Below the pieces are notes generated by a model. That model did no database searches. It had not been told where the DNA came from and worked only from the letters and a program-made list of their open reading frames with translations. Of a stretch of DNA of 64,000 bases, positions 1 to 64,000 are shown one piece after another; the stretch's first letter is position 1; every line of letters begins with the position of its first letter. The stretch covers positions 358 to 64,357 of the forward strand of contig JBCKVB010000003.1 of assembly GCA_038924245.1 (NCBI GenBank), in the 5' to 3' direction. The translations under genes and the position numbers were made by a program. The DNA comes from Gammaproteobacteria bacterium. GTDB lineage: Bacteria; Pseudomonadota; Gammaproteobacteria; SURF-13.

Positions 1-1271
1 TCCAAATCGGTTTGGCTTAACGTGCCTGCGGCTTGTTTCAGGCGCAGGCCTTCCAGAATATAGTCGTAGCGCGTGCGTGCGTAATCACGCCGGGCGCGGA
101 ACAGTTCGCGCTGTGCGTCCAGCACATCCACCTCGGTGCGCGTGCCGGCCTGCGATCCGGCCTCGGTGGCTTCCAGTGCGGTTTGATGGGAGAGCACGGA
201 TTGCTGGAGCGCCTTGACGCGGCTGATGCCCGCGATCACGCCGGCGTAGGCGTCGCGCGTCTGGCGCACCACGGAGCGTAACTGCTGCTCCTGGTTTTCC
301 TGCGCTTGCGTGTATTTATGCCGCGCCTCGCGCGTGCGTGAATTGACCATGCCGCCCTGGAAGATCGGCGCGTTGATCTGCAGGCTGATCGAATCGTTCA
401 AGGTCTCTCTCGCCTCGAAAGGTCCGCCGCCGGATTCGGAGAACACGCGGTTGCCGACGAGGTCCAGCGTGGGCAGGTGCGCGGCGCGCTGGCGCGCGAT
501 CTCTTCCCGCGCCACCTCGGAGGAATGTTGCGCGGCGGTGTATTGTAGGTTTTGCTTGAGCGCGGTCTCCGTCCACTGTTCCACGTCTGCGGGTTCCGGC
601 GTGAGCAGCGGCAACTGTTCGGTGAGCGCGGCCAGGGCGTCATGCTGGCGCGCGGTGATTTCGCGTAGCGCCTCGACGCCGGTGGTGAGCTGGCGCTCGG
701 CGGCGATCTCCTGCGCCAGCGCGGCGTCAAAGCGCGCCTGCGCCTCCTGCACGTCGGTAATGGCCACCAGCCCCACCTCGAAGCGCTGCCGGCTTTGCTC
801 CCGTTCGCGCGCGATGGCCTTCTTCTCGGCACGTGCGAACTCCAGGTTGTCCTGTGCCGCGAGCACGTCGAAATAGCGTGTCGCGCTGCGCAGCATGAGG
901 TCCTGCCGCGCGGCGCCAAACAGAGCGTCGGCCTGGGCGATGCGCGCGTCGGCCTGGCGCAATTGCACGTAGGTGTCGTGGTGATACACCGGCTGGGTGA
1001 GGCTCAAGGTGTAGCCGCTGCTGTTGAAATGCGAGGTACCAGACGGCGCCTCCAGACGGTTGCCGGTGGTATTGGCGTTGGCGCTGATGGCCGGGAACAG
1101 CAGGGCGCGGCTTTGCGGCTTGTTCTCCAGCGTGGCGAGGCGCGCGGCCTCCGCGCCCCTGAGTTGCGGATCGTTTTCTGCGGCGAGCCGGTAGACATCC
1201 AGCAGATTTTCCGCCGCCGCATTGTGCGCCGCCGCAAGGCAAAATAATAAGGTGTAAATCGTGTTACGCAT
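1..1271 (-). CDS. TolC-family outer membrane efflux protein (outer membrane factor of the RND system); C-terminus cut by the window edge
   Basis: Not in the ORF track because it has no stop in the window. My reverse-strand translation from ATG 1271-1269 gives MRNTIYTLLFCLAAAHNAAAENLLDVYRLAAENDPQLRGAEAARLATLENKPQSRALLFPAISANANTTGN...EVGLVAITDVQEAQARFD...TRTEVDVLDAQRELFRARRDYARTRYDYILEGLRLKQAAGTL. This shows a signal peptide and the two TolC repeat motifs. The start overlaps the RND stop by 8 nt, consistent with operon coupling. Confidence 0.85.
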   Translation of the reverse strand, partial: MRNTIYTLLFCLAAAHNAAAENLLDVYRLAAENDPQLRGAEAARLATLENKPQSRALLFPAISANANTTGNRLEAPSGTSHFNSSGYTLSLTQPVYHHDTYVQLRQADARIAQADALFGAARQDLMLRSATRYFDVLAAQDNLEFARAEKKAIAREREQSRQRFEVGLVAITDVQEAQARFDAALAQEIAAERQLTTGVEALREITARQHDALAALTEQLPLLTPEPADVEQWTETALKQNLQYTAAQHSSEVAREEIARQRAAHLPTLDLVGNRVFSESGGGPFEARETLNDSISLQINAPIFQGGMVNSRTREARHKYTQAQENQEQQLRSVVRQTRDAYAGVIAGISRVKALQQSVLSHQTALEATEAGSQAGTRTEVDVLDAQRELFRARRDYARTRYDYILEGLRLKQAAGTLSQTDL

Positions 1272-4200
1272 GGCCTGGTTCTTGAGTGGACTGTGGTGCA
1301 TAGGATATGTGTTGCATGATACCTGGTCCCTCGTGTTTCCGCGTGTGCGATACCAGCGTGTACACGGCGGGAATGATGAACAGGGTGAGCAAGGTGCCGA
1401 GCAGCAGGCCGCCCACGATCACCCAGCCGATGGGCTGGCGGCTCTCCGCTCCCGCGCCGCTCGCCAGCGCGAGCGGCAACGCGCCCAGCACCATGGCGGC
1501 GGTGGTCATCAAAATCGGGCGCAGGCGCAGGCTCGCCGCCTCGATCACCGCGCTCCTCACATCGTGCCCGCGCTCGCGCAGCTTGTTGGCGAAGTCCACG
1601 ATCAGAATACCGTGCTTGGTGATGAGGCCGACCAGCATCACCAAACCGATCTGACTGTACACGTTGAGCGTGCCGCCGGAGAGCTTCAGCGCCAGCAGCG
1701 CGCCGGCGACGGCGAGCGGCACGGTGAGTATGATGATGAACGGGTCAATGAAGCTTTCGAACTGCGCCGCGAGCACCAGATAAATAAACAGCAGCGCCAG
1801 CACAAAGGTGAGATATAAAGTGGCGCCCGATTCCTTGAGCTCGCGCGACTGGCCGTCCAGCGAGGTCTGCGTGCCGGGCGGCAATGTTTCCCTGGCCGCT
1901 TGTTCCATGAAATCGAGCGCCTCGCCCAGCGAATAACCCGGCGCGATGTTGGCGCTGAGGGTGGCCGAGCGCAGGCGGTTGAAGTGATTGAGATCCTTGG
2001 GGGCCACGGTTTCGCGCACGCGCACCAGGTTGGAGAGCTGGATCATCTGCCCGTCGCTGCCGCGCACATAAATAGAAGAAAGGTCGCCGGGTTCCCTGCG
2101 CTCCTCATCTCTCAATTTCACGATCACGTCGTATTGCTCGCCCTCGCGTTTGAAGCGCGTCACCTGACGCCCGCCGAGCAGGGTTTCCAGCGTGCGTCCG
2201 ACCTTGTCCACCCCCACCCCCAAGTCGGCGGCCTTGTCGCGGTCCAGCTCCACGCTGAGCTGCGGCTTGTTGAGCTTGAGATCGCTGTCCAGATTGGTGA
2301 GCCCGGGAAACTCTCCCGCCTTGGCGAGCATGGCGTTCACCATGGTCTGCAACTCCGCGTAGGAACTTCCCTGCAACACGAATTGCAGCGGCGGATTGCG
2401 AAAGCCCTGGCCGAGCGAGGGCGGCTGCACCGGGAAGGCACGCACGCCGGGCAGGCCGGACATCTTGCCGCCGAGTTCCCCCGCGATTTCCTTGGCGTTG
2501 CGCTCGCGCTCCTCCCACGGTTTCAGGTTCACGAAGGAGATCGCCATGGTGACCGGGTTGGGACGCTCCAGACCGGGGGCGACAATCATGAAATAGGTAT
2601 TGATCTCCGGCACCTGCGCGTAAAAACCCTCCACCTGGCGCGCGTAGCGGTCGGTGTAGTCCATGGTCGCGCCTTCGGGCGAGAACATCATGCCAACCAA
2701 CAGGCCGCGATCTTCCAGCGGCGCGAGCTCGGACTTCAGGATGGTCATCAACCCCACAATGCCGGCCAGAACCGCAACCCCGACCGGGGCCAGCAGCCAG
2801 CGCCGGTCGAGCGTGCGCGCCAGGGCGCGTTGATAGCCTTGGTTAAGCGCATGCAGCCACTGTTCGCTCATCAGATAAAGGCGCGAGTGTTTGGTTTCCG
2901 GGCGCAGTATCTTGGAGCACATCATGGGCGTGAGCGACAGCGCGACAAAGCCCGACACCAATACGGCGGCGGCGACGGTGAGCCCGAACTCGGCGAACAG
3001 GCGTCCGGTGTTGCCGGGCATGAAGGAGAGCGGCGCGAACACCGCCACCAGGGTCAGCGTCATGGCGATCACCGCGAAGGCGATCTCCTTGCTGCCCTCC
3101 AGCGCGGCGCGCACGGCGTCCATGCCGTGTTCGATGCGGCGCTGGATGTTCTCCAGCATCACGATGGCGTCGTCCACCACCAGGCCGATGGCCAGCACCA
3201 GGCCGAGCAGGGTGAGCACGTTGATGGAAAAGCCCAGCACGTAGAGAAAGATGAACGCGCCGATGAGCGACACCGGGATGGCGATCAACGGGATCAGCGT
3301 GGCGCGCAGCGTGCGCAGGAATAAAAAGATCACCAGGATCACTAGCAGCAGCGCTTCAAGCATGGTCTTGAACACCGCCTCGAGGGACTTTTCGATGAAT
3401 ACCGATCGATCGAACGCGACCTTGAGCTGCATGCCTTCGGGCAGTCCCGCGCTGATCCGGGGCAGTTCCTGCTTCACCGCCTGCGCCACGGACAGCGTGT
3501 TGGCGGTGGATTGCTTCACCACGCCGAGGCCCACCGCCGGATTGCCGTTCACGCGCACCGCATTGCGCTCATCCGCCGCGCCAATCTCGGCGCGGCCCAC
3601 GTCGCCTAGGCGCACCGGATAGCCGCCCGCTTCGCGGATGATGACGCGGTTGAACTGCTCCGGCGTGCGCAGATCGGCTTCGGTGAGCACGGAAAACTCC
3701 CGCTGACTGCTCTCAATGCGCCCGGAGGGGATTTCCAGATTCTGATTGCGCAGCGCGTCTTCCACGTCCTGTGGTGTCAATTGATAGGCCGCGAGGCGGT
3801 CGCGATCGAGCCAGATGCGCATGGCGTAACGCCGCTCGCCGCCGATAATTACGCTCGCCACGCCAGGCAGAGTCTGCAGACGGTCCTGCACCACGCGGTC
3901 GGCATAATCGGTAATTTCCAGATGATTGTGGCGGTCACTGGAAAAGGCGATCCACATGATGGCCTGCGCGTCGGCCTCGATCTTGGCCACCACCGGTTCA
4001 TCCACTTCGTCCGGAAGTCTGCCGCGCACCCGCGCTACGCGGTCGCGCACGTCGCTCGCCGCCGCATCCGGATCACGCGTGCGCACGAACTCCACGCTGA
4101 TCTGGCTCACCTCCTCGCGGCTCGCCGACTTGATGGTCTTGACGCCCTCGATGCCGGACAGCGCGTCTTCCAGCGGATGCGTGACCTGGCTTTCGATCAC

Positions 4201-4371
4201 CTCCGCGTTGGCGCCGGTGTACACGGTGCGCACCGACACGACGGGCGCGTCAATGTCGGGATATTCGCGCACCGTGAGGCGCTCATAGGCGATGACGCCG
4301 ATCAGGACCACCATTAGGCTCATCACGGTGGCGAGCACCGGGCGGCGGATGGATAATTCCCAAAGCGTCAT
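1264..4371 (-). CDS. RND (HAE1, AcrB/MdtB-like) multidrug efflux permease, 1035 aa
   Basis: Full-length ORF. N-terminus MTLWELSIRRPVLATVMSLMVVLIGVIAYERLTVREYPDIDAPVVSV and 12-TM/large-loop organisation are typical of AcrB-family pumps. It lies between the MFP and OMF genes. Confidence 0.95.
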   Translation of the reverse strand: MTLWELSIRRPVLATVMSLMVVLIGVIAYERLTVREYPDIDAPVVSVRTVYTGANAEVIESQVTHPLEDALSGIEGVKTIKSASREEVSQISVEFVRTRDPDAAASDVRDRVARVRGRLPDEVDEPVVAKIEADAQAIMWIAFSSDRHNHLEITDYADRVVQDRLQTLPGVASVIIGGERRYAMRIWLDRDRLAAYQLTPQDVEDALRNQNLEIPSGRIESSQREFSVLTEADLRTPEQFNRVIIREAGGYPVRLGDVGRAEIGAADERNAVRVNGNPAVGLGVVKQSTANTLSVAQAVKQELPRISAGLPEGMQLKVAFDRSVFIEKSLEAVFKTMLEALLLVILVIFLFLRTLRATLIPLIAIPVSLIGAFIFLYVLGFSINVLTLLGLVLAIGLVVDDAIVMLENIQRRIEHGMDAVRAALEGSKEIAFAVIAMTLTLVAVFAPLSFMPGNTGRLFAEFGLTVAAAVLVSGFVALSLTPMMCSKILRPETKHSRLYLMSEQWLHALNQGYQRALARTLDRRWLLAPVGVAVLAGIVGLMTILKSELAPLEDRGLLVGMMFSPEGATMDYTDRYARQVEGFYAQVPEINTYFMIVAPGLERPNPVTMAISFVNLKPWEERERNAKEIAGELGGKMSGLPGVRAFPVQPPSLGQGFRNPPLQFVLQGSSYAELQTMVNAMLAKAGEFPGLTNLDSDLKLNKPQLSVELDRDKAADLGVGVDKVGRTLETLLGGRQVTRFKREGEQYDVIVKLRDEERREPGDLSSIYVRGSDGQMIQLSNLVRVRETVAPKDLNHFNRLRSATLSANIAPGYSLGEALDFMEQAARETLPPGTQTSLDGQSRELKESGATLYLTFVLALLFIYLVLAAQFESFIDPFIIILTVPLAVAGALLALKLSGGTLNVYSQIGLVMLVGLITKHGILIVDFANKLRERGHDVRSAVIEAASLRLRPILMTTAAMVLGALPLALASGAGAESRQPIGWVIVGGLLLGTLLTLFIIPAVYTLVSHTRKHEGPGIMQHISYAPQSTQEPGHA

Positions 4372-4375
4372 AGGG

Positions 4376-5476
4376 CTAACTGCCGCCTGGGGCGGCCGGC
4401 GCCGGGCTGCTTGTTTGGCCGATGATGCGCACCGCCATGCCGTCGCGCAGCCGGGTCTGGCCGGCGGTCACCACCGTGTCGCCCGCGCTCAAGCCCGCGC
4501 TGATCTCCACCTTGCCGTTTTCGCGTTGCCCGGTCTCTACCTTGGTTTGCAGCGCCTTACCGTCCACGATGCGAAACACAAATTGTTCATCCCCGATGGG
4601 TACCAGCGCCTGCTCCGGCGCCAGCAGCGCCTGCGCGCGGCTCTCCAGCACCAGCGCCACGCGCGCGAACATGCCGGGGCGCAGGCGCTGTTCAGGGTTC
4701 GGGATGTGCGCGCGCAACAGCAAGGTGCGCGTTTGCTCATCCAGGCGCGGGTCTATGGCGTAGACCTTGCCGCCGAAAGTCTCGCTTGGATAGGCATCCA
4801 CCCGAGTGTTGACCTGTTGACCTTGTTTGATGCCGGCAAGGTAAATTTCCGGCACGCGGAAATCGAGTTTGAGCGATTGGATGTCTTCCAGGTTGACGAT
4901 GTCCGCGCCCTCCTTGATGTAATCGCCCGCGCTCACCTGACGCAAACCGAGCACGCCGGAAAACGGGGCATGAATGCGGGTTTTGGCCAGGCGTGCCTGT
5001 TGCAGATTGTGACGCGCGCGCGCCTCACTGAGGCGGGCGAGCGCTTCGTCGTAATTTTGCCGGCTCAGCAGCTGCTTCTCGAATATTTCCTGCGCGCGCG
5101 CAAAGTTGAGTTCGGCGAGTTTGACCGTGGCGGCGCTTTCGGCCAACTGGGCGCGCGGTTCCGCGTCATCGAGACTGATGAGCGGGGCGTTTTTCGCTAC
5201 CGCAGCGCCCTCTTGAAAATGAATCGCGGCGATGCGCCCGGCGATCTCGGAGCGGATCATCACCGATTCATTGGCGCGCAGCGTGCCCACGGCCGTGACC
5301 GCGCTCGTCACCGTGCCGGTTTCCACCACCACCGCTTCCACCGGGAGTGTCATACCGCCGGGCGGTGCGCCACCCTTGGACGCGCCTTGCCGCTCCCCGT
5401 CCGTGCAGGCGCCTGCCACAAGCAGCAACAGCGCGGTGAATAACCCTCTTCCAAGCAGGCGTATACAACGATTCAT
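4376..5476 (-). CDS. RND efflux periplasmic adaptor (membrane fusion protein, HlyD/AcrA family)
   Basis: 366-aa ORF with a lipoprotein-like N-terminus (LLLVAGAC), coiled-coil hairpin and beta-barrel segments. It sits 4 nt upstream of the RND gene. Confidence 0.9.
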   Translation of the reverse strand: MNRCIRLLGRGLFTALLLLVAGACTDGERQGASKGGAPPGGMTLPVEAVVVETGTVTSAVTAVGTLRANESVMIRSEIAGRIAAIHFQEGAAVAKNAPLISLDDAEPRAQLAESAATVKLAELNFARAQEIFEKQLLSRQNYDEALARLSEARARHNLQQARLAKTRIHAPFSGVLGLRQVSAGDYIKEGADIVNLEDIQSLKLDFRVPEIYLAGIKQGQQVNTRVDAYPSETFGGKVYAIDPRLDEQTRTLLLRAHIPNPEQRLRPGMFARVALVLESRAQALLAPEQALVPIGDEQFVFRIVDGKALQTKVETGQRENGKVEISAGLSAGDTVVTAGQTRLRDGMAVRIIGQTSSPAPAAPGGS

Positions 5477-5579
5477 GGTGTGAAAAATACCGGGTTTGAG
5501 TGAGTTTGCATGCGGGCGTGTTTAACGGATGATACCTGCAATACCGGTTACGGCACAGCTACAGCGGCCATCGGGCGCG

Positions 5580-6242
5580 TTAGAACACGAAGGCCTGCGG
5601 CTTGGGCGCGTTGACCAGCGGCGGGATGTCCGTTTCAAACAGGCTTTCGCGCGACCATTCACGGGGACCGAGACGGGTAATGAGCAAGGCTTCCATCGCG
5701 GGCGCTAGGCCCACGATCATAAACAGCCGCCCACCCACCTTAAGTTGCTCCTGAAAGTGCGCGCTGAACAGCGGCAACGAACCGGTCACGGCGATGACAT
5801 CATAAGGCGCGTGCTTCTTCCAGCCGTTCACGCCGTCGCCGGTTTCCAGCGCCGCGTTGAGGATGCCCCGCGCGGCGAGCGTCTGCCGCGCGCGCGCGCT
5901 GAAATCAGGATAGATGTCCACGCTGTGCACGTGTCGGGCGAGGCTGGCGAGCAGGGCGGTCAAATAGCCGCTACCGGTGCCGACCTCCAGCACCGTATCG
6001 GCGGGTTGCACGTCCAGCGTCTGAATCAGCCTGGCCTCGACCTTCGGGAGCATCATCACTTCACCGTGGCCGAGCGGGATATTCATGTCCGCGAACGCCA
6101 GGCTGCGGTATGGCGCCGGCACGAACTGCTCGCGCGGCATGCGCGCGAGCAGTTCGAGCACGCGCGGATCCAGCACCTCCCAGGTGCGGATTTGCTGTTC
6201 AATCATGTTAAAGCGGGCTTGCTCCATATTCAGGGGATTCAT
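5580..6242 (-). CDS. protein-L-isoaspartate O-methyltransferase family protein
   Basis: 220-aa ORF with the SAM-binding motif VLEVGTGSGYLTALLA and overall PIMT-like layout. Confidence 0.85.
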   Translation of the reverse strand: MNPLNMEQARFNMIEQQIRTWEVLDPRVLELLARMPREQFVPAPYRSLAFADMNIPLGHGEVMMLPKVEARLIQTLDVQPADTVLEVGTGSGYLTALLASLARHVHSVDIYPDFSARARQTLAARGILNAALETGDGVNGWKKHAPYDVIAVTGSLPLFSAHFQEQLKVGGRLFMIVGLAPAMEALLITRLGPREWSRESLFETDIPPLVNAPKPQAFVF

Positions 6243-6364
6243 GGCGGCGGTGCGTGGTGGGGGCGTGGTAAATTCGGGTTCAACAGGTTAAGCGCTTTGC
6301 CGTTCGCGCGCAAGAGCGGGCGCGTGACAGGGCTTGCAAATGCGCCTGCGGTGGGCTAGTTTGA

Positions 6365-6475
6365 ACGCAGCAGCTAGGGGTGTCCCGCACTAGTCCGATC
6401 AATAGTGCGGGGCTGAGAGAGCAAACCCTTTGAACCTGATCCGGTTTATCCCGGCGTAGGAAAGCGGCGTCCCTC
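6365..6475 (+). promoter_or_regulatory. TPP (THI-box) riboswitch in the thiC leader
   Basis: Conserved cores are visible: CTAGGGGTG...GGCTGAGAGAGCAAACCCTTTGAACCTGATCCGGTTTATCCCGGCGTAGGAAAGC. It lies about 35 nt upstream of the thiC Shine-Dalgarno (GAGGTGA) and start. Confidence 0.9.
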
Positions 6476-6842
6476 CGTGTTCCTGCGTCCCTGTCGTCGA
6501 GGTGAGTGATGAGCGCAGTGCCTGAAAAAATCCTGAGCAACACCGTCACGCTGGATGCGGCGGTCACGCGGCCGTTCCCGAATTCGCGCAAGGTGTACGT
6601 AATGGGCAGCCGCGCCGACATCCGCGTGCCGATGCGCGAGGTGACGCTTTCCCCCACGCCCGCGAGTTTCGGCGCCGAACCCAACCCGCCGGTGTATGTT
6701 TATGACACCTCCGGCCCGTATACCGACCCGGAGGCGCGGATTGGCCTGCGCCGCGGCCTGCCCGCCTTGCGCGCGGCGTGGATCGTGGAGCGCAACGATA
6801 CCGAACTACTGTCCGAGATTAGCTCGCAGAAGGAGCACACGG

Positions 6843-8665
<1,823 letters not shown>

Positions 8666-8736
8666 TTGGCGGCTTGTGCCGGGGATGGCCTTCATTTCAT
8701 AAACCGGCCGCCGCCTCTGACTAAACGTTCCCGCAC

Positions 8737-9687
8737 ATGCTCACCCTCTATCCCAACATCAAACCTTACGTCGAGCGTAGTCTGGCGGTGGAGCCCCCGC
8801 ACGTGCTGCACGTGGAAGAGTGCGGCAATCCACGCGGCCTGCCGGTGCTGTTCGTGCACGGCGGGCCGGGGGCGGGATGCGAGGCATATCACCGGCGCTT
8901 TTTTGATCCGGACGTTTATCGCATCATCCTGTTCGACCAGCGCGGCGCGGGGCGCTCTGTGCCGCACGCGGAGCTTGAAGGAAATAACACACAGGCGCTG
9001 GTGTCCGACATGGAGCGCATACGCGAGCACCTGGGTATCGGGCGCTGGGTGCTGTTCGGCGGCTCGTGGGGTTCGACGCTGGCGCTGGTCTATGCACAGA
9101 CGTATCCGGAACGTGTTTTAGGATTAATTCTGCGCGGCATTTTTCTGTGCCGCCCGCGCGAGATACAGTGGTTTTATCAGGATGGCGCTAATCGCCTGTT
9201 TCCCGATTACTGGCGGGAGTTCGCGCATCCCATCCCGGAGGCCGAGCGCGGCGACATGCTGCGCGCCTATCACCGTTTACTGACCGGCGCGGATGAAATC
9301 GAGCGCCTCACCGCGGCCAAGGCCTGGTCGGTGTGGGAGGGGCGTACGCTGACGCTGATTGAAAACCGCTCCGTTGTGGAGCACTTCGGGAACCCGCACC
9401 ACGCGCTCAGTCTGGCGCGCATCGAGTGCCATTACTTTATGAATAACAGCTTCCTTAAAGAAAACCAGATTTTGCGCGACGCGCACCGGTTGCGCGATAT
9501 TCCCGGCGTGATGGTGCACGGCCGTTACGACGTGGTGTGTCCTTTGGAAAGCGCGTGGGAGTTGCATCAATCCTGGCCGCAGGCGGAGTTTAAAATCATT
9601 CCCGGCGCGGGACATGCGGCGAGCGAACCCAGCATCGTGGACGCGCTGGTGTGCGCCACGCGCGATATGGCAAGGCGTTTGGCATGA
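8737..9687 (+). CDS. pip: prolyl aminopeptidase (proline iminopeptidase)
   Basis: 316 aa with alpha/beta-hydrolase motifs HGGPG and [10 protein letters not shown]. End-to-end resemblance to Pip. Confidence 0.9.
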
Positions 9688-10121
9688 TCGCCTTGTTGCA
9701 GCGCGTCACGCAGGCGCAGGTTGTGGTCGCCCGCCAGACCATCGCTCAAATCGGTCCAGGGCTGCTGGTGTTTATCGGCGTGGAGCGTAGCGATGCCGAG
9801 CAACAGGCGGAGCGGCTGCTGCAACGCCTGTTGCACTACCGCGTGTTCGCCGATCAAGACGGCAAAATGAATCGCGGTTTGCTGGATGTGAACGGCGGCC
9901 TGCTGCTGGTGCCGCAGTTCACCCTGGCCGCCGATACACACAAGGGTTTGCGGCCGAGTTTCACGCCCGCCGCCGAACCGCAGCACGGCGAGTGGCTGTT
10001 TGACTATTTGGTCCAGCAGGCGCGCGCGCAATATGGCAAGATCGAGACGGGCCGGTTCGGCGCCGACATGCAGGTTACGCTCACCAATGACGGCCCAGTG
10101 ACATTTTGGTTACAGGTTTGA
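9684..10121 (+). CDS. dtd: D-aminoacyl-tRNA deacylase
   Basis: [15 protein letters not shown]...GLLVFIGVE...[14 protein letters not shown]...[20 protein letters not shown] is canonical Dtd. ATG 9684 overlaps the pip stop (ATGA). The ORF-track start at 9651 is probably too early. Confidence 0.9.
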
Positions 10122-10237
10122 TCAAAAAGCGGTTTGACAGCTTGGCTGAATGTGCTCAGTACAGTGCGTGAGGCGGAACTTTTTACTCGCCAGCCAGACT
10201 AATACTGCACCCAATCAAGCAATCAGGAGGAAAAGCC

Positions 10238-10573
10238 ATGAAAACGTTCAAGACCCTGTTATTTTCTCTGTTATTCGGCATCACTACGCTGTCCTTCGCC
10301 GCCGATGGCTCCATCACCATCACTTCCCCTGCGGACGGCGCCACCATCAAGGCCGGCACCAAGACCGAGCTGGTGTACGAAATTAACCCTGGTCCGAGCG
10401 GCGATCATTTCCACATCTATGTGAATGGCAAGGAAGATGTGGTGCGCGGCCTCAAGGGCAGCTATACGCTTCCCAAGTTAGCCGCCGGCAAACACACCAT
10501 CACGATCAAAGTGGTGAATAAGGGTCACACCCCGGTGGGTATAGAAAAAACCATTACCGTCACCGCTGAGTAG
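10238..10573 (+). CDS. small secreted protein, Ig-like beta-sandwich (possibly DUF4399-like); function unknown
   Basis: Good SD (AGGAGG) 8 nt upstream. Signal peptide MKTFKTLLFSLLFGITTLSFA. The motifs SPADGATI, GDHFHIYVNG and AGKHTITIKV recall DUF4399, but this is a recollection only. Confidence 0.7.
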   Translation: MKTFKTLLFSLLFGITTLSFAADGSITITSPADGATIKAGTKTELVYEINPGPSGDHFHIYVNGKEDVVRGLKGSYTLPKLAAGKHTITIKVVNKGHTPVGIEKTITVTAE

Positions 10574-10989
10574 TGGCGCTGCTCGAAAACCTCGCCTATA
10601 CAGGCGTACAACTGGCGCATAACTTCGGCGCCGTGGCGGTGGTGGCTTCCGCCGCCGCCGCCGTCTGGCTGGTGCCCGGCAATGCCCTGCTGCAGCGCAA
10701 GCTCGCCAGGTTGATGGCGCTGGGCTGGGTGGTGCAGGGCGTGAGCGGCCCTTTATTCGGCGCGGTGAGCCTGGGTTTCCACGGCAAACTTCCCGATATC
10801 AAAGGCATCGCGATTGCCGCGCTGGCCATAAAAATCGTGAGCGTGGTGATTGGTCTTGTACTGGTGTTGGGTTATCTGGAAAAGGCCGAGGCGTGGAGTG
10901 AGCAGCGCCGCCACGCGACGTGGCGTACGCTTGCCGCGCTCGCGCTTATACCGCTGGCGAGCGCCGCCTTTCTGCGCTGGTTTTCTTAA
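10573..10989 (+). CDS. integral membrane protein (about 4 TM), function unknown
   Basis: 138-aa hydrophobic ORF. Its GTG start overlaps the upstream stop by 1 nt, which suggests translational coupling. Confidence 0.6.
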
Positions 10990-12062
10990 CGGCGCTGGGG
11001 GTTGTGATAGCGCGCGCTGAGCTCATGCACCGCAGCTATGAACGCCGCCGCGTGTTCGGGGTTTACATGCTGGTGGATGCCGTGGCCTAAATTGAACACA
11101 TGTCCCGTGCCGGGGCCGTAGCTGGCGAGGATGGTTTCGACTTCGGCGCGGATGCGCTCCGGCGCGGCGTAAAGAACGGCCGGGTCCATGTTGCCTTGCA
11201 GCGCGACTTTACCGCCCACACGAGCGCGCGCGTCTTTAAGATCGGTGGTCCAGTCTATGCCGAGCGCGTCACAGCCGGTTTGCGCCATCGCCTCCAGCCA
11301 TTGGCCGCCATTTTTGGTGAACAGTATCACCGGCACGCGGCGTCCGTCATGTTCGCGAGTCAGCCCACGCACGATTTGTTCCATATAGCGCAGAGAAAAC
11401 TCCTTGTAATCGCGCGGCGTGAGCACGCCGCCCCAGGTGTCAAATACCATCACCGCTTGCGCGCCCGCGGCGATCTGTGCGTTGAGGTACACCGTGACCG
11501 CGCGCGCGAGCACGTCCAGCAACTGATGCATGACCCTGGGTTCGTCAAACAGCATGCGTTTGATGTGGGCGAACTCCTTGGTGCCCTCGCCCTCTACCAT
11601 GTAGGTGGCGAGCGTCCACGGGCTGCCCGCGAAGCCAATCAGCGGCACGCGCCCGTGCAGTTCGCGGCGAATCAGGCGCACTGCGTCCATCACGTAACGG
11701 AGCTCACCTTCCGGGTCAGGTACGTTCAGCGCGGCGACATCCTGGGCGGTGCGCACCGGCTTCTTGAAGCGCGGCCCTTCGCCTTCCGAGAAATACAATC
11801 CCAAACCCATTGCATCAGGTATGGTAAGAATATCGGAAAACAGAATCGCGGCGTCGAGCGGAAAACGATCCAGCGGTTGCAGCGTGACTTCGCAGGCCAG
11901 CTCCGGCGTCTTGCACAGCGCCATGAAGTCCCCCGCTTTCTGGCGCGTGGCGCGGTATTCAGGCAAATATCTGCCCGCCTGGCGCATCATCCATACCGGC
12001 GTGACATCAACGGGTTGGCGCAGCAGCGCGCGCAGGAAACGGTCGTTTTTAAGTGGGGTCAT
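10986..12062 (-). CDS. hemE: uroporphyrinogen decarboxylase
   Basis: 358 aa. The N-terminus [36 protein letters not shown] is the HemE signature. Confidence 0.95.
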
Positions 12063-12072
12063 AGAAGTAGAA

Positions 12073-12477
12073 TTACTTGCCGGGTTTTTTCTTAACGGCT
12101 TTGAAGCTCTGTGTCAGCCACTGCGCAATCTCGGCCTCGGTTAACTGGCCCGCAGCGAGCGCGGTCACCGCACTTACCACTTCCGCTTCGTTCACCATGG
12201 GTTGAAAGCCATTATCCATTAGAAACACCGCGCTGGTAAGAAACGCCGTGCGTTTGTTGCCGTCAATAAAGGGATGATTCTTGGCGATGCCGTGGCCATA
12301 AGCGGCGGCAAGCTCGTGCAATGTGGGTGCGCCATAGCAAAATAAATTTTCAGGACGCGCCAGCGCCGAATCGAGCAGGCCTTCATCGCGTACACCGTCG
12401 CTGCCGCCAAAAGCGGCAATACATTCCTTATGCAGGGCCAGCACAACTTGGCGGCTCACCCAGCGCGGCGGCTTCAC
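12073..12477 (-). CDS. doc: Doc/Fic-family toxin (death-on-curing)
   Basis: 134 aa with the Doc-type Fic motif [12 protein letters not shown]. It overlaps the upstream antitoxin gene by 4 nt. Confidence 0.85.
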
Positions 12478-12698
12478 TTGGCCAATTCACGCAATGCGTT
12501 GCGATAGCGCCGCATTACCTGTTTGCCCAACTTCATTTGGCGCTCGAAGTCCGGGTCGTAGGCGGTAATTTCATAACCGGAGGGTGTTTCGATTAGAAAT
12601 ATTTCATCGCCTTTTTCGGCGCGCAATTTAGCCAAGGCCTGTTTCGGCAGAATCAGGCCGGTGGAATTCCCCACCGTGGTCAGTTTGGCTTTGAGCAT
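12474..12698 (-). CDS. AbrB/MazE/SpoVT-type antitoxin
   Basis: 74 aa. MLKAKLTTVGNSTGLILPKQALAKL is a swapped-hairpin (SpoVT/AbrB) DNA-binding N-terminus. It is paired with doc. Confidence 0.8.
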   Translation of the reverse strand: MLKAKLTTVGNSTGLILPKQALAKLRAEKGDEIFLIETPSGYEITAYDPDFERQMKLGKQVMRRYRNALRELAK

Positions 12699-12707
12699 AA
12701 AGGCCTC

Positions 12708-12723
12708 TATAACGATAGTTATA
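12708..12723. promoter_or_regulatory. palindromic operator candidate in the TA promoter region (TATAAC-GATA-GTTATA)
   Basis: Perfect 6-bp arms lie 10-25 nt upstream of the antitoxin start, within an AT-rich stretch that has TATAAT-like hexamers on the minus strand. Confidence 0.35.
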
Positions 12724-12741
12724 CTGGATTATAACTTATGT

Positions 12742-12963
12742 GGCATTGTTAAATTAGTATAGGAACCCCCGCTGTGTTGTCATTTCGCCGCTCCTGCGCA
12801 TCGCTATGCCTGCGGCACTTGTGCATCCCTGTACATCGAAGCGTAGCGAGAAATCTGTTACGAATAGCCTTCACTGTAATCAGGGCGTTACAAGATTTCT
12901 CCCGTGGGTCGAAATGACATGTGCGGGATTGATAAGAAATTACTATACTAAATTAACAATGCC
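12742..12963. mobile_element. MITE-like element, 222 bp, 21-bp terminal inverted repeats GGCATTGTTAA(A/T)TTAGTATAG
   Basis: Left end GGCATTGTTAAATTAGTATAG (12742-12762). Right end CTATACTAAATTAACAATGCC (12943-12963) is its reverse complement with 1 mismatch. Inside is a second inverted repeat, TGTCATTTCG/CGAAATGACA, and a diverged copy of the CAGGGATG hairpin repeat. No coding capacity. Confidence 0.7.
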
Positions 12964-12985
12964 GAAATTTTGTAGCCATCCGATT

Positions 12986-14449
12986 TCAGCGTGGCAAATC
13001 CGAGAAACCCATCAAAAACTCATCCGCCGCACGCGCGGCCTGGCGACCCTCACGGATTGCCCATACCACCAGAGACTGGCCGCGCCGCATGTCCCCCGCG
13101 GCGAATACTTTGTCGACCGAAGTCTGGTAGCAGCCGTCGCCATCGGTTGTTGCTTTGGCGTTGCCGCGCGCATCTTTTTCGACAGCGAACGCATCCAGCA
13201 CTTGCGCCACTGGCGACACAAAACCCATCGCCAGCAATACCAAATCCGCTTTCATTTCGAATTCGGAATTCGGCACCTCCTGCATCTTGCCGTCTTTCCA
13301 TTCGACGCGGGCCGCAATCAGCTTCTCGACCTTGCCGCCCTTGCCTTCGAAACGCTTGGTTGCGACCGCCCAACCGCGCTCGCAACCCTCTTCTTGTGAC
13401 GAGGAGGTGCGCAACTTGATCGGCCAGTACGGCCATACCAGCGGCTTATTCTCTTGCTCCGGCGGTTGCGGCATCAGCTCAAATTGGGCAAGGCTGGCAG
13501 TGCCATGGCGGTTGCATGTGCCCACGCAGTCTGAGCCGGTATCGCCACCGCCGATAACAACCACGTGCTTGCCGCTCGCCATGATCTGGTCCTTGAGCTT
13601 GTCACCTGCATCCACCTGGTTTTGCTGCAGCAGGAATTCCATCGCAAAATGGATGCCTTTCAGCTCACGACCAGGTACCGGCAGGTCGCGCGGCAATTCA
13701 GCACCGCCGGCGATGATGAAGGCATCGAATTCTTGATCGAGTTGCTTGGGCGAGATGGTTTTTTTGGCCAAGTTGGTGACGTTGGACGGGAAATCTTTGC
13801 CGATCAACACGCTGGTGCGGAAGCACACGCCTTCGGCTTGCATCTGCTCGACGCGGCGGTCGATATGCGACTTTTCCATCTTGAAGCCCGGAATGCCGTA
13901 ACGCAGCAAACCGCCGACCCGATCGTTTTTCTCGAACACAGTCACGTCGTGACCGACACGCGCGAGTTGCTGGGCTGCAGCCAGACCAGCGGGGCCGGAT
14001 CCAACCACGGCAATTTTTTTACCAGTCTTGAAGGCGGCCGGTTGCGGCATAACCCAGCCGTTTTCCCAACCCTTATCGATGATGAGACGCTCGATTGATT
14101 TGATGCCAACCGCGTCGTTGTTGATGGCAAGCACACAGGCAGATTCGCACGGTGCCGGGCAGATGCGGCCGGTGAATTCGGGGAAGTTGTTGGTCGAATG
14201 CAGCGTCTCTAACGCTTCGCGATAATTGCCGCTATAAACCAGGTCGTTCCAGTCGGGGATAATGTTATTGACCGGGCAACCGGTCATGCAAAACGGCGTG
14301 CCGCAATCCATACAGCGCGCACCCTCTGTTTTCGCTTGCTCATCGTTCAACTGCAGAATGAACTCTTTGTAGTTCTTGACGCGTGAAGCGGCCGGTAAAT
14401 ACGATTCTTTCTGACGCTGAAATTCCATAAAGCCGGTTACTTTACCCAT
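12986..14449 (-). CDS. gltD: glutamate synthase (NADPH) small subunit
   Basis: 487 aa with the Fe-S Cys cluster (CMDCGTPFC...GCPV) and two dinucleotide-binding motifs ([23 protein letters not shown]). Confidence 0.95.
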
Positions 14450-14589
14450 TGCCTACCTCTGCCTTCTCTAGCTCCCCCGTGGCAGGGGGAGGGTTCGGGG
14501 TCGAATCCCACATCCTTGTTGTCATTGGCTGGAGGCCGATCCCCCATCCTGACCTTCCCCAGCAGGAGGAAGGCACTGGCGGCGCAAAC

Positions 14590-17500
14590 TTATGCTGCAT
14601 TTTTTTCTTTCTGCTGACTAACCACTTGCGCCGCATTCATCTCACCCAATGCGCGCTTGTACTCGTTCGGGAAGACTTTGATAAATTTGTTGCGGCCATT
14701 GGACCAGTCATCCAGCAAGTTGCGCGCGCGCGTGCTGCCGGTGTACTTGAAATGGCGCTCAATCAGGCGTTTTAGAATCGCCTCGTCGGTTTCACTTTGG
14801 TCGCCACGCAGCTGGCTATGCCAGATCGAGCGAGCGACTTTAGCTTCTTGCTCGGCGTGCGCGAGGACAGGTTCCAGCGTGACCATCGCCATATTGCATT
14901 TTTTGGCGAAATCGCCGTCAGGGTCATACACGTAAGCGATACCCCCCGACATACCGGCGGCAAAGTTACGGCCGGTTTCTCCCAACACCACCACGGTGCC
15001 GCCAGTCATGTATTCACAACCATGGTCGCCGACGCCTTCAACCACTGTGATGGCGCCGGAATTGCGCACCGCGAAGCGCTCGCCGGCGACGCCGTTAAAA
15101 AATGCCTCACCGGCAATCGCGCCGTATAACACGGTGTTGCCGATGATGATGTTGTCGACTGCCGAACCGCGAAACTCTGTATGCGGACGGACGATAATGC
15201 GTCCGCCCGACAAACCCTTGCCGACGTAATCATTGCCTTCGCCGACTAGATCCAGCGTGATGCCGTGCGCCAGGAACGCGCCGACCGATTGGCCTGCGGT
15301 GCCTAGCAACTGGATGTGGATGGTGTCGTCGGGCAAGCCTTCGTGACCGTATTTTTTTGCAACGATGCCAGACAGCATGGTGCCGACCGTGCGGTTGACG
15401 TTCCTGACCGGCAAAATGAACGAGACTTTTTCGCCTTTTTCGAGCGCCGCTTTCGCTTGCGCGATCAGCTTATGGTCGAGTGCTTTTTCCAGGCCGTGGT
15501 CTTGCTCTTCCACTTGATAACGCGGTACGGAAGCGGGCACTTCCGGCTGATAGAAAATTTTTCTGAAATCAAGTCCCTTGGCTTTCCAGTGCGAAATCGC
15601 TTTCGATTTGTCGAGCAAGTCGACGCGGCCGATCAAGTCATCAAACGTGCGGATGCCTAGTTGCGCCATCAACTGCCGCGCTTCCTCGGCGACGAAGAAG
15701 AAATAGTTGACCACGTGTTCCGGCTTGCCGGAGAACTTGGCGCGCAGCACCGGGTCTTGTGTCGCGATGCCGACCGAGCAAGTATTGAGGTGGCATTTGC
15801 GCAACATGATACAGCCTTCAACCACCAGCGGCGCGGTCGCGAAACCGATCTCGTCTGCGCCCAGCATGGCTGCGATCACGACATCGCGGCCGGTCTTCAT
15901 TTGGCCATCAGCTTGTACCCGGATGCGGCCGCGCAAACCGTTCAGTACCAGCGTTTGCTGGGTTTCTGCCAAGCCCAATTCCCACGGCGTTCCCGCATGT
16001 TTGAGCGAAGACAAAGGCGAGGCGCCGGTGCCGCCGTCATGGCCGGCGATCACCACGTGATCGGCCTTGGCCTTGGTGACGCCGACCGTGACCGTGCCAA
16101 CCCCGACTTCGGACACCAACTTGACGGAGATCGACGCTCTTGGATTTGCATTTTTCAAATCGTGAATCAGCTGCGCCAAGTCTTCGATCGAATAAATATC
16201 GTGATGCGGCGGCGGCGAAATCAAGCCGACGCCCGGCACCGAGAAACGCAATCTGGCGATATATTCAGACACCTTGTAGCCCGGCAACTGTCCGCCTTCG
16301 CCCGGCTTGGCGCCTTGCGCCATCTTGATCTGGATTTGGTCGGCGGAATTCAAATACGCTGCTGTCACGCCGAAGCGGCCCGCCGCGACTTGCTTGATCC
16401 TGGAACGCACCGAATCGCCATCTTGCAATGCAATATCGACTTCAACCTGGTCACGGCCGATGACGGATGCCATGGTCTCGCCCTGCTTGATCGGGATGCC
16501 TTTCATCTCCTGGCGATAGCGACTCGGATCTTCACCGCCTTCGCCGGTGTTGGACTTGCCGCCGATGCGGTTCATCGCGACCGCCAGCGTGGCGTGCGCT
16601 TCGGTGCTGATCGAGCCAAGCGACATTGCGCCGGTGGAGAAGCGCTTGACGATTTCTTTCGCCGGCTCGACTTCATCTAGCGCAATCGCCTTGGACGGGT
16701 CCAGCTTGAATTCAAACAAACCGCGCAGGGTCATGTGCCGCTTGCTTTGGTCGTTGATGATCTGCGCATACTCTTTGTAGGTGCTGAAATTATTGGATCG
16801 GGTCGAATGCTGCAGCTTGGCAATCGCATCCGGCGTCCACATGTGCTCTTCGCCGCGCACGCGGAACGCGTATTCGCCACCGGCATCGAGCGCATGCGCC
16901 AGCACCGGGTCGTTGCCGAAGGCTTGCTGGTGCAGACGCAACGCCTCTTCTGCCACTTCGAGTACGCCGATACCTTCGATATTGGATGCAGTGCCTTTGA
17001 AGTACTTGTCCATCAACGATTTATTCAAGCCGATCGCTTCGAAAATCTGCGCGCCGCAGTACGACATGTAAGTCGAAATGCCCATTTTCGACATCACCTT
17101 CAGCAAGCCCTTGTTGAGCGCTTTCTGGAAATTGTAGATGGCTTTTTCCGGCGACAAATCGCCGGGCAATCTCTTGGCCATTTCCGCCAGCGTATCCATT
17201 GCCAGATACGGGTGGATCGCCTCCGCGCCGAAACCAGCGAGCAGCGCGAAATGATGCGTTTCACGGGCAGAACCGGTTTCCACCACCAAGCCGGTCGACG
17301 TGCGAAAACCCTTGCTGACCAGATGCAAATGGATTGCCGACGTCGCGAGCAAGGCCGGGATCGCCACTTGCTCGGCGTCCACCTTGCGGTCGGACACGAT
17401 CAGGATGTTGTGGCCTGATTTGACCGCATCCACCGCTTGCGCACACAGCGATGCCAGGCGCACTTCCATGCCTTCTTTACCCCAAGCCACCGGATAGCAA

Positions 17501-19332
17501 ATATTCAGTTCGTGCGATTTGAACTTGCCGCCGGTGTGGGCGCTGATGTTGCGCAGTTTGGCGATGTCTGCATAGTCCAGAATCGGCTGCGACACTTCCA
17601 AGCGCATCGGCGGATTGATGTTATGGGTGTCGAGCAGGTTCGGCCTGGGGCCGATGAAGGACACCAGCGACATCACCATCGCTTCGCGGATCGGATCGAT
17701 CGGCGGGTTGGTCACTTGCGCGAACATCTGCTTGAAGTAGTGATACAGCGGTTTGAGCTTGTTGGACATCACTGCCAGCGGCGAGTCGTTGCCCATTGAG
17801 CCAGTCGCTTCTTCGGCATTCAGCGCCATCGGCGACATCAGTAGCTTGAGATCTTCTTGTGTGTAGCCGAATGCCTGCTGACGGTCGAGCAAGGATGCGG
17901 TGGTTTTTTCTGCCGATGTCCGCGTCTTGATGTCATCGAGCTTAATTTCGTTGAGCTTAATACGCACAGAATTGATCCACGCCTTGTAAGGCTTGGCGTT
18001 GGCGTAGATATCTTTGATTTCCTTGTCATCGATGAGGCGGCCGGCTTCGAGGTCGATTAGGAACATCTTGCCCGGTTGCAGACGCCATTTCTTGATGATC
18101 TTGGATTCCGGAATCGGCAGCACGCCGGCTTCGGATGCCATCACCACCAAGTCGTCATCGGTTACGATATAACGCGCGGGACGCAAGCCGTTGCGATCCA
18201 GGGTGCCACCGATGTAACGACCATCGGTGAACGCCATCGCGGCGGGGCCATCCCACGGCTCCATCATCGCGGCGTGATATTCGTAGAAGGCGCGGCGGTT
18301 GTCGTCCATCAACGTGTGGTTTTCCCATGCTTCCGGGATCATCATCATCATCGCTTGCGCGATCGGATAGCCTGCCATCAGCAGCAGTTCAAGCGCGTCA
18401 TCGAAGCACGCGGTGTCGGACTGGCCCTCGTAAATCAGCGGGAACAATTTTTGCAAATCGTCGCCTAGCACGGCGGATTTCATCACGCCTTCACGCGCGC
18501 GCATCCAGTTGACATTGCCCTTGACAGTATTGATCTCGCCGTTGTGGGCGATCAGGCGATAGGGGTGGGCCAGCGGCCATTCCGGAAAGGTATTGGTCGA
18601 GAAGCGTTGATGCACCAGTGCCAATGCGGAAACGCAGCGCGCATCCTGCAAGTCTTTGTAATAGACGCCGACTTGATCCGCCAGCAGCAAACCCTTGTAG
18701 ACAATGGTACGGGCCGACATCGACGACACGAAAAATTCCTTGCCGTGGATCAAATTTAGCGCCCGGATCGCATGACCGGAAGACTTGCGAATCACGTACA
18801 GTTTACGTTCCAGCGCATCGGTCACCATGATGTTTGGACCGTGACCTATGTAGATCTGGCGGATCACCGGCTCTTTTTCACGCACCGTGGGCGACATCGG
18901 CATCTCGGTGTCGATCGGCACGTTGCGCCAACCCAGCACGACCTGGCCTTCGGCGCGCACCGCACGTTCTATCTCTTGCTCGCACGCGATGCGGGATGCA
19001 TTTTCTTTCGGCAAAAAAATCATGCCAACGCCATATTCTCCGGGCGGCGGCAGTTCGACACCCTGCTTGGCCATCTCTTCGCGATAGTACTGATCCGGCA
19101 ACTGAATCAGAATGCCCGCGCCGTCGCCCATCAACTTGTCGGCACCGACCGCGCCGCGATGGGCGAGATTCTTCAGGATGAGCAAGCCTTGCTCAACGAT
19201 CGAATGACTTTTATTGCCTTTAATATGGGCGATGAAACCGATGCCGCAGGCATCATGCTCGTTAGCGGGGTTGTACAGGCCGTGTTGCTGGAGGTGTTGA
19301 ATTTTGGCTTCGATGCCGTGCTTGTGCTCCAT
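14590..19332 (-). CDS. gltB: glutamate synthase (NADPH) large subunit
   Basis: Contains the amidotransferase N-terminus (…[13 protein letters not shown]), FMN domain and GXGXG C-terminal domain. The ORF-track start is GTG 19383. I prefer ATG 19332 ([10 protein letters not shown]…), which has AGAGGA 8 nt upstream. Confidence 0.95.
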
Positions 19333-19409
19333 AGCGCATTCCTCTATTTTTCGCAGGGCAGATAATGGAAACTCATAGTACACGGCAACAACAATGCCAA
19401 GAAAAATAA

Positions 19410-19490
19410 GGCATTGTTAATTTAGTATAGCTTCCAGGCCCCCATTCCATTTAAGCATGAGAAGCATCACCGAATTAAATTAACAATGCC
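19410..19490. repeat. 81-bp element with the same terminal repeat as the 12742-12963 MITE, immediately upstream of gltB
   Basis: GGCATTGTTAATTTAGTATAG (19410-19430) and AATTAAATTAACAATGCC (19473-19490) match over 16 bp when inverted. An extra AACAATGCC half-site at 19390-19398 can pair with 19410-19418. Confidence 0.65.
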
Positions 19491-19550
19491 GACACGCAAA
19501 GGGTCTATCAGTATAACGCTGGTGGGTTTTTTTCTCAACGCGGGAAAGCG

Positions 19551-20699
19551 TTATGACGACTCTGTGGGGTTGAACAGGCGCTGATATTCGGCGATGGCGT
19601 AGCGGTCGGTCATGCCGGCGATGTAATCGGCCACCGCGCGCGCGCGGCCCGCTTTGTCCTGGGGCTGCTCCAGCGCCTGCGCCTTGGCCGCGAACTCCGG
19701 CGGCAGCAGGCCGGGCTCGCTGAAAAACGCCTCGAACAGCGCGCGCAGGGTGCGCGCGGCCTTGTTGGTCATGCGCTGCACACGGTAGTGCTTGTACAGA
19801 TACCGGCGCAGGAACTGTTTCAATTCCAGGCTTTGCGCGCGCATCGCGTCGCTGAAGCCGATCAAGGGTTCGGCCAGGCGGCGCACGGCGGCGCTGTTTT
19901 CAGGCGCGGCGCGCTCGATGCGCGCGCGGCTGGTATCCACCAGGTCCACGATCTGCGCGTTAATCATGCGCCGTACCGACTCATGAATGGCGCGCCGTAC
20001 CGGGAGGTCAGGATAGGATTTTTTGACGCGTTCATATTGCACGCGGAATAGTTCAATCTCGGCCAGTTGCTCCAGGGTGATGAGACCGGAGCGCAGGCCG
20101 TCGTCCACGTCGTGACTGTTGTAAGCAACCTCGTCGGCAAGATTGGCAAGCTGCGCCTCCAGGCCGGGTTGGGTTTTATTCAAGAAGCGCGCGCCCAGCT
20201 CGCCCAGTTCCCTGGCCTTGGCGGGCGAGCAATGCTTGAGGATGCCCTCGCGCGTCTCGAAGGTGAGGTTCAAGCCCTGAAACTCCGCGTAACGCTCTTC
20301 CAGTTCGTCCACCACGCGCAGCGATTGCAGATTGTGTTCAAAGCCGCCGAACTCGCGCATGCAGTCATTCAACGCATCCTGACCGGCGTGGCCGAACGGC
20401 GTGTGGCCGAGGTCGTGCGCGAGCGCGATGGCCTCGGCCAGGTCTTCGTTGAGCGCGAGCGCGCGCGACACCGAACGCGCGATCTGCGCTACCTCGATGG
20501 AATGGGTGAGCCGGGTGCGGAACATGTCGCCTTCGTGATTCACGAACACCTGGGTCTTGTACTCCAGGCGCCGAAACGCCGCGCTGTGCACGATGCGGTC
20601 GCGGTCGCGCTGATACTCGCTACGGTAGGCGGGCGCGGCCTCTTGATAGCGCCGCCCGCGCGATGTGGCCGGGTCGTCAGCGTAGGGAGCGAGCGTCAT
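19551..20699 (-). CDS. dgt: dGTPase-like HD-domain triphosphohydrolase
   Basis: 382 aa. [22 protein letters not shown]...RLTHSIEV and [10 protein letters not shown] are motifs of the Dgt-like family. It overlaps the aroB stop by 4 nt. Confidence 0.9.
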
Positions 20700-21793
20700 G
20701 CGTGTGCAGGAAAGGCGCTGCCGGACTGGCGCAGTGTCTCAATGAGTTTAGCGGCGGGGAAATCGGCCGTAAGCACCGCTTGGCCGATACCTTTCAACAG
20801 CACCAGCCGCGGCTTTCCCTCGGTTGCCTTTTTATCCACCGCCATCAGCTCCAGAAAACGCTCCACGCCGAGTTGCTTAGGGGAGGCCACCGGCAGGCGC
20901 GCGCGCCCAATCAAGCGCACGATGCGTTGCAGATCGCCGGGTGGTGTCCAGCCTAAACGGTGCGATAAATCCGCCGCGAGACACATGCCCGCGGCCACCG
21001 CCTCGCCATGCAGCCAGGCGCCGTAGCCCATGCCGGTCTCGATCGCGTGACCGAAGGTGTGGCCGAAATTGAGCAGCGCGCGCACGCCGGACTCGCGCTC
21101 GTCTTGCGCCACGATAGCGGCCTTGTTGCGGCACGAGCGCTCGATGGCGAAGGCTAGGGCTTTTTCATCACGTTGCAGCAGGCTGTCCATATTCGCTTCC
21201 AGCCAGTCAAAAAACTCCCGGTCGCCAATCAGGCCGTATTTAATCACCTCGGCAAGACCCGCAGAGAGTTCGCGCTCCGGCAAGGTGCGCAGGGTATCGG
21301 TATCGGCGATCACGCAGTTCGGCTGGTAAAACGCGCCGATCATGTTTTTGCCCAGCGCGTGATTGACGCCGGTCTTGCCGCCCACCGAGGAATCCACCTG
21401 CGCGAGCAGCGTGGTGGGTATCTGGATGTAGGGCACGCCGCGTTGATAAACCGCCGCGGCAAAGCCGGTGAGGTCGCCGATCACACCGCCACCGAGTGCG
21501 ATGAGCGTAGTGCTACGGTCGCAGCGCTTGCGCAGCAACTCATCGAAGATCAGGTTGAGCGTTTCCAGCGTTTTGTATTGCTCGCCGTCGGGCAATACGA
21601 GTGTGTGGCAGTCAAACCCCTTGAGCGCCGCGAGGGTTTGGTCGAGATACAGCGGAGCCACGGTGACGTTGCTCACCACCAGCACCTGTTTGCCGCTGAT
21701 GTGCGGAGCAAGCAAATCGCCGCGGTTCAACAGGCCGCCGCCGATGTAGATCGGGTAGCTGCGCGCGCCGAGATCGAGCTTCAGGGTTTGCAT
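20696..21793 (-). CDS. aroB: 3-dehydroquinate synthase
   Basis: 365 aa with motifs [14 protein letters not shown] and HTFGHAIE. Confidence 0.95.
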
Positions 21794-21815
21794 GAGGCCA
21801 TTATCTCAGCATCGG

Positions 21816-22370
21816 CTAATGCAAGCCAGAACGCCGTGGCTGACTTTCCAATCCCAGGCGGGTCAGGATTTCCTCCACCACGCTGTTCACGCCGCGCCCG
21901 CCGGTCTCGATTACGATGTCCGCGATTTCCCGGTACAGCGGATCACGCACGCGCAGCAGCTCTTCCAGGCGCGCGCGCGGGTCGGCGGTGTGCAGCAGGG
22001 GACGGTGACGGCTGTTGGCGGTGCGCCTCAAAAGCTGTTCGACAGGCGCATGGAGATAAATGCTCCGCCCATGTTGGGCAAGCAGCGCGCGGTTGGCCGG
22101 CTCCAGCACCGCGCCGCCGCCGGTGGCGAGCACCAGAGGGCCGAGCTGGACCAATTCCGCGAGCACCACCTTCTCGCGCGCCCGGAAGCCGGCTTCGCCC
22201 TCCAGCTCAAAGATGAGCGAAATGGCTGCGCCGGTGCGTTGTTCGATCTCGTGGTCGCTGTCGCGGAATGGCAGATGCAGGTGTTTGGCGAGCGCCTTGC
22301 CGAGCGTGGTTTTACCCGACCCCATCAGCCCCACCAGAAAAAGATTGCCCGGCTTGGTCATGCCGGGCAT
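21816..22370 (-). CDS. aroK: shikimate kinase
   Basis: Has [20 protein letters not shown] (P-loop). It lies in the conserved pilQ-aroK-aroB order. The start could be 22370 or 22361. Confidence 0.9.
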
Positions 22371-22425
22371 CTTTTCATGTATTGCAAAGATAAATCAAGG
22401 GGCGCGCGGCCCCGCGGCTTCTGTG

Positions 22426-24567
22426 CTATTGGGCAAGACCAATGGTCTGCTCCAGTATCTTCGGTGTGACGAAGATCAGCAACTCGGACTTGTCATCCTG
22501 TTCAAGGGTGCGTTTGAATAAAAATCCCACGTAGGGCAGGTCGCCGAAAAACGGCACCCGATCCGAAATTGTACGTGCCGTGGAGGTATAGGTCCCGCCC
22601 AGCACCACCGTCTCGCCGTTACCCACCACCACCTGGGTGGTGACCACGCGCGTGTTGATGATGGGGATAGACGAAAACTCCCCCGTTGGGATGGTGAGCT
22701 CACTCATGGTATCCCTCTTCACCGTGAGATCCATAATGATGTGATTGTCCGGCGTGATCATGGGTTTCACCTTCAGGCTCAATACCGCTTTGCGGAAAGT
22801 GACCGTAACGGCGCCGCTGGAGCTTGCCTCCAGATAGGGTATTTCCACGCCCTCCTCGATGGTGGCCTCTGTTTGATTGGCGGTGACCACGCGCGGATTG
22901 GAGATCACCTCACCGCGATTCTCGGCCTGTAACGCGGACAGCTCCAGGTCCAGCAGGGTGCCGAAGGGCAGCTTGGCCAAGGCGAGGGCGATGGAAGGTC
23001 CGGTTATGGGTAAATTGACGTTCAGCCTGCCGGGTAGGGTGAGTCCTGTAATGGGGACATTAGTAATAAGTTGAGTTGTTGCGCCGAGAGTCCCGGATAG
23101 GGCCGCCATCTTTCCGGTTGTGGCCGCACCACCAGTATCCCTGCTCACCCCAAAGCGGACACCCAGGTCTTTGCTGAAGTTGTCATCCGCGATCACGATG
23201 CGTGACTCGATCAGCACCTGGCGCTGCGGAATATCGAGTGTGCTGACCAGTTTTCTCACCTCGGCCAGCTTGTCCTCGGTGTCCTGCACCAGCAGGGTAT
23301 TGGTACGGTCATCCACGCTGACATTGCCGCGCGGCGAGAGCAGCGAGTTCTCCTTGGCCTTGAGCAGCGTGGCCAGGTCCGCCGCCTTGGCGTAATTCAC
23401 GCGGATGAACTCGGAGCGCAGTGGAGCGAGCTCGACCACCTGCTTCCTGGCCCCCAGTTCCAGCTTTTCACGCGCCGCGACCTCTTCGATGGGCGCGACT
23501 TCCATGACGTTACCCGCCTGGCGCATGCTGAGACCCTTGCTCTTTAAAATGATGTCCAGCGCCTGATCCCACGGCACGTTTTGCAGGCGCAGGGTCAGGT
23601 TGCCGGTGACCTTGTCACTGGTGACCAGGTTCTGGCCGGTGAAGTCGGCGATGAGCTGCAGCACGGAGCGCACCGGGATGTCCTGGAAGTTGAGCGAGAG
23701 TTTCTCGCCGCTATAGCCGGCCTTCTTTTTGTCCGCCACATCCAGCTCGGTCTTGGTGACCGGCTTCACCTCGATGGTGAACACATTGTCCGCCTGGTAG
23801 GCGATATGTTCGTATTCACCTTGTGCGGTGATCGCCAGACGCGTGTTGCCGCCCTGGCGTGAGGTCTCCACGATTTTCACGGGGGTGGCGAAATCCGCCA
23901 CGTCCAGTCTGCGCTCCAATTCATCTGGAACGCTGGTGTTTAAAAAGTCGGCGATGATCTGGCCGCCTTCCTGATGCACGTCCACGCTGGTCGCCGGATG
24001 AGAGAGCGATACGATGATGCGCGCCTCGCCTTTCTCGCCGCGCCGGAAATCAATGTTGCTCAAGCTGTGCTTCGCGGTGGCGGTCGTGGGTGCGGCCGCC
24101 CTGGCCGCGCTCGCCATCGCCTCACCGCCGCTCGCGTCCAGGGTCAGATAGATATCATTACCTTCCGCGCGCGTTTCATAGGGAACCAGTTGGTCGAGGT
24201 TGAGCACCACGCGCGTGCGCCCCTTGGCGCTGGCCACGTTGACGCTACGTACCGCGCCGAGCCCGATGGTTTGCGAGCTTTTCGCCAGGCTGTGCGCGGT
24301 GTCGGCGAAATCCAGCACGATGCGCGCCGGGTTGTCTATGGTAAAGCTGAGCGGCGCGGACGGCGGCGCGGAGTGCCTAAGCTTGATTTGCACCTTGCCG
24401 CCGGGCAGGGACGAACTGCTGATCTCTTGCAGCGTGGGGCCGTTCGCCGCCGGTTCGGACTGTGCCCACGCGCCACAAAGCATCAGGGCTAGCGCAAGCA
24501 CTGTTGCGTAGCGCGCGCGCACTGTGAGAGGAAAAGATTTTTTTGTATTCGATAATATCAGGGTCAT
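22426..24567 (-). CDS. pilQ: type IV pilus secretin PilQ
   Basis: 713 aa with N-terminal AMIN-like repeats and a C-terminal secretin domain (…VPFFGDLPYVGFLFK…LLIFVTPKIL). Confidence 0.95.
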   Translation of the reverse strand: MTLILSNTKKSFPLTVRARYATVLALALMLCGAWAQSEPAANGPTLQEISSSSLPGGKVQIKLRHSAPPSAPLSFTIDNPARIVLDFADTAHSLAKSSQTIGLGAVRSVNVASAKGRTRVVLNLDQLVPYETRAEGNDIYLTLDASGGEAMASAARAAAPTTATAKHSLSNIDFRRGEKGEARIIVSLSHPATSVDVHQEGGQIIADFLNTSVPDELERRLDVADFATPVKIVETSRQGGNTRLAITAQGEYEHIAYQADNVFTIEVKPVTKTELDVADKKKAGYSGEKLSLNFQDIPVRSVLQLIADFTGQNLVTSDKVTGNLTLRLQNVPWDQALDIILKSKGLSMRQAGNVMEVAPIEEVAAREKLELGARKQVVELAPLRSEFIRVNYAKAADLATLLKAKENSLLSPRGNVSVDDRTNTLLVQDTEDKLAEVRKLVSTLDIPQRQVLIESRIVIADDNFSKDLGVRFGVSRDTGGAATTGKMAALSGTLGATTQLITNVPITGLTLPGRLNVNLPITGPSIALALAKLPFGTLLDLELSALQAENRGEVISNPRVVTANQTEATIEEGVEIPYLEASSSGAVTVTFRKAVLSLKVKPMITPDNHIIMDLTVKRDTMSELTIPTGEFSSIPIINTRVVTTQVVVGNGETVVLGGTYTSTARTISDRVPFFGDLPYVGFLFKRTLEQDDKSELLIFVTPKILEQTIGLAQ

Positions 24568-25106
24568 TTCTTTACCCCTCCTTCGGTCGGTTCACTGAGC
24601 GCCAAGGAAGCCGGGCGTTCGATCCAGCCTCCCTGTCCATCGTCCACGATTTCGATCAAGTCGGTGCCTTGTTCGGTGATAGCTACGATCTTGCCGTCAT
24701 TCTGTCCCATGTAGTTCCCCACTTGCGCGCGGTGTACCGCGCCTTCTTGATCCTGGATGAGCGACCACTGTTGGACGTCGCGCGCCAGCGTGCCCACCAT
24801 GCGCAGGCTGTCCAGCGCATAGTCTTCCAAGGGCTCCCTGGCCCGGTTGGGATCGGGCCGGAGAGCATTGCCTTCGCCGCCCGAGGCGGCGGTACTGAGC
24901 CGGGAAGGCGTGAACGGGTCGCGCGCGCCTGCAGCCTCATACGTGAAGCTGTCATACGTTTTGACCACAGGCAGCGGCTCGATGGGCGCCACGGGCCGCG
25001 CCTTGACTTCATCCACATAGTGGCGCACTTCATCCAGGTTGTCGCCGCCGCAGCCGGCAAGCAGGACGCAGAGCGCAATGACTGATTGAGCGCGGGAGCG
25101 GCTCAT
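24564..25106 (-). CDS. pilP: type IV pilus assembly lipoprotein PilP
   Basis: 180 aa with a lipobox (LLAGC). It sits between pilO and pilQ with 4-nt overlaps. Confidence 0.85.
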   Translation of the reverse strand: MSRSRAQSVIALCVLLAGCGGDNLDEVRHYVDEVKARPVAPIEPLPVVKTYDSFTYEAAGARDPFTPSRLSTAASGGEGNALRPDPNRAREPLEDYALDSLRMVGTLARDVQQWSLIQDQEGAVHRAQVGNYMGQNDGKIVAITEQGTDLIEIVDDGQGGWIERPASLALSEPTEGGVKK

Positions 25107-25765
25107 GTCTTGCCGCCCTTGCCGCCAGCGGCGGGTTGTTCCGTTTCTTCGAGGTAACGGTAGGTCTTGGCGGTGATGTCCATGACCAGCGGGGCTGATG
25201 ACCCCACGCCTTTCTTGTCGGCTGGTTGCGCCTGGGTGATGGAAATGTCATGCAGGGTTACGATGCGCGGCAGCGCGGCGATGCCGCTGATGAAGTTGCC
25301 GAACTGGTGATAATTGCCGGTGACCTTGATTTTGATCGGTAGTTCGGCGTAGAAATCCTTGGGTACTTCCGCTTCGGGCTTGAACAATTCGAACTCCAGG
25401 CCGCTCGCGAGTCCGGTTTGCGAGATGTCCACCAGCAGACCCTCCACCTCGGTCTGGCTGGGGAGCTGGCGCAGCATGGCGCCGAAGGATTGCCTCATCC
25501 CCTCCATCTGCAGCGTGTAGGCATCCAGGTTGACCGCCCTCATCTGCTCGGTAAGGAAATCAGATCGCGGCGCGTAAGGCTTCTCGAAGGTTTGTTTAAG
25601 CTCCTGCTCCTGGTGCCGGGTTTGCGCAAGCGTTTCCCACTGATTTTTAGTGTTGAACCAATAGCCCGCCCCCAGCACAGCGATGCACAGCACGCCCAGC
25701 GCGGCCGCTTTGGCCGGGTTGGGCCAGTTGCCGATATTGTTAAAGTCCAGTTCGTTGATGTTCAT
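25103..25765 (-). CDS. pilO: type IV pilus assembly protein PilO
   Basis: 220 aa with one N-terminal TM, a coiled coil and a ferredoxin-like C-terminus, at the operon position of pilO. Confidence 0.85.
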   Translation of the reverse strand: MNINELDFNNIGNWPNPAKAAALGVLCIAVLGAGYWFNTKNQWETLAQTRHQEQELKQTFEKPYAPRSDFLTEQMRAVNLDAYTLQMEGMRQSFGAMLRQLPSQTEVEGLLVDISQTGLASGLEFELFKPEAEVPKDFYAELPIKIKVTGNYHQFGNFISGIAALPRIVTLHDISITQAQPADKKGVGSSAPLVMDITAKTYRYLEETEQPAAGGKGGKT

Positions 25766-26364
25766 GGTTTGCCTGCGGCGGGACCGGTTCTGGTGGGCGA
25801 CGCCGCAGTCTCCAATCCTGCTTGCGGCTGTTTCTGGCTGACGCGCAGGATATAGGCGACGGCGCGCTGGCCATCCTTGTCGTGGGCTTGTATCTGCTCC
25901 AGTGCGGGCTGCCCCAGCCAGGCGGAGGTTTCCAGATTGCGCATGAAGGTCGCTACCCGGCCATTGGAGTCGGCGACGCCGGTCAAGGTGAGCTGGCCGC
26001 CCTCCTGCTTGATGCTGGTGTAATGCACGCCATCGGGCAGGGTGCGTACCAGCTCATCCACCACATGCACCACCTCGGGGCGGCTCGCTTGCAGCTCCTG
26101 AATCACCGTCATGCGCGCCAGCAGTTCCGCACGCTGTTTCTCCAGGTTTTTGATCTCGGCTATTTTTTTATCAAGTTGCGCGATTTCCTGGGTGAGAAAA
26201 CTATTGCGCGCTCCCTGGGTTTCGATCATGCCGTTGATGTGCATATGAGCGTACACCACGATCACCACGGACACGAAGGCGGCGAATCCGGCGATCATAC
26301 TGAATTCGCGTTGCCGCTCTTTGCACCGCTCCTCGCGCCAGGGCAATAAGTTGATGCGCGCCAT
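25762..26364 (-). CDS. pilN: type IV pilus assembly protein PilN
   Basis: Has the conserved N-terminus MARINLLPWREE followed by a TM segment. Confidence 0.9.
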   Translation of the reverse strand: MARINLLPWREERCKERQREFSMIAGFAAFVSVVIVVYAHMHINGMIETQGARNSFLTQEIAQLDKKIAEIKNLEKQRAELLARMTVIQELQASRPEVVHVVDELVRTLPDGVHYTSIKQEGGQLTLTGVADSNGRVATFMRNLETSAWLGQPALEQIQAHDKDGQRAVAYILRVSQKQPQAGLETAASPTRTGPAAGKP

Positions 26365-26366
26365 GG

Positions 26367-27464
<1,098 letters not shown>

Positions 27465-27619
27465 TTACATAGCATAGATCGTTTAGTTTATTAAATACAA
27501 GCCGGAACCCCGTGTCAACATATAAATAATATCAATTCCCCGCGGTGCGAAATCGTGTGATTTCCCGCTGCGGCCGGAAACCCTTATACTGAAAAGCTTA
27601 TCCAGCGTAACCCTGTCAC

Positions 27620-29995
27620 ATGAGCCCGTTCATTAAGACCCTCGGCTTCATCCCCGCCGCCCTGCTTGCCCTGCTCACCCTTGGTGTCGTGGCCTTAACC
27701 GGTTTGTATCTCTATCTCGCCCCGCAGTTGCCTTCCGCGGACAAGCTCACCGAGGTGCGCATGCAGGTACCGCTCAAGGTATATACGCGCGAGGGCAAGC
27801 TGATCGCCGAGTTCGGTGAAATGCGCCGTATCCCGGTGCAGTTCGGCCAGGTGCCCAAACAATTGGTGCAGGCGGTGCTGGCCGCCGAGGACGACCGCTT
27901 CTACAGCCACCCCGGTGTGGACTATCAGGGTCTGCTGCGCGCGGCGTTGTCCCTGGCCGCGACCGGCGAGAAGAAGCAGGGCGGCAGCACCATCACCATG
28001 CAGGTGGCGCGCAATTTTTTCCTGTCTTCCGAAAAGACCTTCATGCGCAAGTTCAGGGAAATCCTGCTTGCCTTCCGCATCGAACAGAGCCTGAGCAAGG
28101 ATCAAATTCTGGAGCTCTACCTCAATAAGATTTACTACGGTAACCGCGCCTATGGCGTGGCCGCCGCCGCACAATTTTACTACGGCGCGCAGCTCAATCA
28201 ACTCACGCTGGCGCAGATGGCCACCCTCGCCGGCCTGCCCAAGGCGCCTTCCAGACACAACCCCATCGTCAATCTGGAGCGCGCGGTGGAGCGGCGCGAT
28301 TACATCCTGGAGCGCATGCACGCGCTCGGTTACATTGACGCGGCCGAATATCAGGCGGCGCGTGCGAGCGCGGAGACCGCGGCGCGCCACGCCCCCGAGA
28401 TCGAGGTCGAGGCGCCGCATATGGCGGAGATGGCGCGCACCGAGATGGTGCGCCGCTATGGCGAGACGGAGGCCTATACCGGCGATTATGAGGTCTACAC
28501 CACGCTTGATGCGCGCCAGCAAACGGCCGCCAACCAGGCGTTGCGCGCCGCGCTGCTCGAATACGACCAGCGTCACGGCTACCGCAAGCCGGAAGGCCGC
28601 GCCGAGCTGAAGCAGGACGCGAACAGCGCCGCTTGGCGGGCCGCGCTGGAGCGCTACACCGAAAGCGGCGGCTTGTTGCCCGCGCTGGTGCTGGAGGCGC
28701 GCGGGCAGGGCGCGCGCGTGTACACACTCAGCCAGGGCGTGCTGGAGCTGACCTGGGCCGGACTGTCCTGGGCGGTGCCCTTTATAGATGAAAACCGGCG
28801 CGGAGCGCCGCCCAAAAATGCCGCACAAATCCTTAAGGCCGGAGATATCATCCGCCTGCAACGCGGCAGCAACGAGGCTTGGCTGCTGGCGCAGATGCCG
28901 GCGGTGGAGGGCGGGCTGGTCGCGCTGCATCCCGCCACCGGCGCAATCAGCGCGTTGGCCGGCGGGTTTAATTTTTATCAAAGCAACTTCAATCGCGTGC
29001 TGCAGGCAAACCGCCAGCCGGGTTCCAGCTTCAAGCCGTTTCTTTACTCCGCGGCGCTGGAGCGCGGGTTCACGCCGGCGAGCGTGGTCAACGACGCGCC
29101 GGTGATCGTGGAGGGGGCGGATCTGGATCAGTCCACCTGGCGCCCGGAGAATTTCGGCGGCAAGTTTTACGGCCCCACGCGCCTGCGCGAGGCGCTCGCC
29201 CACTCGCGCAACATGGTTTCGATCCGCGTGCTGCGCGCCATGGGCGTGCCTTACGCCGTTGAGTACGCGGCGCGTTTCGGCTTCAAGCCGGGGCAGTTGC
29301 CCAAGGTGTTGTCGCTCGCGCTCGGCAGCGGCTCGGTCACACCGCTTGAGCTGGCGCGCGCGTACGCGGTGTTCGCCAACGGCGGCTATCTGATCGAGCC
29401 GTATTTCATGGACCGCATCGTGGACGCGCAGGGCCGGGTGTTGATGCAGGCCGACCCGCTCACCGTGTGCGCCCAGTGCGAGGAGGGCGTCGCGCCGCAC
29501 GCCGGGCAAGGCAGGAACGCGCCGCGCGTGATCAGCGCGCAAAACGCCTATCTCATGAACTCCATGCTGCGGGATGTGATCCGCGTCGGCACCGCGCGCC
29601 GCGCGCTGGAGTTAAAGCGCGGCGATCTGGCCGGCAAGACCGGCACCACCAATGACCTGCGCGACGCCTGGTTCGCCGGTTTCAACCCTGAACTGGTGGC
29701 CGCCGCCTGGGTGGGATTTGACAATCACGCCCCGCTCGGCGACGAGGAGACCGGCGGACGCGCCGCGCTGCCCGCATGGATGCGGTTTATGGAGGCCGCC
29801 CTGAAGGATGTGCCGGAGCAGCCCTATCCTATCCCCGCTGGCATCGTGACGTTGCGCATAGACCCGGAGAGCGGGGCGCTGGCGGCGGAAAATGATGCGC
29901 ACGCCATTGCCGAGGTGTTCAACAGCGAGCAGTTGCCCGCCCACACCGCGCAGCCCAATGCGGCGGGCGGGGCGGGCGCGGAACAGTTATTTTAG
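27620..29995 (+). CDS. mrcA: penicillin-binding protein 1A (bifunctional glycosyltransferase/transpeptidase)
   Basis: 791 aa with the GT51 motifs EDDRFYSHPGVD and GGSTITMQ, and the transpeptidase motifs SSFKP, SRN and KTGTTN. Confidence 0.95.
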   Translation: MSPFIKTLGFIPAALLALLTLGVVALTGLYLYLAPQLPSADKLTEVRMQVPLKVYTREGKLIAEFGEMRRIPVQFGQVPKQLVQAVLAAEDDRFYSHPGVDYQGLLRAALSLAATGEKKQGGSTITMQVARNFFLSSEKTFMRKFREILLAFRIEQSLSKDQILELYLNKIYYGNRAYGVAAAAQFYYGAQLNQLTLAQMATLAGLPKAPSRHNPIVNLERAVERRDYILERMHALGYIDAAEYQAARASAETAARHAPEIEVEAPHMAEMARTEMVRRYGETEAYTGDYEVYTTLDARQQTAANQALRAALLEYDQRHGYRKPEGRAELKQDANSAAWRAALERYTESGGLLPALVLEARGQGARVYTLSQGVLELTWAGLSWAVPFIDENRRGAPPKNAAQILKAGDIIRLQRGSNEAWLLAQMPAVEGGLVALHPATGAISALAGGFNFYQSNFNRVLQANRQPGSSFKPFLYSAALERGFTPASVVNDAPVIVEGADLDQSTWRPENFGGKFYGPTRLREALAHSRNMVSIRVLRAMGVPYAVEYAARFGFKPGQLPKVLSLALGSGSVTPLELARAYAVFANGGYLIEPYFMDRIVDAQGRVLMQADPLTVCAQCEEGVAPHAGQGRNAPRVISAQNAYLMNSMLRDVIRVGTARRALELKRGDLAGKTGTTNDLRDAWFAGFNPELVAAAWVGFDNHAPLGDEETGGRAALPAWMRFMEAALKDVPEQPYPIPAGIVTLRIDPESGALAAENDAHAIAEVFNSEQLPAHTAQPNAAGGAGAEQLF

Positions 29996-29998
29996 CGC

Positions 29999-30634
29999 AT
30001 GGCCACGCACGAACAACGCCAGCGCCGCATGATCGCCCTGGAGGCGGCGCGGCTCATCGCCGAACACGGCATGAGCGACTACCATGCCGCGAAATGCAAG
30101 GCCGCGCGGCGCCTCGGCGTGCATGAGCCGCTGCCGCGTAATGAAGAGGTGGAGCAGGCGCTGGGAGATTATCAGCGCTTGTTTCAGGCCGGCACGCAGC
30201 CGCGCCATTTGCGGAAGCTGCGCGAGGCGGCGCAGCAGGCGATGCGCTTGCTGGAGCGCTTTGAGCCGCGCCTCACGGGCTCCGTGCTGTCCGGCACCGC
30301 GCACCGGCATTCCGACGTGAATCTGCACCTGTTCGCCGGCACGCCGGAAGAAGTGGGCTGGTTTCTGGACAGCCAGGCCATTCCGTTTCAACTGGCGCAG
30401 CGCCACTTCAGCTTTACCTCCGCTGAACCGGCCAGGACCTGCCCGGTATACCGTTTTGTCGCGGGCGATGTGACCCTGGACCTCGCGGTGTTCCCTCTGC
30501 TCGGCCTGCGCCAGGCGCCGCTCGGTCCCGTGGACGGGCGGCCCATGCCGCGCATCGCGCTCGCGGCGCTGCGTAAGCTGGCTGAGCCGCGAAGCGGAGA
30601 AGGCCAGCACAAGGAGGTGCTGGCGGGTGTTTGA
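29999..30634 (+). CDS. conserved hypothetical protein, possibly a minimal nucleotidyltransferase fold
   Basis: 211-aa ORF starting 4 nt after the mrcA stop. LTGSVLSGTAHRHSDVNLHLF resembles the hG[GS]x9-13Dh[DE]h NTase motif, but with N replacing the second acidic residue. Confidence 0.6.
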   Translation: MATHEQRQRRMIALEAARLIAEHGMSDYHAAKCKAARRLGVHEPLPRNEEVEQALGDYQRLFQAGTQPRHLRKLREAAQQAMRLLERFEPRLTGSVLSGTAHRHSDVNLHLFAGTPEEVGWFLDSQAIPFQLAQRHFSFTSAEPARTCPVYRFVAGDVTLDLAVFPLLGLRQAPLGPVDGRPMPRIALAALRKLAEPRSGEGQHKEVLAGV

Positions 30635-30719
30635 GGTTGAGATGTTATTGCGCCAGGGATGGCATCACGGCTGTTTATCGAGGCCAGGTAGCTTATAAGT
30701 TGGAGTAATGCGTCATTCC

Positions 30720-30857
30720 GACGTACAGGGATGTACTAGTGTCGCGGGAGGCAGGACGCCGGGAGCGACCGACGTACAGGGAAGAGCGCCAGCGAAGGGT
30801 TCAGGGATAGCGAAGGGTTCTGCTAGTGTCGCGGGAGGCAGGATGCCGGGAGCGGCC
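30720..30857 (+). repeat. Two tandem copies (51 bp + 87 bp) of the modular GACGYACAGGGA…GGGAGCGRCC repeat
   Basis: Copy 1 (30720-30770): GACGTACAGGGATGTACTAGTGTCGCGGGAGGCAGGACGCCGGGAGCGACC. Copy 2 (30771-30857) has the same ends plus AGAGCGCCAGCGAAGGGT and TCAGGGATAGCGAAGGGT modules. The ORF 30708..30926 is just this repeat read in frame. Confidence 0.85.
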
Positions 30858-31084
30858 GACACACGCTGTGGCGTCATTTTTTTGACACATCTGTATGCAC
30901 AACGGCCTGTCTTATACACATTCTAAGATCGGTGTCCAGAGAAGGTTCGCGCAGGGTGCTCGAGAAAGCCGCAGCCATACAGTTAACTAAATGATATAAT
31001 TAACTATTTTTATGACAAGATCAAATTATGACCATTCTGTTACAGGCTCCACTGGGATGGGCTTTTGCGCCCTTTTACCCCATG

Positions 31085-31119
31085 TCATCCACAAAGTTAT
31101 CCACAGATTTTGTGGATAA
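31085..31119. promoter_or_regulatory. cluster of three DnaA boxes upstream of priA
   Basis: TCATCCACA (31085-31093, 1 mismatch), TTATCCACA (31097-31105, perfect) and TGTGGATAA (31111-31119, perfect, inverted). An AT-rich tract lies at 30961-31040. Confidence 0.6.
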
Positions 31120-31217
31120 CAAAATTCCTAAACCGGGACAGAAGCTTAGCGGATGGAGATGATACCGCTTCTGCTGTAGCCCCCCGCCCCCCGCATCTTT
31201 GCTGACATCCTGCTCCC

Positions 31218-33290
31218 ATGCCCCGTGATTATCTGGTGTTGCGCGTCGCGGTACCCGTGCCACTGCCGCGCTGGTTTGATTATTTAGCCCCGCGCGTCTG
31301 TCCACACCCGCCGCAACCGGGCATGCGCGTCAAGGTGCCGTTCGGACGCAGCGAGGCAGTGGGATTGATAATGGAGCTCGCCAACCAGAGCGCGCTGGGC
31401 GAGGGGCGCTTGAAACATGCCTTGAGTCTGCTGGATGAACAGCCGTTGCTGGATGAATCACTGCTCGGCCTGTTGCGCTGGGCGAGCGCTTATTATCACC
31501 ACCCCATCGGCGAAGTGGTGGCCGCCGCCTTGCCCGGACACTTGCGCGCCGGACGCGCCGCCTCGCTGGCTGATCCCGGCGACGCACAGGGAAGAGCGCC
31601 AGCGAAGGGTTCTGCTAGTGTCGCGGGAGGCAGGATGCCGGGAGCGACCGCGCTGGATCAGGGGCTGCTTGCGGCCGCGCCGCCCGTGCTGAACGGCGCG
31701 CAGCAACAAGCCGTCACCGAGGTGGCGGAGGCGCAAGGCTTTCAGGTGTTGCTCTTGCAAGGCGTCACCGGCAGCGGCAAGACCGAGGTGTATCTGCGCC
31801 TGATTGAGCGGGTGGTGGCGCGCGGCGCGCAAGTGCTGGTGCTGGCGCCGGAGATCGGCCTCACCCCGCAACTGCTGGCGCGTTTTCAGCAGCGTTTCGC
31901 CGTGCCGATAGCGGTTCTGCATTCCGCCCTGGGCGAGCGCGAGCGCGCACAGAACTGGCTCGCCGCGCGCGCGGGCCGCGCGCCCATCGTGCTCGGCACG
32001 CGCTCCGCCGTGTTCACGCCCCTTGCGCGGCCTGGCCTCATCATCATAGACGAGGAGCACGACGCCTCGTTCAAACAGCAGGACGGGTTCCGCTATCACG
32101 CGCGCGACGTCGCCATCCTGCGCGCGCAACGCGCCGGCATCCCGGTGCTGCTCGGCTCCGCCACCCCTTCCTTCGAATCGCTGTACAACGTGCGCCAGGG
32201 GCGCTACCGCGCGCTGAGTCTGCCGGAGCGCGCCGGCGGCGCGGCGCATCCGGAGATGCGGCTGCTGGACGTGCGCCATCAAGTGTTGCAGGGCGGCATG
32301 TCGGCGCCGCTGCTCGACGCGGTGGGCGAGCACCTGGCGCGCGGTGAACAGGTGCTGCTGTTTTTAAACCGGCGCGGTTTCGCGCCGCTGCTCATGTGCC
32401 ACGCCTGCGGCTGGAGCGCGCAGTGCGAACGCTGCGACGCGCGCATGGTGCTGTATCTCGATCAGGCGCGCGCTTTGCACTGCCAGCACTGCGGCGCGCA
32501 ACGCGCGCGCCCGGAGCAGTGCGCGGCGTGCCAGAGCGCCGAGCTGCGCGTGCTGGGTTACGGCACCGAGCGCGTCGAGCAAACCCTGCGCGAGCACTTT
32601 CCCGCCGCCGAGGTGCTGCGCATAGACCGCGACAGCACGCGGCGCAAGGGCGCGCTCGATGATCTGCTCGCGCGCGCGCAACAGGGTGGCGCGCAAATCC
32701 TCATCGGCACCCAGATGCTGGCCAAAGGCCATCACCTGCCCAATGTCACCCTGGCCGGGATACTCAACCTGGATCAAGGTTTGTTCGGGGCGGATTTCCG
32801 CGCCGCCGAGCGCATGGCGCAGCTCATCGTGCAGGTGGCGGGGCGCGCCGGGCGCGCGCACAAGCCAGGGCGGGTGCTGATCCAGACCCATCACCCCACG
32901 CACCCCTTGCTCACCGCGCTCATCCGTGACGGCTATGCCGCCTTTGCCGAGGCGGCGCTCACCGAGCGAAAACACACGCACTTGCCGCCTTACAGCAGTC
33001 TGGCGTTGCTGCGCGCCGAGGCGGTGAACCGTAGCGCGCCGCTGGAATTCTTGCGCGCGGCGCAGGCCGCCGCCGAACCTCTGGCCGGCGCCGCCGTACA
33101 GATACTGGGGCCGGTCAGCGCTCCCATGGAGCGGCGCGCCGGGCGTTACCGCGCGCAACTGCTGGTGCAAGCCGCGCGCCGTAATGAATTGCAGCGTCTG
33201 CTCGATGCCTGGATGCCGCTGCTGGAGACGATCAAGACCGCGCGCAAGGTACGCTGGTCGCTGGATGTGGATCCGGTGGAGATACTTTGA
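31218..33290 (+). CDS. priA: primosomal replication-restart helicase PriA (carries a 69-bp in-frame repeat insert)
   Basis: 690 aa with Walker A GVTGSGKTEVY, DEEHD, and the Cys-rich zinc region CHACGWSAQCERCDARMVLY…CQHCG…CAACQS. Confidence 0.95.
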   Translation: MPRDYLVLRVAVPVPLPRWFDYLAPRVCPHPPQPGMRVKVPFGRSEAVGLIMELANQSALGEGRLKHALSLLDEQPLLDESLLGLLRWASAYYHHPIGEVVAAALPGHLRAGRAASLADPGDAQGRAPAKGSASVAGGRMPGATALDQGLLAAAPPVLNGAQQQAVTEVAEAQGFQVLLLQGVTGSGKTEVYLRLIERVVARGAQVLVLAPEIGLTPQLLARFQQRFAVPIAVLHSALGERERAQNWLAARAGRAPIVLGTRSAVFTPLARPGLIIIDEEHDASFKQQDGFRYHARDVAILRAQRAGIPVLLGSATPSFESLYNVRQGRYRALSLPERAGGAAHPEMRLLDVRHQVLQGGMSAPLLDAVGEHLARGEQVLLFLNRRGFAPLLMCHACGWSAQCERCDARMVLYLDQARALHCQHCGAQRARPEQCAACQSAELRVLGYGTERVEQTLREHFPAAEVLRIDRDSTRRKGALDDLLARAQQGGAQILIGTQMLAKGHHLPNVTLAGILNLDQGLFGADFRAAERMAQLIVQVAGRAGRAHKPGRVLIQTHHPTHPLLTALIRDGYAAFAEAALTERKHTHLPPYSSLALLRAEAVNRSAPLEFLRAAQAAAEPLAGAAVQILGPVSAPMERRAGRYRAQLLVQAARRNELQRLLDAWMPLLETIKTARKVRWSLDVDPVEIL
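31581..31649 (+). repeat. 69-bp copy of the modular repeat inside priA (translated as DAQGRAPAKGSASVAGGRMPGAT)
   Basis: GACGCACAGGGAAGAGCGCCAGCGAAGGGTTCTGCTAGTGTCGCGGGAGGCAGGATGCCGGGAGCGACC. Nearly identical to the intergenic copy at 30771-30857 minus one 18-bp module. Confidence 0.9.
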
Positions 33291-33293
33291 CGG

Positions 33294-33380
33294 CAGAGAA
33301 AAGATACAAGAGAAAAGATACAAGGGAAGAGGTAAAATAACCGCTGATCCTTTCCTCTTTTCTCTTGCCTCTTTTCTCTG
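33294..33380. repeat. long imperfect polypurine/polypyrimidine hairpin (AGAGAAAAGATACAAG repeats) between priA and argS
   Basis: Left arm CAGAGAAAAGATACAAGAGAAAAGATACAAGGGAAGAGG. Right arm CCTTTCCTCTTTTCTCTTGCCTCTTTTCTCTG. A related single arm lies at 56539-56578. Confidence 0.7.
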
Positions 33381-33385
33381 TTTCT

Positions 33386-35158
33386 ATGAAATCCCACCTG
33401 CGCGACCTGCTGCATCAGGCACTGCAAAGTTTGCACACGCAAGGCGTGCTGCCGGATGCGGTGTATGAGATCGGCGTGGAGCGCGCGCAGGAGGCGCAGC
33501 ACGGCGACTACGCGAGCAATATCGCCTTGACCCTGGCCAAGGCCGCGCGCCGCAAGCCGCGCGAGCTGGCCGAATTGATCGTGGCGCGGCTCCCGGCCTC
33601 GGCGCGTATCGCCAGGGTGGACATCGCGGGGCCGGGCTTCATCAATTTTTTCGTGAGTCCCACGGCGTTGCAATCGGTGGTGAGCGATATTTCGCAGGTC
33701 GGAGAACGTTACGGAACCAGCCGGCTCGGCGCGAACCAGAAAGTGCAGGTGGAGTTCGTCTCGGCCAATCCCAACGGTCCGCTGCACGTCGGTCACGGGC
33801 GCGGCGCGGCCATCGGCAGCACGCTCGCCAATCTGTTGCAGGCGGTGGGCTACCAGGTGCAGCGCGAATACTACGTCAACGACGCCGGGCGGCAGATGGA
33901 CATTCTCGCGCTGAGCGTGTGGCTGCGCTACCTGGAGCAGTGCGGCGAGCGCGTGACCTTTCCCGTCAACGGTTATAAAGGCGATTATGTGCGCCACATC
34001 GCACGCGCGTTGCGGGAACGGCACGGCGCGGCTCTGCGCCATGACGCGCCACAGGTGTGGCGTGATGTGCCGCCGGATGAAGGCGCCGAAAACGGCGCCG
34101 GGAACGGCGACAAGGAATTGCACGTGGATGCGCTGATCGCGCGCGCCAAGAGCCTGCTCGGCGCGGACGGCTATCGCACGCTGTTTGAGGCGGGACTCAA
34201 CGCCATGCTGGCCGACATCCGCGACGATCTGGAACAGTTCGGCGTGCATTACGACAACTGGTTTTCCGAGCGTTCGCTCACCACCGGCGGCGTGGTGGAG
34301 CAGAGCATCGCGCGCCTGAAGCAGGGCGGCGATCTGTACCGGCAGGACGGCGCGTGGTGGTTCCGCTCCAGCCGCTACGGTGATGAAAAAGACCGCGTGG
34401 TGGTGCGCGACAACGGCGACCAGACCTATTTCGCCTCCGACATCGCCTATCACCTGGGCAAGTTCGAGCGCGGCTTTGCGCGCGTCATCAATGTGTGGGG
34501 CTCGGATCACCACGGCTACATTCCGCGCGTCAAGGCGGCGCTGCAGGCGCTGGGTTGCGACCCAGACAGGCTGGACGTGGTGCTGGTGCAGTTCGTGATC
34601 TTGTTCCGCAACGGCGTGCGCGCGCAGATGTCCACGCGCGCGGGCGAATTCGTCACCCTGCGCGAGCTGCGTAACGAGGTGGGCAACGACGCGGCGCGTT
34701 TTTTCTACGTGATGCGCAAGAGCGACCAGCACCTCGATTTCGATCTGGAACTGGCCAAGTCGAGCAGCAACGAGAATCCGGTGTACTATGTGCAATACGC
34801 GCACGCGCGCATCTGCAGCGTGTTGCGCCAGGGCGAACAAAAGGGTTACGTGTGGGACGGCGCCGAGGGCCTCGCGCAGCTGCATTTACTGGTGGAAGGG
34901 CATGAACAGAAGCTCATGAGCACTTTGTCGCATTACGGAGCGGCGGTGGAACGCGCCGCGCTGAGTTACGAGCCGCACCAGATCGTTTACTATCTCAAGG
35001 AGCTGGCGGCCGACCTGCACGCTTATTACAACGCGCTGCCGTTTCTGGTCGAAGACGCCGCTTTGCGCAACGCGCGCCTCACCCTGCTCGCCGCGACGCG
35101 CCAGGTGCTGAGAAACGCGCTCGCGCTGCTTGGCGTGAGCGCGCCGGAGAGCATGTGA
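33386..35158 (+). CDS. argS: arginine--tRNA ligase
   Basis: [13 protein letters not shown]…, class I HIGH-type motif ([13 protein letters not shown]) and a C-terminal anticodon-binding domain. The ORF-track start at 33365 lies within the hairpin repeat, so I prefer ATG 33386. Confidence 0.95.
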
Positions 35159-35682
35159 TGGCCGCGCGCGCGCAGGCCAAGCCGGGCTGGTGGTTTTTGG
35201 CCGGGCTGGCGCTCGGCCTGCTGGTGGCGTTATGGGTGTATCTCAAGGGGCCGCGTGCCGCGCCGGATGTGAGCCGCGCCGAGCGCGCCGCGGCGCAGGA
35301 ACAGGGCGCTGATAAAAAAACCGCTGAGTCGGCCACCACCACCAAGCCGCGCTTCACTTTCTACACCATCCTGCAGGAGCTGGAAGTGGCGCTGCCCGAT
35401 CAGGAGACCGGAGCGAAGCCCCAGTCCAGCGCGGCGGGCAAGCCCGATGCCTATATCCTGCAGGCGGGCTCGTTCAAGAGTTTTGAGGAGGCCGACCGGC
35501 TCAAGGCGAGCCTGAACCTGATCGGCGTCGAGGCGGGGATACAAACCGTGACGGTGAACAATAAGGACACCTGGCACCGGGTGCAGATCGGCCCGTACCG
35601 GGACCTGGCCGAACTCAACGCGGTGCGCGCGCGCCTGAAACAAAACAATATTGATGCGGTGTTGTTGAAGCTGAAGAGTTGA
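35155..35682 (+). CDS. SPOR-domain (peptidoglycan-binding) membrane protein, FtsN/DedD-like
   Basis: 175 aa with an N-terminal TM ([19 protein letters not shown]), a low-complexity linker and a C-terminal SPOR fold ([21 protein letters not shown]…WHRVQIGPY). Confidence 0.85.
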
Positions 35683-35689
35683 CGTCCGT

Positions 35690-36631
35690 TCAGGACGTGA
35701 GCGTTTCCGCCGTGCGCCGGCGCTCCAGCAGGATGCGTTTGAATGCTTCGGGGTCTTTGGTGTGGGTGATTTCGCCCCGGCGCGGGAAGTGCAGATCATG
35801 CAGGCGCGAGAGCCAGAAACGCAGCGCGGCGGCGCGCAGCATCACCGGCCAGGCCGCGTGTTCCGCCGCGTCGAACGGACGTTCGCGCGCGTAGGCGTCA
35901 AGCAGCCGGCGCTTGCGGTGCTCGTCCAGCGCGCCGCGCGCGTCGCCGCACCAGTCGTTCACCGTGACCGCCACGTCGTAGAGAAAGGCGTCGTTGCAGG
36001 CGTAATAAAAATCTATGATCCCGGTCAGCTCGCTGTCCACGAACAGCGCGTTGTCGCGGAACAGGTCGGCGTGGATCACCCCTTGCGGCAGTCCCGTCCA
36101 CGGGTTTTGTTTTTGATAGTTCAACTCTTCCCGCAGCAGCGCGGCATCCCCAGGATTTAACTTCGGCAAAACCTTGCGCGCGGTGGCCTTGCGCCAGGCC
36201 GCGCCGCGGTCGTTGTCGCGCCGCCCGCTGAAGGAGATGCCCACCCGGTGCAGGCGCCCCAGTGCTTTGCCCAACGCGGCGCAGTGCGCGGCGCCGGGTT
36301 CGCGCACGTCGCTCCCCTTAAGGCGGCGCACCAGCGCCGCGGGCTTGCCGCACAGCGTCGTCAAATAACGCCCCTGCCTGTCGGCGAGCGGGTGCGCGCT
36401 CGGCACGCCGTGCTCGGCCAGAAACGCCATCAGGTCGAGGAAATAGGGCAGGTGCTGGTAAGGCGTGGACTCAAACAGGGTGAGTACGAATTCACCCTCG
36501 CTGGTGGTGACGAAATAATTGGTGTTTTCGATACCGGCGCTCACGCCGGAATAAGTCACCAACTCGCCCAGCGCATAGCTGAGCAAAAATTCCCTGAGTT
36601 GCGGCGGCTCGACGCGGGTGTAGACGGACAT
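35690..36631 (-). CDS. thrB: homoserine kinase, APH-like (Pseudomonas-type ThrB)
   Basis: 313 aa. MSVYTRVEPPQLREFLLSYALGELVTYSGVSAGIENTNYFVTT… and the catalytic HADLFRDN. Confidence 0.9.
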   Translation of the reverse strand: MSVYTRVEPPQLREFLLSYALGELVTYSGVSAGIENTNYFVTTSEGEFVLTLFESTPYQHLPYFLDLMAFLAEHGVPSAHPLADRQGRYLTTLCGKPAALVRRLKGSDVREPGAAHCAALGKALGRLHRVGISFSGRRDNDRGAAWRKATARKVLPKLNPGDAALLREELNYQKQNPWTGLPQGVIHADLFRDNALFVDSELTGIIDFYYACNDAFLYDVAVTVNDWCGDARGALDEHRKRRLLDAYARERPFDAAEHAAWPVMLRAAALRFWLSRLHDLHFPRRGEITHTKDPEAFKRILLERRRTAETLTS

Positions 36632-36710
36632 GCGTGAGGACTCGTTTGAAAAACGGTTGGGCTTCGCTTTATGATTTCGCTATGCGCGGAATAAATCCGC
36701 GCTTGCGACT

Positions 36711-36738
36711 AAAGGGGAGAATCGCGCTTCTCCCCTTT
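36711..36738. terminator. perfect 11-bp stem hairpin (AAAGGGGAGAA-TCGCGC-TTCTCCCCTTT), bidirectional terminator candidate downstream of the DUF2782 gene
   Basis: The stem is flanked by A and T runs and lies 50 nt beyond the stop at 36787 on the minus strand. Confidence 0.5.
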
Positions 36739-36786
36739 GGAACCCCCATCGCGTAAGGTAGCGGTGGCCTTGCTGGGGGTATTTTA

Positions 36787-37116
36787 TTACCAGCTAAACA
36801 GCACCCACTGCGGCACCTGGCTCTTGGTGATATCGTTGGCGCGCGTCTCCAGCTCGCCGTCGCCGTCGGTGTCTATCAGATAATAGGGCAGCCCCCGGGT
36901 GGGCGTGATCTTCACCTGATACAGCCGGCCGTTGACGCGATACTCCTCCACGGTTTCCTGTTCCTTCTGGATGAGGGTGATTTCCGGCTCCAGCGTCTCA
37001 CCGCTTTGCACTTGTTCCGGGATCTCCGGCGGTTCCGGCGCGGGGGCGAGATCGGTTTCGGCGGCGTAGGCAAGTGGCGCCGCGGCGAGGGTTAACAGCA
37101 GAATATAACGTTGCAT
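36787..37116 (-). CDS. DUF2782-family secreted protein
   Basis: 109 aa with a signal peptide. EEYRVNGRLYQVKITPTRGLPYYLIDTDGDG is typical of this family, which is usually found between thrB and polA. Confidence 0.8.
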   Translation of the reverse strand: MQRYILLLTLAAAPLAYAAETDLAPAPEPPEIPEQVQSGETLEPEITLIQKEQETVEEYRVNGRLYQVKITPTRGLPYYLIDTDGDGELETRANDITKSQVPQWVLFSW

Positions 37117-37131
37117 GACAGAGTGTCCTTT

Positions 37132-37845
37132 TTATAACAGAATACGCTGATCTTCGTCAGCGGACGGCGCGCCGCCGCGGCGCTGGTAATATTCGAAGAT
37201 GGCATCCACCACCTGTTCGGCGTCGTCCAGCACCTGCATCAGTTCCAGGTCGGCGGCGTCTATGGCGCCTTCCGCTACCAGGGTGTTCCGGAACCAATCG
37301 AGCAGCCCGGTCCAATATTCAGAGTGTACCAGAATCACCGGAAAACGGCGCACCTTGCCGGTCTGTATCAGGGTGAGGATTTCCGCCAGTTCGTCCAGGG
37401 TGCCGAAGCCGCCCGGCAGCACCACGTAGGCCGAGGCGTATTTGACGAACATCACCTTGCGCGAGAAAAAGTGGCGGAAGTTGAGCGAGATGTCCTGATA
37501 GGCGTTGGCGGACTGCTCGTGCGGCAGCATGATGTTGAGCCCGACGCTGGGCGATTTGCCCGCCTGCGCGCCCTTGTTCACCGCCTCCATGATGCCGGGA
37601 CCGCCGCCGCTGATCACGGAGAAGCCGGCATCCGACAGGGTGCGCGCGATGCGTTCGGCCATCGCGTAATAGGGATGGCCGGGCGCGGTGCGCGAGGAGC
37701 CGAAGATGCTCACCGAGGGGCGGATCTCCGCCAGACGCTCGAAACCCTCGATGAACTCGGCCATGATCTGGAAGATTTTCCAGGACTCGCGCGACAGCAG
37801 CTTGTCGTCCACGCTACGGTGGGCAGTTTTGCCGGTATCATTCAT
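37132..37845 (-). CDS. LOG-family (TIGR00730) nucleotide 5'-monophosphate nucleosidase
   Basis: 237 aa with GGGPGIMEA and LPGGFGTLDELAE motifs. Confidence 0.9.
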   Translation of the reverse strand: MNDTGKTAHRSVDDKLLSRESWKIFQIMAEFIEGFERLAEIRPSVSIFGSSRTAPGHPYYAMAERIARTLSDAGFSVISGGGPGIMEAVNKGAQAGKSPSVGLNIMLPHEQSANAYQDISLNFRHFFSRKVMFVKYASAYVVLPGGFGTLDELAEILTLIQTGKVRRFPVILVHSEYWTGLLDWFRNTLVAEGAIDAADLELMQVLDDAEQVVDAIFEYYQRRGGAPSADEDQRILL

Positions 37846-37874
37846 AATGTATGACCTGTCCTTGTGAGCCTGGC

Positions 37875-40613
37875 ATGAAACCCTCTTTGTTACTGGTGGA
37901 CGGCAGTTCTTATCTGTATCGCGCCTTCCACGCGCTGCCGCCGCTCAACAATTCCCAGGGCGAGCCGACCGGCGCGGTGTACGGCGTGCTCAACATGCTG
38001 CGCAAGCTCAGCGCCGACACTCAGCCAAAATACATCGCGCTGGTGTTCGACGCCAAGGGCAAGACCTTCCGCGACGAGCTGTTCGAGCGCTACAAGGCGC
38101 AACGCCCCCCCATGCCGGATGACCTGGTGCGCCAGATCGAGCCGCTGTACGCCATTATACAAGCAATGGGTCTGCCATTAATAAGCCTCTCAGGCGTGGA
38201 GGCCGACGACGTGATCGGCACGCTCGCCATCCAGGCGGCGGCGCAGGGCATGGACACGCTCATCTCCACCGGCGACAAGGACTTCGCGCAACTGGTGAAC
38301 GGCCACATCACGCTCATCAACACCATGACCAATACGGTATTGGACCGGCAAGGCGTGATGGAAAAATTCGGCATCACGCCGGAACAGATCATCGCCTATC
38401 TCACCCTGGCGGGCGACGCGGCGGACAACGTGCCCGGCGTGCCCAAGGTGGGGCCGGTCACCGCGGTCAAGTGGCTTAACCAATACGGCACGCTGGCCAA
38501 CATCGTGGCGCACGCGCAAGAGATACCCGGCAAGGTGGGCGAGAATCTGCGCGCCGCCATCCCGCTACTGCCGCTGTACCAGCAAGTGCTCACCATCAAG
38601 TGCGACGTCGCGCTGCCGTGTACGCTGCTGGATTTGCAGCCGCGCGCGCCGGATGTCGCGGCGCTACGCCAGCTTTATCAACGCATGGAGTTCAAACGCT
38701 GGCTGGCCGATCTGGGTAAAGATATTAGCCCGGCGCAGAACAATACCCCCGCACCCTTCGCTTGCGCTCTTCCCTATAAGGGAGAGGGTAGGGGTGAGGG
38801 TGGAAAGATCGCCGGTACACAGGCACCTAACCCCCCCCCAGCGGCGCCGGTTACCTTCGAGACGCCAGGTTCCATCGAGGAACTGCAAAACTGGGCCGCG
38901 GCGCAGCGCGCTGCCACAACACTCACCCTGGCGCTGGAAACCTCTGACGCACAGGGACGTGCTAATGTCGCGGGAGGCAGGACGCCGGGAGCGACCGGCG
39001 CGGACTACATGCGCGACGAACTGACCGGGCTGGCATTGCAGACGGGAGAAGGCGCGGCGCTTTACCTTGCATTCACCGATGTCCTGCCGCGTGAGGCGGC
39101 GCTCGGTGCCTTGCGTGCGCTGTTACAGGATGCCGCCGTTGAAAAACGTGGGCACGATCTCAAGTTCGCGCTGAATGTGCTGGCGCGCTATGGCGTTGAC
39201 CTGCAAGGGCTGCGCTTTGACGTGATGCTGGAGTCCTATGTGCTGGACAGCACCGCCACGCGGCACGATCTTGCCGCGCTGTGTGAAAAATACCTGGGCG
39301 CGAAGGCGACCGACGCTTGCGCACAACGCCTTTCCGCGCTGCAACGGTTGCACGAACTGCTCTGGCCGCAGTTGCAAAAAATCGCGCCCTTAAAAAAATT
39401 ATTCACCGAGATTGAAATGCCGCTCATTCCGGTGCTGGCGCGCATCGAGCGCGCCGGAGTGGGCGTGGATGTGCGTCTTCTAAACGCGCACAGCGAACAA
39501 CTCGCCGCGCGCCTCAAGCAACTAGAAGATCAGGCGTATCAAATGGCCGGGCAGATGTTCAACTTGAGCTCGCCGCAGCAACTACAGGGCATCCTCTACG
39601 ACAAGCTCGGCTTGCCGGTGCTGAAAAAAACGCCCAAGGGCCAGCCCTCCACGGCGGAGGAGGTGTTGCGGGAACTGGCGCTCGATTATCCGCTGCCCAA
39701 GCTGATTCTGGAGCAGCGCACGCTGAGCAAGCTCAAGTCTACTTACACCGATCGCCTGCCGGAACAAGTCAACTCCGTCACTGGGCGCGTGCACACGCGC
39801 TATCATCAGGCCGTCACCGCCACCGGACGCCTGTCGTCCAGCGACCCCAATCTGCAAAACATCCCGGTGCGCGGCGAGGAGGGCAAGCGTGTGCGCGCGG
39901 CGTTCATCGCGCCCGCCGGTTATCAATTACTCTCCGCCGATTATTCGCAGATCGAACTGCGCATCATGGCGCACCTCTCCGGCGACGCGCGCCTGAAGCA
40001 CGCCTTCGCGGGCAATCAGGACATCCACAAGGCCACCGCCGCCGAGGTGTTCGGCGTCAAACTCGAACAGGTGAGCGCGGAGCAGCGGCGTGCCGCCAAG
40101 GTCATCAACTTCGGATTGATCTACGGCATGTCGGCGTTTGGCTTGGCCAAACAACTCGGCGTGCCGCGCGAGGCGGCGCAGCAGTACATGACACTGTATT
40201 TCGCGCGCTACCCCGGCGTGCAGGCGTTCATGGAACGCACGCGCGCACAGGCGCGCCAGCAAGGTTACGTGGAAACCTTATACGGCCGGCGCCTGTATCT
40301 GCCTGAGATCAACAGCCGCAACGGACAACTGCGCCAATACGCCGAGCGCACCGCCATCAACGCGCCCATGCAGGGCAGCGCCGCCGACATCATCAAGCTC
40401 GCCATGCTGCGTATTGACGCCTGGCTGCAACAAAACAAGTTCAACGCGCGCATGATCATGCAAGTGCATGACGAATTGGTGTTCGAGGTGGCGGAACAAG
40501 ACTGTGGGGCGTTGGCCGACGCGGTGCGCCGCCTGATGACCGGCATCGAAGGCCTGTCCGTCCCCTTAAGCGTGGATATCGGCATAGGCCGCAACTGGGC
40601 GGTGGCGCATTAA
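37875..40613 (+). CDS. polA: DNA polymerase I (carries two different in-frame repeat inserts; 3'-5' exonuclease motifs look degenerate)
   Basis: MKPSLLLVDGSSYLYRAFHALPPL… (5' nuclease domain). Polymerase motifs A (LLSADYSQIELRIMAH), B (RRAAKVINFGLIYG) and C (QVHDELVFE). The alternative ORF-track start is 37851. Confidence 0.95.
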   Translation: MKPSLLLVDGSSYLYRAFHALPPLNNSQGEPTGAVYGVLNMLRKLSADTQPKYIALVFDAKGKTFRDELFERYKAQRPPMPDDLVRQIEPLYAIIQAMGLPLISLSGVEADDVIGTLAIQAAAQGMDTLISTGDKDFAQLVNGHITLINTMTNTVLDRQGVMEKFGITPEQIIAYLTLAGDAADNVPGVPKVGPVTAVKWLNQYGTLANIVAHAQEIPGKVGENLRAAIPLLPLYQQVLTIKCDVALPCTLLDLQPRAPDVAALRQLYQRMEFKRWLADLGKDISPAQNNTPAPFACALPYKGEGRGEGGKIAGTQAPNPPPAAPVTFETPGSIEELQNWAAAQRAATTLTLALETSDAQGRANVAGGRTPGATGADYMRDELTGLALQTGEGAALYLAFTDVLPREAALGALRALLQDAAVEKRGHDLKFALNVLARYGVDLQGLRFDVMLESYVLDSTATRHDLAALCEKYLGAKATDACAQRLSALQRLHELLWPQLQKIAPLKKLFTEIEMPLIPVLARIERAGVGVDVRLLNAHSEQLAARLKQLEDQAYQMAGQMFNLSSPQQLQGILYDKLGLPVLKKTPKGQPSTAEEVLRELALDYPLPKLILEQRTLSKLKSTYTDRLPEQVNSVTGRVHTRYHQAVTATGRLSSSDPNLQNIPVRGEEGKRVRAAFIAPAGYQLLSADYSQIELRIMAHLSGDARLKHAFAGNQDIHKATAAEVFGVKLEQVSAEQRRAAKVINFGLIYGMSAFGLAKQLGVPREAAQQYMTLYFARYPGVQAFMERTRAQARQQGYVETLYGRRLYLPEINSRNGQLRQYAERTAINAPMQGSAADIIKLAMLRIDAWLQQNKFNARMIMQVHDELVFEVAEQDCGALADAVRRLMTGIEGLSVPLSVDIGIGRNWAVAH
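38767..38803 (+). repeat. G-rich REP-type element (CTCTTCCCTATAAGGGAGAGGGTAGGGGTGAGGGTGG) inside the polA interdomain linker
   Basis: Hairpin followed by a GGGT-rich tail. Translated in frame as …LPYKGEGRGEGG…. A similar hairpin-plus-GGGTTCGGGGT element lies in the gltB-gltD spacer (14470-14510). Confidence 0.7.
38946..38996 (+). repeat. 51-bp copy of the modular repeat inside the polA exonuclease domain (translated DAQGRANVAGGRTPGAT)
   Basis: GACGCACAGGGACGTGCTAATGTCGCGGGAGGCAGGACGCCGGGAGCGACC. Same orientation and reading frame as the priA copy. Confidence 0.9.
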
Positions 40614-40699
40614 TGGATATAATTGTTATTATTCAGTAAGTTAGTAAAAAGAATCGGGGCCGTTGAACTTTTACATCAGGCGCCAGGTCTTAACCTGTA

Positions 40700-40816
40700 G
40701 AGCACACCTCGTGTGCTCCCCGTTCTCTCCCTGAACGGGTACGTTTATCCGGCATCCCCAAGTCGGGTAAATCCTTTGGCCCGGTTCTTTCCCCCTTAGA
40801 GCCGGGCTCTTTTTTA
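40700..40816 (+). ncRNA. candidate small structured RNA or polA 3'UTR ending in an intrinsic terminator
   Basis: Hairpins GAGCACAC-CTC-GTGTGCTC (40700-40718) and CCCGTT…AACGGG (40719-40739), then AGAGCCGGGCTCT followed by a T-run (40798-40816). No recognisable family and no promoter identified. Confidence 0.2.
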
Positions 40817-40969
40817 TGTTCCTTAGAGCCGGAGAGCCGGGATTTATTTATGTTCCTTATGCCAGCCTTGCCGAGCAAGGGTGCTACAATCCGGCACCTG
40901 AATGAGTAACCTGACGACATCCCCATTCGTGCAGCCATGTTTCCTGGTTTAATGTCCGCCTAGCCCGCC

Positions 40970-42937
40970 GTGAATACCGCCACCCCATCCGCGCACAGCA
41001 GAGCCAGAATCTGGCTGGAGTTTTTCGGCTCCATGACCCTCGCCATCACGCTGCTGTCGGCGCTCGCCATCAGTTCCGTGGTGGGCACGGTGTTGCGTCA
41101 GAACGTGCCGTATGAGGATTACATCATCAAATTCGGGCCGTTCTGGTTCGAGGTGTACAAGTCGCTGGGGCTGTACAATGTGTACAGCGCGGGGTGGTTC
41201 TTGTTCGTGCTGGGTTTTTTACTGCTGTCCACCAGCCTGTGCGTGTTCCGCAATACGCCCGGCTTCGTGCGCGATATGCGCGATTTCCGCTTGCAGCACA
41301 GCACGCGCTCGCTACGCGCCTTCGCGCAGCACGCCGAGTGGACGGTCACCCTGGGCGCGGAGGCGCTCACCGCGCCGCTTAAAAACTATCTGCACGCGCG
41401 CGGTTTCCGCGTGCGGGTGAAGCCGCAAGGCGCGGGGCTGTTGCTGGCGGGCATGAAGGGCAACGCCAACCGCGTGGGCTACATCCTCACCCACGTCGCG
41501 GTGGTGGTGATCTGCATCGGGGCCCTGCTGGACGGCAATCTGCCGCTCAAGCTCAAGGAGTGGCGAGGCGAGGTGGACCTGGAAACCAAGCCCGGTATTC
41601 TGATCTCACAGGTGCCCAAGGAAAGCCGCCTGCCGATGGACACTCCCTCTTACCGCGGGGGCGTCGTCATACCGGAAGGCGCAAGCACGCGCGAACTCGT
41701 GCTGCAGATGCGTGATGGTTATTTCATCCAGGAGTTGCCGTTTGAAATCCGCGTCAAGGATTTTCGCGTCGAGTTTTACGACAACGGCCTGCCCAAATCC
41801 TTTGAAAGCGATATCGTGCTCACGGACCCGGAGCTGGAGCAGCCGCTGGAGCAGACCATCTCGGTGAATCACCCCCTGGTTTATAAAGGCTTTACCATTT
41901 ATCAGTCGGACTTCCGCGACGGCGGCTCCCGGCTCGACTTGCGCGCCTGGCCGCTGCGCGGAAACAGCGGCGAGGCGCTCAGCGTGCAGGGCATGGTCGG
42001 GAATAATCACAGGCTGGATGGGCCGGACGGTTCGCTCACCCTGGAGCTGACCGATTTCCGCTTGCACAACGTGAGGTCCGCATTGCCGGGTTCCGGGAAA
42101 AAATTCGTGGACATTGGTCCGAGTTTTACTTTTAAACTGCGCAATGAAAAGGGCGAGGCGCTGGAGTTTGAAAATTACATGCTGCCGTTCGACCAAGACG
42201 GGCGCGGATTTTTCCTGAGCGGCGTGCGCAGCGATGAGAATGCCGAGTTCAGTCCGTCTCGCATCCCGGCGGACGCGCAAAGCGGCGTTGCCGGGTTTAT
42301 GCGTTTTCATGCCGCGTTGCGCGACCCCGCGCAACGCGGCAAGGCCGCGCAGCGCGCGGCAAGCGAAGGCCCGCCCGGCACGCGCGCCCTGGCCGGGACC
42401 GCGGGCGAATTGCTGGAGCGCTTCGCCGCGGGCGGTTTTGCCGCGACGCAGGAATACATAGTCTCGCAGCTCGCCTCCGCGGAGGGCGCGCGCCGTGAGC
42501 AACTGGCGCGCGCCTATGTCGCTTTGCTGCAAAACAGTTTACACGCCTTATATGTGAATCTTGACCTCCCACGGGCGACGGATGCCGCCAGGCAGCAGCA
42601 ACTCTTCGAGGACGCGGTGAACACCCTGGGCGCGCTGCCTGAATACGCTGCGCCGTTTTATTTCGAGCTGGTCGACTTTAACCAGGTGCAGGCAGCGGGC
42701 CTGCAAATCGCCCGCACGCCGGGCAAGGGTATGGTGTATCTTGGTTTCGGCATGATCGTGATCGGCGTGTTCGTGATGTTTTACCTGCCGCATCGCCGCG
42801 TGTGGCTGGCGCTGAGCGAAGAGGGCGGCCGGACGCAGGTGCTGCTGGCGGGTGCGACCAATCGTGATCAGCTGGGTTTTGCCAGAGAATTCGAGGGATT
42901 GCGGGACGGCTTGAAAGAGCGCCTGCAGCGTCTATAA
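40970..42937 (+). CDS. resB: cytochrome c biogenesis protein ResB/Ccs1 (system II)
   Basis: 655 aa. N-terminal TM pattern with LEFFGSMTLAITLL, a large periplasmic domain and a C-terminal TM. Followed by ccsA. Confidence 0.9.
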   Translation: MNTATPSAHSRARIWLEFFGSMTLAITLLSALAISSVVGTVLRQNVPYEDYIIKFGPFWFEVYKSLGLYNVYSAGWFLFVLGFLLLSTSLCVFRNTPGFVRDMRDFRLQHSTRSLRAFAQHAEWTVTLGAEALTAPLKNYLHARGFRVRVKPQGAGLLLAGMKGNANRVGYILTHVAVVVICIGALLDGNLPLKLKEWRGEVDLETKPGILISQVPKESRLPMDTPSYRGGVVIPEGASTRELVLQMRDGYFIQELPFEIRVKDFRVEFYDNGLPKSFESDIVLTDPELEQPLEQTISVNHPLVYKGFTIYQSDFRDGGSRLDLRAWPLRGNSGEALSVQGMVGNNHRLDGPDGSLTLELTDFRLHNVRSALPGSGKKFVDIGPSFTFKLRNEKGEALEFENYMLPFDQDGRGFFLSGVRSDENAEFSPSRIPADAQSGVAGFMRFHAALRDPAQRGKAAQRAASEGPPGTRALAGTAGELLERFAAGGFAATQEYIVSQLASAEGARREQLARAYVALLQNSLHALYVNLDLPRATDAARQQQLFEDAVNTLGALPEYAAPFYFELVDFNQVQAAGLQIARTPGKGMVYLGFGMIVIGVFVMFYLPHRRVWLALSEEGGRTQVLLAGATNRDQLGFAREFEGLRDGLKERLQRL

Positions 42938-42971
42938 TGTACCAAATGTACCAGCAGATAGGAGATTGTTT

Positions 42972-44150
42972 ATGTCCGCATCACCAGAAACGTTAATCAA
43001 GGATTTTGGCAAACCGTCGTTTTTGAGCACGCTCACGCTGTTCGACTGGGTGTGGGCGGCGCTGGTGGTGGGCGGCGCGGCCTACGTGCTGTACCGCTAC
43101 GGCGCGGTGATGAGTGAGTATGAGATCGGCACCTTATGCGGGGGGGCGCTCCTGTTGACAGGCACCGGCTGGCACTGGAAGCCGTTGCGCGTGTTTTCGC
43201 TGGCGGTGGCGGCGCTGAGCTTGAGCGCCGTGTGGTTGTATGGATCCCAGCTCGCCAGCGCCGAAACCAGTTTCATTTTACGGTATCTGCTCGCCAGCCA
43301 GTCCGCGATTATGTGGATGAGCACGCTGTTTATTCTCGGCACGCTCGCCTATTTCATCAGTCTGTTCGCGCGCTCCGATTACGCCGGACAGCTCGCCTCC
43401 GCGTTCACCTGGAGCGCCGCCGCGGCGGGACTCATCGGCCTCATGGTGCGCTGGCGCGAGTCGTATTTGATCCACCCCGACGTGGGCTACATGCCGCTGA
43501 GCAATCTGTACGAGGTATTCATCCTGTTCATGCTCGTCACCACGCTGTTGTATCTTTATTATGAAGGGCGCTACCAGACGCGCGCGCTGGGCCCGTTCGT
43601 GATGCTGATTATCGGCGCGGCGCTGGCGTTTCTGCTCTGGTTCACCTTCGAGCGCGACGGGCACGAGATACAAGGCTTGGTGCCCGCCCTTAAAAACTGG
43701 TGGATGAAGATCCATGTGCCGGCCAATTTCGTCGGCTACGGCTCATTCGCGCTCGCCGGGATGGTGGCTATCGCCTATCTGTTGCGCGAGCGCGCCGAGC
43801 GCGTCAATCCGCAAGGCGTATTTGCCACGCGCCTGCCCAGCCTGGAGATCATGGATGACCTCATGTACAAGGCCATCACGCTGGGCTTCGGCTTTTTCAT
43901 GCTCGCCACCGTGCTTGGCGCGCTGTGGGCCGCGGAGGCCTGGGGCGGCTACTGGTCGTGGGATCCGAAGGAGACCTGGGCGCTCATCATATTGCTCAAC
44001 TACGCCGGCTGGCTGCACTTCCGCTTCACCAAGGGCTGGCGCGGCACGCCCATGGCATGGTGGGCGATAGGCGGTCTAGGCATTACCACTTTCGCCTTCA
44101 TGGGCGTGAACATGTTTCTCACCGGCCTGCATTCGTACGGCGGTCTGTAG
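42972..44150 (+). CDS. ccsA: cytochrome c-type biogenesis protein CcsA/ResC (haem exporter/lyase)
   Basis: Polytopic membrane protein with the WWD-type tryptophan-rich motif (WGGYWSWDPKETWALI). GGAGA lies 6 nt before ATG 42972. Confidence 0.9.
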   Translation: MSASPETLIKDFGKPSFLSTLTLFDWVWAALVVGGAAYVLYRYGAVMSEYEIGTLCGGALLLTGTGWHWKPLRVFSLAVAALSLSAVWLYGSQLASAETSFILRYLLASQSAIMWMSTLFILGTLAYFISLFARSDYAGQLASAFTWSAAAAGLIGLMVRWRESYLIHPDVGYMPLSNLYEVFILFMLVTTLLYLYYEGRYQTRALGPFVMLIIGAALAFLLWFTFERDGHEIQGLVPALKNWWMKIHVPANFVGYGSFALAGMVAIAYLLRERAERVNPQGVFATRLPSLEIMDDLMYKAITLGFGFFMLATVLGALWAAEAWGGYWSWDPKETWALIILLNYAGWLHFRFTKGWRGTPMAWWAIGGLGITTFAFMGVNMFLTGLHSYGGL

Positions 44151-44158
44151 AGATATTA

Positions 44159-44306
44159 AGGAACCTCTGATTTATTCAGAGGTTCCTGCGGCACAGGGAT
44201 GTGCCGCCATTTCCAATGGCGTTAAGCCATTGGAAATGAAGGAAAGTGAAAATCACATTTTTCACTTTCCGTGCTCTGAGAAGTCCGGGACGGACTTATT
44301 CAGAGC
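44159..44306. repeat. cluster of five consecutive perfect hairpins between convergent ccsA and the cNMP-binding gene
   Basis: H1 44159-44187 (12-bp stem). H2 44189-44206 (CGGCACA-GGGA-TGTGCCG). H3 44208-44238 (12 bp). H4 44241-44270 (12 bp). H5 44272-44306 (CTCTGA…AAGTCC-GGGAC-GGACTT…TCAGAG). Confidence 0.85.
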
Positions 44307-44310
44307 TTCC

Positions 44311-44802
44311 TTAAGCATAGCCCTTGCCGCGGATGTACTTGCCCAGCGTCGCCATGTCGGTGCTGACGCGGCGGATCAGGTGATCGAGGCTGATGATGGC
44401 GTGTTCCAGCAGGTTCACCGCGATGTAGGGGTGCTCCACGCGCAGGCGCTCGTATTTGACGCGGGTGAGCTTCAATAACTGCGTGGCGGCGCTCATGGCG
44501 CGCAGGCGCACCAGGCGCGGCTTTTTGTCGAAGAATGACATCTCGCCCATGAGCTCGCCTTCCTTCATGCGGCCGACCTCGATCTCCTCGCCGCCCTCGT
44601 CGTAAAACAGCGCCACTTCGCCGCGCACCACGAAATACAGCGCCTGGCCCACCTCGCCCGCCTCGGCGATGATGTCTTTCTTCTTAAAGCCCGCCAGCTC
44701 GGTATAGTCGAGCAGCGTGTTCACTTCCTTGACGGTGAGCGACTCGCACAGATGCTGCTGGTTTAAAAATTGCTTAAGCTCTATTTTGCCGGAACCGGTC
44801 AT
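44311..44802 (-). CDS. cyclic-nucleotide-binding domain protein
   Basis: 163 aa. A CAP-effector-like beta-roll (ALYFVVRGEVALFY…GELMGEMSFF) without a DNA-binding domain. Confidence 0.8.
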   Translation of the reverse strand: MTGSGKIELKQFLNQQHLCESLTVKEVNTLLDYTELAGFKKKDIIAEAGEVGQALYFVVRGEVALFYDEGGEEIEVGRMKEGELMGEMSFFDKKPRLVRLRAMSAATQLLKLTRVKYERLRVEHPYIAVNLLEHAIISLDHLIRRVSTDMATLGKYIRGKGYA

Positions 44803-44854
44803 GACGGACTCCCTGGTTAATACTGCGAATTTTACCAGAGAAAACTCTCCGGTT

Positions 44855-45184
44855 TTACAAAATCATGCTGGCCGCGATCACCATCGCCGCGCTGGTGGAA
44901 AAATAGGCCATCCCGCTCATCAGTTCCGTGGTGGCGCAGGAACTGGTGGCGCGCATCTCAAACAGGGAGAGCTGCTGCCCGGGTGCGTGCTGCAATTGTC
45001 GCCTTCCCATCAGTTGAACAGCCAGCTGGAGGTGCGCTTCCTGAGCCATGACAGGTTTCAGGGCCTTACGCGCTTGGGCGGGTGTTTTGTCGGTTTGGAA
45101 CCCAGCCAGCAACAACTCGTGGAACGCACCGTCGCCGCCCTGGAACGCAACCGTCGCCGCAAGCAGACGGAATAATATTGTCAT
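44855..45184 (-). CDS. hypothetical protein (about 109 aa)
   Basis: ORF with coding-like composition. I start it at ATG 45184 (MTILFRLLAATVAF…) because the longer track ORF (to 45262) runs through a repeat hairpin. Confidence 0.45.
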   Translation of the reverse strand: MTILFRLLAATVAFQGGDGAFHELLLAGFQTDKTPAQARKALKPVMAQEAHLQLAVQLMGRRQLQHAPGQQLSLFEMRATSSCATTELMSGMAYFSTSAAMVIAASMIL

Positions 45185-45385
45185 GCCAGAGTGAGCCGCG
45201 AAGCGGCGACCGTTTGGCAGGATAGCCAAACGGTCGCCGCCGTTAGGCGGCCCGTAGGGCAAGGCACAGGGAAGAGCGAAGCGAAGTCCTGCCTTGTGAA
45301 CGCCACGCCAGGGAAGGCGTGGCCGGTGTCTGGAGATGCCACTGATGCGACGCCAGGGACGGCAAGGAAAATGTTATTTTAAAAC
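45185..45385. repeat. REP-like hairpin cluster next to tRNA-Pro
   Basis: Begins with GTGAGCCGCGAAGCGGCGA. Perfect 16-bp hairpin at 45203-45240. Further hairpins have (A)GGGA(A) loops (CAAGGCA…TGCCTTG; GCCACGCC-AGGGAA-GGCGTGGC) and GCGAAGCGAAG words. Confidence 0.8.
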
Positions 45386-45389
45386 TGAA

Positions 45390-45466
45390 TGGTCGGGGTG
45401 AGAGGATTTGAACCTCCGGCCCCTAGCTCCCGAAGCTAGTGCTCTACCAAGCTGAGCTACACCCCG
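45390..45466 (-). tRNA. tRNA-Pro (anticodon CGG)
   Basis: The reverse complement CGGGGTGTAGCTCAGCTTGGTAGAGCACTAGCTTCGGGAGCTAGGGGCCGGAGGTTCAAATCCTCTCACCCCGACCA folds as a cloverleaf. Anticodon loop TTCGGGA. CCA is encoded. Confidence 0.95.
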
Positions 45467-45506
45467 AACGGTGTTAACGGGCGGTAATTTGTCAGTACCG
45501 CGGTCG

Positions 45507-46502
45507 TCAGTAATTCCGGCTTACGGAAAATTCGGCCAACGCATGCAGCGCGTCTGTATAAGATGAGGCGGGCAGCGCGGACAGCGCGGCACGGGCTTGA
45601 TCCGCCTCCCGCCTGGCCGAGCGCGCAGTGTACGCGAGCGCCCCGCTCATTTCAATGGCGCGCTTGACCTCTTCAATCTGATCCAGCGTGCCGTGTTCAA
45701 TGGCGGTGCGGATCAGCGCGGCTTGCCGAGCCGTGCCGTGTTGCAGGGCGTAGATGAGCGGCAGCGTGGGCTTGCCCTCGGCTAGGTCATCGCCGATGTT
45801 TTTGCCTGTCTCTTCCGGCGCTGCGCTGTAATCAAGCGCATCGTCTATCAATTGAAACGCCGTGCCGAGGTGCATGCCGTAGGCGGCCAGCGCCTGCTCA
45901 ACGGCGCTGTCCTGTTGGGCGAGCACCGCGCCGAGCTGGCAGGCGGCCTCGAACAGCTTGGCGGTCTTGCAGCGGATCACCGCGAGATAGCGCGCCTCCG
46001 TGGTGTCCGGGTCGTGGCAGTTGAGCAGTTGCATCACCTCGCCCTCGGCGATGGTGTTGGTGGCGTGGGCGAGGATTTCCATCACGCGCATCTCGTTGGT
46101 TTCCACCATCATCTCGAACGCGCGCGAGTAGAGAAAATCGCCCACCAACACGCTCGCCTCGTTGCCCCACAGGGTGTTGGCGGTGTCCTTGCCGCGGCGC
46201 AGCTCCGAGCCGTCCACCACGTCGTCGTGCAACAGCGTCGCGGTGTGGATGAATTCGATGATCGCGGCCAGGTTGACGTGCTGCGAGCCCGTGTAACCGC
46301 AGGCGTGCGCGCCGAGCAGGGCCAGCATCGGGCGCAGGCGTTTGCCGCCGCTGTTGACGATGTAAGCGCCGATCTGGTTGATGAGCGCCACCTCGGAGCA
46401 GAGGCGTTTTTGAATAAGCGCGTTGACGGCGCGCATCTCCGCGCCGATCAGCGTTTGCACGGCCTCAAAGTTCATGGATGTCGGCGTTTGACCTGTGAGC
46501 AT
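45507..46502 (-). CDS. ispB: octaprenyl-diphosphate synthase
   Basis: 331 aa with two DDxxD motifs (LLHDDVVD, FQLIDDALD). Divergent from rplU, as in many proteobacteria. The start may be M10 (46475). Confidence 0.9.
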   Translation of the reverse strand: MLTGQTPTSMNFEAVQTLIGAEMRAVNALIQKRLCSEVALINQIGAYIVNSGGKRLRPMLALLGAHACGYTGSQHVNLAAIIEFIHTATLLHDDVVDGSELRRGKDTANTLWGNEASVLVGDFLYSRAFEMMVETNEMRVMEILAHATNTIAEGEVMQLLNCHDPDTTEARYLAVIRCKTAKLFEAACQLGAVLAQQDSAVEQALAAYGMHLGTAFQLIDDALDYSAAPEETGKNIGDDLAEGKPTLPLIYALQHGTARQAALIRTAIEHGTLDQIEEVKRAIEMSGALAYTARSARREADQARAALSALPASSYTDALHALAEFSVSRNY

Positions 46503-46573
46503 GGGACATACTATAATTGTGGACTTGATTTAAGTTGATCCTGCCTCAAACCGGCGGGACGTGGAGCGGGAAC

Positions 46574-46888
46574 ATGTATGCGGTTATTGTAACAGGCGGC
46601 AAGCAGTACCGGGTGGCGCAAGGCGAAAAGCTGCGCGTCGAAAAACTCGAGGCTGTGGAAGGCGCCACGGTGGAGTTTGACCAGGTGCTCATGGTGGGGG
46701 TAGGCGCGGACGTCAAGGTCGGCACACCGCTGGTGGCGGGCGGCAAGGTGACGGCCAAGGTCACCGCACAGGGCCGCGGCGAGAAGATCAAGATCGTGAA
46801 ATTCCGCCGCCGCAAGCATCACATGAAGCAGATGGGGCACCGCCAGTCCTACACTGAAGTCGAGATCACCGGCATCACCGGGGCTTAA
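46574..46888 (+). CDS. rplU: 50S ribosomal protein L21
   Basis: [25 protein letters not shown]… is canonical L21. The track ORF starts 39 nt too early. Confidence 0.95.
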
Positions 46889-46901
46889 TAAGGAGCAAGG
46901 C

Positions 46902-47159
46902 ATGGCACATAAAAAGGCAGGCGGCAGCACGCAAAACGGCCGCGATTCACATTCCAAACGCCTGGGCGTCAAGTGCTTCGGCGGTGAGCAGGTGCTGGCG
47001 GGCAATATCCTGATCCGTCAGCGCGGCACCAAGGTGCATCCCGGCGCCAATGTCGGCATCGGGCGCGATCACACCCTGTTCGCCAAGGCCGGCGGCAAGG
47101 TGCGGTTTGATCTCAAGGGCAAGCCCCAGCGCAGCTACGTGAGCGTGGTGAGCGGCTGA
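46902..47159 (+). CDS. rpmA: 50S ribosomal protein L27
   Basis: [29 protein letters not shown]… is canonical L27. Confidence 0.97.
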
Positions 47160-47186
47160 CGCTCACGGCGCGCCGTTCCACACCAG

Positions 47187-47212
47187 GCCCCCGCGCGGGG
47201 CTTTGTCGTTTT
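47187..47212 (+). terminator. intrinsic terminator after rpmA
   Basis: GC stem GCCCC-CGCGC-GGGGC followed by TTTGTCGTTTT. Confidence 0.6.
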
Positions 47213-47330
47213 ACAGGGTGAGCCGCGAAGCGGCGAACGCCAAGCCACGGATGGCTTGGCCGGGGCTGATAAGTAAACTGAAGTATCGCCAGGGATGGCG
47301 AAGATGAAGGTTACTACGACCAATGGGCCG
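47213..47330. repeat. REP-like hairpin cluster upstream of tRNA-Leu
   Basis: Starts with the same GTGAGCCGCGAAGCGGCGA word as 45191. Hairpins GCCAAGCCA-CGGA-TGGCTTGGC (47239-47260) and TCGCCA-GGGA-TGGCGA. Confidence 0.75.
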
Positions 47331-47369
47331 TGCGCGCGAGCGTTATAATGTGCGGCAACCGATATGAAT

Positions 47370-47451
47370 GCGAAAGTGGCGAAATCGGTAGACGCGCTGG
47401 TTTTAGGTGCCAGTGGGGCAACCCGTGAGAGTTCGAGTCTCTCCTTTCGCA
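47370..47451 (+). tRNA. tRNA-Leu (anticodon TAG)
   Basis: GCGAAAGTGGCGAAATCGGTAGACGCGCTGGTTTTAGGTGCCAGTGGGGCAACCCGTGAGAGTTCGAGTCTCTCCTTTCGCA has a long variable arm and anticodon loop TTTAGGT. CCA is not encoded. A TATAAT hexamer lies at 47344-47349. Confidence 0.95.
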
Positions 47452-47530
47452 CATACTTGAGGCAGCGTCTTTCGCTCCGCATCTTGTTTATCTTACTATC
47501 CACCCTTAAACTGAACGAATGAGTACCTCT

Positions 47531-48832
47531 ATGCAAGTTTCCGTTGAATCCACCTCCGGGCTGGAGCGCCGCATGACGGTGCGCGTGCCGGAAGAGCGCG
47601 TCAGTCTTGAGATCCAAAAACGCCTGAAGTCTCTCGCCGGCAGGGTGAAGGTGGACGGTTTCCGTCCCGGCAAGGCGCCGTTCAAGCTGGTCGAGCGGCA
47701 GTTCGGCGCGCAAGTGGCGCAGGAAGTAATGGGCGACATGGTGCGCGCCAGCTTCACCGAGGCGCTGCAGCAGCAGAAGCTGCGTCCCGCGGGCAGCCCC
47801 AGGATCGTGACCGAGAGCACGCTCGCGGGCCAGGGCCTCGGCTACACCGCGGTGTTCGAGGTCTATCCGGAGGTGGGCTTAAGCGTCGTCGCCGGGCTGA
47901 AGGTGGAGCAGCCGGTGGCGGAAGTTACCGAGCAGGACGTGGACAAGATGCTGGAGACGCTGCGCAAGCAACGCGCGCAGTGGACGCCGGTCGAGCGCGG
48001 CGCGCAAAACGGCGATCAGCTACAGATACACTTCAAGATGCGCGTCGCGGACGGCGCGTGGCAGGAATATGGCGACAAGCTGTTCACCTTCGTGCTCGGC
48101 GTCAACGATGTGGAGTTCGATAAACAACTGATCGGCGCCAAGGCCGGGCAGAATCTGACCGCGCAACACACCTTTCCCGCGGAACACGGCAACCAGGAAG
48201 TGGCGGGCAAGCCGGTGCATTATGACATCCAGGTGGTGAGCGTGAAGGAGCCTCATCTGCCCGCGCTGGATGAAGCGTTCGTGCGCGGCTTCGGCGTGCC
48301 GGAAGGCACCGTGGAGGCCTTGCGCAAGGAGGCGCGCGCCAACATGCAGCGCGAGCTGGAGCAGGCGGTGCAGGTCAGGATACGCAGCCAGCTCATGGAT
48401 GCGCTGTATGAGCGCAATCCGCTGGAAGTGCCCAAGGCGGTGATTGAGAACGAGACGGAGCAATTGATGGCGCGCGCGCGGCAAAACCTGATGCTGCGCG
48501 GCATCAACGCCGAGGACGCAACAGTGGATCGCGCCAAATTCGAGCGGGACGCGCGCCGCCGCGCCGCCCTGGGGCTGCTGCTGAGCGAACTCGCGCAACG
48601 CGAAAAGATCACGCCCGACCCCGCCGCGGTGCGCGCACGGGTGGAGAGCATCGCTTCCACTTATGAAAAGCCGGACGAAGTGGTGCAGTGGTATTATTCA
48701 AAGCCCGAGCAACTGGCGCAGATCGAGTCGCTCGCGCTGGAAGATCAGGTGGTCGCCTGGCTGTTACAGCGCGCCGAGGTGAGCGAGCGTCCATCGAGTT
48801 TCGACGCGCTGCTTAATCCCGCCCAAGCCTAA
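47531..48832 (+). CDS. tig: trigger factor
   Basis: [20 protein letters not shown]… is a canonical Tig N-terminus. Central FKBP-like domain. The alternative start is 47519. Confidence 0.95.
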
Positions 48833-48845
48833 AGGAATTGAAGTT

Positions 48846-49490
48846 ATGACCGATAAGTATAGTGATAAGGAACCGCGCGCCATGATCAATCTCAATCTCG
48901 TCCCCATGGTGGTGGAGCAGACCTCACGCGGTGAGCGCGCGTACGACATCTACTCGCGCCTGCTCAAGGAGCGGGTGATCTTCATGGTGGGGCCGGTGGA
49001 AGATCACATGGCCAACCTGGTGGTGGCGCAGTTGCTGTTTCTGGAGTCGGAAAACCCGGACAAGGACATCCATCTTTATGTTAATTCGCCCGGCGGTTCG
49101 GTGAGCGCGGGGCTTGCGATTTACGACACCATGCAATTCATCAAGCCGGACGTGAGCACCATGTGCATCGGCCAGGCCGCTTCCATGGGCGCGCTGTTGC
49201 TGGCGGGCGGGGCCAAGGGTAAGCGTTATTGCCTGCCGCATTCGCGCATCATGATCCATCAGCCGCTGGGCGGTTTCCAGGGCCAGGCGACCGACATAGA
49301 CATCCACGCGCGTGAGATACTCGCGGTGCGCGACCGCTTGAATAAAGTGCTCGCCAAGCACACCGGCCAAGACCTGGAAAAGATCGCGCGCGACACCGAC
49401 CGCGACAACTTCATGGACGGCCAGGCGGCGCTGAAATACGGCTTGATAGACGCCGTATTGACCGAACGTCAGGTAAAGGCCGCCGGTTGA
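48846..49490 (+). CDS. clpP: ATP-dependent Clp protease proteolytic subunit
   Basis: [29 protein letters not shown]… with catalytic Ser (GQAASMGA) and His/Asp contexts. Confidence 0.97.
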
Positions 49491-49501
49491 CGGAACACCA
49501 C

Positions 49502-49529
49502 TTGACGGCCAAGGTCATAGTGCTAGTAT
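49502..49529 (+). promoter_or_regulatory. sigma70-like promoter candidate for clpX (TTGACG-N16-TAGTAT)
   Basis: Hexamers at 49502-49507 and 49524-49529 in the clpP-clpX spacer. Confidence 0.35.
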
Positions 49530-49585
49530 CTCCTGTAACATGAGTGCAATAATCACGGCGCAAACACGAGTGAGAGGATAACAGG

Positions 49586-50860
49586 GTGGACGACAAACAC
49601 GGCAAGGGCGCAAGCGGTGAAAAGCTGTTGTACTGCTCATTTTGCGGCAAGAGCCAGCACGAGGTGCGCAAGCTCATCGCGGGCCCGTCGGTATTCGTGT
49701 GCGACGAGTGCGTCGAGCTGTGCAACGACATCATCCGCGAAGAAGTGCAGCAGAAGGCCGCCGGGGCCAAGGGCAAGCTGCCCTCCCCGCACGAGATCCG
49801 CAAGGTGCTGGACGACTACGTGGTGGGCCAGACGCACGCCAAAAAGGTGCTCTCGGTCGCGGTGTACAACCACTACAAGCGCTTGCAGCACGGCCAGAAG
49901 AAGGACGAGGTCGAGCTCGCCAAGAGCAATATTCTTTTAATCGGTCCAACCGGTTCCGGCAAGACCCTGCTCGCCGAGACGCTGGCACGCCTGCTCAACG
50001 TGCCGTTCGCCATCGCCGACGCCACCACGCTCACCGAGGCCGGTTACGTCGGCGAGGACGTGGAAAACATCATCCAGAAGCTGCTGCAAAAGGCCGAGTA
50101 TGACGTCGAGAAGGCGCAGACCGGCATCGTCTACATAGACGAAATAGACAAGATTTCACGCAAGTCGGACAACCCCTCCATCACGCGCGATGTGTCGGGC
50201 GAGGGGGTGCAGCAGGCGCTGCTCAAGCTCATCGAGGGCACCATCGCCTCGGTGCCGCCGCAGGGCGGGCGCAAGCATCCGCAGCAGGAGTTTCTGCAGA
50301 TCAATACCGCGCATATCCTGTTTATCTGCGGCGGCGCGTTCTCCGGCCTGGACAAGATCATCCGCGACCGTTCCGAGAAGGGCGGCATCGGCTTCTCCGC
50401 GGAGATCAAGAGCAAGGATGACCGCAAGAAGCATAACGAAATCCTCAATGCCGTGGAGCCGGAAGACCTGATCAAATACGGCCTCATTCCGGAGTTCGTG
50501 GGGCGTCTGCCGGTGCTGGCGGTGCTGGAGGAGTTGGATGAAGTGGCGCTGATGCGCATCCTGACTGAGCCCAAGAATGCCCTGGTCAAGCAGTACGTCA
50601 AGCTGTTCGAGATGGAAGGTACGCAACTGGAGTTGCGCGAGGACGCGCTGCGCACCGTGGCGCACAAGGCCATGATGCGCAAGACCGGCGCGCGCGGTTT
50701 GCGCTCCATCCTGGAACGGGTTTTGCTTGATACCATGTACGAACTGCCTACACTGAGCAACGTGAGCAAGGTGGTGATAGATGCCGCTGTAATCCACGGC
50801 CACACTGAACCGCTGCTCATTTATGAGAGCACCGGGCAGAAGCGCGCCGCTTCAGAATGA
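49586..50860 (+). CDS. clpX: ATP-dependent Clp protease ATP-binding subunit ClpX
   Basis: GTG start. Zinc-binding N-domain [26 protein letters not shown], Walker A GPTGSGKT and the GYVG pore loop. Confidence 0.97.
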
Positions 50861-50982
50861 TTTTCCTGGAGCAAGGCGGCTTGAGTTAGCGCAAAGCCGG
50901 CCTCAAATCCGTAAGGTGTAGGGATGCATTAAGGGTCTTGTCTCTTGGAACAGCCGCCGCTCTTAACGTGAGGTCATACGCC

Positions 50983-53388
<2,406 letters not shown>

Positions 53389-53468
53389 CGGCAACGGCAA
53401 GCAGGCGGCTGGTCAATCGGCCTGACCGGTTTTTGCGTGTGATGCACCGGATGCGGTATACTATTCTG

Positions 53469-53498
53469 CTTGACACAGGTTTCCGGCAGTTGGTATAA
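53469..53498 (+). promoter_or_regulatory. sigma70 promoter candidate for hupB (TTGACA-N18-TATAAA)
   Basis: Consensus -35 at 53469-53474 and -10-like hexamer at 53493-53498, about 70 nt upstream of the hupB GTG start. SD AAGGGGAG. Confidence 0.5.
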
Positions 53499-53567
53499 AT
53501 GTCGTGTTTTCTTCGAGTTCCCGCAGCGCAGCTGCCAACCTAACCATCGTTTAAGGGGAGTAAAAAA

Positions 53568-53849
53568 GTGAATAAAGCAGAACTGATTGATGCCGTTGCC
53601 GCCTCAACCGATAGCTCAAAAGCCGATGCCGGACGCGCCGTGGACGCGGTCATTGCCGCCGTCACCAAGGCCCTCAAGAAGGGCGACCAGGTCGCGCTGG
53701 TGGGCTTTGGCACCTTCCTGGTGCGCAAGCGCGCCGCACGCAGCGGCCGCAACCCGCAGACCGGCGCCACCATCCAGATCAAGGCGGCCAAGGTTCCCGC
53801 GTTCAAGGCTGGTAAAGCCCTCAAGGATGCCGTAAACTTAAAAAAGTAA
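53568..53849 (+). CDS. hupB: DNA-binding protein HU-beta
   Basis: [11 protein letters not shown]…GFGTF.VR.RAAR.GRNPQTG..I.I.A…[14 protein letters not shown] is canonical HU. Confidence 0.97.
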
Positions 53850-53860
53850 CGCGCCTCCTT

Positions 53861-53936
53861 GGGTGCTTAGCTCAGCTGGGAGAGCGTCGCCTTTACACGG
53901 CGAATGTCGGGGGTTCGATCCCCTCAGCACCCACCA
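53861..53936 (+). tRNA. tRNA-Val (anticodon TAC)
   Basis: GGGTGCTTAGCTCAGCTGGGAGAGCGTCGCCTTTACACGGCGAATGTCGGGGGTTCGATCCCCTCAGCACCCACCA folds as a cloverleaf. CCA is encoded. Confidence 0.95.
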
Positions 53937-53942
53937 GCAACA

Positions 53943-54019
53943 GGAGTGGTAGTTCAGCTGGTTAGAATACCTGCCTGTCACGCAGGGGGTCGCGGGTTCG
54001 AGTCCCGTCCACTCCGCCA
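53943..54019 (+). tRNA. tRNA-Asp (anticodon GTC)
   Basis: GGAGTGGTAGTTCAGCTGGTTAGAATACCTGCCTGTCACGCAGGGGGTCGCGGGTTCGAGTCCCGTCCACTCCGCCA. CCA is encoded. Confidence 0.95.
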
Positions 54020-54191
54020 TTCCTCGGCGGTTGATGCCCTTGCGGGTGTACAGCCGCGCTTGAGCTTAAAAAGAGCAAGGTCAGGCTCACCAGCGCATGT
54101 TCGATGCGCTGATGCGCATAGACTTTAAGTTATGCCGAACGGGGCGCACGTCAAAATGCGCCCTGTTTTTTTTACTCTTGTTAAAGACCTT

Positions 54192-56099
54192 ATGCTGCAA
54201 TCCATTCGCAATCACGTTCGGAGCTGGGCCGCCGGGTTGATTATCGGCCTTATTATCCTGAGCTTTGCCTTGTGGGGCATACAGGATTACGCGGGCGGCG
54301 CCGCCGCTGCCACCGTGGCGAAGGTCAACGGCAAGGACATCAAGTTCGATGATTTTCAGCGCGCCTATCAGAATGAGCGGGAGCGTCTGCGCCAGGCGCT
54401 GGGCGGTAACTTCGATACGCTGTTCCAGGATGAGACCAGGCTCAAGCAGCAATTGCTGGAGCGCGTGATCCGCGAACAGCTCGCGCAGCAGGCAGCGCGT
54501 GACATGGGCTTGCGCGTGACCGACGCCGAGCTGGCCAAAACCATTCAAGCCCTCCCGGAATTCCTGGACAACGGCCGCTTTTCCAAGGCGCGTTACGAGC
54601 AAATCCTGCGCGGCGCCGGTTTGACCGCGCAAGGCTTCGAGACCCTGCAGCGCGATGACCTGCTGTTCGCTCAGCTTTACGCGGGAGTGCGCGGCACGGC
54701 GTTTGTCGGCGCACATCAATTTGACGCCGCGGTGCGTCTGCAATACCAGCAGCGCGAGGTGTCCTACCTCGTCATTCCGGCGGCCAGGTTTAAAGACACG
54801 GTACAGGTGGATGACCAAGCCGTGCAGGACTATTACGCGGGTCAGCGCGAGCGCTACACCACGCAGGAACAGGTGAGCATCGAATATGTGGAGCTGGCCG
54901 GAGCGGAGATCGCGGCCGGGATCAAGCCGGATGAAGAAGCGTTACGCAAGCAGTATGAGGAGCAAAAAGCGCAAGGCGCGTATGACAGCCCCGAGCAGCA
55001 TCGCGCGCGCCATATCCTGATCGGCGTGGAGGCCAATGCCGGCGAAGCCGCGCAGGCCGCGGCCAAGGCCAAGGCCGCGGATATTTTACAGCGTCTCAAG
55101 CGCGGCGCGGATTTCGCCCGGCTTGCGGCCGAGGTTTCGCAAGACCCGATCAGCGCGAAACAGGGCGGCGACCTGGGCTGGTTCGGACGCGGCGTGATGG
55201 ACAAGGCGTTTGAGGAGGCGGTATTCGCGCTCGCGCCAGGCCAGCTGAGCGAGCCGGTGCAAAGCGCGCTGGGTTGGCACGTCATCAAGGTCGAAGAGTC
55301 TCGCCTCGCGCACAGCAAGGGCTTCGAGGAAGTGCGCGCCGGGCTGGAGCAGGCGCAGCGTGAGCACGAGGCGGAGAAGCAATTTTTTGAACAGTATGAA
55401 ACCCTGAAGAATCTGGTGTTTGAAAATCCCGATACGCTCAACGTAGCAAGCCAGGAGTTAGAGCTGCCGCTCAAGACCAGCGCGCTGTTCGGGCGTAACG
55501 GCGGCGAGGGCGTCGCACAGCAACCCAAGGTCGTGGCGGCGGTGTTCAGCGACGAGGTGATGGGGCGTGGCTACAACAGCGAACTGATCGAGATCGGCGC
55601 CAATCACGTACTGGCGTTGCGCATCAAGGAACACAAGACCGCGGCACAGCGTCCCTTGGACGAGGTGCGCGCGGAGATCAGCGAACATCTGAGATTCGAG
55701 GCCATGCGGCAGCGCGCCCGGCAACTGGGCGAAGAATTGCAAAAGCGCCTGGCGCAAGGCGAGGACGCCGAGGCGTTGGCTAAACAGCAAGGCTTTGCCT
55801 GGGTGCGGGCCGGTATGATAGGGCGCGTGGACGCCAAGCTTCCAGCCCCAGTGTTGCGCGCGGCGTTCACCCTGCCCAAGACGCAGCCCGCCATCGGCGG
55901 CGCGCGCATGGACCACGGCGACTACGCGCTGGTGTGGATGACGAACGTGCGCGAAGGCGATGCGGCGGCGCTGGATGCGGCGGAGCGGCTGGCGCTGGCG
56001 CACGAACTGCGGCGCGGCGCGGCGGAAAGCGTTTACACGGACTTTGTAAGCGCCCTGCACGGCCGCGCGGATATTACCCGCTATCCGGACAGGCTTTAA
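54192..56099 (+). CDS. ppiD: periplasmic chaperone / peptidyl-prolyl isomerase PpiD
   Basis: MLQSIRNHVRSWAAGLIIGLIILSFALWG (N-terminal anchor) and a parvulin domain (ARHILI…GGDLGWFGRGVM). Conserved position after hupB. The track ORF starts 60 nt earlier. Confidence 0.9.
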   Translation: MLQSIRNHVRSWAAGLIIGLIILSFALWGIQDYAGGAAAATVAKVNGKDIKFDDFQRAYQNERERLRQALGGNFDTLFQDETRLKQQLLERVIREQLAQQAARDMGLRVTDAELAKTIQALPEFLDNGRFSKARYEQILRGAGLTAQGFETLQRDDLLFAQLYAGVRGTAFVGAHQFDAAVRLQYQQREVSYLVIPAARFKDTVQVDDQAVQDYYAGQRERYTTQEQVSIEYVELAGAEIAAGIKPDEEALRKQYEEQKAQGAYDSPEQHRARHILIGVEANAGEAAQAAAKAKAADILQRLKRGADFARLAAEVSQDPISAKQGGDLGWFGRGVMDKAFEEAVFALAPGQLSEPVQSALGWHVIKVEESRLAHSKGFEEVRAGLEQAQREHEAEKQFFEQYETLKNLVFENPDTLNVASQELELPLKTSALFGRNGGEGVAQQPKVVAAVFSDEVMGRGYNSELIEIGANHVLALRIKEHKTAAQRPLDEVRAEISEHLRFEAMRQRARQLGEELQKRLAQGEDAEALAKQQGFAWVRAGMIGRVDAKLPAPVLRAAFTLPKTQPAIGGARMDHGDYALVWMTNVREGDAAALDAAERLALAHELRRGAAESVYTDFVSALHGRADITRYPDRL

Positions 56100-56218
56100 C
56101 CACGCTGAACAAATGGGTTTATAATCTGTCCAATCTTTGGAGGAGTTAAGGTCAGCGTGAGCCAGACCGATAACCAGGAAGGGGAGGGATAGACGGCGTT
56201 AAACAACCGGGAATAGGG

Positions 56219-56515
56219 ATGTCCAATCAAGCGTGCAAATTAGTCATTGAGGGGGTCAGCGAGGACGGCAAGAAATTCCGTCCCAGCGACTGGATCAAGC
56301 GCATTTCCACTTCGCTCGCCACCTTCGGCCCGGATCATCGCCTGCATTATTCCAAGATCGCCCAGCCGCGCATCATCAACGGCGAGAAATGCCTGGTGGT
56401 GGACAAGAGCCTGACCGATAAAGGCCCGGCGGCGTTCGAATACATCCTGAACTTCGTGCGCATGAACAAGCCTCGCGTATACGAGGAGTGCACGGTAGCG
56501 GCAGATACAATATAA
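56219..56515 (+). CDS. DUF3579-family protein
   Basis: 98 aa. The motifs …DGKKFRPSDWIKRIS… and …KCLVVD… match my recollection of DUF3579 proteins. Confidence 0.75.
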   Translation: MSNQACKLVIEGVSEDGKKFRPSDWIKRISTSLATFGPDHRLHYSKIAQPRIINGEKCLVVDKSLTDKGPAAFEYILNFVRMNKPRVYEECTVAADTI

Positions 56516-56538
56516 AGGGAACCCTGAAACGATAGGCC

Positions 56539-56578
56539 GTTTCTTTTCTCTTGTATCTTTTAACTTTTCTCTGCCTCT
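56539..56578. repeat. single-arm copy (reverse orientation) of the AGAGAAAAGATACAAG polypurine repeat
   Basis: GTTTCTTTTCTCTTGTATCTTTTAACTTTTCTCTGCCTCTC is the complement of the left arm at 33294-33332. It lies between convergent DUF3579 and dksA. Confidence 0.65.
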
Positions 56579-57139
56579 CTAGGCCATCTGCTTTTCGCGT
56601 ATTTCGTCCAGGGTCTTGCAGTCTATGCACTGGGTCGCGGTGGGGCGCGCCTCCAGACGGCGGATGCCGATCTCCACATCGCACTCATCGCAGTGGCCGT
56701 ACTGGCCCAGATCCAGCTTGACCAGCGCCTCGTCTATCTTTTTGATCAGCTTGCGTTCGCGGTCGCGGGTACGCAGCTCCAGGGTGATTTCTTCTTCCTG
56801 GGTGGCGCGGTCGTTGGGGTCGGGATAATTGGCCGCCTCGTCCTGCATGTGGTGCACGGTGCGGTCCACTTCCTCCATGAGCTGCTTTTTCCAGGCCTGC
56901 AGGATGCTGCGGAAATGCATCACCTGCTTGTCGTTCATGTAAGATTCGCCCTTTTTCTCCTTATAGGGCTTGAACCCCAGCAAGGAGGCCTGTGAGCCGC
57001 TGCCGCTGGTCTTTGCCGCCAGCACGGGCGGCTTGGGCTTGACCTTGGCTTTAGGCGCCACGGCCTTGCGCCGCACCGGCGCCCTGGCGGCGGGCTTGGT
57101 CTTTTTGGCGGCCTTGGCCTTGGACTTGGTTACAGGCAT
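56579..57139 (-). CDS. dksA: RNA polymerase-binding transcription factor DksA with a Lys/Ala/Pro-rich N-terminal extension
   Basis: The core …YMNDKQVMHFRSILQAWKKQLMEEVDRTVHHMQDEAANYPDPNDRATQEEE…CDECDVEIGIRRLEARPTATQCIDCKT is nearly identical in pattern to E. coli DksA. It is preceded by MPVTKSKAKAAKKTKPAARAPVRRKAVAPKAKVKPKPPV. Confidence 0.92.
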   Translation of the reverse strand: MPVTKSKAKAAKKTKPAARAPVRRKAVAPKAKVKPKPPVLAAKTSGSGSQASLLGFKPYKEKKGESYMNDKQVMHFRSILQAWKKQLMEEVDRTVHHMQDEAANYPDPNDRATQEEEITLELRTRDRERKLIKKIDEALVKLDLGQYGHCDECDVEIGIRRLEARPTATQCIDCKTLDEIREKQMA

Positions 57140-57195
57140 TAAATCTTTCTCCTACCCACTCGTATATGGAAATAAAACCCCCGATGTATACTACA

Positions 57196-57347
57196 CATAG
57201 CGCCATAAATCTACTGCGCGGATTTGATGCGGGTGCGTACGGTGCTCGGAATCCGGGGCCGCGTAGCGGCAGACTTCAAGGTACACTCCGGTTCCTGCGT
57301 TCCGCCGCCCCGCCTGAAATCCGCTCGCTACGATTTCTGGCGCTATG
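57196..57347. repeat. 152-bp long imperfect palindrome (MITE/REP-like) between dksA and the cbbY-like gene
   Basis: Outer inverted repeat CATAGCGCCATAAATC / GATTTCTGGCGCTATG (15/16). Nested inverted repeat GCGCGGATTTGATGCGGG / CCCCGCCTGAAATCCGCTCGC. Confidence 0.75.
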
Positions 57348-57406
57348 TATAGAAATGAGGCTACACCGCAATGGATTTCAATGGCCGAAAAAGAGGCTTT
57401 CCCGGC

Positions 57407-58192
57407 ATGACTCAACTTGAGGCGTTAATTTTTGACGTGGACGGCACGCTGGCCGACACCGAGCGCGACGGTCACCGCGTGGCCTTCAACCGCGCCTTTG
57501 CCGAGGCGGGCCTGGAGTGGGAGTGGGACGTCCCACTCTATGGCGAGTTGCTGGCCATCACCGGCGGCAAGGAGCGCATGCGCCATTATCTGGACCGTTT
57601 CCCCGGCGTAGGCCGCCCCGCGCAGGGCCTAGATGAGTTCATCGCCGCGCTGCACCAGGCCAAGACGCGCCACTACGCGGCGCTCATGGCCGCGGGTGGA
57701 GTGCCGCTGCGCCCCGGCGTGCGGCGCCTGCTGGAACAGGCGCGCGCGGCGGGCTTGCGTCTCGCCATCGCCACCACCACCACGCCGGAGAACGTCAGCG
57801 CGCTATTGGAAAACGTCGCGCCGCCCGTGCCTTTGTCCTGGTTCGAGGTGATCGCCGCGGGTGACGTGGTGGCGGCCAAGAAACCCGCGCCGGACATTTA
57901 TCATTACGCGCTGCAACGCCTGGGCCTGCGCCCGGAGCAATGCCTGGCCTTTGAGGATTCCGAGAACGGCGTGCGCTCCGCGCGCGCGGCGGGCCTCACC
58001 ACTTTGATTACCATCAACGACTACACCCACAATCACGACTTTGACGGCGCACGCCTGGTGCTCACGCACCTGGGCGAACCCGATCAGCCGTTTCAGATGC
58101 TGCAAGGCGAGTTGCCGGTGGCGCACAAGGGTTACGTGGATGTGAGCTTGTTGCGCGCGCTGCCGTCGCGCGCCAGCAAGGCCGCGCCGTAA
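57407..58192 (+). CDS. CbbY-like HAD-superfamily phosphatase
   Basis: MTQLEALIFDVDGTLADTERDGHRVAFNRAFAEAGLEWEWDVPLYGELLAITGGKERM… closely follows the CbbY pattern. The track ORF starts 36 nt earlier. Confidence 0.85.
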   Translation: MTQLEALIFDVDGTLADTERDGHRVAFNRAFAEAGLEWEWDVPLYGELLAITGGKERMRHYLDRFPGVGRPAQGLDEFIAALHQAKTRHYAALMAAGGVPLRPGVRRLLEQARAAGLRLAIATTTTPENVSALLENVAPPVPLSWFEVIAAGDVVAAKKPAPDIYHYALQRLGLRPEQCLAFEDSENGVRSARAAGLTTLITINDYTHNHDFDGARLVLTHLGEPDQPFQMLQGELPVAHKGYVDVSLLRALPSRASKAAP

Positions 58193-59424
58193 GCCGCCTC
58201 ATCTTGCGCGGGGGTGAGCAGGGGAGACCGCAACAGGCGCGCGCGTATTTCAGTCCACGCGTTGTTCTTCGCTCCGCCGCCCACGCTACGTATGGAAACC
58301 GGATACGGCGCGCCGAGTTCAGCCAAGCGCTGATAGGCTTGCTGTTCGATGCGCGCCATGCCCTCCAGCATGCCCTGGAAAAATGGTACGTCATCGGCGG
58401 GACGCGGCGTGAGGCGCGACGCGAGCTGTGGGTCATTGACGGGAAAGCGCTCGCCGGGGACGAGCAGCGGATAGTAATCGAGCCCGGTGGGCCGCTCAGG
58501 TTGCAGGAGCGGCGTCAGCGCTGCCATCCGCTCGTTGCTGAAATAATGTTGCAGCACCGCGCCGCCGCTGTTGGAGCCCGCGCCCGCGAGCCAGAGTGTG
58601 CCTAAACGATGGCTGTAGACGCCGTACTCCGGCGCGAAGAGGGGTTGTTCGGACAGCACCTTCATCACCAGTGTGGAGCCGAGCGAAGTCACCGCCTCGC
58701 CCGGCAGATGCGCGCCGGTGGCGATAAAGGCCGCGGTGCTGTCGGTGGTGCCTGCCTTGATGCGCGTGCCGGGCGCAAAGCCGAATCCGGCGCAGGTTTG
58801 CTCACTCACCGTGCCGATGTCCGCGCCGGGTTCGACCACCTCAGGCAACAACTCGCGCCGTATGCCGAGCCGGTCCAGCCAGTCCGGCCAGCGGCGCGCC
58901 ATCACGTCGTAACCCAGTTTCAAACAGTTGTGCTCATCGCTCGCACCCAAACGCGCGCCGAGCTTGAAGGCGAGCCAGGAAGCGGGGGGGAGCGCATAGC
59001 GCGCGCGCAGGCCGAGCTTGGGTTGCAGGTGCATCAATTTAGCCAGCGCGCTGCTCCTGCCGTGCGCGCCGCTCCACGGCGGCGCTACTTCGTCAATATA
59101 ATCCGCCTCGCACACGCTGCGCGCATCGTTGTACATGAGCGCGGGCGCGAGCGGCGCGCCGTAGGCGTTGCACATAAGCAGCGTGCCGGAAGTGCCGTCC
59201 ACGGCGAGCGCGGCGACATCTTGCAGGGAGATATTTTTGGCCAGCTCATGCAGCGTGGCGGCCAGCGCTTCCCACCACAGTTGCGGCGCTTGCTCGACGC
59301 GCACCCCGTCGCGCCGCGGCGCGGGCAGGGGCTGCGCCGCCCGCGCGACTATCGCGCCCGCGTGGTTGATGATGATGGCGCGGCAGCCGGAGGTGCCGAG
59401 GTCTAGGCCTAGATAAAGTTGCAA
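58132..59424 (-). CDS. FGGY-family carbohydrate kinase
   Basis: …YLGLDLGTSGCRAIII… (FGGY N-terminal motif) and C-terminal …GGGAKNNAWTEI…. The start is uncertain: TTG 59424 gives MQLYLGLDLGTSG. The longer track ORF (to 59496) would translate a repeat copy. The 3' end overlaps the cbbY-like gene by 61 nt. Confidence 0.8.
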   Translation of the reverse strand: MQLYLGLDLGTSGCRAIIINHAGAIVARAAQPLPAPRRDGVRVEQAPQLWWEALAATLHELAKNISLQDVAALAVDGTSGTLLMCNAYGAPLAPALMYNDARSVCEADYIDEVAPPWSGAHGRSSALAKLMHLQPKLGLRARYALPPASWLAFKLGARLGASDEHNCLKLGYDVMARRWPDWLDRLGIRRELLPEVVEPGADIGTVSEQTCAGFGFAPGTRIKAGTTDSTAAFIATGAHLPGEAVTSLGSTLVMKVLSEQPLFAPEYGVYSHRLGTLWLAGAGSNSGGAVLQHYFSNERMAALTPLLQPERPTGLDYYPLLVPGERFPVNDPQLASRLTPRPADDVPFFQGMLEGMARIEQQAYQRLAELGAPYPVSIRSVGGGAKNNAWTEIRARLLRSPLLTPAQDEAAYGAALLARDGSARNKLTST

Positions 59425-59434
59425 GTGGCGAGTA

Positions 59435-59485
59435 GGTCGCTCCCGGCGTCCTGCCTCCCGCGACACTAGTGCATCCCTGCACGTC
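59435..59485 (-). repeat. 51-bp copy of the modular repeat at the 5' end of the kinase gene
   Basis: The minus-strand sequence GACGTGCAGGGATGCACTAGTGTCGCGGGAGGCAGGACGCCGGGAGCGACC has a core identical to copy 30720-30770. Confidence 0.9.
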
Positions 59486-59500
59486 GCAAGTAGCAAGTAC

Positions 59501-59890
59501 TCAGGGGAGGCTCACCGGCGCGGGCGGTGTCCAAGCCGGGTTACGCTGCTCGGCGATGACCGTGGTATAAATCCCGCCGCGCACGTAGAACTCGGCGGTT
59601 AAACGCATGAAACGCGGCGCGCAGGCTTTAACCAGATCGTCCAGGATTTGATTGGTCACCGCTTCGTGAAACGCCCCTTCGTTGCGGTAACTCCACATGT
59701 ATAATTTCAGGGATTTCAACTCGATACAGCGCGCATCGGGCACGTATTCGATATGCAGCGTGGCGAAGTCCGGCTGGCCGGTCTTGGGGCACAAGCAAGT
59801 AAACTCCGGAACGCGCATACGGATGGTATAATCGCGTTCGGGCGTCGGATTGGCGAAGATTTCAAGTTGTTTGCTGGGCTGGGCGGGCAT
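59501..59890 (-). CDS. queF: NADPH-dependent 7-cyano-7-deazaguanine reductase (type I QueF)
   Basis: [15 protein letters not shown]…[23 protein letters not shown]…[21 protein letters not shown] is the QueF signature. The upstream extension of the track ORF runs through tandem repeats and is rejected. Confidence 0.92.
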
Positions 59891-59915
59891 AGGGCGGACT
59901 CGCGGCTGATATTTT

Positions 59916-60033
59916 GCACATAATAACGCAACTGAATTTTGCCCATAATAACGCAACTGGCTTAGGCATAACAATGCAACTGGCTTAGGCATAACAATGC
60001 AACTGGCTTAGGATAATAACGCAACTGACTTAG
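59916..60033. repeat. five tandem copies of a 22-25-bp repeat (consensus GCATAAYAAYGCAACTGGCTTAG) in the queF/smc divergent spacer
   Basis: Units at 59916-59940, 59941-59965, 59966-59988, 59989-60011 and 60012-60033. Units 3 and 4 are identical. Confidence 0.9.
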
Positions 60034-60039
60034 GTTTTC

Positions 60040-63000
60040 ATGCGGCTCTCCAAGATCAAACTGTCCGGGTTTAAATCCTTTGTAGATCCCACCCTGTTGC
60101 ACCTGCCGAGCTCACTGGTGGGCGTGGTCGGGCCGAACGGCTGCGGCAAGTCCAACGTGATAGACGCGGTGCGCTGGGTGATGGGCGAAATCTCCGCCAA
60201 GAGCCTGCGCGGCGACTCCATGACCGACGTGATCTTCAACGGCTCCAGCACGCGCAAGCCGGTGGGCCAGGCGATGGTGGAGATCGTGTTCGACAACAGC
60301 GATCACAGCCTGGGCGGGCAATACGCGGCGTACAGCGAGATCGCCATCAAGCGCGAGGTAAGCCGCGACGGGCAGTCAAGCTATTACCTGAACGGCGCGC
60401 GTTGCCGGCGGCGCGACGTGATAGACGTATTCCTCGGCACCGGCCTCGGGCCGCACAGTTACGCCATCATCGAGCAAGGCATGATCTCGCGCCTGATCGA
60501 AGCCAAGCCCGAAGACCTGCGCGTGTTTCTGGAAGAGGCCGCGGGCATTTCCAAATACAAAGAGCGGCGGCGCGAGACCGAGACGCGCATCGCGCACACA
60601 CGCGAGAATCTGGCGCGCCTGAACGATGTGCGCGGGGAGATCGAAAAACAACTGGAGCATTTGCAGCGCCAGTCCTCCGCCGCGCAGCGTTACCAGCGCC
60701 TCAAGGAAGAAGAGCGGCGCCTGAAGGCGGAACTGCTGGCGTTGCGCCTGCGCGGCTTGCAAAACGAGGGCGCGGAGCAAAGCCGGGCCATCAGCGGGCA
60801 GGAAACGGAACTGGAGGCGGCGCTCGCCAAACAACGCGAGATCGAGGCCGGGATCGAAAAACTGCGCGCCGCGCAAGACGACATCGCGGCGCATTTCAAC
60901 AGTGTGCAGGCGCGGTTTTATAACGTCGGCGCGGAGATCGCGCGCGTCGAGCAGGCCATACAGCATGCCAGGGAACGGCGCGAGCAATCCGGCCGCGATC
61001 TGGAACAGGCCGGGCACGCGCTACGCGAAACCGGCGCGCACCTGGAAGCGGATCGCGCCCGGATCACAGAACTCAACGGCGAACTGGCGCAAATCGAACC
61101 CGCGCTGCACGGCAGCGCGGACGCGCGCCAGGCCGCCGATGCCGCGCTTAACCAGGCCGAGCAGGCCATGCGGCAATGGCAGGACAAATGGGAGGCGCAT
61201 CAGGAGCAGCGCGCCCTGCTTACGCAGGCGGAGCAAGTCGAGCGCACGCGCCTGGAGCACTTGCAGCAGCAGCACGCGCAATTACAGCAACGCCTGGAGC
61301 GTTTGCAGGCGGAACGGGAGACGCTGCCGCCCGCAGCCATCGAGCAGGATATTCAACTGCTGGACAGTGAGCACGCGGAGCAGCAGAGGCAGTTGCAACG
61401 CCTGCAACAGGAAGGCGCGGAGTTGCAGGCGCGCATCACGCAGTTGCGCGAGGCTATCGCGCGTGACAGCGCGCAGTTGCAGGCGCACCGCACCGCGCTG
61501 GAGCCGCGCCGAGCCGAGTTGACCTCGCTCAGCGCCTTGCAGCAGGCCGCCTTGGGTAAAGGCAGTACCGGCGTGGCGGCCTGGCTGGCGCAGCAAGGTT
61601 TACAGGACGCGCCGCGGCTAGCTGAAGGTCTGGAGGTGGAATCCGGCTGGGAGGACGCGGTAGAGGCGGTACTGCATTTTTATCTGGGCGCGGTGTGCGT
61701 GCATGGGTTGCAGGGTGTCGCGGCGGCGCTGGCGCAGCCCCCGGCGGCGCTGGCCATTCTGGACCTGGACGCGCCAGCGTGCGCCCATGCGCGTGGGCCA
61801 GCGCCCGCGCTGCTGGACAAGGTGCGCGCCGCGCCAGCGCGCCTTGATGCGCTGCTCGGTCATGTGTACACGGCGGAGTCCTTGACCGAGGCGCTGACGC
61901 TGACGCCGCGGATGCAGACGCACGAGTCGGTCATCACGCGCGACGGCCTGTGGCTGGGCAACGGCTGGCTGCGCGTGACGCGCGAAGAGGACGCCAGCGC
62001 CGGCGTGCTGTGGCGCGAGCATGAGCTTAAGCAACTGGCGCCCGAGGTGCGGCGCCGGAGTGACGAGATCGCCGCCGCGCAACAGCAGTTGGACGCGGCG
62101 CAGGAAGAACTCGCGCAACTGGAGCGGCGGCGCGAGGCGATGCAAGAGGACATGCAGGAGACGCATCGCGCCCACGGCGACGTGCAGGCGCAATTGCGCG
62201 GCAAGCAAACGCATCTGGCGCAACTGCGCACGCGCCATGAGCAAATTCAAAATGAAATAGAGGAACTGCAACTGCAAAGCGCCACGGTGCTGGACGACGT
62301 GCACGCTGCGCAGCGCCGCCTGCGCGAGGCCGAGAGCGGCGGCGCCGCGCTGACGCAACAGGGCGTGGAACAGGCGCGCGAGCGCGATGCGTTTACCCAG
62401 GCCCTGGAACAGGCGCGCCAGGCGGCGCGCGCCGCGCACGAGGAGGCGCACCAATTGGCGTTGCGCGAGCAGTCGCTGCGCGCCGCGCTCAGCGCCGCCG
62501 GTCAGGGCGTGGAGCGCATGCAGCAACAGTTGCGGCAACTGCAGGCGCGCCTGGATGAGTTACGCCGCGGCCTGACCGAAGGCGAAGCCCCGCTGGCCGC
62601 GTTGCAGGCCGAGTTGCAGCAATGGCTCCAGCAACGCGCGCAGGCGGAGAGTGATCTGGCGCGCGCACGCGCGCACCTGGAGGAGCATGACCAGAGCTTG
62701 CGCGGGGCGGAGCAGGAACGGCATCGCGCCGAACAGGTGGCGCAGGAAAACCGCGCGCTGCTGGAAACATTGCGCCTGAAGGCGCAGGAGCTCAAGGTGC
62801 GCGCGCAAGGTTTGCAGGAACAGATTCGGGAGGCGGGCCATGAGCCGGAGGCGCTGCTGCAAGAACTGGATGGCGCGGCGTACGAAGCGGAGCGCCAGAC
62901 GCGGTTGGACGGCGTGACGCAAAAGATACAGCGCCTGGGGCCGATCAATCTCGCGGCGATTGAAGAGTTTAACGAGCAATCCGAACGCAAGAATTATCTC

Positions 63001-63549
63001 GACGCGCAGTGCGCGGATTTGAACGAGGCGCTCGCCACCCTGGAAGAGGCAATCCGCAAGATAGACCGCGAGACGCGCGCGCGTTTCAAGGCCACCTACG
63101 ACAAGGTCAACGACGGCTTCAAGGCCCTGTTCCCGCGCCTGTTTGGCGGCGGCCAGGCATATCTGGAGATGACCGGCGACGATCTACTCAACACCGGCGT
63201 TACGGTGATGGCGCGCCCGCCGGGCAAGCGCAACAGCACCATCCATTTGCTGTCCGGCGGCGAGAAGGCGTTGACCACCGTGGCGCTGATCTTCTCCATT
63301 TTTGAGCTCAACCCCGCCCCGTTCTGCATGCTGGACGAGGTGGACGCCTCCCTGGATGAAGCTAACGTCGGACGCTTCTGCGAGCTGGTGAATGAAATGT
63401 CGAAACGCATACAGTTCATCATCGTCACCCACAACAAGGTGACCATGGAGATGGTGAATCAGCTGATCGGCGTCACCATGCAGGAGGCGGGCGTGTCGCG
63501 CCTGGTGGCGGTGGATATAGACGAAGCAGTGCAATTGGCGGCGATGTAA
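60040..63549 (+). CDS. smc: chromosome segregation protein SMC
   Basis: 1169 aa. N-terminal Walker A (GPNGCGKSNVIDA), long coiled coils around a hinge, and C-terminal signature LSGGEKALTTVAL with Walker B (FCMLDEVDASLD). Confidence 0.97.
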   Translation: MRLSKIKLSGFKSFVDPTLLHLPSSLVGVVGPNGCGKSNVIDAVRWVMGEISAKSLRGDSMTDVIFNGSSTRKPVGQAMVEIVFDNSDHSLGGQYAAYSEIAIKREVSRDGQSSYYLNGARCRRRDVIDVFLGTGLGPHSYAIIEQGMISRLIEAKPEDLRVFLEEAAGISKYKERRRETETRIAHTRENLARLNDVRGEIEKQLEHLQRQSSAAQRYQRLKEEERRLKAELLALRLRGLQNEGAEQSRAISGQETELEAALAKQREIEAGIEKLRAAQDDIAAHFNSVQARFYNVGAEIARVEQAIQHARERREQSGRDLEQAGHALRETGAHLEADRARITELNGELAQIEPALHGSADARQAADAALNQAEQAMRQWQDKWEAHQEQRALLTQAEQVERTRLEHLQQQHAQLQQRLERLQAERETLPPAAIEQDIQLLDSEHAEQQRQLQRLQQEGAELQARITQLREAIARDSAQLQAHRTALEPRRAELTSLSALQQAALGKGSTGVAAWLAQQGLQDAPRLAEGLEVESGWEDAVEAVLHFYLGAVCVHGLQGVAAALAQPPAALAILDLDAPACAHARGPAPALLDKVRAAPARLDALLGHVYTAESLTEALTLTPRMQTHESVITRDGLWLGNGWLRVTREEDASAGVLWREHELKQLAPEVRRRSDEIAAAQQQLDAAQEELAQLERRREAMQEDMQETHRAHGDVQAQLRGKQTHLAQLRTRHEQIQNEIEELQLQSATVLDDVHAAQRRLREAESGGAALTQQGVEQARERDAFTQALEQARQAARAAHEEAHQLALREQSLRAALSAAGQGVERMQQQLRQLQARLDELRRGLTEGEAPLAALQAELQQWLQQRAQAESDLARARAHLEEHDQSLRGAEQERHRAEQVAQENRALLETLRLKAQELKVRAQGLQEQIREAGHEPEALLQELDGAAYEAERQTRLDGVTQKIQRLGPINLAAIEEFNEQSERKNYLDAQCADLNEALATLEEAIRKIDRETRARFKATYDKVNDGFKALFPRLFGGGQAYLEMTGDDLLNTGVTVMARPPGKRNSTIHLLSGGEKALTTVALIFSIFELNPAPFCMLDEVDASLDEANVGRFCELVNEMSKRIQFIIVTHNKVTMEMVNQLIGVTMQEAGVSRLVAVDIDEAVQLAAM

Positions 63550-63575
63550 TCCTTGACGAAACAGCGGGTCGAACG

Positions 63576-64000
63576 ATGGAACTGCGCGTAATGTTAATTC
63601 TGGCCGGCGCGTTGCTCGTTCTCGGCTTGTATCTGTGGGAAAGATACCGGCGCGCCTCCGCAACACGGCGCGCCTCGGTCCGGCAAACGCCTGTTGTGGC
63701 GGAACAGCAGCCCGGCCAGTTCCCGCCCGCCAAGCCGCTGACGCCTCCGCCTCTGCCGGGAGCGCCGCGGCAGGTCATCGCACTGCACGTCATTAGCCGG
63801 GAAAATTTACCCGGGCCGGACATCATCGCCGCCCTGAACGCCGCGGATATGCAGTTGGGGCCGATGCGGATATTCCACCGTTGGCCGCCTGCGCCGCACG
63901 AGGCAGGAGGCCGGGAGCGACCGCCGGAGTCCGGGTCACCCCCCCAGCCTGTATTCAGCCTGGCCAATATGGTTGAGCCAGGCCATATACCCGCCGAACA
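63576..64000 (+). CDS. zipA: cell division protein ZipA (N-terminal about 141 codons; continues beyond the window)
   Basis: Not in the ORF track because it has no stop in the window. My translation is MELRVMLILAGALLVLGLYLWERYRR… (TM), a P/Q-rich linker, then …VIALHVISRENLPGPDIIAALNAADMQLGPMRIFHRW…PVFSLANMVEPG, which matches the ZipA FtsZ-binding domain. smc-zipA order is conserved. Confidence 0.85.
   Translation, partial: MELRVMLILAGALLVLGLYLWERYRRASATRRASVRQTPVVAEQQPGQFPPAKPLTPPPLPGAPRQVIALHVISRENLPGPDIIAALNAADMQLGPMRIFHRWPPAPHEAGGRERPPESGSPPQPVFSLANMVEPGHIPAE

Follow-up and report, generated by a model that had tools for sequence, protein, structure and literature searches.

The window, the whole stretch of 64,000 nt analysed here, carries a tandem pair of short repeats at 30720-30857, upstream of a DnaA-box cluster and priA. 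The first copy (30720-30770, + strand) is an intergenic 51-nt unit that spans columns 1-52 of our covariance model, scores 81.2 bits and folds as both RNA and DNA. The second (30771-30857, +; 51.7 bits) is an intergenic 87-nt variant whose hairpin 1 holds two 18-nt modules, AGCGCCAGCGAAGGGTTC and AGGGATAGCGAAGGGTTC. Within priA, a 69-nt variant with one 18-nt module in hairpin 1 lies in frame (31581-31649, +; covariance model and Pfam) and encodes DAQGRAPAKGSASVAGGRMPGAT (residues 122-144), with PriA domains recognised by Pfam on both sides. A 51-nt unit likewise lies in frame in polA (38946-38996, +; 78.2 bits) and encodes DAQGRANVAGGRTPGAT (residues 366-382) at the start of the Pfam-defined 3'-5' exonuclease domain. 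Both intragenic copies begin at codon position 1, and hence the same reading frame is used. The fifth copy, a 51-nt unit between convergent genes (59435-59485, -; 81.3 bits), begins 14 nt past the stop codon of queF (59501-59992, -) and is sense to it; its orthologue in L111 is identical at 50 of 51 positions, against 82-85% for the flanks.

The 29-nt core shared by these copies, GTCGCGGGAGGCAGGAYGCCGGGAGCGRC, was found with at most two mismatches at 30741, 30828, 31620 and 38967 on the + strand and at 59436-59464 on the - strand, and none of 100 dinucleotide-preserving shuffles of the window gave a match. A covariance model built from 97 copies and run unfiltered on the window recovered the five full copies at 52-81 bits, together with two decayed ones; the chance expectation is zero, and the next match after these seven has an E-value of 0.19. 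The first decayed copy (12786-12838, -; 35.4 bits, E 3.7e-6) is an intergenic, diverged 53-nt copy of a second subfamily type, with hairpin 1 almost intact and the inner loop of hairpin 2 decayed. The other (63862-63922, +; 35.2 bits, E 4e-6) lies in frame +2 (..PHEAGGRERP..) in an ORF with the ZipA C-terminal domain (Pfam ZipA_C), and its hairpin 1 is destroyed while hairpin 2 is mostly kept. The first-pass annotation had listed five full copies with lengths of 51, 87, 69, 51 and 51 nt and suspected two diverged or partial ones; its coordinates and lengths for the full copies are correct, and the suspected copies are those recovered by the model. In addition, an inverted repeat in a variable polA linker (38744-38778, -) consists of a reversed GGGAAG plus 18-nt-module segment. 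It is 86% complementary to 30775-30809, and the region varies among polA orthologues.

The basic unit of 51 nt reads Y-GAYG-(GYRC-ANGGAW-GYRC)-TAGT-(GTCGC-GGGA-GGC-AGGAY-GCC-GGGA-GCGAC), where brackets enclose hairpin 1 and hairpin 2. Modules of 18 nt within hairpin 1 give sub-variants of 69 or 87 nt, which propagate as units; sequence, repeats and orthologue comparison agree that these modules, already proposed from the window, are real. The claim that all lengths are multiples of 3 is true within the window but fails elsewhere, because variants of 52-53 nt, mostly outside ORFs, are known from other genomes. In the second subfamily the interior of hairpin 2 is swapped for a different GYRC-ANGGAU-GYRC hairpin, and the ANGGAU hexaloop is retained on unrelated stems. 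The loop of hairpin 1 had been taken for a GNRA-type tetraloop; we reject this assignment because the first loop base varies (G is only ~70% conserved) and A-N-G-G-A is the conserved feature. The core was said to be free of stop codons, and it is indeed open in all six frames. In the 51-mer of the CTAG type, TAG codons close frames +3 and -3 and the other four stay open; copies of the CAAG type are open in all six. The ends of the unit (YGACG... and ...GCGAC) match as direct, not inverted, repeats, and comparison of the ends of the 51-nt unit found none of the terminal inverted repeats that characterise a classical MITE.

The same two-hairpin fold is predicted for RNA and DNA. Comparison of the folded copies, a step suggested in the first-pass annotation, shows that both hairpins covary. 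In the alignment of copies, compensatory pairs occur at positions 6-17 (UA 52, CG 42), 7-16 (AU 67, GC 15, CG 6) and 24-50 (UA 67, CG 24); the covariation score was reached by 0 of 500 shuffles, and slid controls collapse. These compensatory base changes support both hairpins and suggest that the structure of each is under selection. Column 1 (C/T) also covaries with column 21 (G/A), located just 5' of the foot of hairpin 2 (CG 68, UA 23, other 4). On the GGGA strand, G-U pairs outnumber A-C mismatches by 16 to 6, which points to this strand as the probable functional one. Moreover, compensatory pairs distinguish orthologous copies of diverged genomes (L001/L109, L028/L110), and such differences could originate from structural selection at the level of the host rather than from pure selfishness.

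A 23-nt core was searched against species-representative genomes. Among the matches listed, it occurs at at least 114 loci in at least 84 assemblies, almost all of them Gammaproteobacteria, so the family is not the low-copy oddity that a wider census might have revealed. Carriers among these matches include Lysobacterales, Acidiferrobacterales, Thiohalomonadales, Sedimenticola, Cellvibrionales and others; Lysobacter koreensis, Sedimenticola hydrogenitrophicus and Gilvimarinus xylanilyticus are carrier species. The consensus is near-identical in many gammaproteobacterial orders among the matches listed and is not lineage-specific. Part of the core's invariance in this sample is an artefact of the search, which used the 23-nt core as its pattern. 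Only one match was obtained among 2.9 million viral contigs, and no link to plasmids or IS elements was apparent. No Rfam family matches the unit, either in the window at the gathering threshold or at 30.5-31.8 kb with E-values up to 10. The 51-nt sequence is absent from the searchable literature, which also gave no paper linking CsrA with REP or MITE elements. An element that depends on a lineage-specific transposase would not usually share one consensus among so many orders.

Orthologous sites with and without copies show that the element is mobile, or was so recently. The polA site is empty in orthologues of at most 79% identity and filled in those at 88-95%, with an extra 18-nt module in L116. 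The priA site has no insert in L119 (a 79% relative), holds 69 nt in the window and has grown to 135 nt in L117 (a 95% relative); the intergenic site 30720-30857 holds no copy in L119, one of 69 nt in L117 and two in the window. Insertion adds a block of exactly 51 nt. The empty polA site of L115 reads ...ACATC^CGGCGCC and the filled site ...ACCTC[51 nt]CGGCGCG, indicating no target duplication, and in 102-nt composites a reverse copy is nested within a host copy whose halves join exactly. This empty site and these nested junctions rule out a target-site duplication, including CGAC as the duplicated target. Units insert at many different sites, recurrently in or beside the loops of existing copies, and tandem arrays occur in the window and at other loci. 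No strong target consensus emerged from 108 copies, apart from a Y in column 1 and a C following the unit; the commonest left flank, CCTG, accounts for 11 of 108 copies among the matches listed, mostly nested cases.

Many copies are inserted within protein genes. Among the matches listed, 98 of 125 copies lie within open frames of at least 450 nt, with frame counts of 54 (+1), 17 (-1), 11 (-2) and 10 (+2) for copies in ORFs and a sense bias of about 2:1. About 45 host genes, with copies in both orientations, were validated by Pfam and keep their domain architecture; they include PriA, PolA, ZipA, ClpB, UvrA, DnaE, MutL, RecJ, IleS, ValS, RNR, MetE, DsbD and others. At least 12 Pfam-validated intragenic copies are antisense, and a transcript there would carry UCCC loops. 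Copies thus persist in either orientation within genes. The commonest frame encodes a 17-residue loop rich in Gly, Ala, Ser and Pro (D[AV]QG..SVAGGR[MT]PGAT). An AlphaFold2 model of one protein, PriA, has a mean pLDDT of 85.6 and falls below 50 only at residues 120-152, where the insert lies; the PriA insert is therefore predicted to sit in a disordered loop. A length that is a multiple of 3 and four to six stop-free frames allow copies in permissive protein loops to leave the gene intact, and the subfamily whose length is not a multiple of 3 is mostly intergenic. That the architecture suits survival inside ORFs had been proposed from the window alone, and the intact Pfam-validated hosts bear this out.

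We consider, with a probability of about 0.6, that these units form an undescribed family of small non-autonomous mobile DNA elements that are RPE-like in behaviour. Rickettsia palindromic elements (RPEs) are palindromic and non-autonomous and lie in frame in unrelated housekeeping genes (Ogata et al. 2000, 2002, cited in PMC10969869). They are described as adding a fold-compatible peptide, as occurring also in intergenic DNA, as having no known transposase, and as elements of ~100-150 bp confined to Rickettsia (Alphaproteobacteria) (PMC10969869). The present units are likewise palindromic, fold-compatible inserts in frame in unrelated intact genes and also occur between genes. However, they are 51 nt long (with 69- and 87-nt variants), occur in many gammaproteobacterial orders, nest within each other, contain 18-nt sub-modules and have two covarying hairpins with A-N-G-G-A loops. 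Because length and host range differ, and because RPEs were compared by their description, we claim only a behavioural likeness. PARCELs and QMITEs are longer than the 51-nt unit and differ from it in architecture and taxa. In PMC2996958 (PARCELs) and PMC5896051 (Coxiella QMITEs), they are described as coding elements with palindromes or inverted repeats inside ORFs, some of them horizontally distributed. A classical MITE derived from a DDE element is distinguished from our unit by its terminal inverted repeats and target-site duplication, both of which the unit lacks.

According to this mobile-element reading, the element would move as a folded single strand, the GGGA strand being the functional one, and its two similar A-N-G-G-A loops would be recognised by a trans-acting factor. 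This factor would have to be conserved across gammaproteobacterial orders. A mechanism of the HUH/Y1 kind (IS200/IS605 or RAYT-like) is conceivable, as is reliance on a host replication or repair function; that the window and 119 loci contained no recognisable mobilising gene speaks against the reading. In sense transcripts, each unit would show two to four GGA motifs in the geometry of a CsrA/RsmA dimer, and copies may double as CsrA sites or sponges.

The likeness to CsrA sites is close and is the family's most striking trait, one that the first-pass annotation missed. The SELEX consensus of CsrA is RUACARGGAUGU, with a hexaloop and at most 4 bp, the CsrB repeat is CAGGA(U/A/C)G, and CsrA bridges sites 10-63 nt apart (PMC7652899). 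Hairpin 1, GUACAGGGAUGUAC, agrees with the SELEX consensus throughout (12 of 12 positions), and its C8, A9, G11, G12, A13 and G15 vary little or not at all. At its apex hairpin 2 has GGCAGGAUGCC with the CsrB repeat CAGGAUG, and the two loops are ~25 nt apart, inside the bridging range. The loops thus resemble CsrA binding sites, and CsrA may bind them. As in CsrA/RsmA sites and sponges (CsrB, RsmX/Y/Z/W/V; Rfam clan CL00106), GGA lies in the loop of a short hairpin, and as in CsrA/RsmA targets, several sites are present at dimer-bridging spacing. In contrast to Csr/Rsm sRNA genes, the unit is a dispersed, mobile and largely intragenic DNA repeat in both orientations, its intergenic copy is conserved only in close relatives, and it has no Rfam match. 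No csrA gene was found in the window; one is present in L104.

Other GGA-loop hairpins cluster in the intergenic regions of the window. A related but separate block on the + strand at the 3' end of ORF 29999-30634 (30578-30700; repeat families and hairpin scan) contains a GAGCCGCGAAGCGG repeat and GGA-loop hairpins at 30603-30624 and ~30650-30667, and is absent from the orthologous site of L119. A second related but separate block, an intergenic cluster found by the hairpin scan (45176-45392, +), has hairpins at 45214-45231, 45302-45323 and ~45345, and its segment 45258-45285 is a copy of the GGGAAG plus module segment. This cluster gives a sub-threshold match to RsmW (22.4 bits, E 0.75), and RsmW and RsmV are the only near-threshold Rfam matches at the intergenic GGA-loop clusters of the window. 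Reports of GGA-loop hairpins of other sequence in the first-pass annotation hold at ~44188, ~45302 and ~47286, and at ~44281 from direct reading. Its proposal of GCGAAGC as a recurring mini-hairpin word does not: the word is not enriched (17 observed, 29.6 +/- 5.6 expected), and the positions given for it were off by 1-5 nt. The longer GAGCCGCGAAGCGG repeat, unlike this enrichment, is real. A conserved sponge sRNA gene at 30.64-30.89 kb was also considered and rejected, since the window, L117 and L119 have two, one and no copies and no promoter or terminator was found at 30.3-31.3 kb.

These data raise a rival explanation: the host would select the units primarily as CsrA/RsmA-binding RNA modules, which mobility only distributes. 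Sense copies would then place mRNAs under Csr control, tandem or clustered intergenic copies would act as sponges of the CsrB/RsmZ type, and conservation of the sequence across orders would mirror the conservation of CsrA. The 12 of 12 SELEX positions of hairpin 1, the CAGGAUG apex of hairpin 2 and their ~25 nt spacing agree with this explanation, as do the ANGGAU hexaloop kept on unrelated stems in the second subfamily, the clustering of other GGA-loop hairpins with RsmW and RsmV as sole near-threshold matches, the compensatory changes between orthologous copies, the ~2:1 sense bias in ORFs and the excess of G-U over A-C on the GGGA strand. However, antisense copies are common within genes (at least 12 validated by Pfam), so binding of CsrA to mRNA cannot maintain all copies. 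The intergenic copies show no clear orientation bias, as judged from crude ORF calls that are noisy in high-GC DNA. In addition, the 79% relative lacks the tandem intergenic copy, for which neither a promoter nor a terminator was detected; no Rsm/Csr family of Rfam reaches threshold in the window, and the copies at 12786 and 63862 have decayed. We regard host selection as the primary cause as rather doubtful.

Mobility and CsrA binding may also be combined, and we tentatively suggest that the family is a mobile CsrA/RsmA-binding module. Its "cargo" would be a pair of putative high-affinity sites for this global post-transcriptional regulator, with which its spread would seed Csr control, or titration of CsrA, into coding regions and UTRs. 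If so, sponge RNAs would arise from tandem or clustered copies, the near-identity of the sequence across orders would follow from the extreme conservation of CsrA, and propagation would possibly use CsrA or a host function acting on single-stranded DNA.

A different source of mobility would be a palindrome-associated derivative of IS200/IS605, reduced to a minimal pair of left-end and right-end hairpins. A Y1 HUH transposase acting in trans would move it in single-stranded form, and a guide base beside the hairpin foot would pair with the cleavage site. IS200/IS605 elements use strict targets of 4-5 nt, and the described PATEs are far larger than the 51-nt unit. The unit resembles both in that a hairpin lies near each end, the two having similar loops, in that inverted terminal repeats and target duplication are missing, and in a strand asymmetry that supports one functional strand. 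The covariation of columns 1 and 21, beside the foot of a hairpin, is possibly guide-like, and insertion into the loops of other copies would suit a single-stranded target. In the window, moreover, most copies carry their GGGA strand on the template inferred for the lagging strand from the putative oriC, albeit in small numbers. Against this derivation, the unit has no strict tetra- or pentanucleotide target, its loops fit the consensus of an RNA-binding protein, and hairpin 2 extends to the terminus of the unit, which leaves no room for a guide there. The window and 119 loci (8-kb pieces) yielded neither a transposase nor any other mobilising gene, and hence no Y1 transposase near any copy. 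A tblastn search over ~1 Mb with approximate IS200 TnpA and YafM queries gave no TnpA and one weak RAYT-like ORF only, in an unrelated context. The single viral-contig match and the lack of any seen plasmid or IS association also disagree with an IS200/IS605 origin, which we think unlikely.

Membership of the REP/RAYT (REPIN) class, where the unit would be an ordinary repetitive extragenic palindrome moved by a domesticated RAYT, is very improbable. A REP forms one hairpin of 20-40 nt, beside which a tetranucleotide is conserved; it lies essentially outside genes, has a lineage-specific sequence and goes with a RAYT gene that REPs flank. Our units share with REPs and REPINs the short GC-rich palindromic hairpins, the clustering in inverted or nested pairs, the absence of target duplication and probably the use of single-stranded hairpins, and one RAYT-like ORF is present in a carrier genome (L066, 5347-5991). 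That ORF, the only one seen in the 64-kb window and the 8-kb pieces, is flanked by a different repeat, however, and the 51-nt unit has two separately covarying hairpins and a linker, many intragenic copies and the same sequence across orders, which leaves membership unsupported. Of the earlier label of an undescribed REP/RPE-like family, then, the RPE-like behaviour and the want of any Rfam or literature match stand, and the REP/RAYT part is unsupported. We give hardly any credence to the 17-residue peptide as the selected entity (a linker, recognition or processing tag) with incidental hairpins: frame +1 is strongly preferred among sense copies (54 versus 10) and the peptide is conserved as given above, but compensatory changes in hairpin 1 alter residues (V to A, T to A, C to S) and keep the pairing, the units occur in four frames, both orientations and, with the same sequence, intergenic DNA, and the PriA insert is modelled as disordered.

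The standard example of selfish DNA within protein-coding genes is that of the RPEs, and a review from 2024 goes no further than speculation on RPE-like elements in other prokaryotes (PMC10969869). A family of RPE-like mobile elements as preferred here would extend in-frame selfish DNA beyond Rickettsia to many free-living and symbiotic Gammaproteobacteria, with hosts that include essential replication and repair genes (PriA, PolA, DnaE, UvrA, MutL). A structured mobile unit of 51 nt would also be very small, and it has no known mobilising enzyme. Such inserts will disturb alignments, gene calls, orthology and structure predictions in metagenome-assembled genomes. The coincidence of the loops with the CsrA motif suggests a testable route by which transposition may rewire a post-transcriptional regulon, and also a possible origin of sponge RNAs in lineages where none have been found.

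The 51-nt unit family is best read as a non-autonomous mobile element with behaviour like that of the Rickettsia palindromic elements (RPEs). The 29-nt sequence of hairpin 2, its core, matched the window five times at ≤2 mismatches and shuffled sequence not at all, and the five full copies named in the first-pass annotation were confirmed with their positions and lengths. Two plus-strand copies lie in tandem in the intergenic region upstream of priA (51 nt at 30720-30770 and 87 nt at 30771-30857), a 69-nt copy lies in priA (31581-31649, +; ORF 31218-33290, PriA) and a 51-nt copy in polA (38946-38996, +; ORF 37851-40613, DNA polymerase I). The fifth, also of 51 nt (59435-59485, −), is placed 14 nt after the queF stop, sense to queF and between convergent genes. 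A covariance model, run unfiltered over the window, recovered exactly these five and the two diverged copies that had been suspected, both at E ~4e-6, with the next match at E 0.19. One is at 12786-12838 (−); the other, at 63862-63922 (+), lies in frame within the ZipA C-terminal domain as a decayed remnant, and from decay of this kind it follows that some copies are not maintained. The priA and polA inserts both start at codon position 1, are read in the same frame, and encode DAQGRAPAKGSASVAGGRMPGAT in PriA and DAQGRANVAGGRTPGAT in PolA. As had been noticed, the core has no stop codon in any of the six frames; the whole unit of CTAG type is open in 4/6.

In the alignment of 97 distinct copies from which the model was built, the unit runs from a Y in column 1 through GAY, hairpin 1 (G-Y-R-C / A-N-G-G-A-W / G-Y-R-C) and the linker YAGT to hairpin 2 (GTCGC / GGGA / GGC / AGGAY / GCC / GGGA / GCGAC). 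Compensatory changes, for which a test had been proposed, back both hairpins: pair 6-17 occurs as UA (52 copies) and CG (42), pair 7-16 as AU (67), GC (15) and CG (6), and pair 24-50 as UA (67) and CG (24). The covariation score was reached by no shuffle, and slid controls collapsed. RNA and DNA folding parameters predict the same fold; because thermodynamic z-scores are modest (-0.6 to -2.6), the evidence for structure is covariation and not energy. Moreover, compensatory changes in hairpin 1 swap encoded residues (V/A, T/A, C/S), hence nucleic-acid structure rather than peptide is kept. Columns 1 and 21 also covary (CG 68, UA 23, other 4), column 21 being directly 5′ of the hairpin 2 foot. 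On the strand bearing the GGGA loops, G-U pairs exceed A-C mismatches by 16 to 6, a weak sign that it is the functional strand.

Mobility can be followed in loci of ~8 kb from other genomes (L001-L119). The polA insert is present in orthologues at 95% and 88-89% identity, and all orthologues at ≤79% read LALETS|GADYM with no insert. In DNA, the empty site joins ACATC directly to CGGCGCC, and the filled site carries 51 nt more (TGACG...GCGAC) between ACCTC and CGGCGCG, with no duplication. At the priA site, L119 is empty, the window has the 69-nt form, and L117, whose PriA is 95-98% identical, has a composite of 135 nt that adds a second 18-nt module and, in the hairpin 2 apical loop, a 48-nt insert. 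At the intergenic site upstream, the two copies of the window compare with a single 69-nt copy in L117 and no copy in L119. Five loci contain nested composites, in which a whole reverse-orientation copy lies within another copy, either just 5′ of CAGGAY in the host apical loop (L065, L074, L027, L104) or in the left GGGA loop (L096); the host halves rejoin with nothing gained or lost. Tandem arrays are frequent (window, L011, L015, L022, L055, L080, L082). The 69-nt form is of two types, with its module either in hairpin 1 (window priA, L069, L072, L074, L006, L101) or in the hairpin 2 left loop (L116 polA, L117 intergenic, L118 mrcA); each turns up again in different genes and hence spreads as a unit. 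Outside the nested cases target preference is weak, the commonest left flank, CCTG, accounting for 11/108 copies.

The first-pass annotation suggested an architecture suited to survival within ORFs, and this idea held. By a simple criterion (open frames ≥450 nt), 98/125 copies are intragenic, most commonly in frame +1 (+1 54, -1 17, -2 11, +2 10), and by a stricter one 65/123; the true fraction lies between these figures. About 45 host ORFs were checked by Pfam, in a sampling that favoured long ORFs, and domain architectures stay intact in both orientations. Validated sense hosts are PriA, PolA, ZipA, ClpB, UvrA, two DnaE, an AddA-like helicase, MetE, ValS, IleS, DsbD, RNR, HisC (four copies), RecJ, an Lpd-like protein, three HsdM and a DnaG-like primase; antisense hosts are an ABC ATPase, PdxA, a Mur ligase, ManC, a GHMP kinase, AddB-like nucleases, YhdP, PLD, MutL, YjeF, an HD/ACT protein, an integrase and Mu GemA. 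AlphaFold2 modelling of the window PriA (mean pLDDT 85.6, pTM 0.87) left a single segment below pLDDT 50, residues 120-152, and the insert lies there. In both DnaE genes the same HHH_6-domain loop is hit, by independent inserts read in different frames, suggesting filtering for permissive sites. That all lengths are multiples of three was true of the window units (51/69/87) and failed for a second subfamily of 52-53 nt in other loci, whose copies lie mostly outside ORFs, as would follow if genes tolerated only multiples of three. Validated hosts are also rich in replication, repair and restriction genes (PriA, PolA, DnaE x2, UvrA, AddA/AddB-like x4, MutL, RecJ, RNR, primase, HsdM x3, integrase), which may be a length effect of the long-ORF sampling.

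The search of related genomes that had been advised was run on species-representative genomes with the central 23 nt of the core and gave at least 114 loci in at least 84 assemblies. The full unit is present at every match listed, and the carriers among these matches are nearly all Gammaproteobacteria (Lysobacter, Rhodanobacter, Thermomonas, Sedimenticola, Thiohalophilus, Thiohalomonas, Acidiferrobacterales, Gilvimarinus, Pseudomaricurvus, Porticoccaceae, Fluviicoccus, Photobacterium, Halomonas, a Solemya symbiont and many metagenome-assembled genomes), plus one Nitrosomonas. The covariance model found 156 copies in the 119 loci; ~25 are off the scan pattern with 1-6 core differences, so the core is conserved but not invariant, and its seeming invariance in the main 97-copy alignment is an ascertainment effect. 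In cultured taxa with one locus among the matches listed, the copy sits in a gene that itself moves: hsdM (Halomonas casei, Nitrosomonas eutropha, Endobugula), Mu gemA (Photobacterium) or a primase gene (Fluviicoccus). Thus, some of the spread across taxa is probably due to hitch-hiking with genes transferred horizontally. Two carrier records of metagenome-assembled genomes, L005 (CAVYIJ010000001.1) and L083 (CAMAXE010000048.1), go under the titles 'Halobacteria archaeon' and 'Klebsiella pneumoniae'; judged by the remaining distribution, they are probably mis-binned or mislabelled gammaproteobacterial contigs.

The loops of the unit resemble binding sites of the global RNA-binding regulator CsrA/RsmA. 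In the SELEX-derived CsrA site RUACARGGAUGU, ACA and GGA are 100% conserved, in a hexaloop with ≤4 stem pairs; the CsrB repeat is CAGGA(U/A/C)G, and a CsrA dimer bridges sites 10-63 nt apart (PMC7652899). Over copies and subfamilies of our element, C-A-N-G-G-A-(U/W)-G on a 4-bp stem is invariant, and in the second subfamily the hairpin 2 interior is swapped for an unrelated GYRC-ANGGAU-GYRC hairpin. Hairpin 1 (GUACAGGGAUGUAC) fits the CsrA consensus at 12/12 positions, the hairpin 2 apex (GGCAGGAUGCC) holds the CsrB repeat, and the loop spacing of ~25 nt is inside the bridging range. The match is at the level of sequence, and binding is putative. It cannot account for all copies, because antisense intragenic copies are common and the intergenic tandem copy is not conserved; no promoter or terminator was found bracketing the latter.

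Other GGA-loop hairpins lie in intergenic regions of the window (30603, 44188, 45302, 47239, 47286), where RsmW and RsmV are the only near-threshold Rfam matches. Three intergenic regions (44150-44310, 45176-45392, 47200-47370) are dense in A-N-G-G-A-loop hairpins on unrelated stems, with RsmV/RsmW sub-threshold, and are candidates for Rsm/Csr-type sponge RNAs or further element families. The repeat GAGCCGCGAAGCGGMGA (30584-30603, 45193-45212, 47220-47239) is followed each time by a GGA-loop hairpin, and the block 30578-30700 looks like an insertion too, since it is missing at the orthologous site of L119.

Directly upstream of priA (30900-31215), three DnaA boxes (TTATCCACAAAGTTATCCACAGATTTTGTGGATAAC) adjoin an AT-rich stretch with GATC sites; L117, L118 and L119 show strong conservation of this block, cumulative GC skew is flat or low to ~28-30 kb and then rises steadily, and the block is a probable chromosomal origin. 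In-frame palindromic inserts of the CCCTCTCC...GGAGAGGG type occur at 38700-38830, in the L115/L116 polA linker and in L118 priA, one example being a 26-residue insert in P0003; the window clade tolerates several coding-palindrome families. At PolA residues 355-365 (38900-38945), LALETS precedes the insert where more distant orthologues have FDTETT, which we take to be the ExoI motif of the 3′-5′ exonuclease. With the first Asp of the motif replaced, proofreading may already have been lost in this clade. GC is 0.55-0.57 at 12000-20000 (~0.62 elsewhere in the window), with 37-nt inverted repeats at the edges (12943-12979 / 19394-19430) and a shorter similar sequence at ~12745-12765; this may be an island or mobile segment. 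The AT-rich repeat CAGAGAAAAGATACAAG..., a palindrome directly after priA (33292-33380) and again at 56543-56575, may represent a terminator-like element or a further family of repeats. Rfam also identified a TPP riboswitch (6366-6479, 63.4 bits) and tRNA genes at 45393-45466 (−), 47370-47451, 53861-53933 and 53943-54016.

Among known classes, IS200/IS605-type palindrome-associated elements share hairpins at both ends, absence of duplication, strand asymmetry and guide-like covariation; however, the 51-nt unit has no strict target sequence, and tblastn with approximate IS200 TnpA and YafM queries found no Y1 transposase in the window and 119 loci. Of the REP/RPE-like family first proposed, the RPE-like behaviour stands (mobile, in frame within genes); membership of the REP/RAYT class (repetitive extragenic palindromes with their transposase) is not supported, given the two hairpins, many intragenic copies and lack of lineage specificity. 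The suggested RAYT search gave a single RAYT-like ORF (L066 5347-5991), with an HLH motif and a weak YafM match; its flanks carry another common repeat, translating ..TLERPGMHSHAGAWER.., and the ORF is unrelated to the 51-nt unit. A classical MITE is ruled out, as inverted terminal repeats and target duplication are absent.

No Rfam family matches the unit, and the non-subscription literature searched contained neither its sequence or peptide nor a link of CsrA with REP or MITE elements. RPEs are the one high-frequency in-frame case that a 2024 MITE review mentions (PMC10969869). The family is therefore treated as undescribed, by Rfam and that literature. Because the same consensus is found in many orders, the factor recognising this RPE-like mobile element should be widely conserved, which would suit a host single-strand DNA function or CsrA more readily than a private transposase.

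Follow-up and report, generated by a model that had tools for sequence, protein, structure and literature searches.

A 69-nt repeat lying in frame in priA is probably a miniature mobile element of a two-hairpin family found in many Gammaproteobacteria

How did a 69-nt repeat come to lie in frame within a gene for a replication helicase, and was that gene its source or its destination? The question arose from a 64-kb stretch of gammaproteobacterial DNA (hereafter the window), in which priA holds a close copy of a repeat present in the intergenic DNA upstream. The features of priA that bear on this question are the following:

31218..33290, + strand: priA (primosomal protein N'), host gene of the insertion, 690 aa and intact in the ORF listing
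31581..31649, + strand: intragenic copy of the 69-nt subfamily in priA, in frame F0, reading DAQGRAPAKGSASVAGGRMPGAT (PriA residues 122-144)
31593..31612, + strand: loop extension of hairpin 1, AGAGCGCCAGCGAAGGGTTC, hallmark of the 69-nt subfamily, including the 18-nt tandem-variable unit
31620..31648, + strand: hairpin 2 of the priA copy, GTCGC-GGGA-GGC-AGGAT-GCC-GGGA-GCGAC, from folding, alignment and pair counts

The 69 nt at 31581-31649 make up 23 in-frame codons, and the translation around them reads ...LADPG-DAQGRAPAKGSASVAGGRMPGAT-ALDQG.... Pfam assigned to this PriA the domains PriA_3primeBD (residues 9-106), DEAD (161-322), Zn_ribbon_PriA, Helicase_C and PriA_C, and in an AlphaFold2 model residues 118-152 had pLDDT values below 50 and no secondary structure. 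With these bounds, the insert lies after the 3' DNA-binding domain and before the helicase core, in a linker modelled as disordered. An earlier note on this DNA had described a repeat-derived peptide at this place, between the N-terminal DNA-binding region and the helicase core, and its codons, translation and position all stand. Its description of PriA as essential goes too far, PriA being important yet not strictly essential in E. coli.

A covariance model recognized the priA copy with 57 bits (E=2.5e-11). Once an 18-nt internal unit is excluded, this copy is identical to the intergenic one at 30771-30857 at 67 of 69 positions, the differences being one 18-nt gap, T/C at position 5 and G/A near the 3' end. 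Such a match exceeds chance by far: a 33-nt core, allowing up to three mismatches, was found five times in the window and never in 100 shuffles. The two sequences had been said to agree "nucleotide for nucleotide", which is slightly too strong because the identity is 67/69; near-identity is what remains. Likewise, the priA copy had been described as lacking one module of the intergenic copy. The 18-nt difference is real, but it does not mark a separate insertion, since the 69-nt form, with its loop extension at the same position, was also found in units from nine other MAGs. We thus read the 69-nt form as a widespread subfamily whose internal 18-nt unit slips in copy number, and dropped the idea that the module inserted independently into priA. 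This unit is present once in priA here, twice in priA of strain L001 and twice at 30771-30857.

The direction of the event was addressed with PriA homologues, of which 8000 were retrieved. Neither relatives whose PriA is 81-84% identical nor any of the more distant homologues have the 23 residues; in the alignment, the 23-aa gap predicted by the earlier note for close relatives is present in P0002, P0003, P0004 and every more distant homologue. Because PriA relatives at about 80% identity do not carry the insert, the repeat moved into priA and not out of it. The view that the intergenic copies do not derive from priA also held, as the residues are absent from relatives and the DNA family is dispersed in intergenic DNA and unrelated genes. 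Filled and empty alleles were not seen within one species, and we therefore infer the exact target site and the timing from diverged relatives. In strain L001, whose PriA is 98% identical, the insert at this position is longer and measures 45 aa. Metagenome bins can misassemble short repeats, and a repeat collapsed or misjoined into priA would mimic an insertion. We consider such an artefact hardly credible, as the frame is kept, the priA sequence flanking the insertion is perfectly collinear and the independent assembly GCA_038924425.1 has an insertion at the same priA site. In-frame copies were also found in the genomes of isolates, namely Nitrosomonas eutropha Nm57, Balneatrix alpica, Sedimenticola hydrogenitrophicus and Ferrimonas gelatinilytica.

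The repeat is not confined to priA and its upstream region. The covariance model identified seven copies in the window, with E-values from 8e-17 to 3e-6. Besides the priA copy, the window contains:

30719..30770, + strand: basic 51-nt unit in the intergenic DNA upstream of priA, leading a head-to-tail pair (80.9 bits, E=7.8e-17)
30771..30857, + strand: intergenic 87-nt unit, the 69-nt form plus a second 18-nt internal unit (covariance model)
38945..38996, + strand: in-frame basic 51-nt unit in polA, reading DAQGRANVAGGRTPGAT (PolA residues 366-382)
38744..38778, - strand: solo, reverse-oriented GAAGAGCGnnAGCGAAGGG module in the inter-domain linker of polA, reading ...PFACALPY...
59435..59486, - strand: basic 51-nt unit between a queF-like ORF (59501..59992) and a FGGY-type sugar kinase ORF (80.8 bits)
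12786..12838, - strand: diverged intergenic copy (covariance model, 35 bits, E=2.9e-6)
63895..63922, + strand: partial copy, the hairpin-2 half, in a zipA-like ORF (34.7 bits; frame F1, ...HEAGGRERP...)

The second in-frame copy, in polA, and the spread of the family beyond this locus go further than the earlier note. The polA copy stands at the start of the 3'-5' exonuclease-like domain, the Pfam exo match beginning at residue 383, and in the relative L118 the corresponding polA reads LALETS directly followed by GADYM, exactly 51 nt (17 codons) shorter and with no duplication. The solo module in polA is conserved in L001, the unit at 59435..59486 is probably just upstream of the true kinase start, and the partial zipA-like copy falls in a loop longer than that of E. 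coli ZipA. Searching Rfam with gathering thresholds (whole window) and in E-value mode (30650-31700) returned no family at the repeats, only chance-level matches.

This distribution also bears on a purely local origin, in which gene conversion or template switching copied the segment from the upstream intergenic array to priA, or the other way round, and no mobile element took part. The two copies are indeed 97% identical, in the same orientation and 810 nt apart, and the orthologous copies in L001 look remodelled by exchange between copies. Yet the unit is dispersed at 12.8, 38.9, 59.4 and 63.9 kb and in dozens of other genomes, the 69-nt form exists in the nine MAGs mentioned above, the priA and intergenic sites have no flanking homology to prime conversion, and PriA homologues without the residues exclude priA as the source. 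A local origin is thus largely refuted by the distribution, and we regard it as very unlikely.

The basic unit, exactly 51 nt long, is made of two hairpins, the first of 21 nt and the second of 29 nt, separated by a single T. Each half folds (z-scores between -2.3 and -2.4 in basic units), and length variants span 66-87 nt. Among 94 distinct units, pair 2-22 of hairpin 1 was CG in 66, UA in 25 and UG in 3, never unpaired, and pair 7-18 was UA in 53 and CG in 37; the covariation score of this hairpin was attained in none of 500 shuffles. The first base of the unit was paired with position 22 in all 94. Hairpin 2 was nearly invariant across several orders, an invariance partly imposed by the search pattern, which itself required hairpin 2. 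Units start with CGAC, TGAC, CGAT or CGCC (YGAY) and have no GTAG/CGTC tag. Terminal inverted repeats are absent, the 5' YGAYG and 3' GCGAC not being reverse complements, and so is a target duplication, the filled and empty polA sites differing by exactly 51 nt. The boundaries are equally exact in nested copies, where excising 51 nt restores the consensus of the interrupted copy with no duplicated bases. Target bias in the left flank was weak, with T at position -2 in 45% of flanks and C at position -4 in 46%. A C directly 3' of the unit (108/110) was discarded as a target preference, this base having belonged to the search pattern.

A scan of reference genomes revealed more than 115 loci among the matches listed, in many Gammaproteobacteria. 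Copies are found in unrelated genes, at unrelated positions, in both orientations and in tandem or nested arrays, the arrays being mostly head-to-tail or nested and not REPIN doublets. Of the elements, 58.6% lay within an open frame reaching 240 nt or more in both directions, as did 59.0% of random positions; the family sits in genes as often as expected by chance, with no depletion from coding DNA. Genuine host ORFs include HsdM, ValS, IleS, MetE, ribonucleotide reductase (RNR), RecG and RecB/AddB-like proteins. All 132 copies among the matches listed were 51, 66 or 69 nt long, all multiples of three, and the unit is stop-free in four of six frames. Of 70 copies with open flanks of at least 240 nt, 67 use these stop-free frames (F0 36, R0 13, R1 13, F1 5), one is in F2 without a stop and two contain a stop codon. 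Splicing or ribosomal bypass was rejected on these figures, with every length a multiple of three and only two of 70 intragenic copies holding a stop.

The use of frames is far from uniform, and the excess of F0 (36/67) suggests that either the peptide is selected or the phase is biased. This raises the alternative that the Gly/Ala/Ser/Pro-rich peptide has been selected as a flexible spacer, the repeat supplying ready-made linkers and, in PriA, standing in for a lost winged-helix domain. About 17 copies would be expected in frame F0 (DVQGCTSVAGGRTPGAT-like), the copies in PriA, RecG and RNR lie between domains, and the PriA linkers of relatives L117 and P0037 also hold small repeat-derived segments. 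We nevertheless judge this alternative improbable. Across the clade, the PriA linker varies from none to 45 extra residues without pattern, two close strains differ by 22 residues, the other frames and the reverse orientation are also used in real genes, and several copies fall inside catalytic domains (HsdM N6_Mtase, ValS, MetE).

Some sites are occupied in diverged genomes, such as MetE in L038/L108 and HsdM in L053/L100, some of them in genomes whose flanks are only 76-84% identical. Elements at orthologous sites are 92-100% identical and their flanks 51-94%, a comparison on which we do not rely, since the search pattern had fixed 30 of the 51 positions. Such shared sites, together with the compensatory changes in hairpin 1, its unbroken closing pair in 94 distinct units and the near-invariance of hairpin 2 across orders, would also suit a functional cis-acting structure kept by selection at each site and not a parasite. 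This structure could be a pair of mRNA hairpins (causing ribosome pausing or shielding against RNases) or, at the DNA level, a site bound by a conserved host protein, and RNA-level roles have been proposed for REPs (PMC3733652). The near-identity of hairpin 2 and the occupied sites could indeed reflect selection for function, not pure parasitism. As the explanation of the family, however, a cis-acting structure seems unlikely, though somewhat less so than a selected spacer. The copies are scattered over unrelated genes and positions in both orientations and in tandem or nested arrays, their placement relative to coding DNA is indistinguishable from random, and close relatives lack the priA and polA copies with no compensating feature. 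Furthermore, the invariance of hairpin 2 was imposed by the search pattern, and covariation is equally expected if mobility needs the hairpin.

Taken together, we consider it probable that the 69 bases in priA are one copy of a non-autonomous miniature element, selfish and REP/RPE-like, which the cell translates and tolerates. The element would have inserted into priA after the lineage split from relatives at about 80% PriA identity, landing in the linker that joins helicase lobe 1 to the 3' DNA-binding domain and that has already lost the winged-helix domain in this clade. Its survival there would rest on a length divisible by three, on four frames free of stop codons and on a site in a disordered linker. 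Transcribed and translated with priA, it should yield a Gly/Ala/Ser/Pro-rich loop of 23 residues, which is probably neutral for PriA. Once inserted, the copy goes on changing: the 18-nt unit slips in number, copies exchange sequence or are replaced, and other small units nest in it. Such change explains why strains with 96-97% overall DNA identity (the window strain and L001) carry 23-aa and 45-aa versions of the PriA insert. Indeed, all three copies common to these strains differ by indels in multiples of three.

A broader reading, which we offer only tentatively, is that the 51-nt two-hairpin unit and its relatives of 3n length form a class of mobile DNA of their own, so far undescribed, that dwells in the genes of Gammaproteobacteria. 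Its fixed 3n length, four stop-free frames and the benign peptide of its commonest frame would suit life within coding sequence. The class would not be excluded from genes, would spread between orders partly with horizontally transferred restriction-modification genes and would make peptide loops that change fast in core enzymes of replication, repair and translation. If so, it would be moved by a transposition enzyme that is new or has escaped recognition.

In-frame repeats of this kind have already been described, whereas the two-hairpin 51-nt family appears not to have been. The core DNA sequence (both strands) and the encoded peptides matched no paper in full-text literature searches, nothing relevant was retrieved on a 51-bp repeat or a 17-amino-acid insertion, and the peptide and sequence of the family are absent from PMC3733652 and its tables. 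A 51-aa concatenate of three peptide variants gave 37 candidates, none significant, against a database of 5.8 billion proteins, whose word index is unsuited to so short a motif. The in-frame selfish repeats of Rickettsia and the intragenic REPs are exceptions in mostly intergenic families, whereas the tiny unit described here is found in genes at chance level, among them those for PriA, PolA, RecG, RecB-like nucleases, aminoacyl-tRNA synthetases, ribonucleotide reductase and HsdM. If confirmed, the family would be a natural experiment on which sites of essential enzymes tolerate 17-45 extra residues, the PriA linker of the clade without the winged helix being structurally permissive. It would also be a source of rapid length variation between near-identical strains and a warning for annotation and alignment-based phylogeny of these marker genes, and it would set a clear goal, the enzyme that moves a 51-nt unit without duplication.

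Several known systems resemble this family in part. The QMITEs of Coxiella burnetii are non-autonomous gammaproteobacterial repeats able to add peptide segments to proteins (PMC5896051). MITEs have terminal inverted repeats and target-site duplications, whereas the unit described here has neither. Small dispersed repeats of cyanobacteria, about 20-30 nt long, were reportedly described by Elhai and colleagues in 2008, in a study cited in PMC3116915, as inserting into one another and occasionally into genes. They belong to another phylum and differ in sequence, while here a defined two-hairpin unit nests and all lengths are multiples of three. The Rickettsia palindromic elements (RPE-1 and relatives), selfish palindromes said to have been found in frame in genes, essential ones included, by Ogata and colleagues in 2000, in a study cited in PMC3733652, are translated and thought to occupy surface loops. 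The analogy with them, drawn in the earlier note, is supported by the in-frame, repeat-derived insertion, which preserves the frame here in priA, polA and many hosts elsewhere. RPE-1 is 100-150 bp long and limited to Rickettsia, whereas our unit measures 51 nt (69 nt in priA), lives in other hosts and nests in its own copies.

With PATEs, which are miniature derivatives of the IS200/IS605 family, and with the REP/REPINs mobilised by RAYTs, the unit shares hairpins at or near both ends and the absence of terminal inverted repeats and target duplication. Moreover, structure and not sequence is conserved in one of its hairpins, which fits recognition as single-stranded DNA. For the unit, movement as single-stranded DNA folded into hairpins, with a HUH/Y1-type enzyme (RAYT or IS200/IS605-like) acting in trans, is possible if doubtful. 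The unit is much smaller than known PATEs and seems not to form the inverted doublet of REPINs, and its target motif is weak, a PATE being expected 3' of a fixed tetra- or pentanucleotide. A tblastn search of 0.89 Mb of element-bearing loci (the window and 120 loci) returned no cognate Y1 transposase; its queries were three RAYT/IS200-type proteins from the supplement of PMC3733652.

REPs that lie within genes, in the GTAG and CGTC superfamilies, offer a close parallel (Di Nocera et al., 2013, BMC Genomics 14:522; PMC3733652). REPs are mostly dispersed small hairpin repeats, some of which lie wholly within ORFs and add 7-80 residues, notably in genes for DNA synthesis and repair (uvrA/B/D, polA, recBCD, dnaE) and tRNA synthetases (PMC3733652). 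The host classes match those found here (PriA, PolA, RecG, RecB/AddB-like, ValS, IleS), REPs are likewise short imperfect palindromes forming stem-loops, as both halves of our unit do, and the CGTC REPs similarly have no identified transposase. In contrast, REPs end in a conserved, unpaired tetranucleotide tag, GTAG or CGTC, whereas our unit starts with YGAY and its first base is paired. A REP is a single palindrome of 20-40 nt or an inverted dimer, and our unit joins two unlike hairpins in a fixed 51 nt. Finally, REPs are mostly extragenic and their families differ even between species of one genus (PMC3733652), whereas the family described here is not depleted from coding DNA and recurs across several orders.

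The priA ORF (31218..33290, + strand) encodes 690 aa, and positions 31581-31649 form 23 of its in-frame codons, translated as DAQGRAPAKGSASVAGGRMPGAT. A repeat search of the window placed this stretch and the other copies in one family, and a 33-nt core matched the window five times versus none in 100 shuffles. The same sequence lies in the intergenic DNA at 30771-30857, so that the repeat copy reported in priA by an earlier note is real. The match is not 'nucleotide for nucleotide', as had been stated, since the intergenic copy differs by two substitutions (67/69 identity) and carries an extra 18 nt. A covariance model of the unit counted seven copies in the window:

30719-30770, + strand, intergenic copy in tandem with the 30771-30857 copy
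30771-30857, + strand, intergenic copy, 87-nt form
31580-31649, + strand, priA copy, 69-nt form
38945-38996, + strand, polA copy, basic unit
59435-59486, - strand, intergenic copy adjoining a sugar-kinase start
12786-12838, - strand, diverged intergenic copy
63862-63922, + strand, copy in a zipA-like ORF, of which the 3' half alone is convincing

Our alignment comprised 94 distinct copies, drawn from the window and from other genomes. The basic unit is exactly 51 nt long and lacks terminal inverted repeats; it consists of a 21-nt hairpin (hairpin 1, consensus YGAYGTACA-GGGA-NGTACWAR), one T and a 29-nt hairpin (hairpin 2, consensus GTCGC-GGGA-GGC-AGGAY-GCC-GGGA-GCGAC, whose apparent conservation is biased by the exact-pattern scan). 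Hairpin 1 lay outside every search pattern, and compensatory change within it was clear: its closing pair was CG in 66 units, UA in 25 and UG in 3, with none unpaired, while inner pairs changed from U-A to C-G (53 versus 37) and from A-U to G-C or C-G (62, 12 and 7). The covariation score was reached by none of 500 shuffles; with the 3' partners shifted by 1-3 columns, 18-43% of the cells remained paired, compared with 90% in register. The copy in priA is a member of a subfamily of 69 nt, with GAAGAGCGnnAGCGAAGGGTTC in the hairpin-1 loop; nine other MAGs have this form too, with the extension at the corresponding position of the unit. The 18-nt unit of this subfamily is present once in priA of the window, twice in priA of the close strain L001 (GCA_038924425.1) and twice at 30771-30857, a pattern for which slippage would be the expected source.

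In PriA, the insert corresponds to residues 122-144, between the 3' DNA-binding domain (Pfam, residues 9-106) and the DEAD/ResIII helicase lobe (from 158-161 on). An AlphaFold2 model built with 18 homologues had a mean pLDDT of 79, and residues 118-152 scored below 50 without secondary structure, in agreement with the proposed location between the N-terminal DNA-binding region and the helicase core. In the alignment, PriA homologues of 730-740 aa have a winged-helix segment of ~70 residues at this place, which the ~665-aa clade of the window (nearest relatives about 613-690 aa) lacks; hence, the insert occupies the remnant of an inter-domain linker. A short variable linker replaces the segment in this clade. 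The linker of a relative (L117, 10160-10250) contains GGTGAGGCGTCAGGCGTGAGGCG as well as the AGAGCGAAGCGAGGGG module in reverse orientation, and that of homologue P0037 has another short repeat-like segment, GEVLGVRS...GEALGVRR. The PriA linker appears to collect small repeats again and again.

The nearest PriA by alignment (P0001, from MAG GCA_038924425.1, 98% identical) has an insert of 45 aa at the same site. The insert is missing from P0002, P0003 and P0004 (81-84% identical) and from all more distant homologues, which gives the 23-aa gap that had been predicted for relatives. Had the intergenic copies derived from priA, the 23 residues should be conserved in distant homologues, all of which are devoid of them. 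As the DNA of the priA repeat also occurs in intergenic regions and unrelated genes, we conclude that the repeat entered priA and not the reverse.

The polA copy is also in-frame, encoding DAQGRANVAGGRTPGAT (PolA residues 366-382). The polA of the relative L118 reads LALETS|GADYM at the insert site and is exactly 51 nt shorter, with zero duplicated bases. The insert site in polA (37851-40613) coincides with the first strand of the 3'-5' exonuclease-like domain (PolA residues ~360-500), which has ALETS in place of DTETD, DLKFA in place of NLKYD and no evident YxxxD aspartate. Loss of the catalytic aspartates probably makes the site permissive, and the PolA of the window is probably proofreading-inactive, as are the Taq and Bst polymerases. 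The PolA inter-domain linker also contains a Gly/Glu-rich GEGRGEGG in the window (38780-38810), L001 and the more distant L118 (7290-7320), around which the three linkers are otherwise unalignable. The same linker holds a further feature:

38744-38778, loop module present as a solo copy in reverse orientation

Over ~14 kb, the window and L001 share 96-97% DNA identity, and all three copies common to both differ, each by a multiple of three nucleotides. Where the window has the intergenic pair (51 + 87 nt), L001 has just one unit, of 69 nt. The priA copy is 69 nt in the window versus 135 nt in L001, the surplus consisting of a second 18-nt unit plus a nested unit of 48 nt from a related family. 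The latter (5846-5893 of L001, ...GGAGGTAGARYCGCGTCGGGAACAGCGRYCG...) lies in the hairpin-2 loop and adds TTPGMEEVESRREQRS to PriA; this second small-repeat family also occurs at about 1100-1140 of locus L093. The polA copy is 51 nt in the window versus 87 nt in L001, and because this change is no clean deletion, it probably arose by exchange between copies or by replacement. In other genomes, forward units were often nested at several positions in hairpin 2 of reverse units, the inserted DNA being always exactly 51 nt.

All 132 copies were 51, 66 or 69 nt long, and 70 of them were intragenic, flanked on each side by an open frame of 240 nt or more. Among these 70, 67 used stop-free frames in forward (F0, 36; F1, 5) or reverse (R0, 13; R1, 13) orientation; one was in F2 without a stop, and two contained a stop codon (one F2, one R1). 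Pfam showed the host ORFs to be genuine, including HsdM, ValS, IleS, MetE, class I ribonucleotide reductase and RecG, as well as an AddB-like nuclease and a RecB/AddA-like helicase with copies in reverse-orientation frames. Three copies were found within a single ValS gene. In this valyl-tRNA synthetase of a Sedimenticola MAG (L052, 2129-5215), the three in-frame units are separate, and a partial tandem copy follows the first. Elements were placed in open frames at a rate of 58.6%, versus 59.0% for random 51-nt windows from the same loci; hence, the family is not depleted from coding DNA. Judging from sequence, the element would be read through, neither spliced nor bypassed. Gly, Ala, Ser, Thr and Pro abound in the F0 peptide, and the F0 excess points either to selection favoring harmless peptides or to a bias in insertion phase.

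Scanning reference genomes for hairpin 2 with a variable loop yielded at least 115 loci. Among the matches listed, uncultured gammaproteobacterial hosts included Acidiferrobacterales, Sulfurifustaceae, Sulfuricaulis, Thiohalomonadales, Thiohalophilus, Ectothiorhodospiraceae, Chromatiales, Sedimenticola, a Solemya symbiont, Lysobacterales, Porticoccaceae, Endobugula and Amphritea; isolates were Nitrosomonas eutropha Nm57, Balneatrix alpica, Sedimenticola hydrogenitrophicus, Ferrimonas gelatinilytica and a Pseudomonas strain. The few listed matches in non-proteobacterial bins may be binning contamination. High-copy genomes were MAGs without exception, and isolates and Pseudomonas/Stutzerimonas genomes had one locus each, again among the matches listed. 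These loci, where examined, lay in hsdM-like genes of type I restriction-modification (R-M) systems. Such genes held many of the copies of isolates and other well-known genera, including Nitrosomonas, Balneatrix, Amphritea, Pseudomonas, Stutzerimonas, Sedimenticola and Endobugula (L034, L051, L097, L053, L100, L099, L113, L011, L076), frequently with the unit at an identical codon position across genera, which suggests that element-bearing R-M genes spread horizontally and that the unit also moves as their passenger.

Other features were observed in the region. Three DnaA-box-like 9-mers lie ~100 nt upstream of the priA start (31085-31121):

31085-31093, TCATCCACA
31097-31105, TTATCCACA
31111-31119, inverted TTATCCACA

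All three are perfect TTATCCACA in L001, and the cluster may be a DnaA-regulated promoter or titration site. Between a SPOR-domain gene and an APH-family gene, L001 has an extra ~146-nt palindromic element (9953-10100) with terminal inverted repeats GAACCTGTTCATGATCTCG...CGAGATCATAAACAGGTTC, missing from the window (35688-35690); it represents a classical MITE-like insertion of a family different from the 51-nt unit. Upstream of the intergenic repeats, a 211-aa ORF (29999-30634) without a Pfam match is reduced to 109 aa in L001 (4573-4902) by an in-frame deletion of ~270 nt (window 30103-30372). Another small repeat, CAGAGAAAAGATACAAGAGAAAAGATACAAGG, occurs as an inverted pair between priA and argS (33292-33380) and again at 56543-56575. 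AT-rich 37-nt inverted repeats (CTATACTAAATTAACAATGCC..., 12943-12979 and 19394-19430), 84% complementary and ~6.4 kb apart, may delimit a mobile island; a third similar stretch (~12745-12770) adjoins the diverged repeat copy at 12.8 kb.

The best-supported reading is that of a selfish, non-autonomous element, whose tolerance in priA would stem from the kept frame, the lack of stops and the disordered linker. The unit could be handled as single-stranded DNA by an HUH/Y1-type enzyme, such as those of the IS200/IS605 family or RAYTs; this we infer solely by analogy, from boundaries exactly at the hairpin feet, the lack of inverted repeats and target duplication, and the conserved structure of hairpin 1. 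The left-flank preference is weak, and no gene of this type was found in 0.89 Mb of loci.

The Rickettsia palindromic elements (RPEs), to which the earlier note likened the PriA peptide, are the classic in-frame case. The analogy holds for the in-frame intragenic behavior, common to RPEs, REPs and the present family, but not for size, RPE-1 being far larger than our unit. GTAG- and CGTC-tagged REPs, the latter without a known transposase, have been described inside ORFs, notably DNA synthesis/repair and tRNA synthetase genes (Di Nocera et al., 2013; PMC3733652). The sequence and peptides of our family were absent from the tables of that study and the searchable literature. Thus, in-frame intragenic repeats are already known, and the family appears to be an undescribed variant because of its coding compatibility, lack of depletion from genes and breadth across Gammaproteobacteria. 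It departs from the defining features of each group: it has no GTAG/CGTC tag, is not extragenic, joins two dissimilar hairpins within a fixed length of 51 nt, and shows neither inverted repeats nor duplication.

Follow-up and report, generated by a model that had tools for sequence, protein, structure and literature searches.

A 51-nt repeat of REP/RPE type as the probable origin of a loop in the vestigial exonuclease domain of a gammaproteobacterial DNA polymerase I

A stretch of 51 nt within the polA gene of a gammaproteobacterium was probably generated by the recent insertion of a REP/RPE-like structured repeat, which has been retained as a tolerated loop in an already dead exonuclease domain. 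The gene lies in the 64-kb stretch of DNA analysed here (the window; Table 1) and codes for a protein with a 5'-nuclease, a degenerate 3'-5' exonuclease and a polymerase domain. The insert (GAC GCA CAG GGA CGT GCT AAT GTC GCG GGA GGC AGG ACG CCG GGA GCG ACC) comprises 17 codons in the frame named F1, is translated as DAQGRANVAGGRTPGAT and is flanked by ETS and GADYM; its DNA can be drawn as two hairpins, GCAC-AGGGAC-GTGC and GTCGC-GGGA-GGC-AGGAC-GCC-GGGA-GCGAC. A preliminary description had reported at this place an in-frame copy of a 51-bp repeat encoding about 17 residues; its coordinates and content proved exact, and in an alignment with 16 PolA homologues the protein is longer by precisely 17 residues, located between ETS and GADYM. 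The repeat appears to be non-coding by origin and is presumably a non-autonomous mobile element, whose entry into polA would date from a recent ancestor shared by the members of a narrow clade. Its persistence in the gene may be ascribed to a length divisible by three, to the absence of stop codons from the frame used, to the small flexible peptide, rich in Gly, Ala, Thr and Pro, which that frame encodes, and to a landing site in a loop of an exonuclease domain already devoid of catalytic residues. Given this length, open frame, flexible peptide and permissive site, we infer that the insert is most likely read through into the protein, where it would form a disordered loop at the surface and affect the polymerase little or not at all.

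The insert is carried by PolA relatives at 95%, 89% and 88% identity and is missing from those at 79%, 78%, 74% and 62-64% identity, as well as from every distant homologue; in this orthologue alignment the segment is wholly missing, with no unrelated equivalent in its place, so that the interpretation as an insertion stands. In the 79% relative the empty site reads GAG ACA TCC/GGC GCC GAC, with the junction at the slash, and the difference between filled and empty sites is clean, amounting to 51 nt, or to 69 nt in the relative L004. The same site is filled in three more independently assembled relatives (P0002, P0003 and P0004), and the DNA of the insert is 100% identical in the window and in the relative L005. 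Another site, where the copy is placed in a variable loop of PBP1A, is filled in L004 and L005 and empty in the window, where exactly 51 nt are missing relative to L005 and the flanks are identical over the aligned stretch; given MAG consensus sequences, a precise loss of the unit, its independent gain or recombination among populations could each have produced the pattern. Comparison of filled and empty forms of the polA and PBP1A sites gave no target duplication beyond a 1-nt ambiguity.

The placement of the insert directly after the Exo I motif, as originally described, is correct as regards position: in the alignment to E. coli Pol I it lies two residues past the equivalent of Glu357, which places it right behind the Exo I position; the loop it occupies is the one between beta1 and beta2 of the 3'-5' exonuclease domain. 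The motif itself is not intact, since LALETS is found instead of FDTETD and the residue corresponding to D355 is Ala. Indeed, in the same alignment the DEDDy columns D355/E357/D424/Y497/D501 are occupied by A/E/A/A/R, the substitution L361A is also present and about 28 residues are deleted before Exo III. The losses at D355, D424, D501, Y497 and L361, together with the deletion, are shared by every relative down to 62% identity, those free of the insert among them, which deflates the implied hit on a working exonuclease site. Judged from these residues, the site was dead already before the insertion in this PolA clade, and an insert right behind Exo I is then hardly a surprise any more. The loss of the exonuclease is an independent event in a gammaproteobacterial lineage; likewise, the vestigial 3'-5' exonucleases of Taq Pol I and of the Bst large fragment have kept the fold and lost catalytic carboxylates and segments. 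This resemblance bears on the surroundings in which the insert is found and not on the insert as such. For polA the insert is of little consequence: it is almost certainly a loop that the vestigial domain tolerates, and in annotation it should be taken neither as a functional feature of PolA nor as a disrupted proofreading site.

The Klenow-like fragment was also modelled with AlphaFold, as had been recommended (mean pLDDT 91.5, pTM 0.91). The model matches Klenow with a TM of 0.89-0.91 in Foldseek, and the Bst and Taq fragments superimpose as well. The loop character of the insert was judged by pLDDT and DSSP of the model: the insert (model residues 32-48) stands between strands formed by residues 23-31 and 56-64, and it contains the sole segment with pLDDT below 50 (residues 41-48). 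It is thus predicted as a low-confidence loop within an otherwise confident Klenow-like fold.

Other copies of the repeat are present in the window, where the 30-nt core GTCGCGGGAGGCAGGACGCCGGGAGCGACC occurs five times at up to 3 mismatches (0.00 expected from 100 shuffles). The priA copy, located in the linker from the 3'BD to the helicase core and carrying an 18-nt module in the loop of hairpin 1, lies on the same strand as the polA copy, 7.3 kb apart; orientation and frame are shared by the two, as first observed, the priA copy being read ...SVAGGRMPGAT. Two copies so close to each other on one strand, in data derived from metagenome-assembled genomes, might suggest gene conversion restricted to polA and priA, or a MAG mis-assembly. 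There is next to no chance that this is so, and the census already refutes it: the window holds the five copies and a degenerate one, the polA site is filled in the three independent assemblies mentioned above, and exact cores are found in at least 75 assemblies, including cultured isolates. The repeat is therefore not confined to the two genes, which favours the preliminary description.

Table 1. Features of the polA region and copies of the repeat in the window
Feature	Position	Strand	Remarks
Canonical intergenic unit, upstream of priA	30720..30770	+	hairpin 1 GTACAGGGATGT, the family majority form
Tandem second intergenic unit, 87-nt variant	30771..30857	+	18-nt modules reiterated
priA copy, long variant, 69 nt/23 codons	31581..31649	+	frame F1, DAQGRAPAKGSASVAGGRMPGAT
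polA (DNA polymerase I)	37875..40613	+	likely start ATG 37875, 912 aa; ORF opens 37851
Second polA insert, interdomain linker	38744..38778	-	inverted 18-nt sub-module AGGGAAGAGCGCAAGCGAAGGGT
Exo I strand remnant LALETS	38928..38945	+	D355 equivalent Ala, E357 equivalent kept; insert directly 3'
PolA insert, canonical 51-nt repeat unit	38946..38996	+	nhmmer E = 1.1e-14
Canonical intergenic unit, queF / sugar-kinase gene	59435..59485	-	orthologous copy in MAG JAMCTV01 (L085)
Degenerate copy in zipA C-terminal FtsZ-binding domain	63872..63922	+	4 core mismatches; frame F2, HEAGGRERP

Exact cores were detected in at least 113 stretches of these assemblies, which are mostly from Gammaproteobacteria, the carriers being free-living and symbiotic members of many orders; as the scan asked for exact matches, part of the core conservation is due to ascertainment. 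One unit measures 51 nt and is best defined as Y-GAC...GCGAC, with the family consensus GACGTACAGGGATGTACTAGTGTCGCGGGAGGCAGGATGCCGGGAGCGACC. Among the matches listed, positions 1-21 and 49-51 are conserved and the flanks are random, 100 of 101 copies have a pyrimidine at position -1, and positions 1-4 are G, A, C and G in 97, 82, 75 and 96 of 103 units, respectively; GATG, GCCG and GCTG are common variants of the start among these units. Two hairpins form on the top strand, and GGA is part of the loop in both. The stem of hairpin 1 measures 4 bp (G-C, Y-R, N-N, C-G) and its loop, ANGGAN, 6 nt; hairpin 2 is two-tier, with 5+3 bp, and the 3' end of the unit is GCGAC(C). Tandem arrays with a 51-nt period exist (L108), and the variant lengths of 51, 69 and 87 nt, as well as the 18 nt of the sub-module, are all multiples of three. 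Covariation in the stems is strong: 99.0% of the stem cells are paired vs 93.3% in shuffles (a value reached by 0/500), 77 cells are changed on both sides vs 20.6 in shuffles, and pairing in slid controls is 19-52%. In divergent copies the two tiers of hairpin 2 both show substitutions that compensate each other, and the one-sided changes of helix 2 are G.U wobbles in 8/8 cases, pointing to folding of the top strand. Rfam returned nothing at the gathering threshold and, at a permissive one, only a spurious vertebrate lncRNA (12.7 bits vs a cut-off of 55); Pfam gave only noise with the peptides of the four frames, and a literature search with the literal sequence and the peptide found no match. 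A tandem triplicate of the F1 peptide retrieved 202 candidates from the protein database, with 11 weak matches to short ORFs. Plasmid and phage collections contained no match, hence no evidence for a vehicle of either kind. The family is apparently undescribed.

Copies are about as frequent within genes as outside them: by ORF criteria, 69-75% of the copies among the matches listed are spanned by long ORFs vs 77-81% of random positions, and all 20 host proteins tested are genuine according to Pfam. Codon-position GC periodicity was tried for frame calling and abandoned in favour of Pfam, being too strict in mid-GC genomes, where it missed the genuine polA copy. The Pfam-checked hosts include DnaE, LigA, MutL, RecJ, tRNA synthetases, RNR and HsdM; further hosts are a UvrA-like protein, UvrD-like helicases, MetE, Era, MurD, Mpl and PGM. 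In several cultured isolates the one copy observed is located in hsdM. The agreement between polA and priA had led to the proposal of one tolerated frame or of a targeting bias. The former fails: the four stop-free frames F1, F2, R1 and R2 are all used in Pfam-verified proteins, and the degenerate zipA copy of the window is read in F2. F1 is favoured and not exclusive, with 48 of about 88 genic copies among the matches listed (about 55%; 22 expected, chi-square p = 3.5e-9). As for targeting, no bias was found beyond the pyrimidine at -1, and no strand bias relative to GC skew was observed (64:53, p = 0.36). The hit on two essential genes is explained by a filter for permissive sites, such as the priA linker and the PBP1A loop.

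The use of frames also bears on whether the insert reaches the protein at all. Removal at the RNA level or ribosome bypass, like that of the 50-nt coding gap of phage T4 gene 60, would leave it untranslated; known bypass gaps are of similar size, and the element is strongly structured and tolerated in many essential enzymes. However, removal would permit the stop-containing sense frame F3, for which at most one ambiguous genic case is found vs 48 for F1 and 9 for F2 among the matches listed; moreover, lengths in multiples of three are relevant only if the insert is read through, and Rfam holds no matching ribozyme or intron family. This makes a highly implausible explanation. An adaptive origin, with the 17 residues kept for a new function of PolA and PriA, for instance as a shared loop for interaction with a partner in replication or repair, is very unlikely. 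The same peptide is indeed found in the same frame in two replication proteins, the insert is unchanged between the window and L005, and family copies lie in DnaE, LigA, MutL, RecJ, the UvrA-like protein and the UvrD-like helicases; REP inserts are over-represented in replication and repair genes, where an effect on mutation rate has been speculated (PMC3733652). However, the peptide shifts wherever the stem covaries (V..CT, A..RA, A..SA, V..WT), which indicates selection on nucleic-acid pairing and not on residues, and four frames of one and the same DNA are used across hosts that are many and unrelated, such as MetE, RNR, Era, MurD, Mpl, PGM and tRNA synthetases. In addition, the insert is predicted to be disordered, its domain is catalytically dead and close relatives are without it.

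CsrA-sponge RNAs are typical of Gammaproteobacteria, and the family is largely gammaproteobacterial. The repeat could thus be conceived as an RNA module, each unit providing two candidate CsrA/RsmA-type hairpins, so that genic and intergenic copies alike would recruit or titrate CsrA, a global regulator. The CsrA consensus (A/U)CANGGANG(U/A) and the SELEX sequence RUACARGGAUGU are quoted in PMC6849547; hairpin 1 corresponds to the former, and its commonest form, GUACAGGGAUGU, fits the latter at 12/12 positions. Among the matches listed, CANGGANG is present in 101/122 short-core copies vs 0.2% of shuffled modules, and the exact SELEX 12-mer in 19/122; the loop of hairpin 2 is AGGAY on a covarying stem, the GGA motifs are about 25 nt apart and the G.U wobbles suit top-strand folding. 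The GGA-loop motif expected of a CsrA site is therefore present, but the expected restriction to the sense strand is not: among the matches listed, 55 of 82 genic copies are sense and 27 antisense to the host gene, and intergenic copies between co-directional genes are oriented 6:6. The genic sense excess is all due to F1 (48 vs 9 F2), as a peptide filter and not an RNA function predicts; furthermore, the motif match was noticed post hoc on a single family consensus, and GGA loops are equally possible recognition features for a DNA enzyme. On balance, an RNA module seems quite improbable. A related idea, unlikely though somewhat less so, is that this codon-length double-hairpin family (51 = 17 x 3, with a sub-module of 18 nt) has adapted to protein-coding genes in many orders of Gammaproteobacteria and that its two conserved ANGGA-type loops are functional CsrA/RsmA sites. 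If true, hundreds of transcribed copies per genome would constitute a distributed CsrA-binding layer or, alternatively, CsrA or a similar protein that binds GGA in hairpins would be used by the element to propagate. In a weaker version, it could be an active single-strand element orphan of its transposase, and the clean 51-nt differences between 95%-identical genomes would then make orphan-REP mobility experimentally tractable.

If the polA insert is a tolerated copy of a REP/RPE-like repeat, the family may have spread by transposition of a folded single strand, with an enzyme acting in trans, for which the HUH/Y1-type enzymes of REP-RAYT and IS200/IS605 systems offer the closest analogy; selection would then purge copies with stops or in non-permissive sites. 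This mechanism is proposed by inference, since no transposase linked to the element was found in the sampled loci, nor any target duplication or strand bias. IS200/IS605-type elements often have strand bias. E. coli RayT, used as a phmmer query against the 4675 ORFs of the 8-kb windows that surround the sampled copies (about 0.8 Mb), gave one match (L053), a RAYT-like gene bordered by another REP; in these windows the element itself was found to border neither a RAYT nor a TnpA gene. With REPIN-RAYT and IS200/IS605 systems the family shares structured single-strand hairpins, clean insertion and absence with no target-site duplication, inverted dimers and sequence populations persisting within lineages. 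Unlike REPIN-RAYT, it has no terminal GTAG on either strand of GACGTACAGGGATGTACTAGTGTCGCGGGAGGCAGGATGCCGGGAGCGACC and is not extragenic, and unlike all these systems it has no conserved tetranucleotide target and no strand bias. Of the traits of IS200/IS605 (PATE-like) elements, which have subterminal hairpins, hairpins and lack of duplication are found; instead of the conserved 4-5 nt target 3' of which such elements insert, only the -1 pyrimidine is conserved, and GC skew gave no sign of a lagging-strand bias. A classical MITE, derived by cut-and-paste, was rejected, since a single unit has no terminal inverted repeats and neither site compared has a target-site duplication.

In-frame inserts of REP or RPE type, also in Pol I, have been published previously, and the present family looks like a new one of a known kind. 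RPEs (Ogata et al. 2000, 2002), as presented in PMC10969869, are about 100-150 bp long and confined to Rickettsia. Within that description, RPEs and this element are both small hairpin repeats, located in-frame in unrelated, often essential genes, read through as peptide at permissive sites and with a large intragenic fraction; the defining RPE trait, a palindromic repeat read through in-frame in unrelated ORFs, is found here. By the same description this element is set apart by its 51 nt, its two short covarying hairpins and its occurrence in Gammaproteobacteria of many orders and, in contrast to RPEs, by its four reading frames and its presence in either orientation. Di Nocera, De Gregorio and Rocco 2013 (PMC3733652) reported GTAG/CGTC-tagged REPs within replication and repair genes, e.g. 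uvrA, dnaE and recB, and the R. palustris DNA polymerase I RPE_4821 has a REP insert at residues 338-367 (PMC3733652). The CGTC-type REPs have no dedicated transposase and occur also as dimers and arrays; their families have one 8-9 bp stem, with A/T pairs first and second, a 4-5 nt loop and a CCA tail, are mainly alphaproteobacterial and mostly extragenic, and allow TGTC and CCTC variants (PMC3733652). The tag is shared, as most units have GACG, or CGTC when read from the opposite strand, at their start. In contrast, the stem is 4 bp and the loop 6 nt long in this element, a second, two-tier hairpin follows, a CCA-like tail is missing and coding sequence is barely depleted of copies; membership of the CGTC families was rejected on stem, loop and tail.

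With this family, the range of "selfish DNA inside genes", a phenomenon for which Rickettsia is best known, comes to include Gammaproteobacteria, both free-living and symbiotic; the family also represents a clean natural experiment on the tolerance of essential enzymes to random peptide insertion. Its sharp ends, covariation, recent presence/absence and lack of a linked transposase make it a good system for the movement of orphan REP-like elements. Copies of the repeat inflate and fragment protein-family alignments in metagenomic data. In polA itself, the second, inverted insert in the interdomain linker is missing from the relatives at 88-95% identity, and in L004 an unrelated 78-nt palindromic element is present in both the polA and the priA linkers.

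The 51-nt two-hairpin repeat occurs in the window in five copies and a sixth, degenerate one (see table); its 30-nt core is found 5 times at ≤3 mismatches, where shuffled sequence gives an expectation of 0.00. The preliminary description had proposed that an in-frame 51-bp repeat lies in polA, in the same orientation and frame as in priA, and both points are borne out. The polA copy (GAC GCA CAG GGA CGT GCT AAT GTC GCG GGA GGC AGG ACG CCG GGA GCG ACC) adds 17 residues, which an alignment with 16 homologues confines to the window PolA and its database homologues P0002 (95%), P0003 (88%) and P0004 (89%), the last two carrying a variant 6 residues longer. P0005-P0007 (79%, 78%, 74%), P0008-P0010 (62-64%) and every more distant PolA aligned read LALETS/GADYM, ungapped. 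At the DNA level, comparison with syntenic contigs from three relatives shows that the filled site is longer than the empty one, GAG ACA TCC/GGC GCC GAC, by exactly 51 nt; in L004 (the contig of an 88% relative) the difference is 69 nt, an 18-nt module taking the place of part of the hairpin-2 loop. Apart from a 1-nt ambiguity, the aligned DNA shows no target-site duplication. The polA insert is a true, recent insertion. A second site, in PBP1A, has also changed recently: the unit is found in L004 and in the related contig L005, and not in the window or in L002; over the aligned stretch the flanks of window and L005 are identical and the unit is the sole difference, which indicates that it was gained recently, lost precisely or exchanged by recombination. 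The zipA copy, inside the FtsZ-binding domain and read as HEAGGRERP, is old.

Repeat copies and other features (window coordinates unless a contig is named)
Feature	Position	Strand	Remarks
polA ORF	37851-40613	+	probable start ATG 37875, 912-aa protein, 100% match to P0001
polA copy	38946-38996	+	51 nt, translated DAQGRANVAGGRTPGAT
Intergenic unit upstream of priA, first of tandem pair	30720-30770		
Intergenic unit upstream of priA, second of pair	30771-30857		
priA copy	31581-31649		69-nt variant read DAQGRAPAKGSASVAGGRMPGAT
Unit between queF and sugar-kinase gene	59435-59485	-	
Sixth copy, degenerate, in zipA	63872-63922		between IFHR and FSLANM motifs
zipA	63576-64000		Pfam ZipA_C, E = 1.4e-9
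Degenerate exo codons of polA (37875-40613)	38928-38945; around 39140-39350		
polA linker, 5'-nuclease to exo domain	38744-38815		
Inverted copy of 18-nt sub-module	38744-38778		polA linker, adjoins GGGAGAGGGTAGGGGTGAGGG motif
PBP1A (mrcA) copies, transpeptidase domain	L005:1575-1625; L004:211-279		empty counterpart at window ~29500
78-nt element	L004:11000-11300; L004:~1800-1950		polA linker; priA linker
RAYT locus	L053:5326-6114		tyrosine transposase gene 5459-5990, HLHF and YIHFNPVKRGYV motifs
AT-rich repeat, GAGAAAAGATACAAG reiterated	33292-33380; 56543-56575		I15, I18; first site an inverted pair between priA and argS
37-nt AT-rich inverted repeat	12943-12979 / 19394-19430		I9; 84% complementary
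TPP riboswitch and four tRNA genes (Rfam)	6366-6479; 45393-45466; 47370-47451; 53861-54016		

Aligned with E. coli Pol I, the window PolA has Ala for D355, D424, Y497 and L361 and Arg for D501, keeps Glu at E357, and is missing some 28 residues ahead of Exo III. More distant, gammaproteobacterial homologues retain FDTET, NLKYD and YAAEDAD in canonical form, and the degenerate state is common to all relatives down to 62% identity; since these include insert-free ones, the 3'-5' exonuclease of this clade's Pol I was dead before the repeat arrived. The same activity is inactive in Taq and Bst Pol I, and the clade's loss of proofreading is an independent event of this kind. A generally confident AlphaFold model of the Klenow-like fragment (79-sequence alignment; mean pLDDT 91.5, pTM 0.91) superimposes on Klenow structures with TM 0.89-0.91; in keeping with the loop position first ascribed to it, the insert (model residues 32-48) sits between strands 23-31 and 56-64 and holds the sole segment with pLDDT <50 (residues 41-48). 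Both Pfam exo-domain matches start only past it.

The other inserts of the lineage likewise occupy permissive places: that of priA falls between the 3'BD (residues 9-106) and the helicase core (from 158), and that of PBP1A in a variable part of the transpeptidase domain. In L004 polA and priA have been struck independently by a second family, an unrelated palindromic element of 78 nt (26 codons; CCCTCTCCACGGAGTGGAGAGGG ... CTCTCCC..GGGGAGAG) lying in-frame in the polA and priA linkers. The polA linker of the window has the inverted sub-module copy. The same permissive segments gather whichever small element is active. The GGGAGAGGGTAGGGGTGAGGG motif, common to all close relatives (peptide ...PHGGEGGGEGE...), looks like a different, widespread hairpin repeat, and extra residues of the window linker (APFACAL...) are missing from the 88-95% relatives. 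The dead exonuclease domain removes most of the surprise of the polA insert, which is an ordinary example of a known phenomenon and is probably neutral.

The repeat is not limited to polA and priA: a pattern fitting both variants, run against one genome per GTDB species, matched at least 113 stretches from at least 75 assemblies. Streptomyces and deltaproteobacterial MAG matches (2 assemblies) were rejected as chance hits of the gapped pattern. Among the matches listed, hosts are overwhelmingly Gammaproteobacteria, with several loci each in uncultured lineages (GFS_7033, SMAG_U13110, FK_Sedi_A_Bin.151 and others) and further ones in Thiohalophilus, Sedimenticola, Acidiferrobacterales, Gilvimarinus, Photobacterium and a Solemya symbiont; in cultured Halomonas, Alcanivorax, Parendozoicomonas and Nitrosomonas eutropha the copies listed are mostly within hsdM. 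Most listed matches from cultured isolates are single copies in type I restriction-modification methylase genes, and the hsdM copies (Endobugula, L017; N. eutropha, L044; Halomonas casei, L089; Parendozoicomonas, L095; Sedimenticola, L098; Alcanivorax, L103) recur in two loops, one following YHAWRG and the other preceding GGR.GI.L. Horizontal transfer of hsdM may explain part of the family's broad taxonomic range.

Unit boundaries were judged on positions outside the search pattern, free of ascertainment bias. In the matches listed the unit is sharply bounded: conservation covers positions 1-21 and 49-51, a pyrimidine stands at position -1 in 100/101 copies, and the flanks beyond are random; tandem arrays in locus L108 have a period of 51 nt. 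The consensus is GACGTACAGGGAnGTACTAGT GTCGCGGGAGGCAGGATGCCGGGAGCG ACC, and the lengths seen (51, 69 and 87 nt, sub-module 18 nt) are all multiples of three. In L010, L011, L025, L052, L060, L074 and L100 a plus-orientation unit appears to be nested in or fused with a minus-orientation one, giving long palindromes with arms of ~29 nt; some of the palindromes are read through, in the genes for DnaE (L011), Cmk (L100) and MurD (L113).

Both hairpins covary. In 96 distinct units among the matches listed, 99.0% of cells are standard pairs (93.3% in shuffles) and 77 cells are changed on both sides (20.6 in shuffles), values reached by 0/500 shuffles; shifting the 3' partners by 1-3 columns lowers pairing to 19-52% of cells. 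Hairpin-1 pair 5:16 is U-A 51, C-G 37 and G-C 3 times, 6:15 is A-U 62, G-C 17 and C-G 10, and 4:17 is G-C 88, A-U 5 and C-G 1. Hairpin 2 was held fixed by the search pattern and its variation was taken from divergent copies found by profile, where compensatory changes affect both tiers: the outer stem GTCGC/GCGAC becomes GTCAC/GTGAC, GCCGC/GCGGC, GTCGT/ACGAC or GCCGT/ACGGC, and the inner GGC/GCC becomes AGC/GCT or GAC/GTC. All one-sided helix-2 changes (8/8) leave G.U wobbles, suggesting that folding takes place in the top strand. Stem covariation alters the encoded residues (V..CT, A..RA, A..SA, V..WT), thus the constraint falls on nucleic-acid structure rather than on the peptide.

Such a structure could act in transcripts as a putative CsrA site. 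GGA is present in both loops, hairpin 1 fits the RsmE-derived consensus (A/U)CANGGANG(U/A), and its commonest form is the SELEX consensus RUACARGGAUGU (both quoted in PMC6849547); the CANGGANG motif is found in 101/122 short-core copies listed, against 0.2% of shuffled modules. However, a role of this kind calls for sense orientation, a prediction that fails: of the genic copies 55 are sense and 27 antisense, an excess due entirely to F1, and intergenic copies between co-directional genes split 6:6; it is therefore kept only as an improbable reading.

Sense frames F1 (DVQGCTSVAGGRMPGAT) and F2 (TYRDVLVSREAGCRER) and antisense frames R1 (GRSRHPASRDTSTSLYV) and R2 (VAPGILPPATLVHPCTS) are stop-free; in most variants F3 and R3 are interrupted by TAG or TAA. 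Of 131 copies listed, an ORF-based census placed 41-48 in F1, 13-16 in R2, 12-15 in R1 and 8-9 in F2, and 38 had no spanning ORF. Pfam domains flank the element on both sides in 10/10 F1 and 10/10 non-F1 cases tested: F1 hosts are a ClpB-type AAA+ protein, three class I tRNA synthetases, three HsdM, a UvrD-like helicase, MetE and ribonucleotide reductase; R2 hosts an ABC ATPase, LigA, Era and MutL; F2 hosts DnaE and RecJ; R1 hosts Mpl, GlnD, a UvrA-like protein and a phosphomannomutase with three tandem units. F1, used in polA and priA, is favoured (~48/88 genic copies vs 22 expected, chi-square p = 3.5e-9, the copies being not fully independent), yet not exclusive: the single tolerated frame proposed earlier gives way to four, the zipA copy itself being in F2. 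The targeting bias offered as its alternative is not demonstrated, as copy flanks hold no conserved multi-base target and sampled copies show no GC-skew strand bias (64:53, p = 0.36). F3 is nearly absent among the genic copies listed, which argues that the element is translated and not removed before decoding. Of random positions in the same loci, 77-81% lie within long ORFs, compared with 69-75% of copies (p = 0.07). Depletion of the element from coding sequence is slight, and the fraction of copies is close to the ~73% that, by our own arithmetic, random insertion with loss of just two stop-containing frames predicts.

The unit has defined ends, clean presence/absence between close relatives, and tandem and inverted arrangements, and the copies examined lie at loops and linkers. 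It most likely spreads as a folded single strand, mobilised by an enzyme acting in trans, selection then purging copies that bring stops or disturb folding; F1 would fare best because its peptide is small, flexible and polar. REP-RAYT and IS200/IS605 are the nearest mechanistic analogies. A RayT probe of the sampled loci found one RAYT-like gene only, in L053. A different REP array (TTCCCACGCTCCAGCGTGGGAA + GACGCTCCAGCGTC hairpins) borders that gene to either side, and the locus is a classical REPtron unrelated to the 51-nt element.

Small palindromic repeats are already known to insert in-frame into genes, most extremely as the RPEs of Rickettsia (review PMC10969869). A catalogue of intragenic REPs with GTAG or CGTC tags (Di Nocera et al. 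2013, PMC3733652) notes that they often lie in genes for replication and repair, among them that for DNA polymerase I of R. palustris, and that the CGTC REPs have no transposase. Our unit is far smaller than RPEs, lacks terminal inverted repeats and target duplication, and differs from GTAG REPs in having no GTAG tag and in not being extragenic. It begins GACG (CGTC on the other strand), a likeness to CGTC REPs; membership of that family was rejected, since its stem, loop and tail depart from the family definitions. Rfam, Pfam and the plasmid and phage collections searched do not contain the unit, nor did a literal sequence search of the literature match it, and the family appears undescribed. 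Its unusual properties are units of codon length, two covarying hairpins with GGA loops, distribution across orders, near-absence of depletion from coding sequence, recent clean indels and no linked enzyme.

Within the window, the TPP riboswitch and tRNA genes do not overlap repeat copies, and the AT-rich GAGAAAAGATACAAG repeat is unrelated to the GC-rich 51-nt element. The 37-nt inverted repeat encloses ~6.4 kb and may delimit a mobile element or island.
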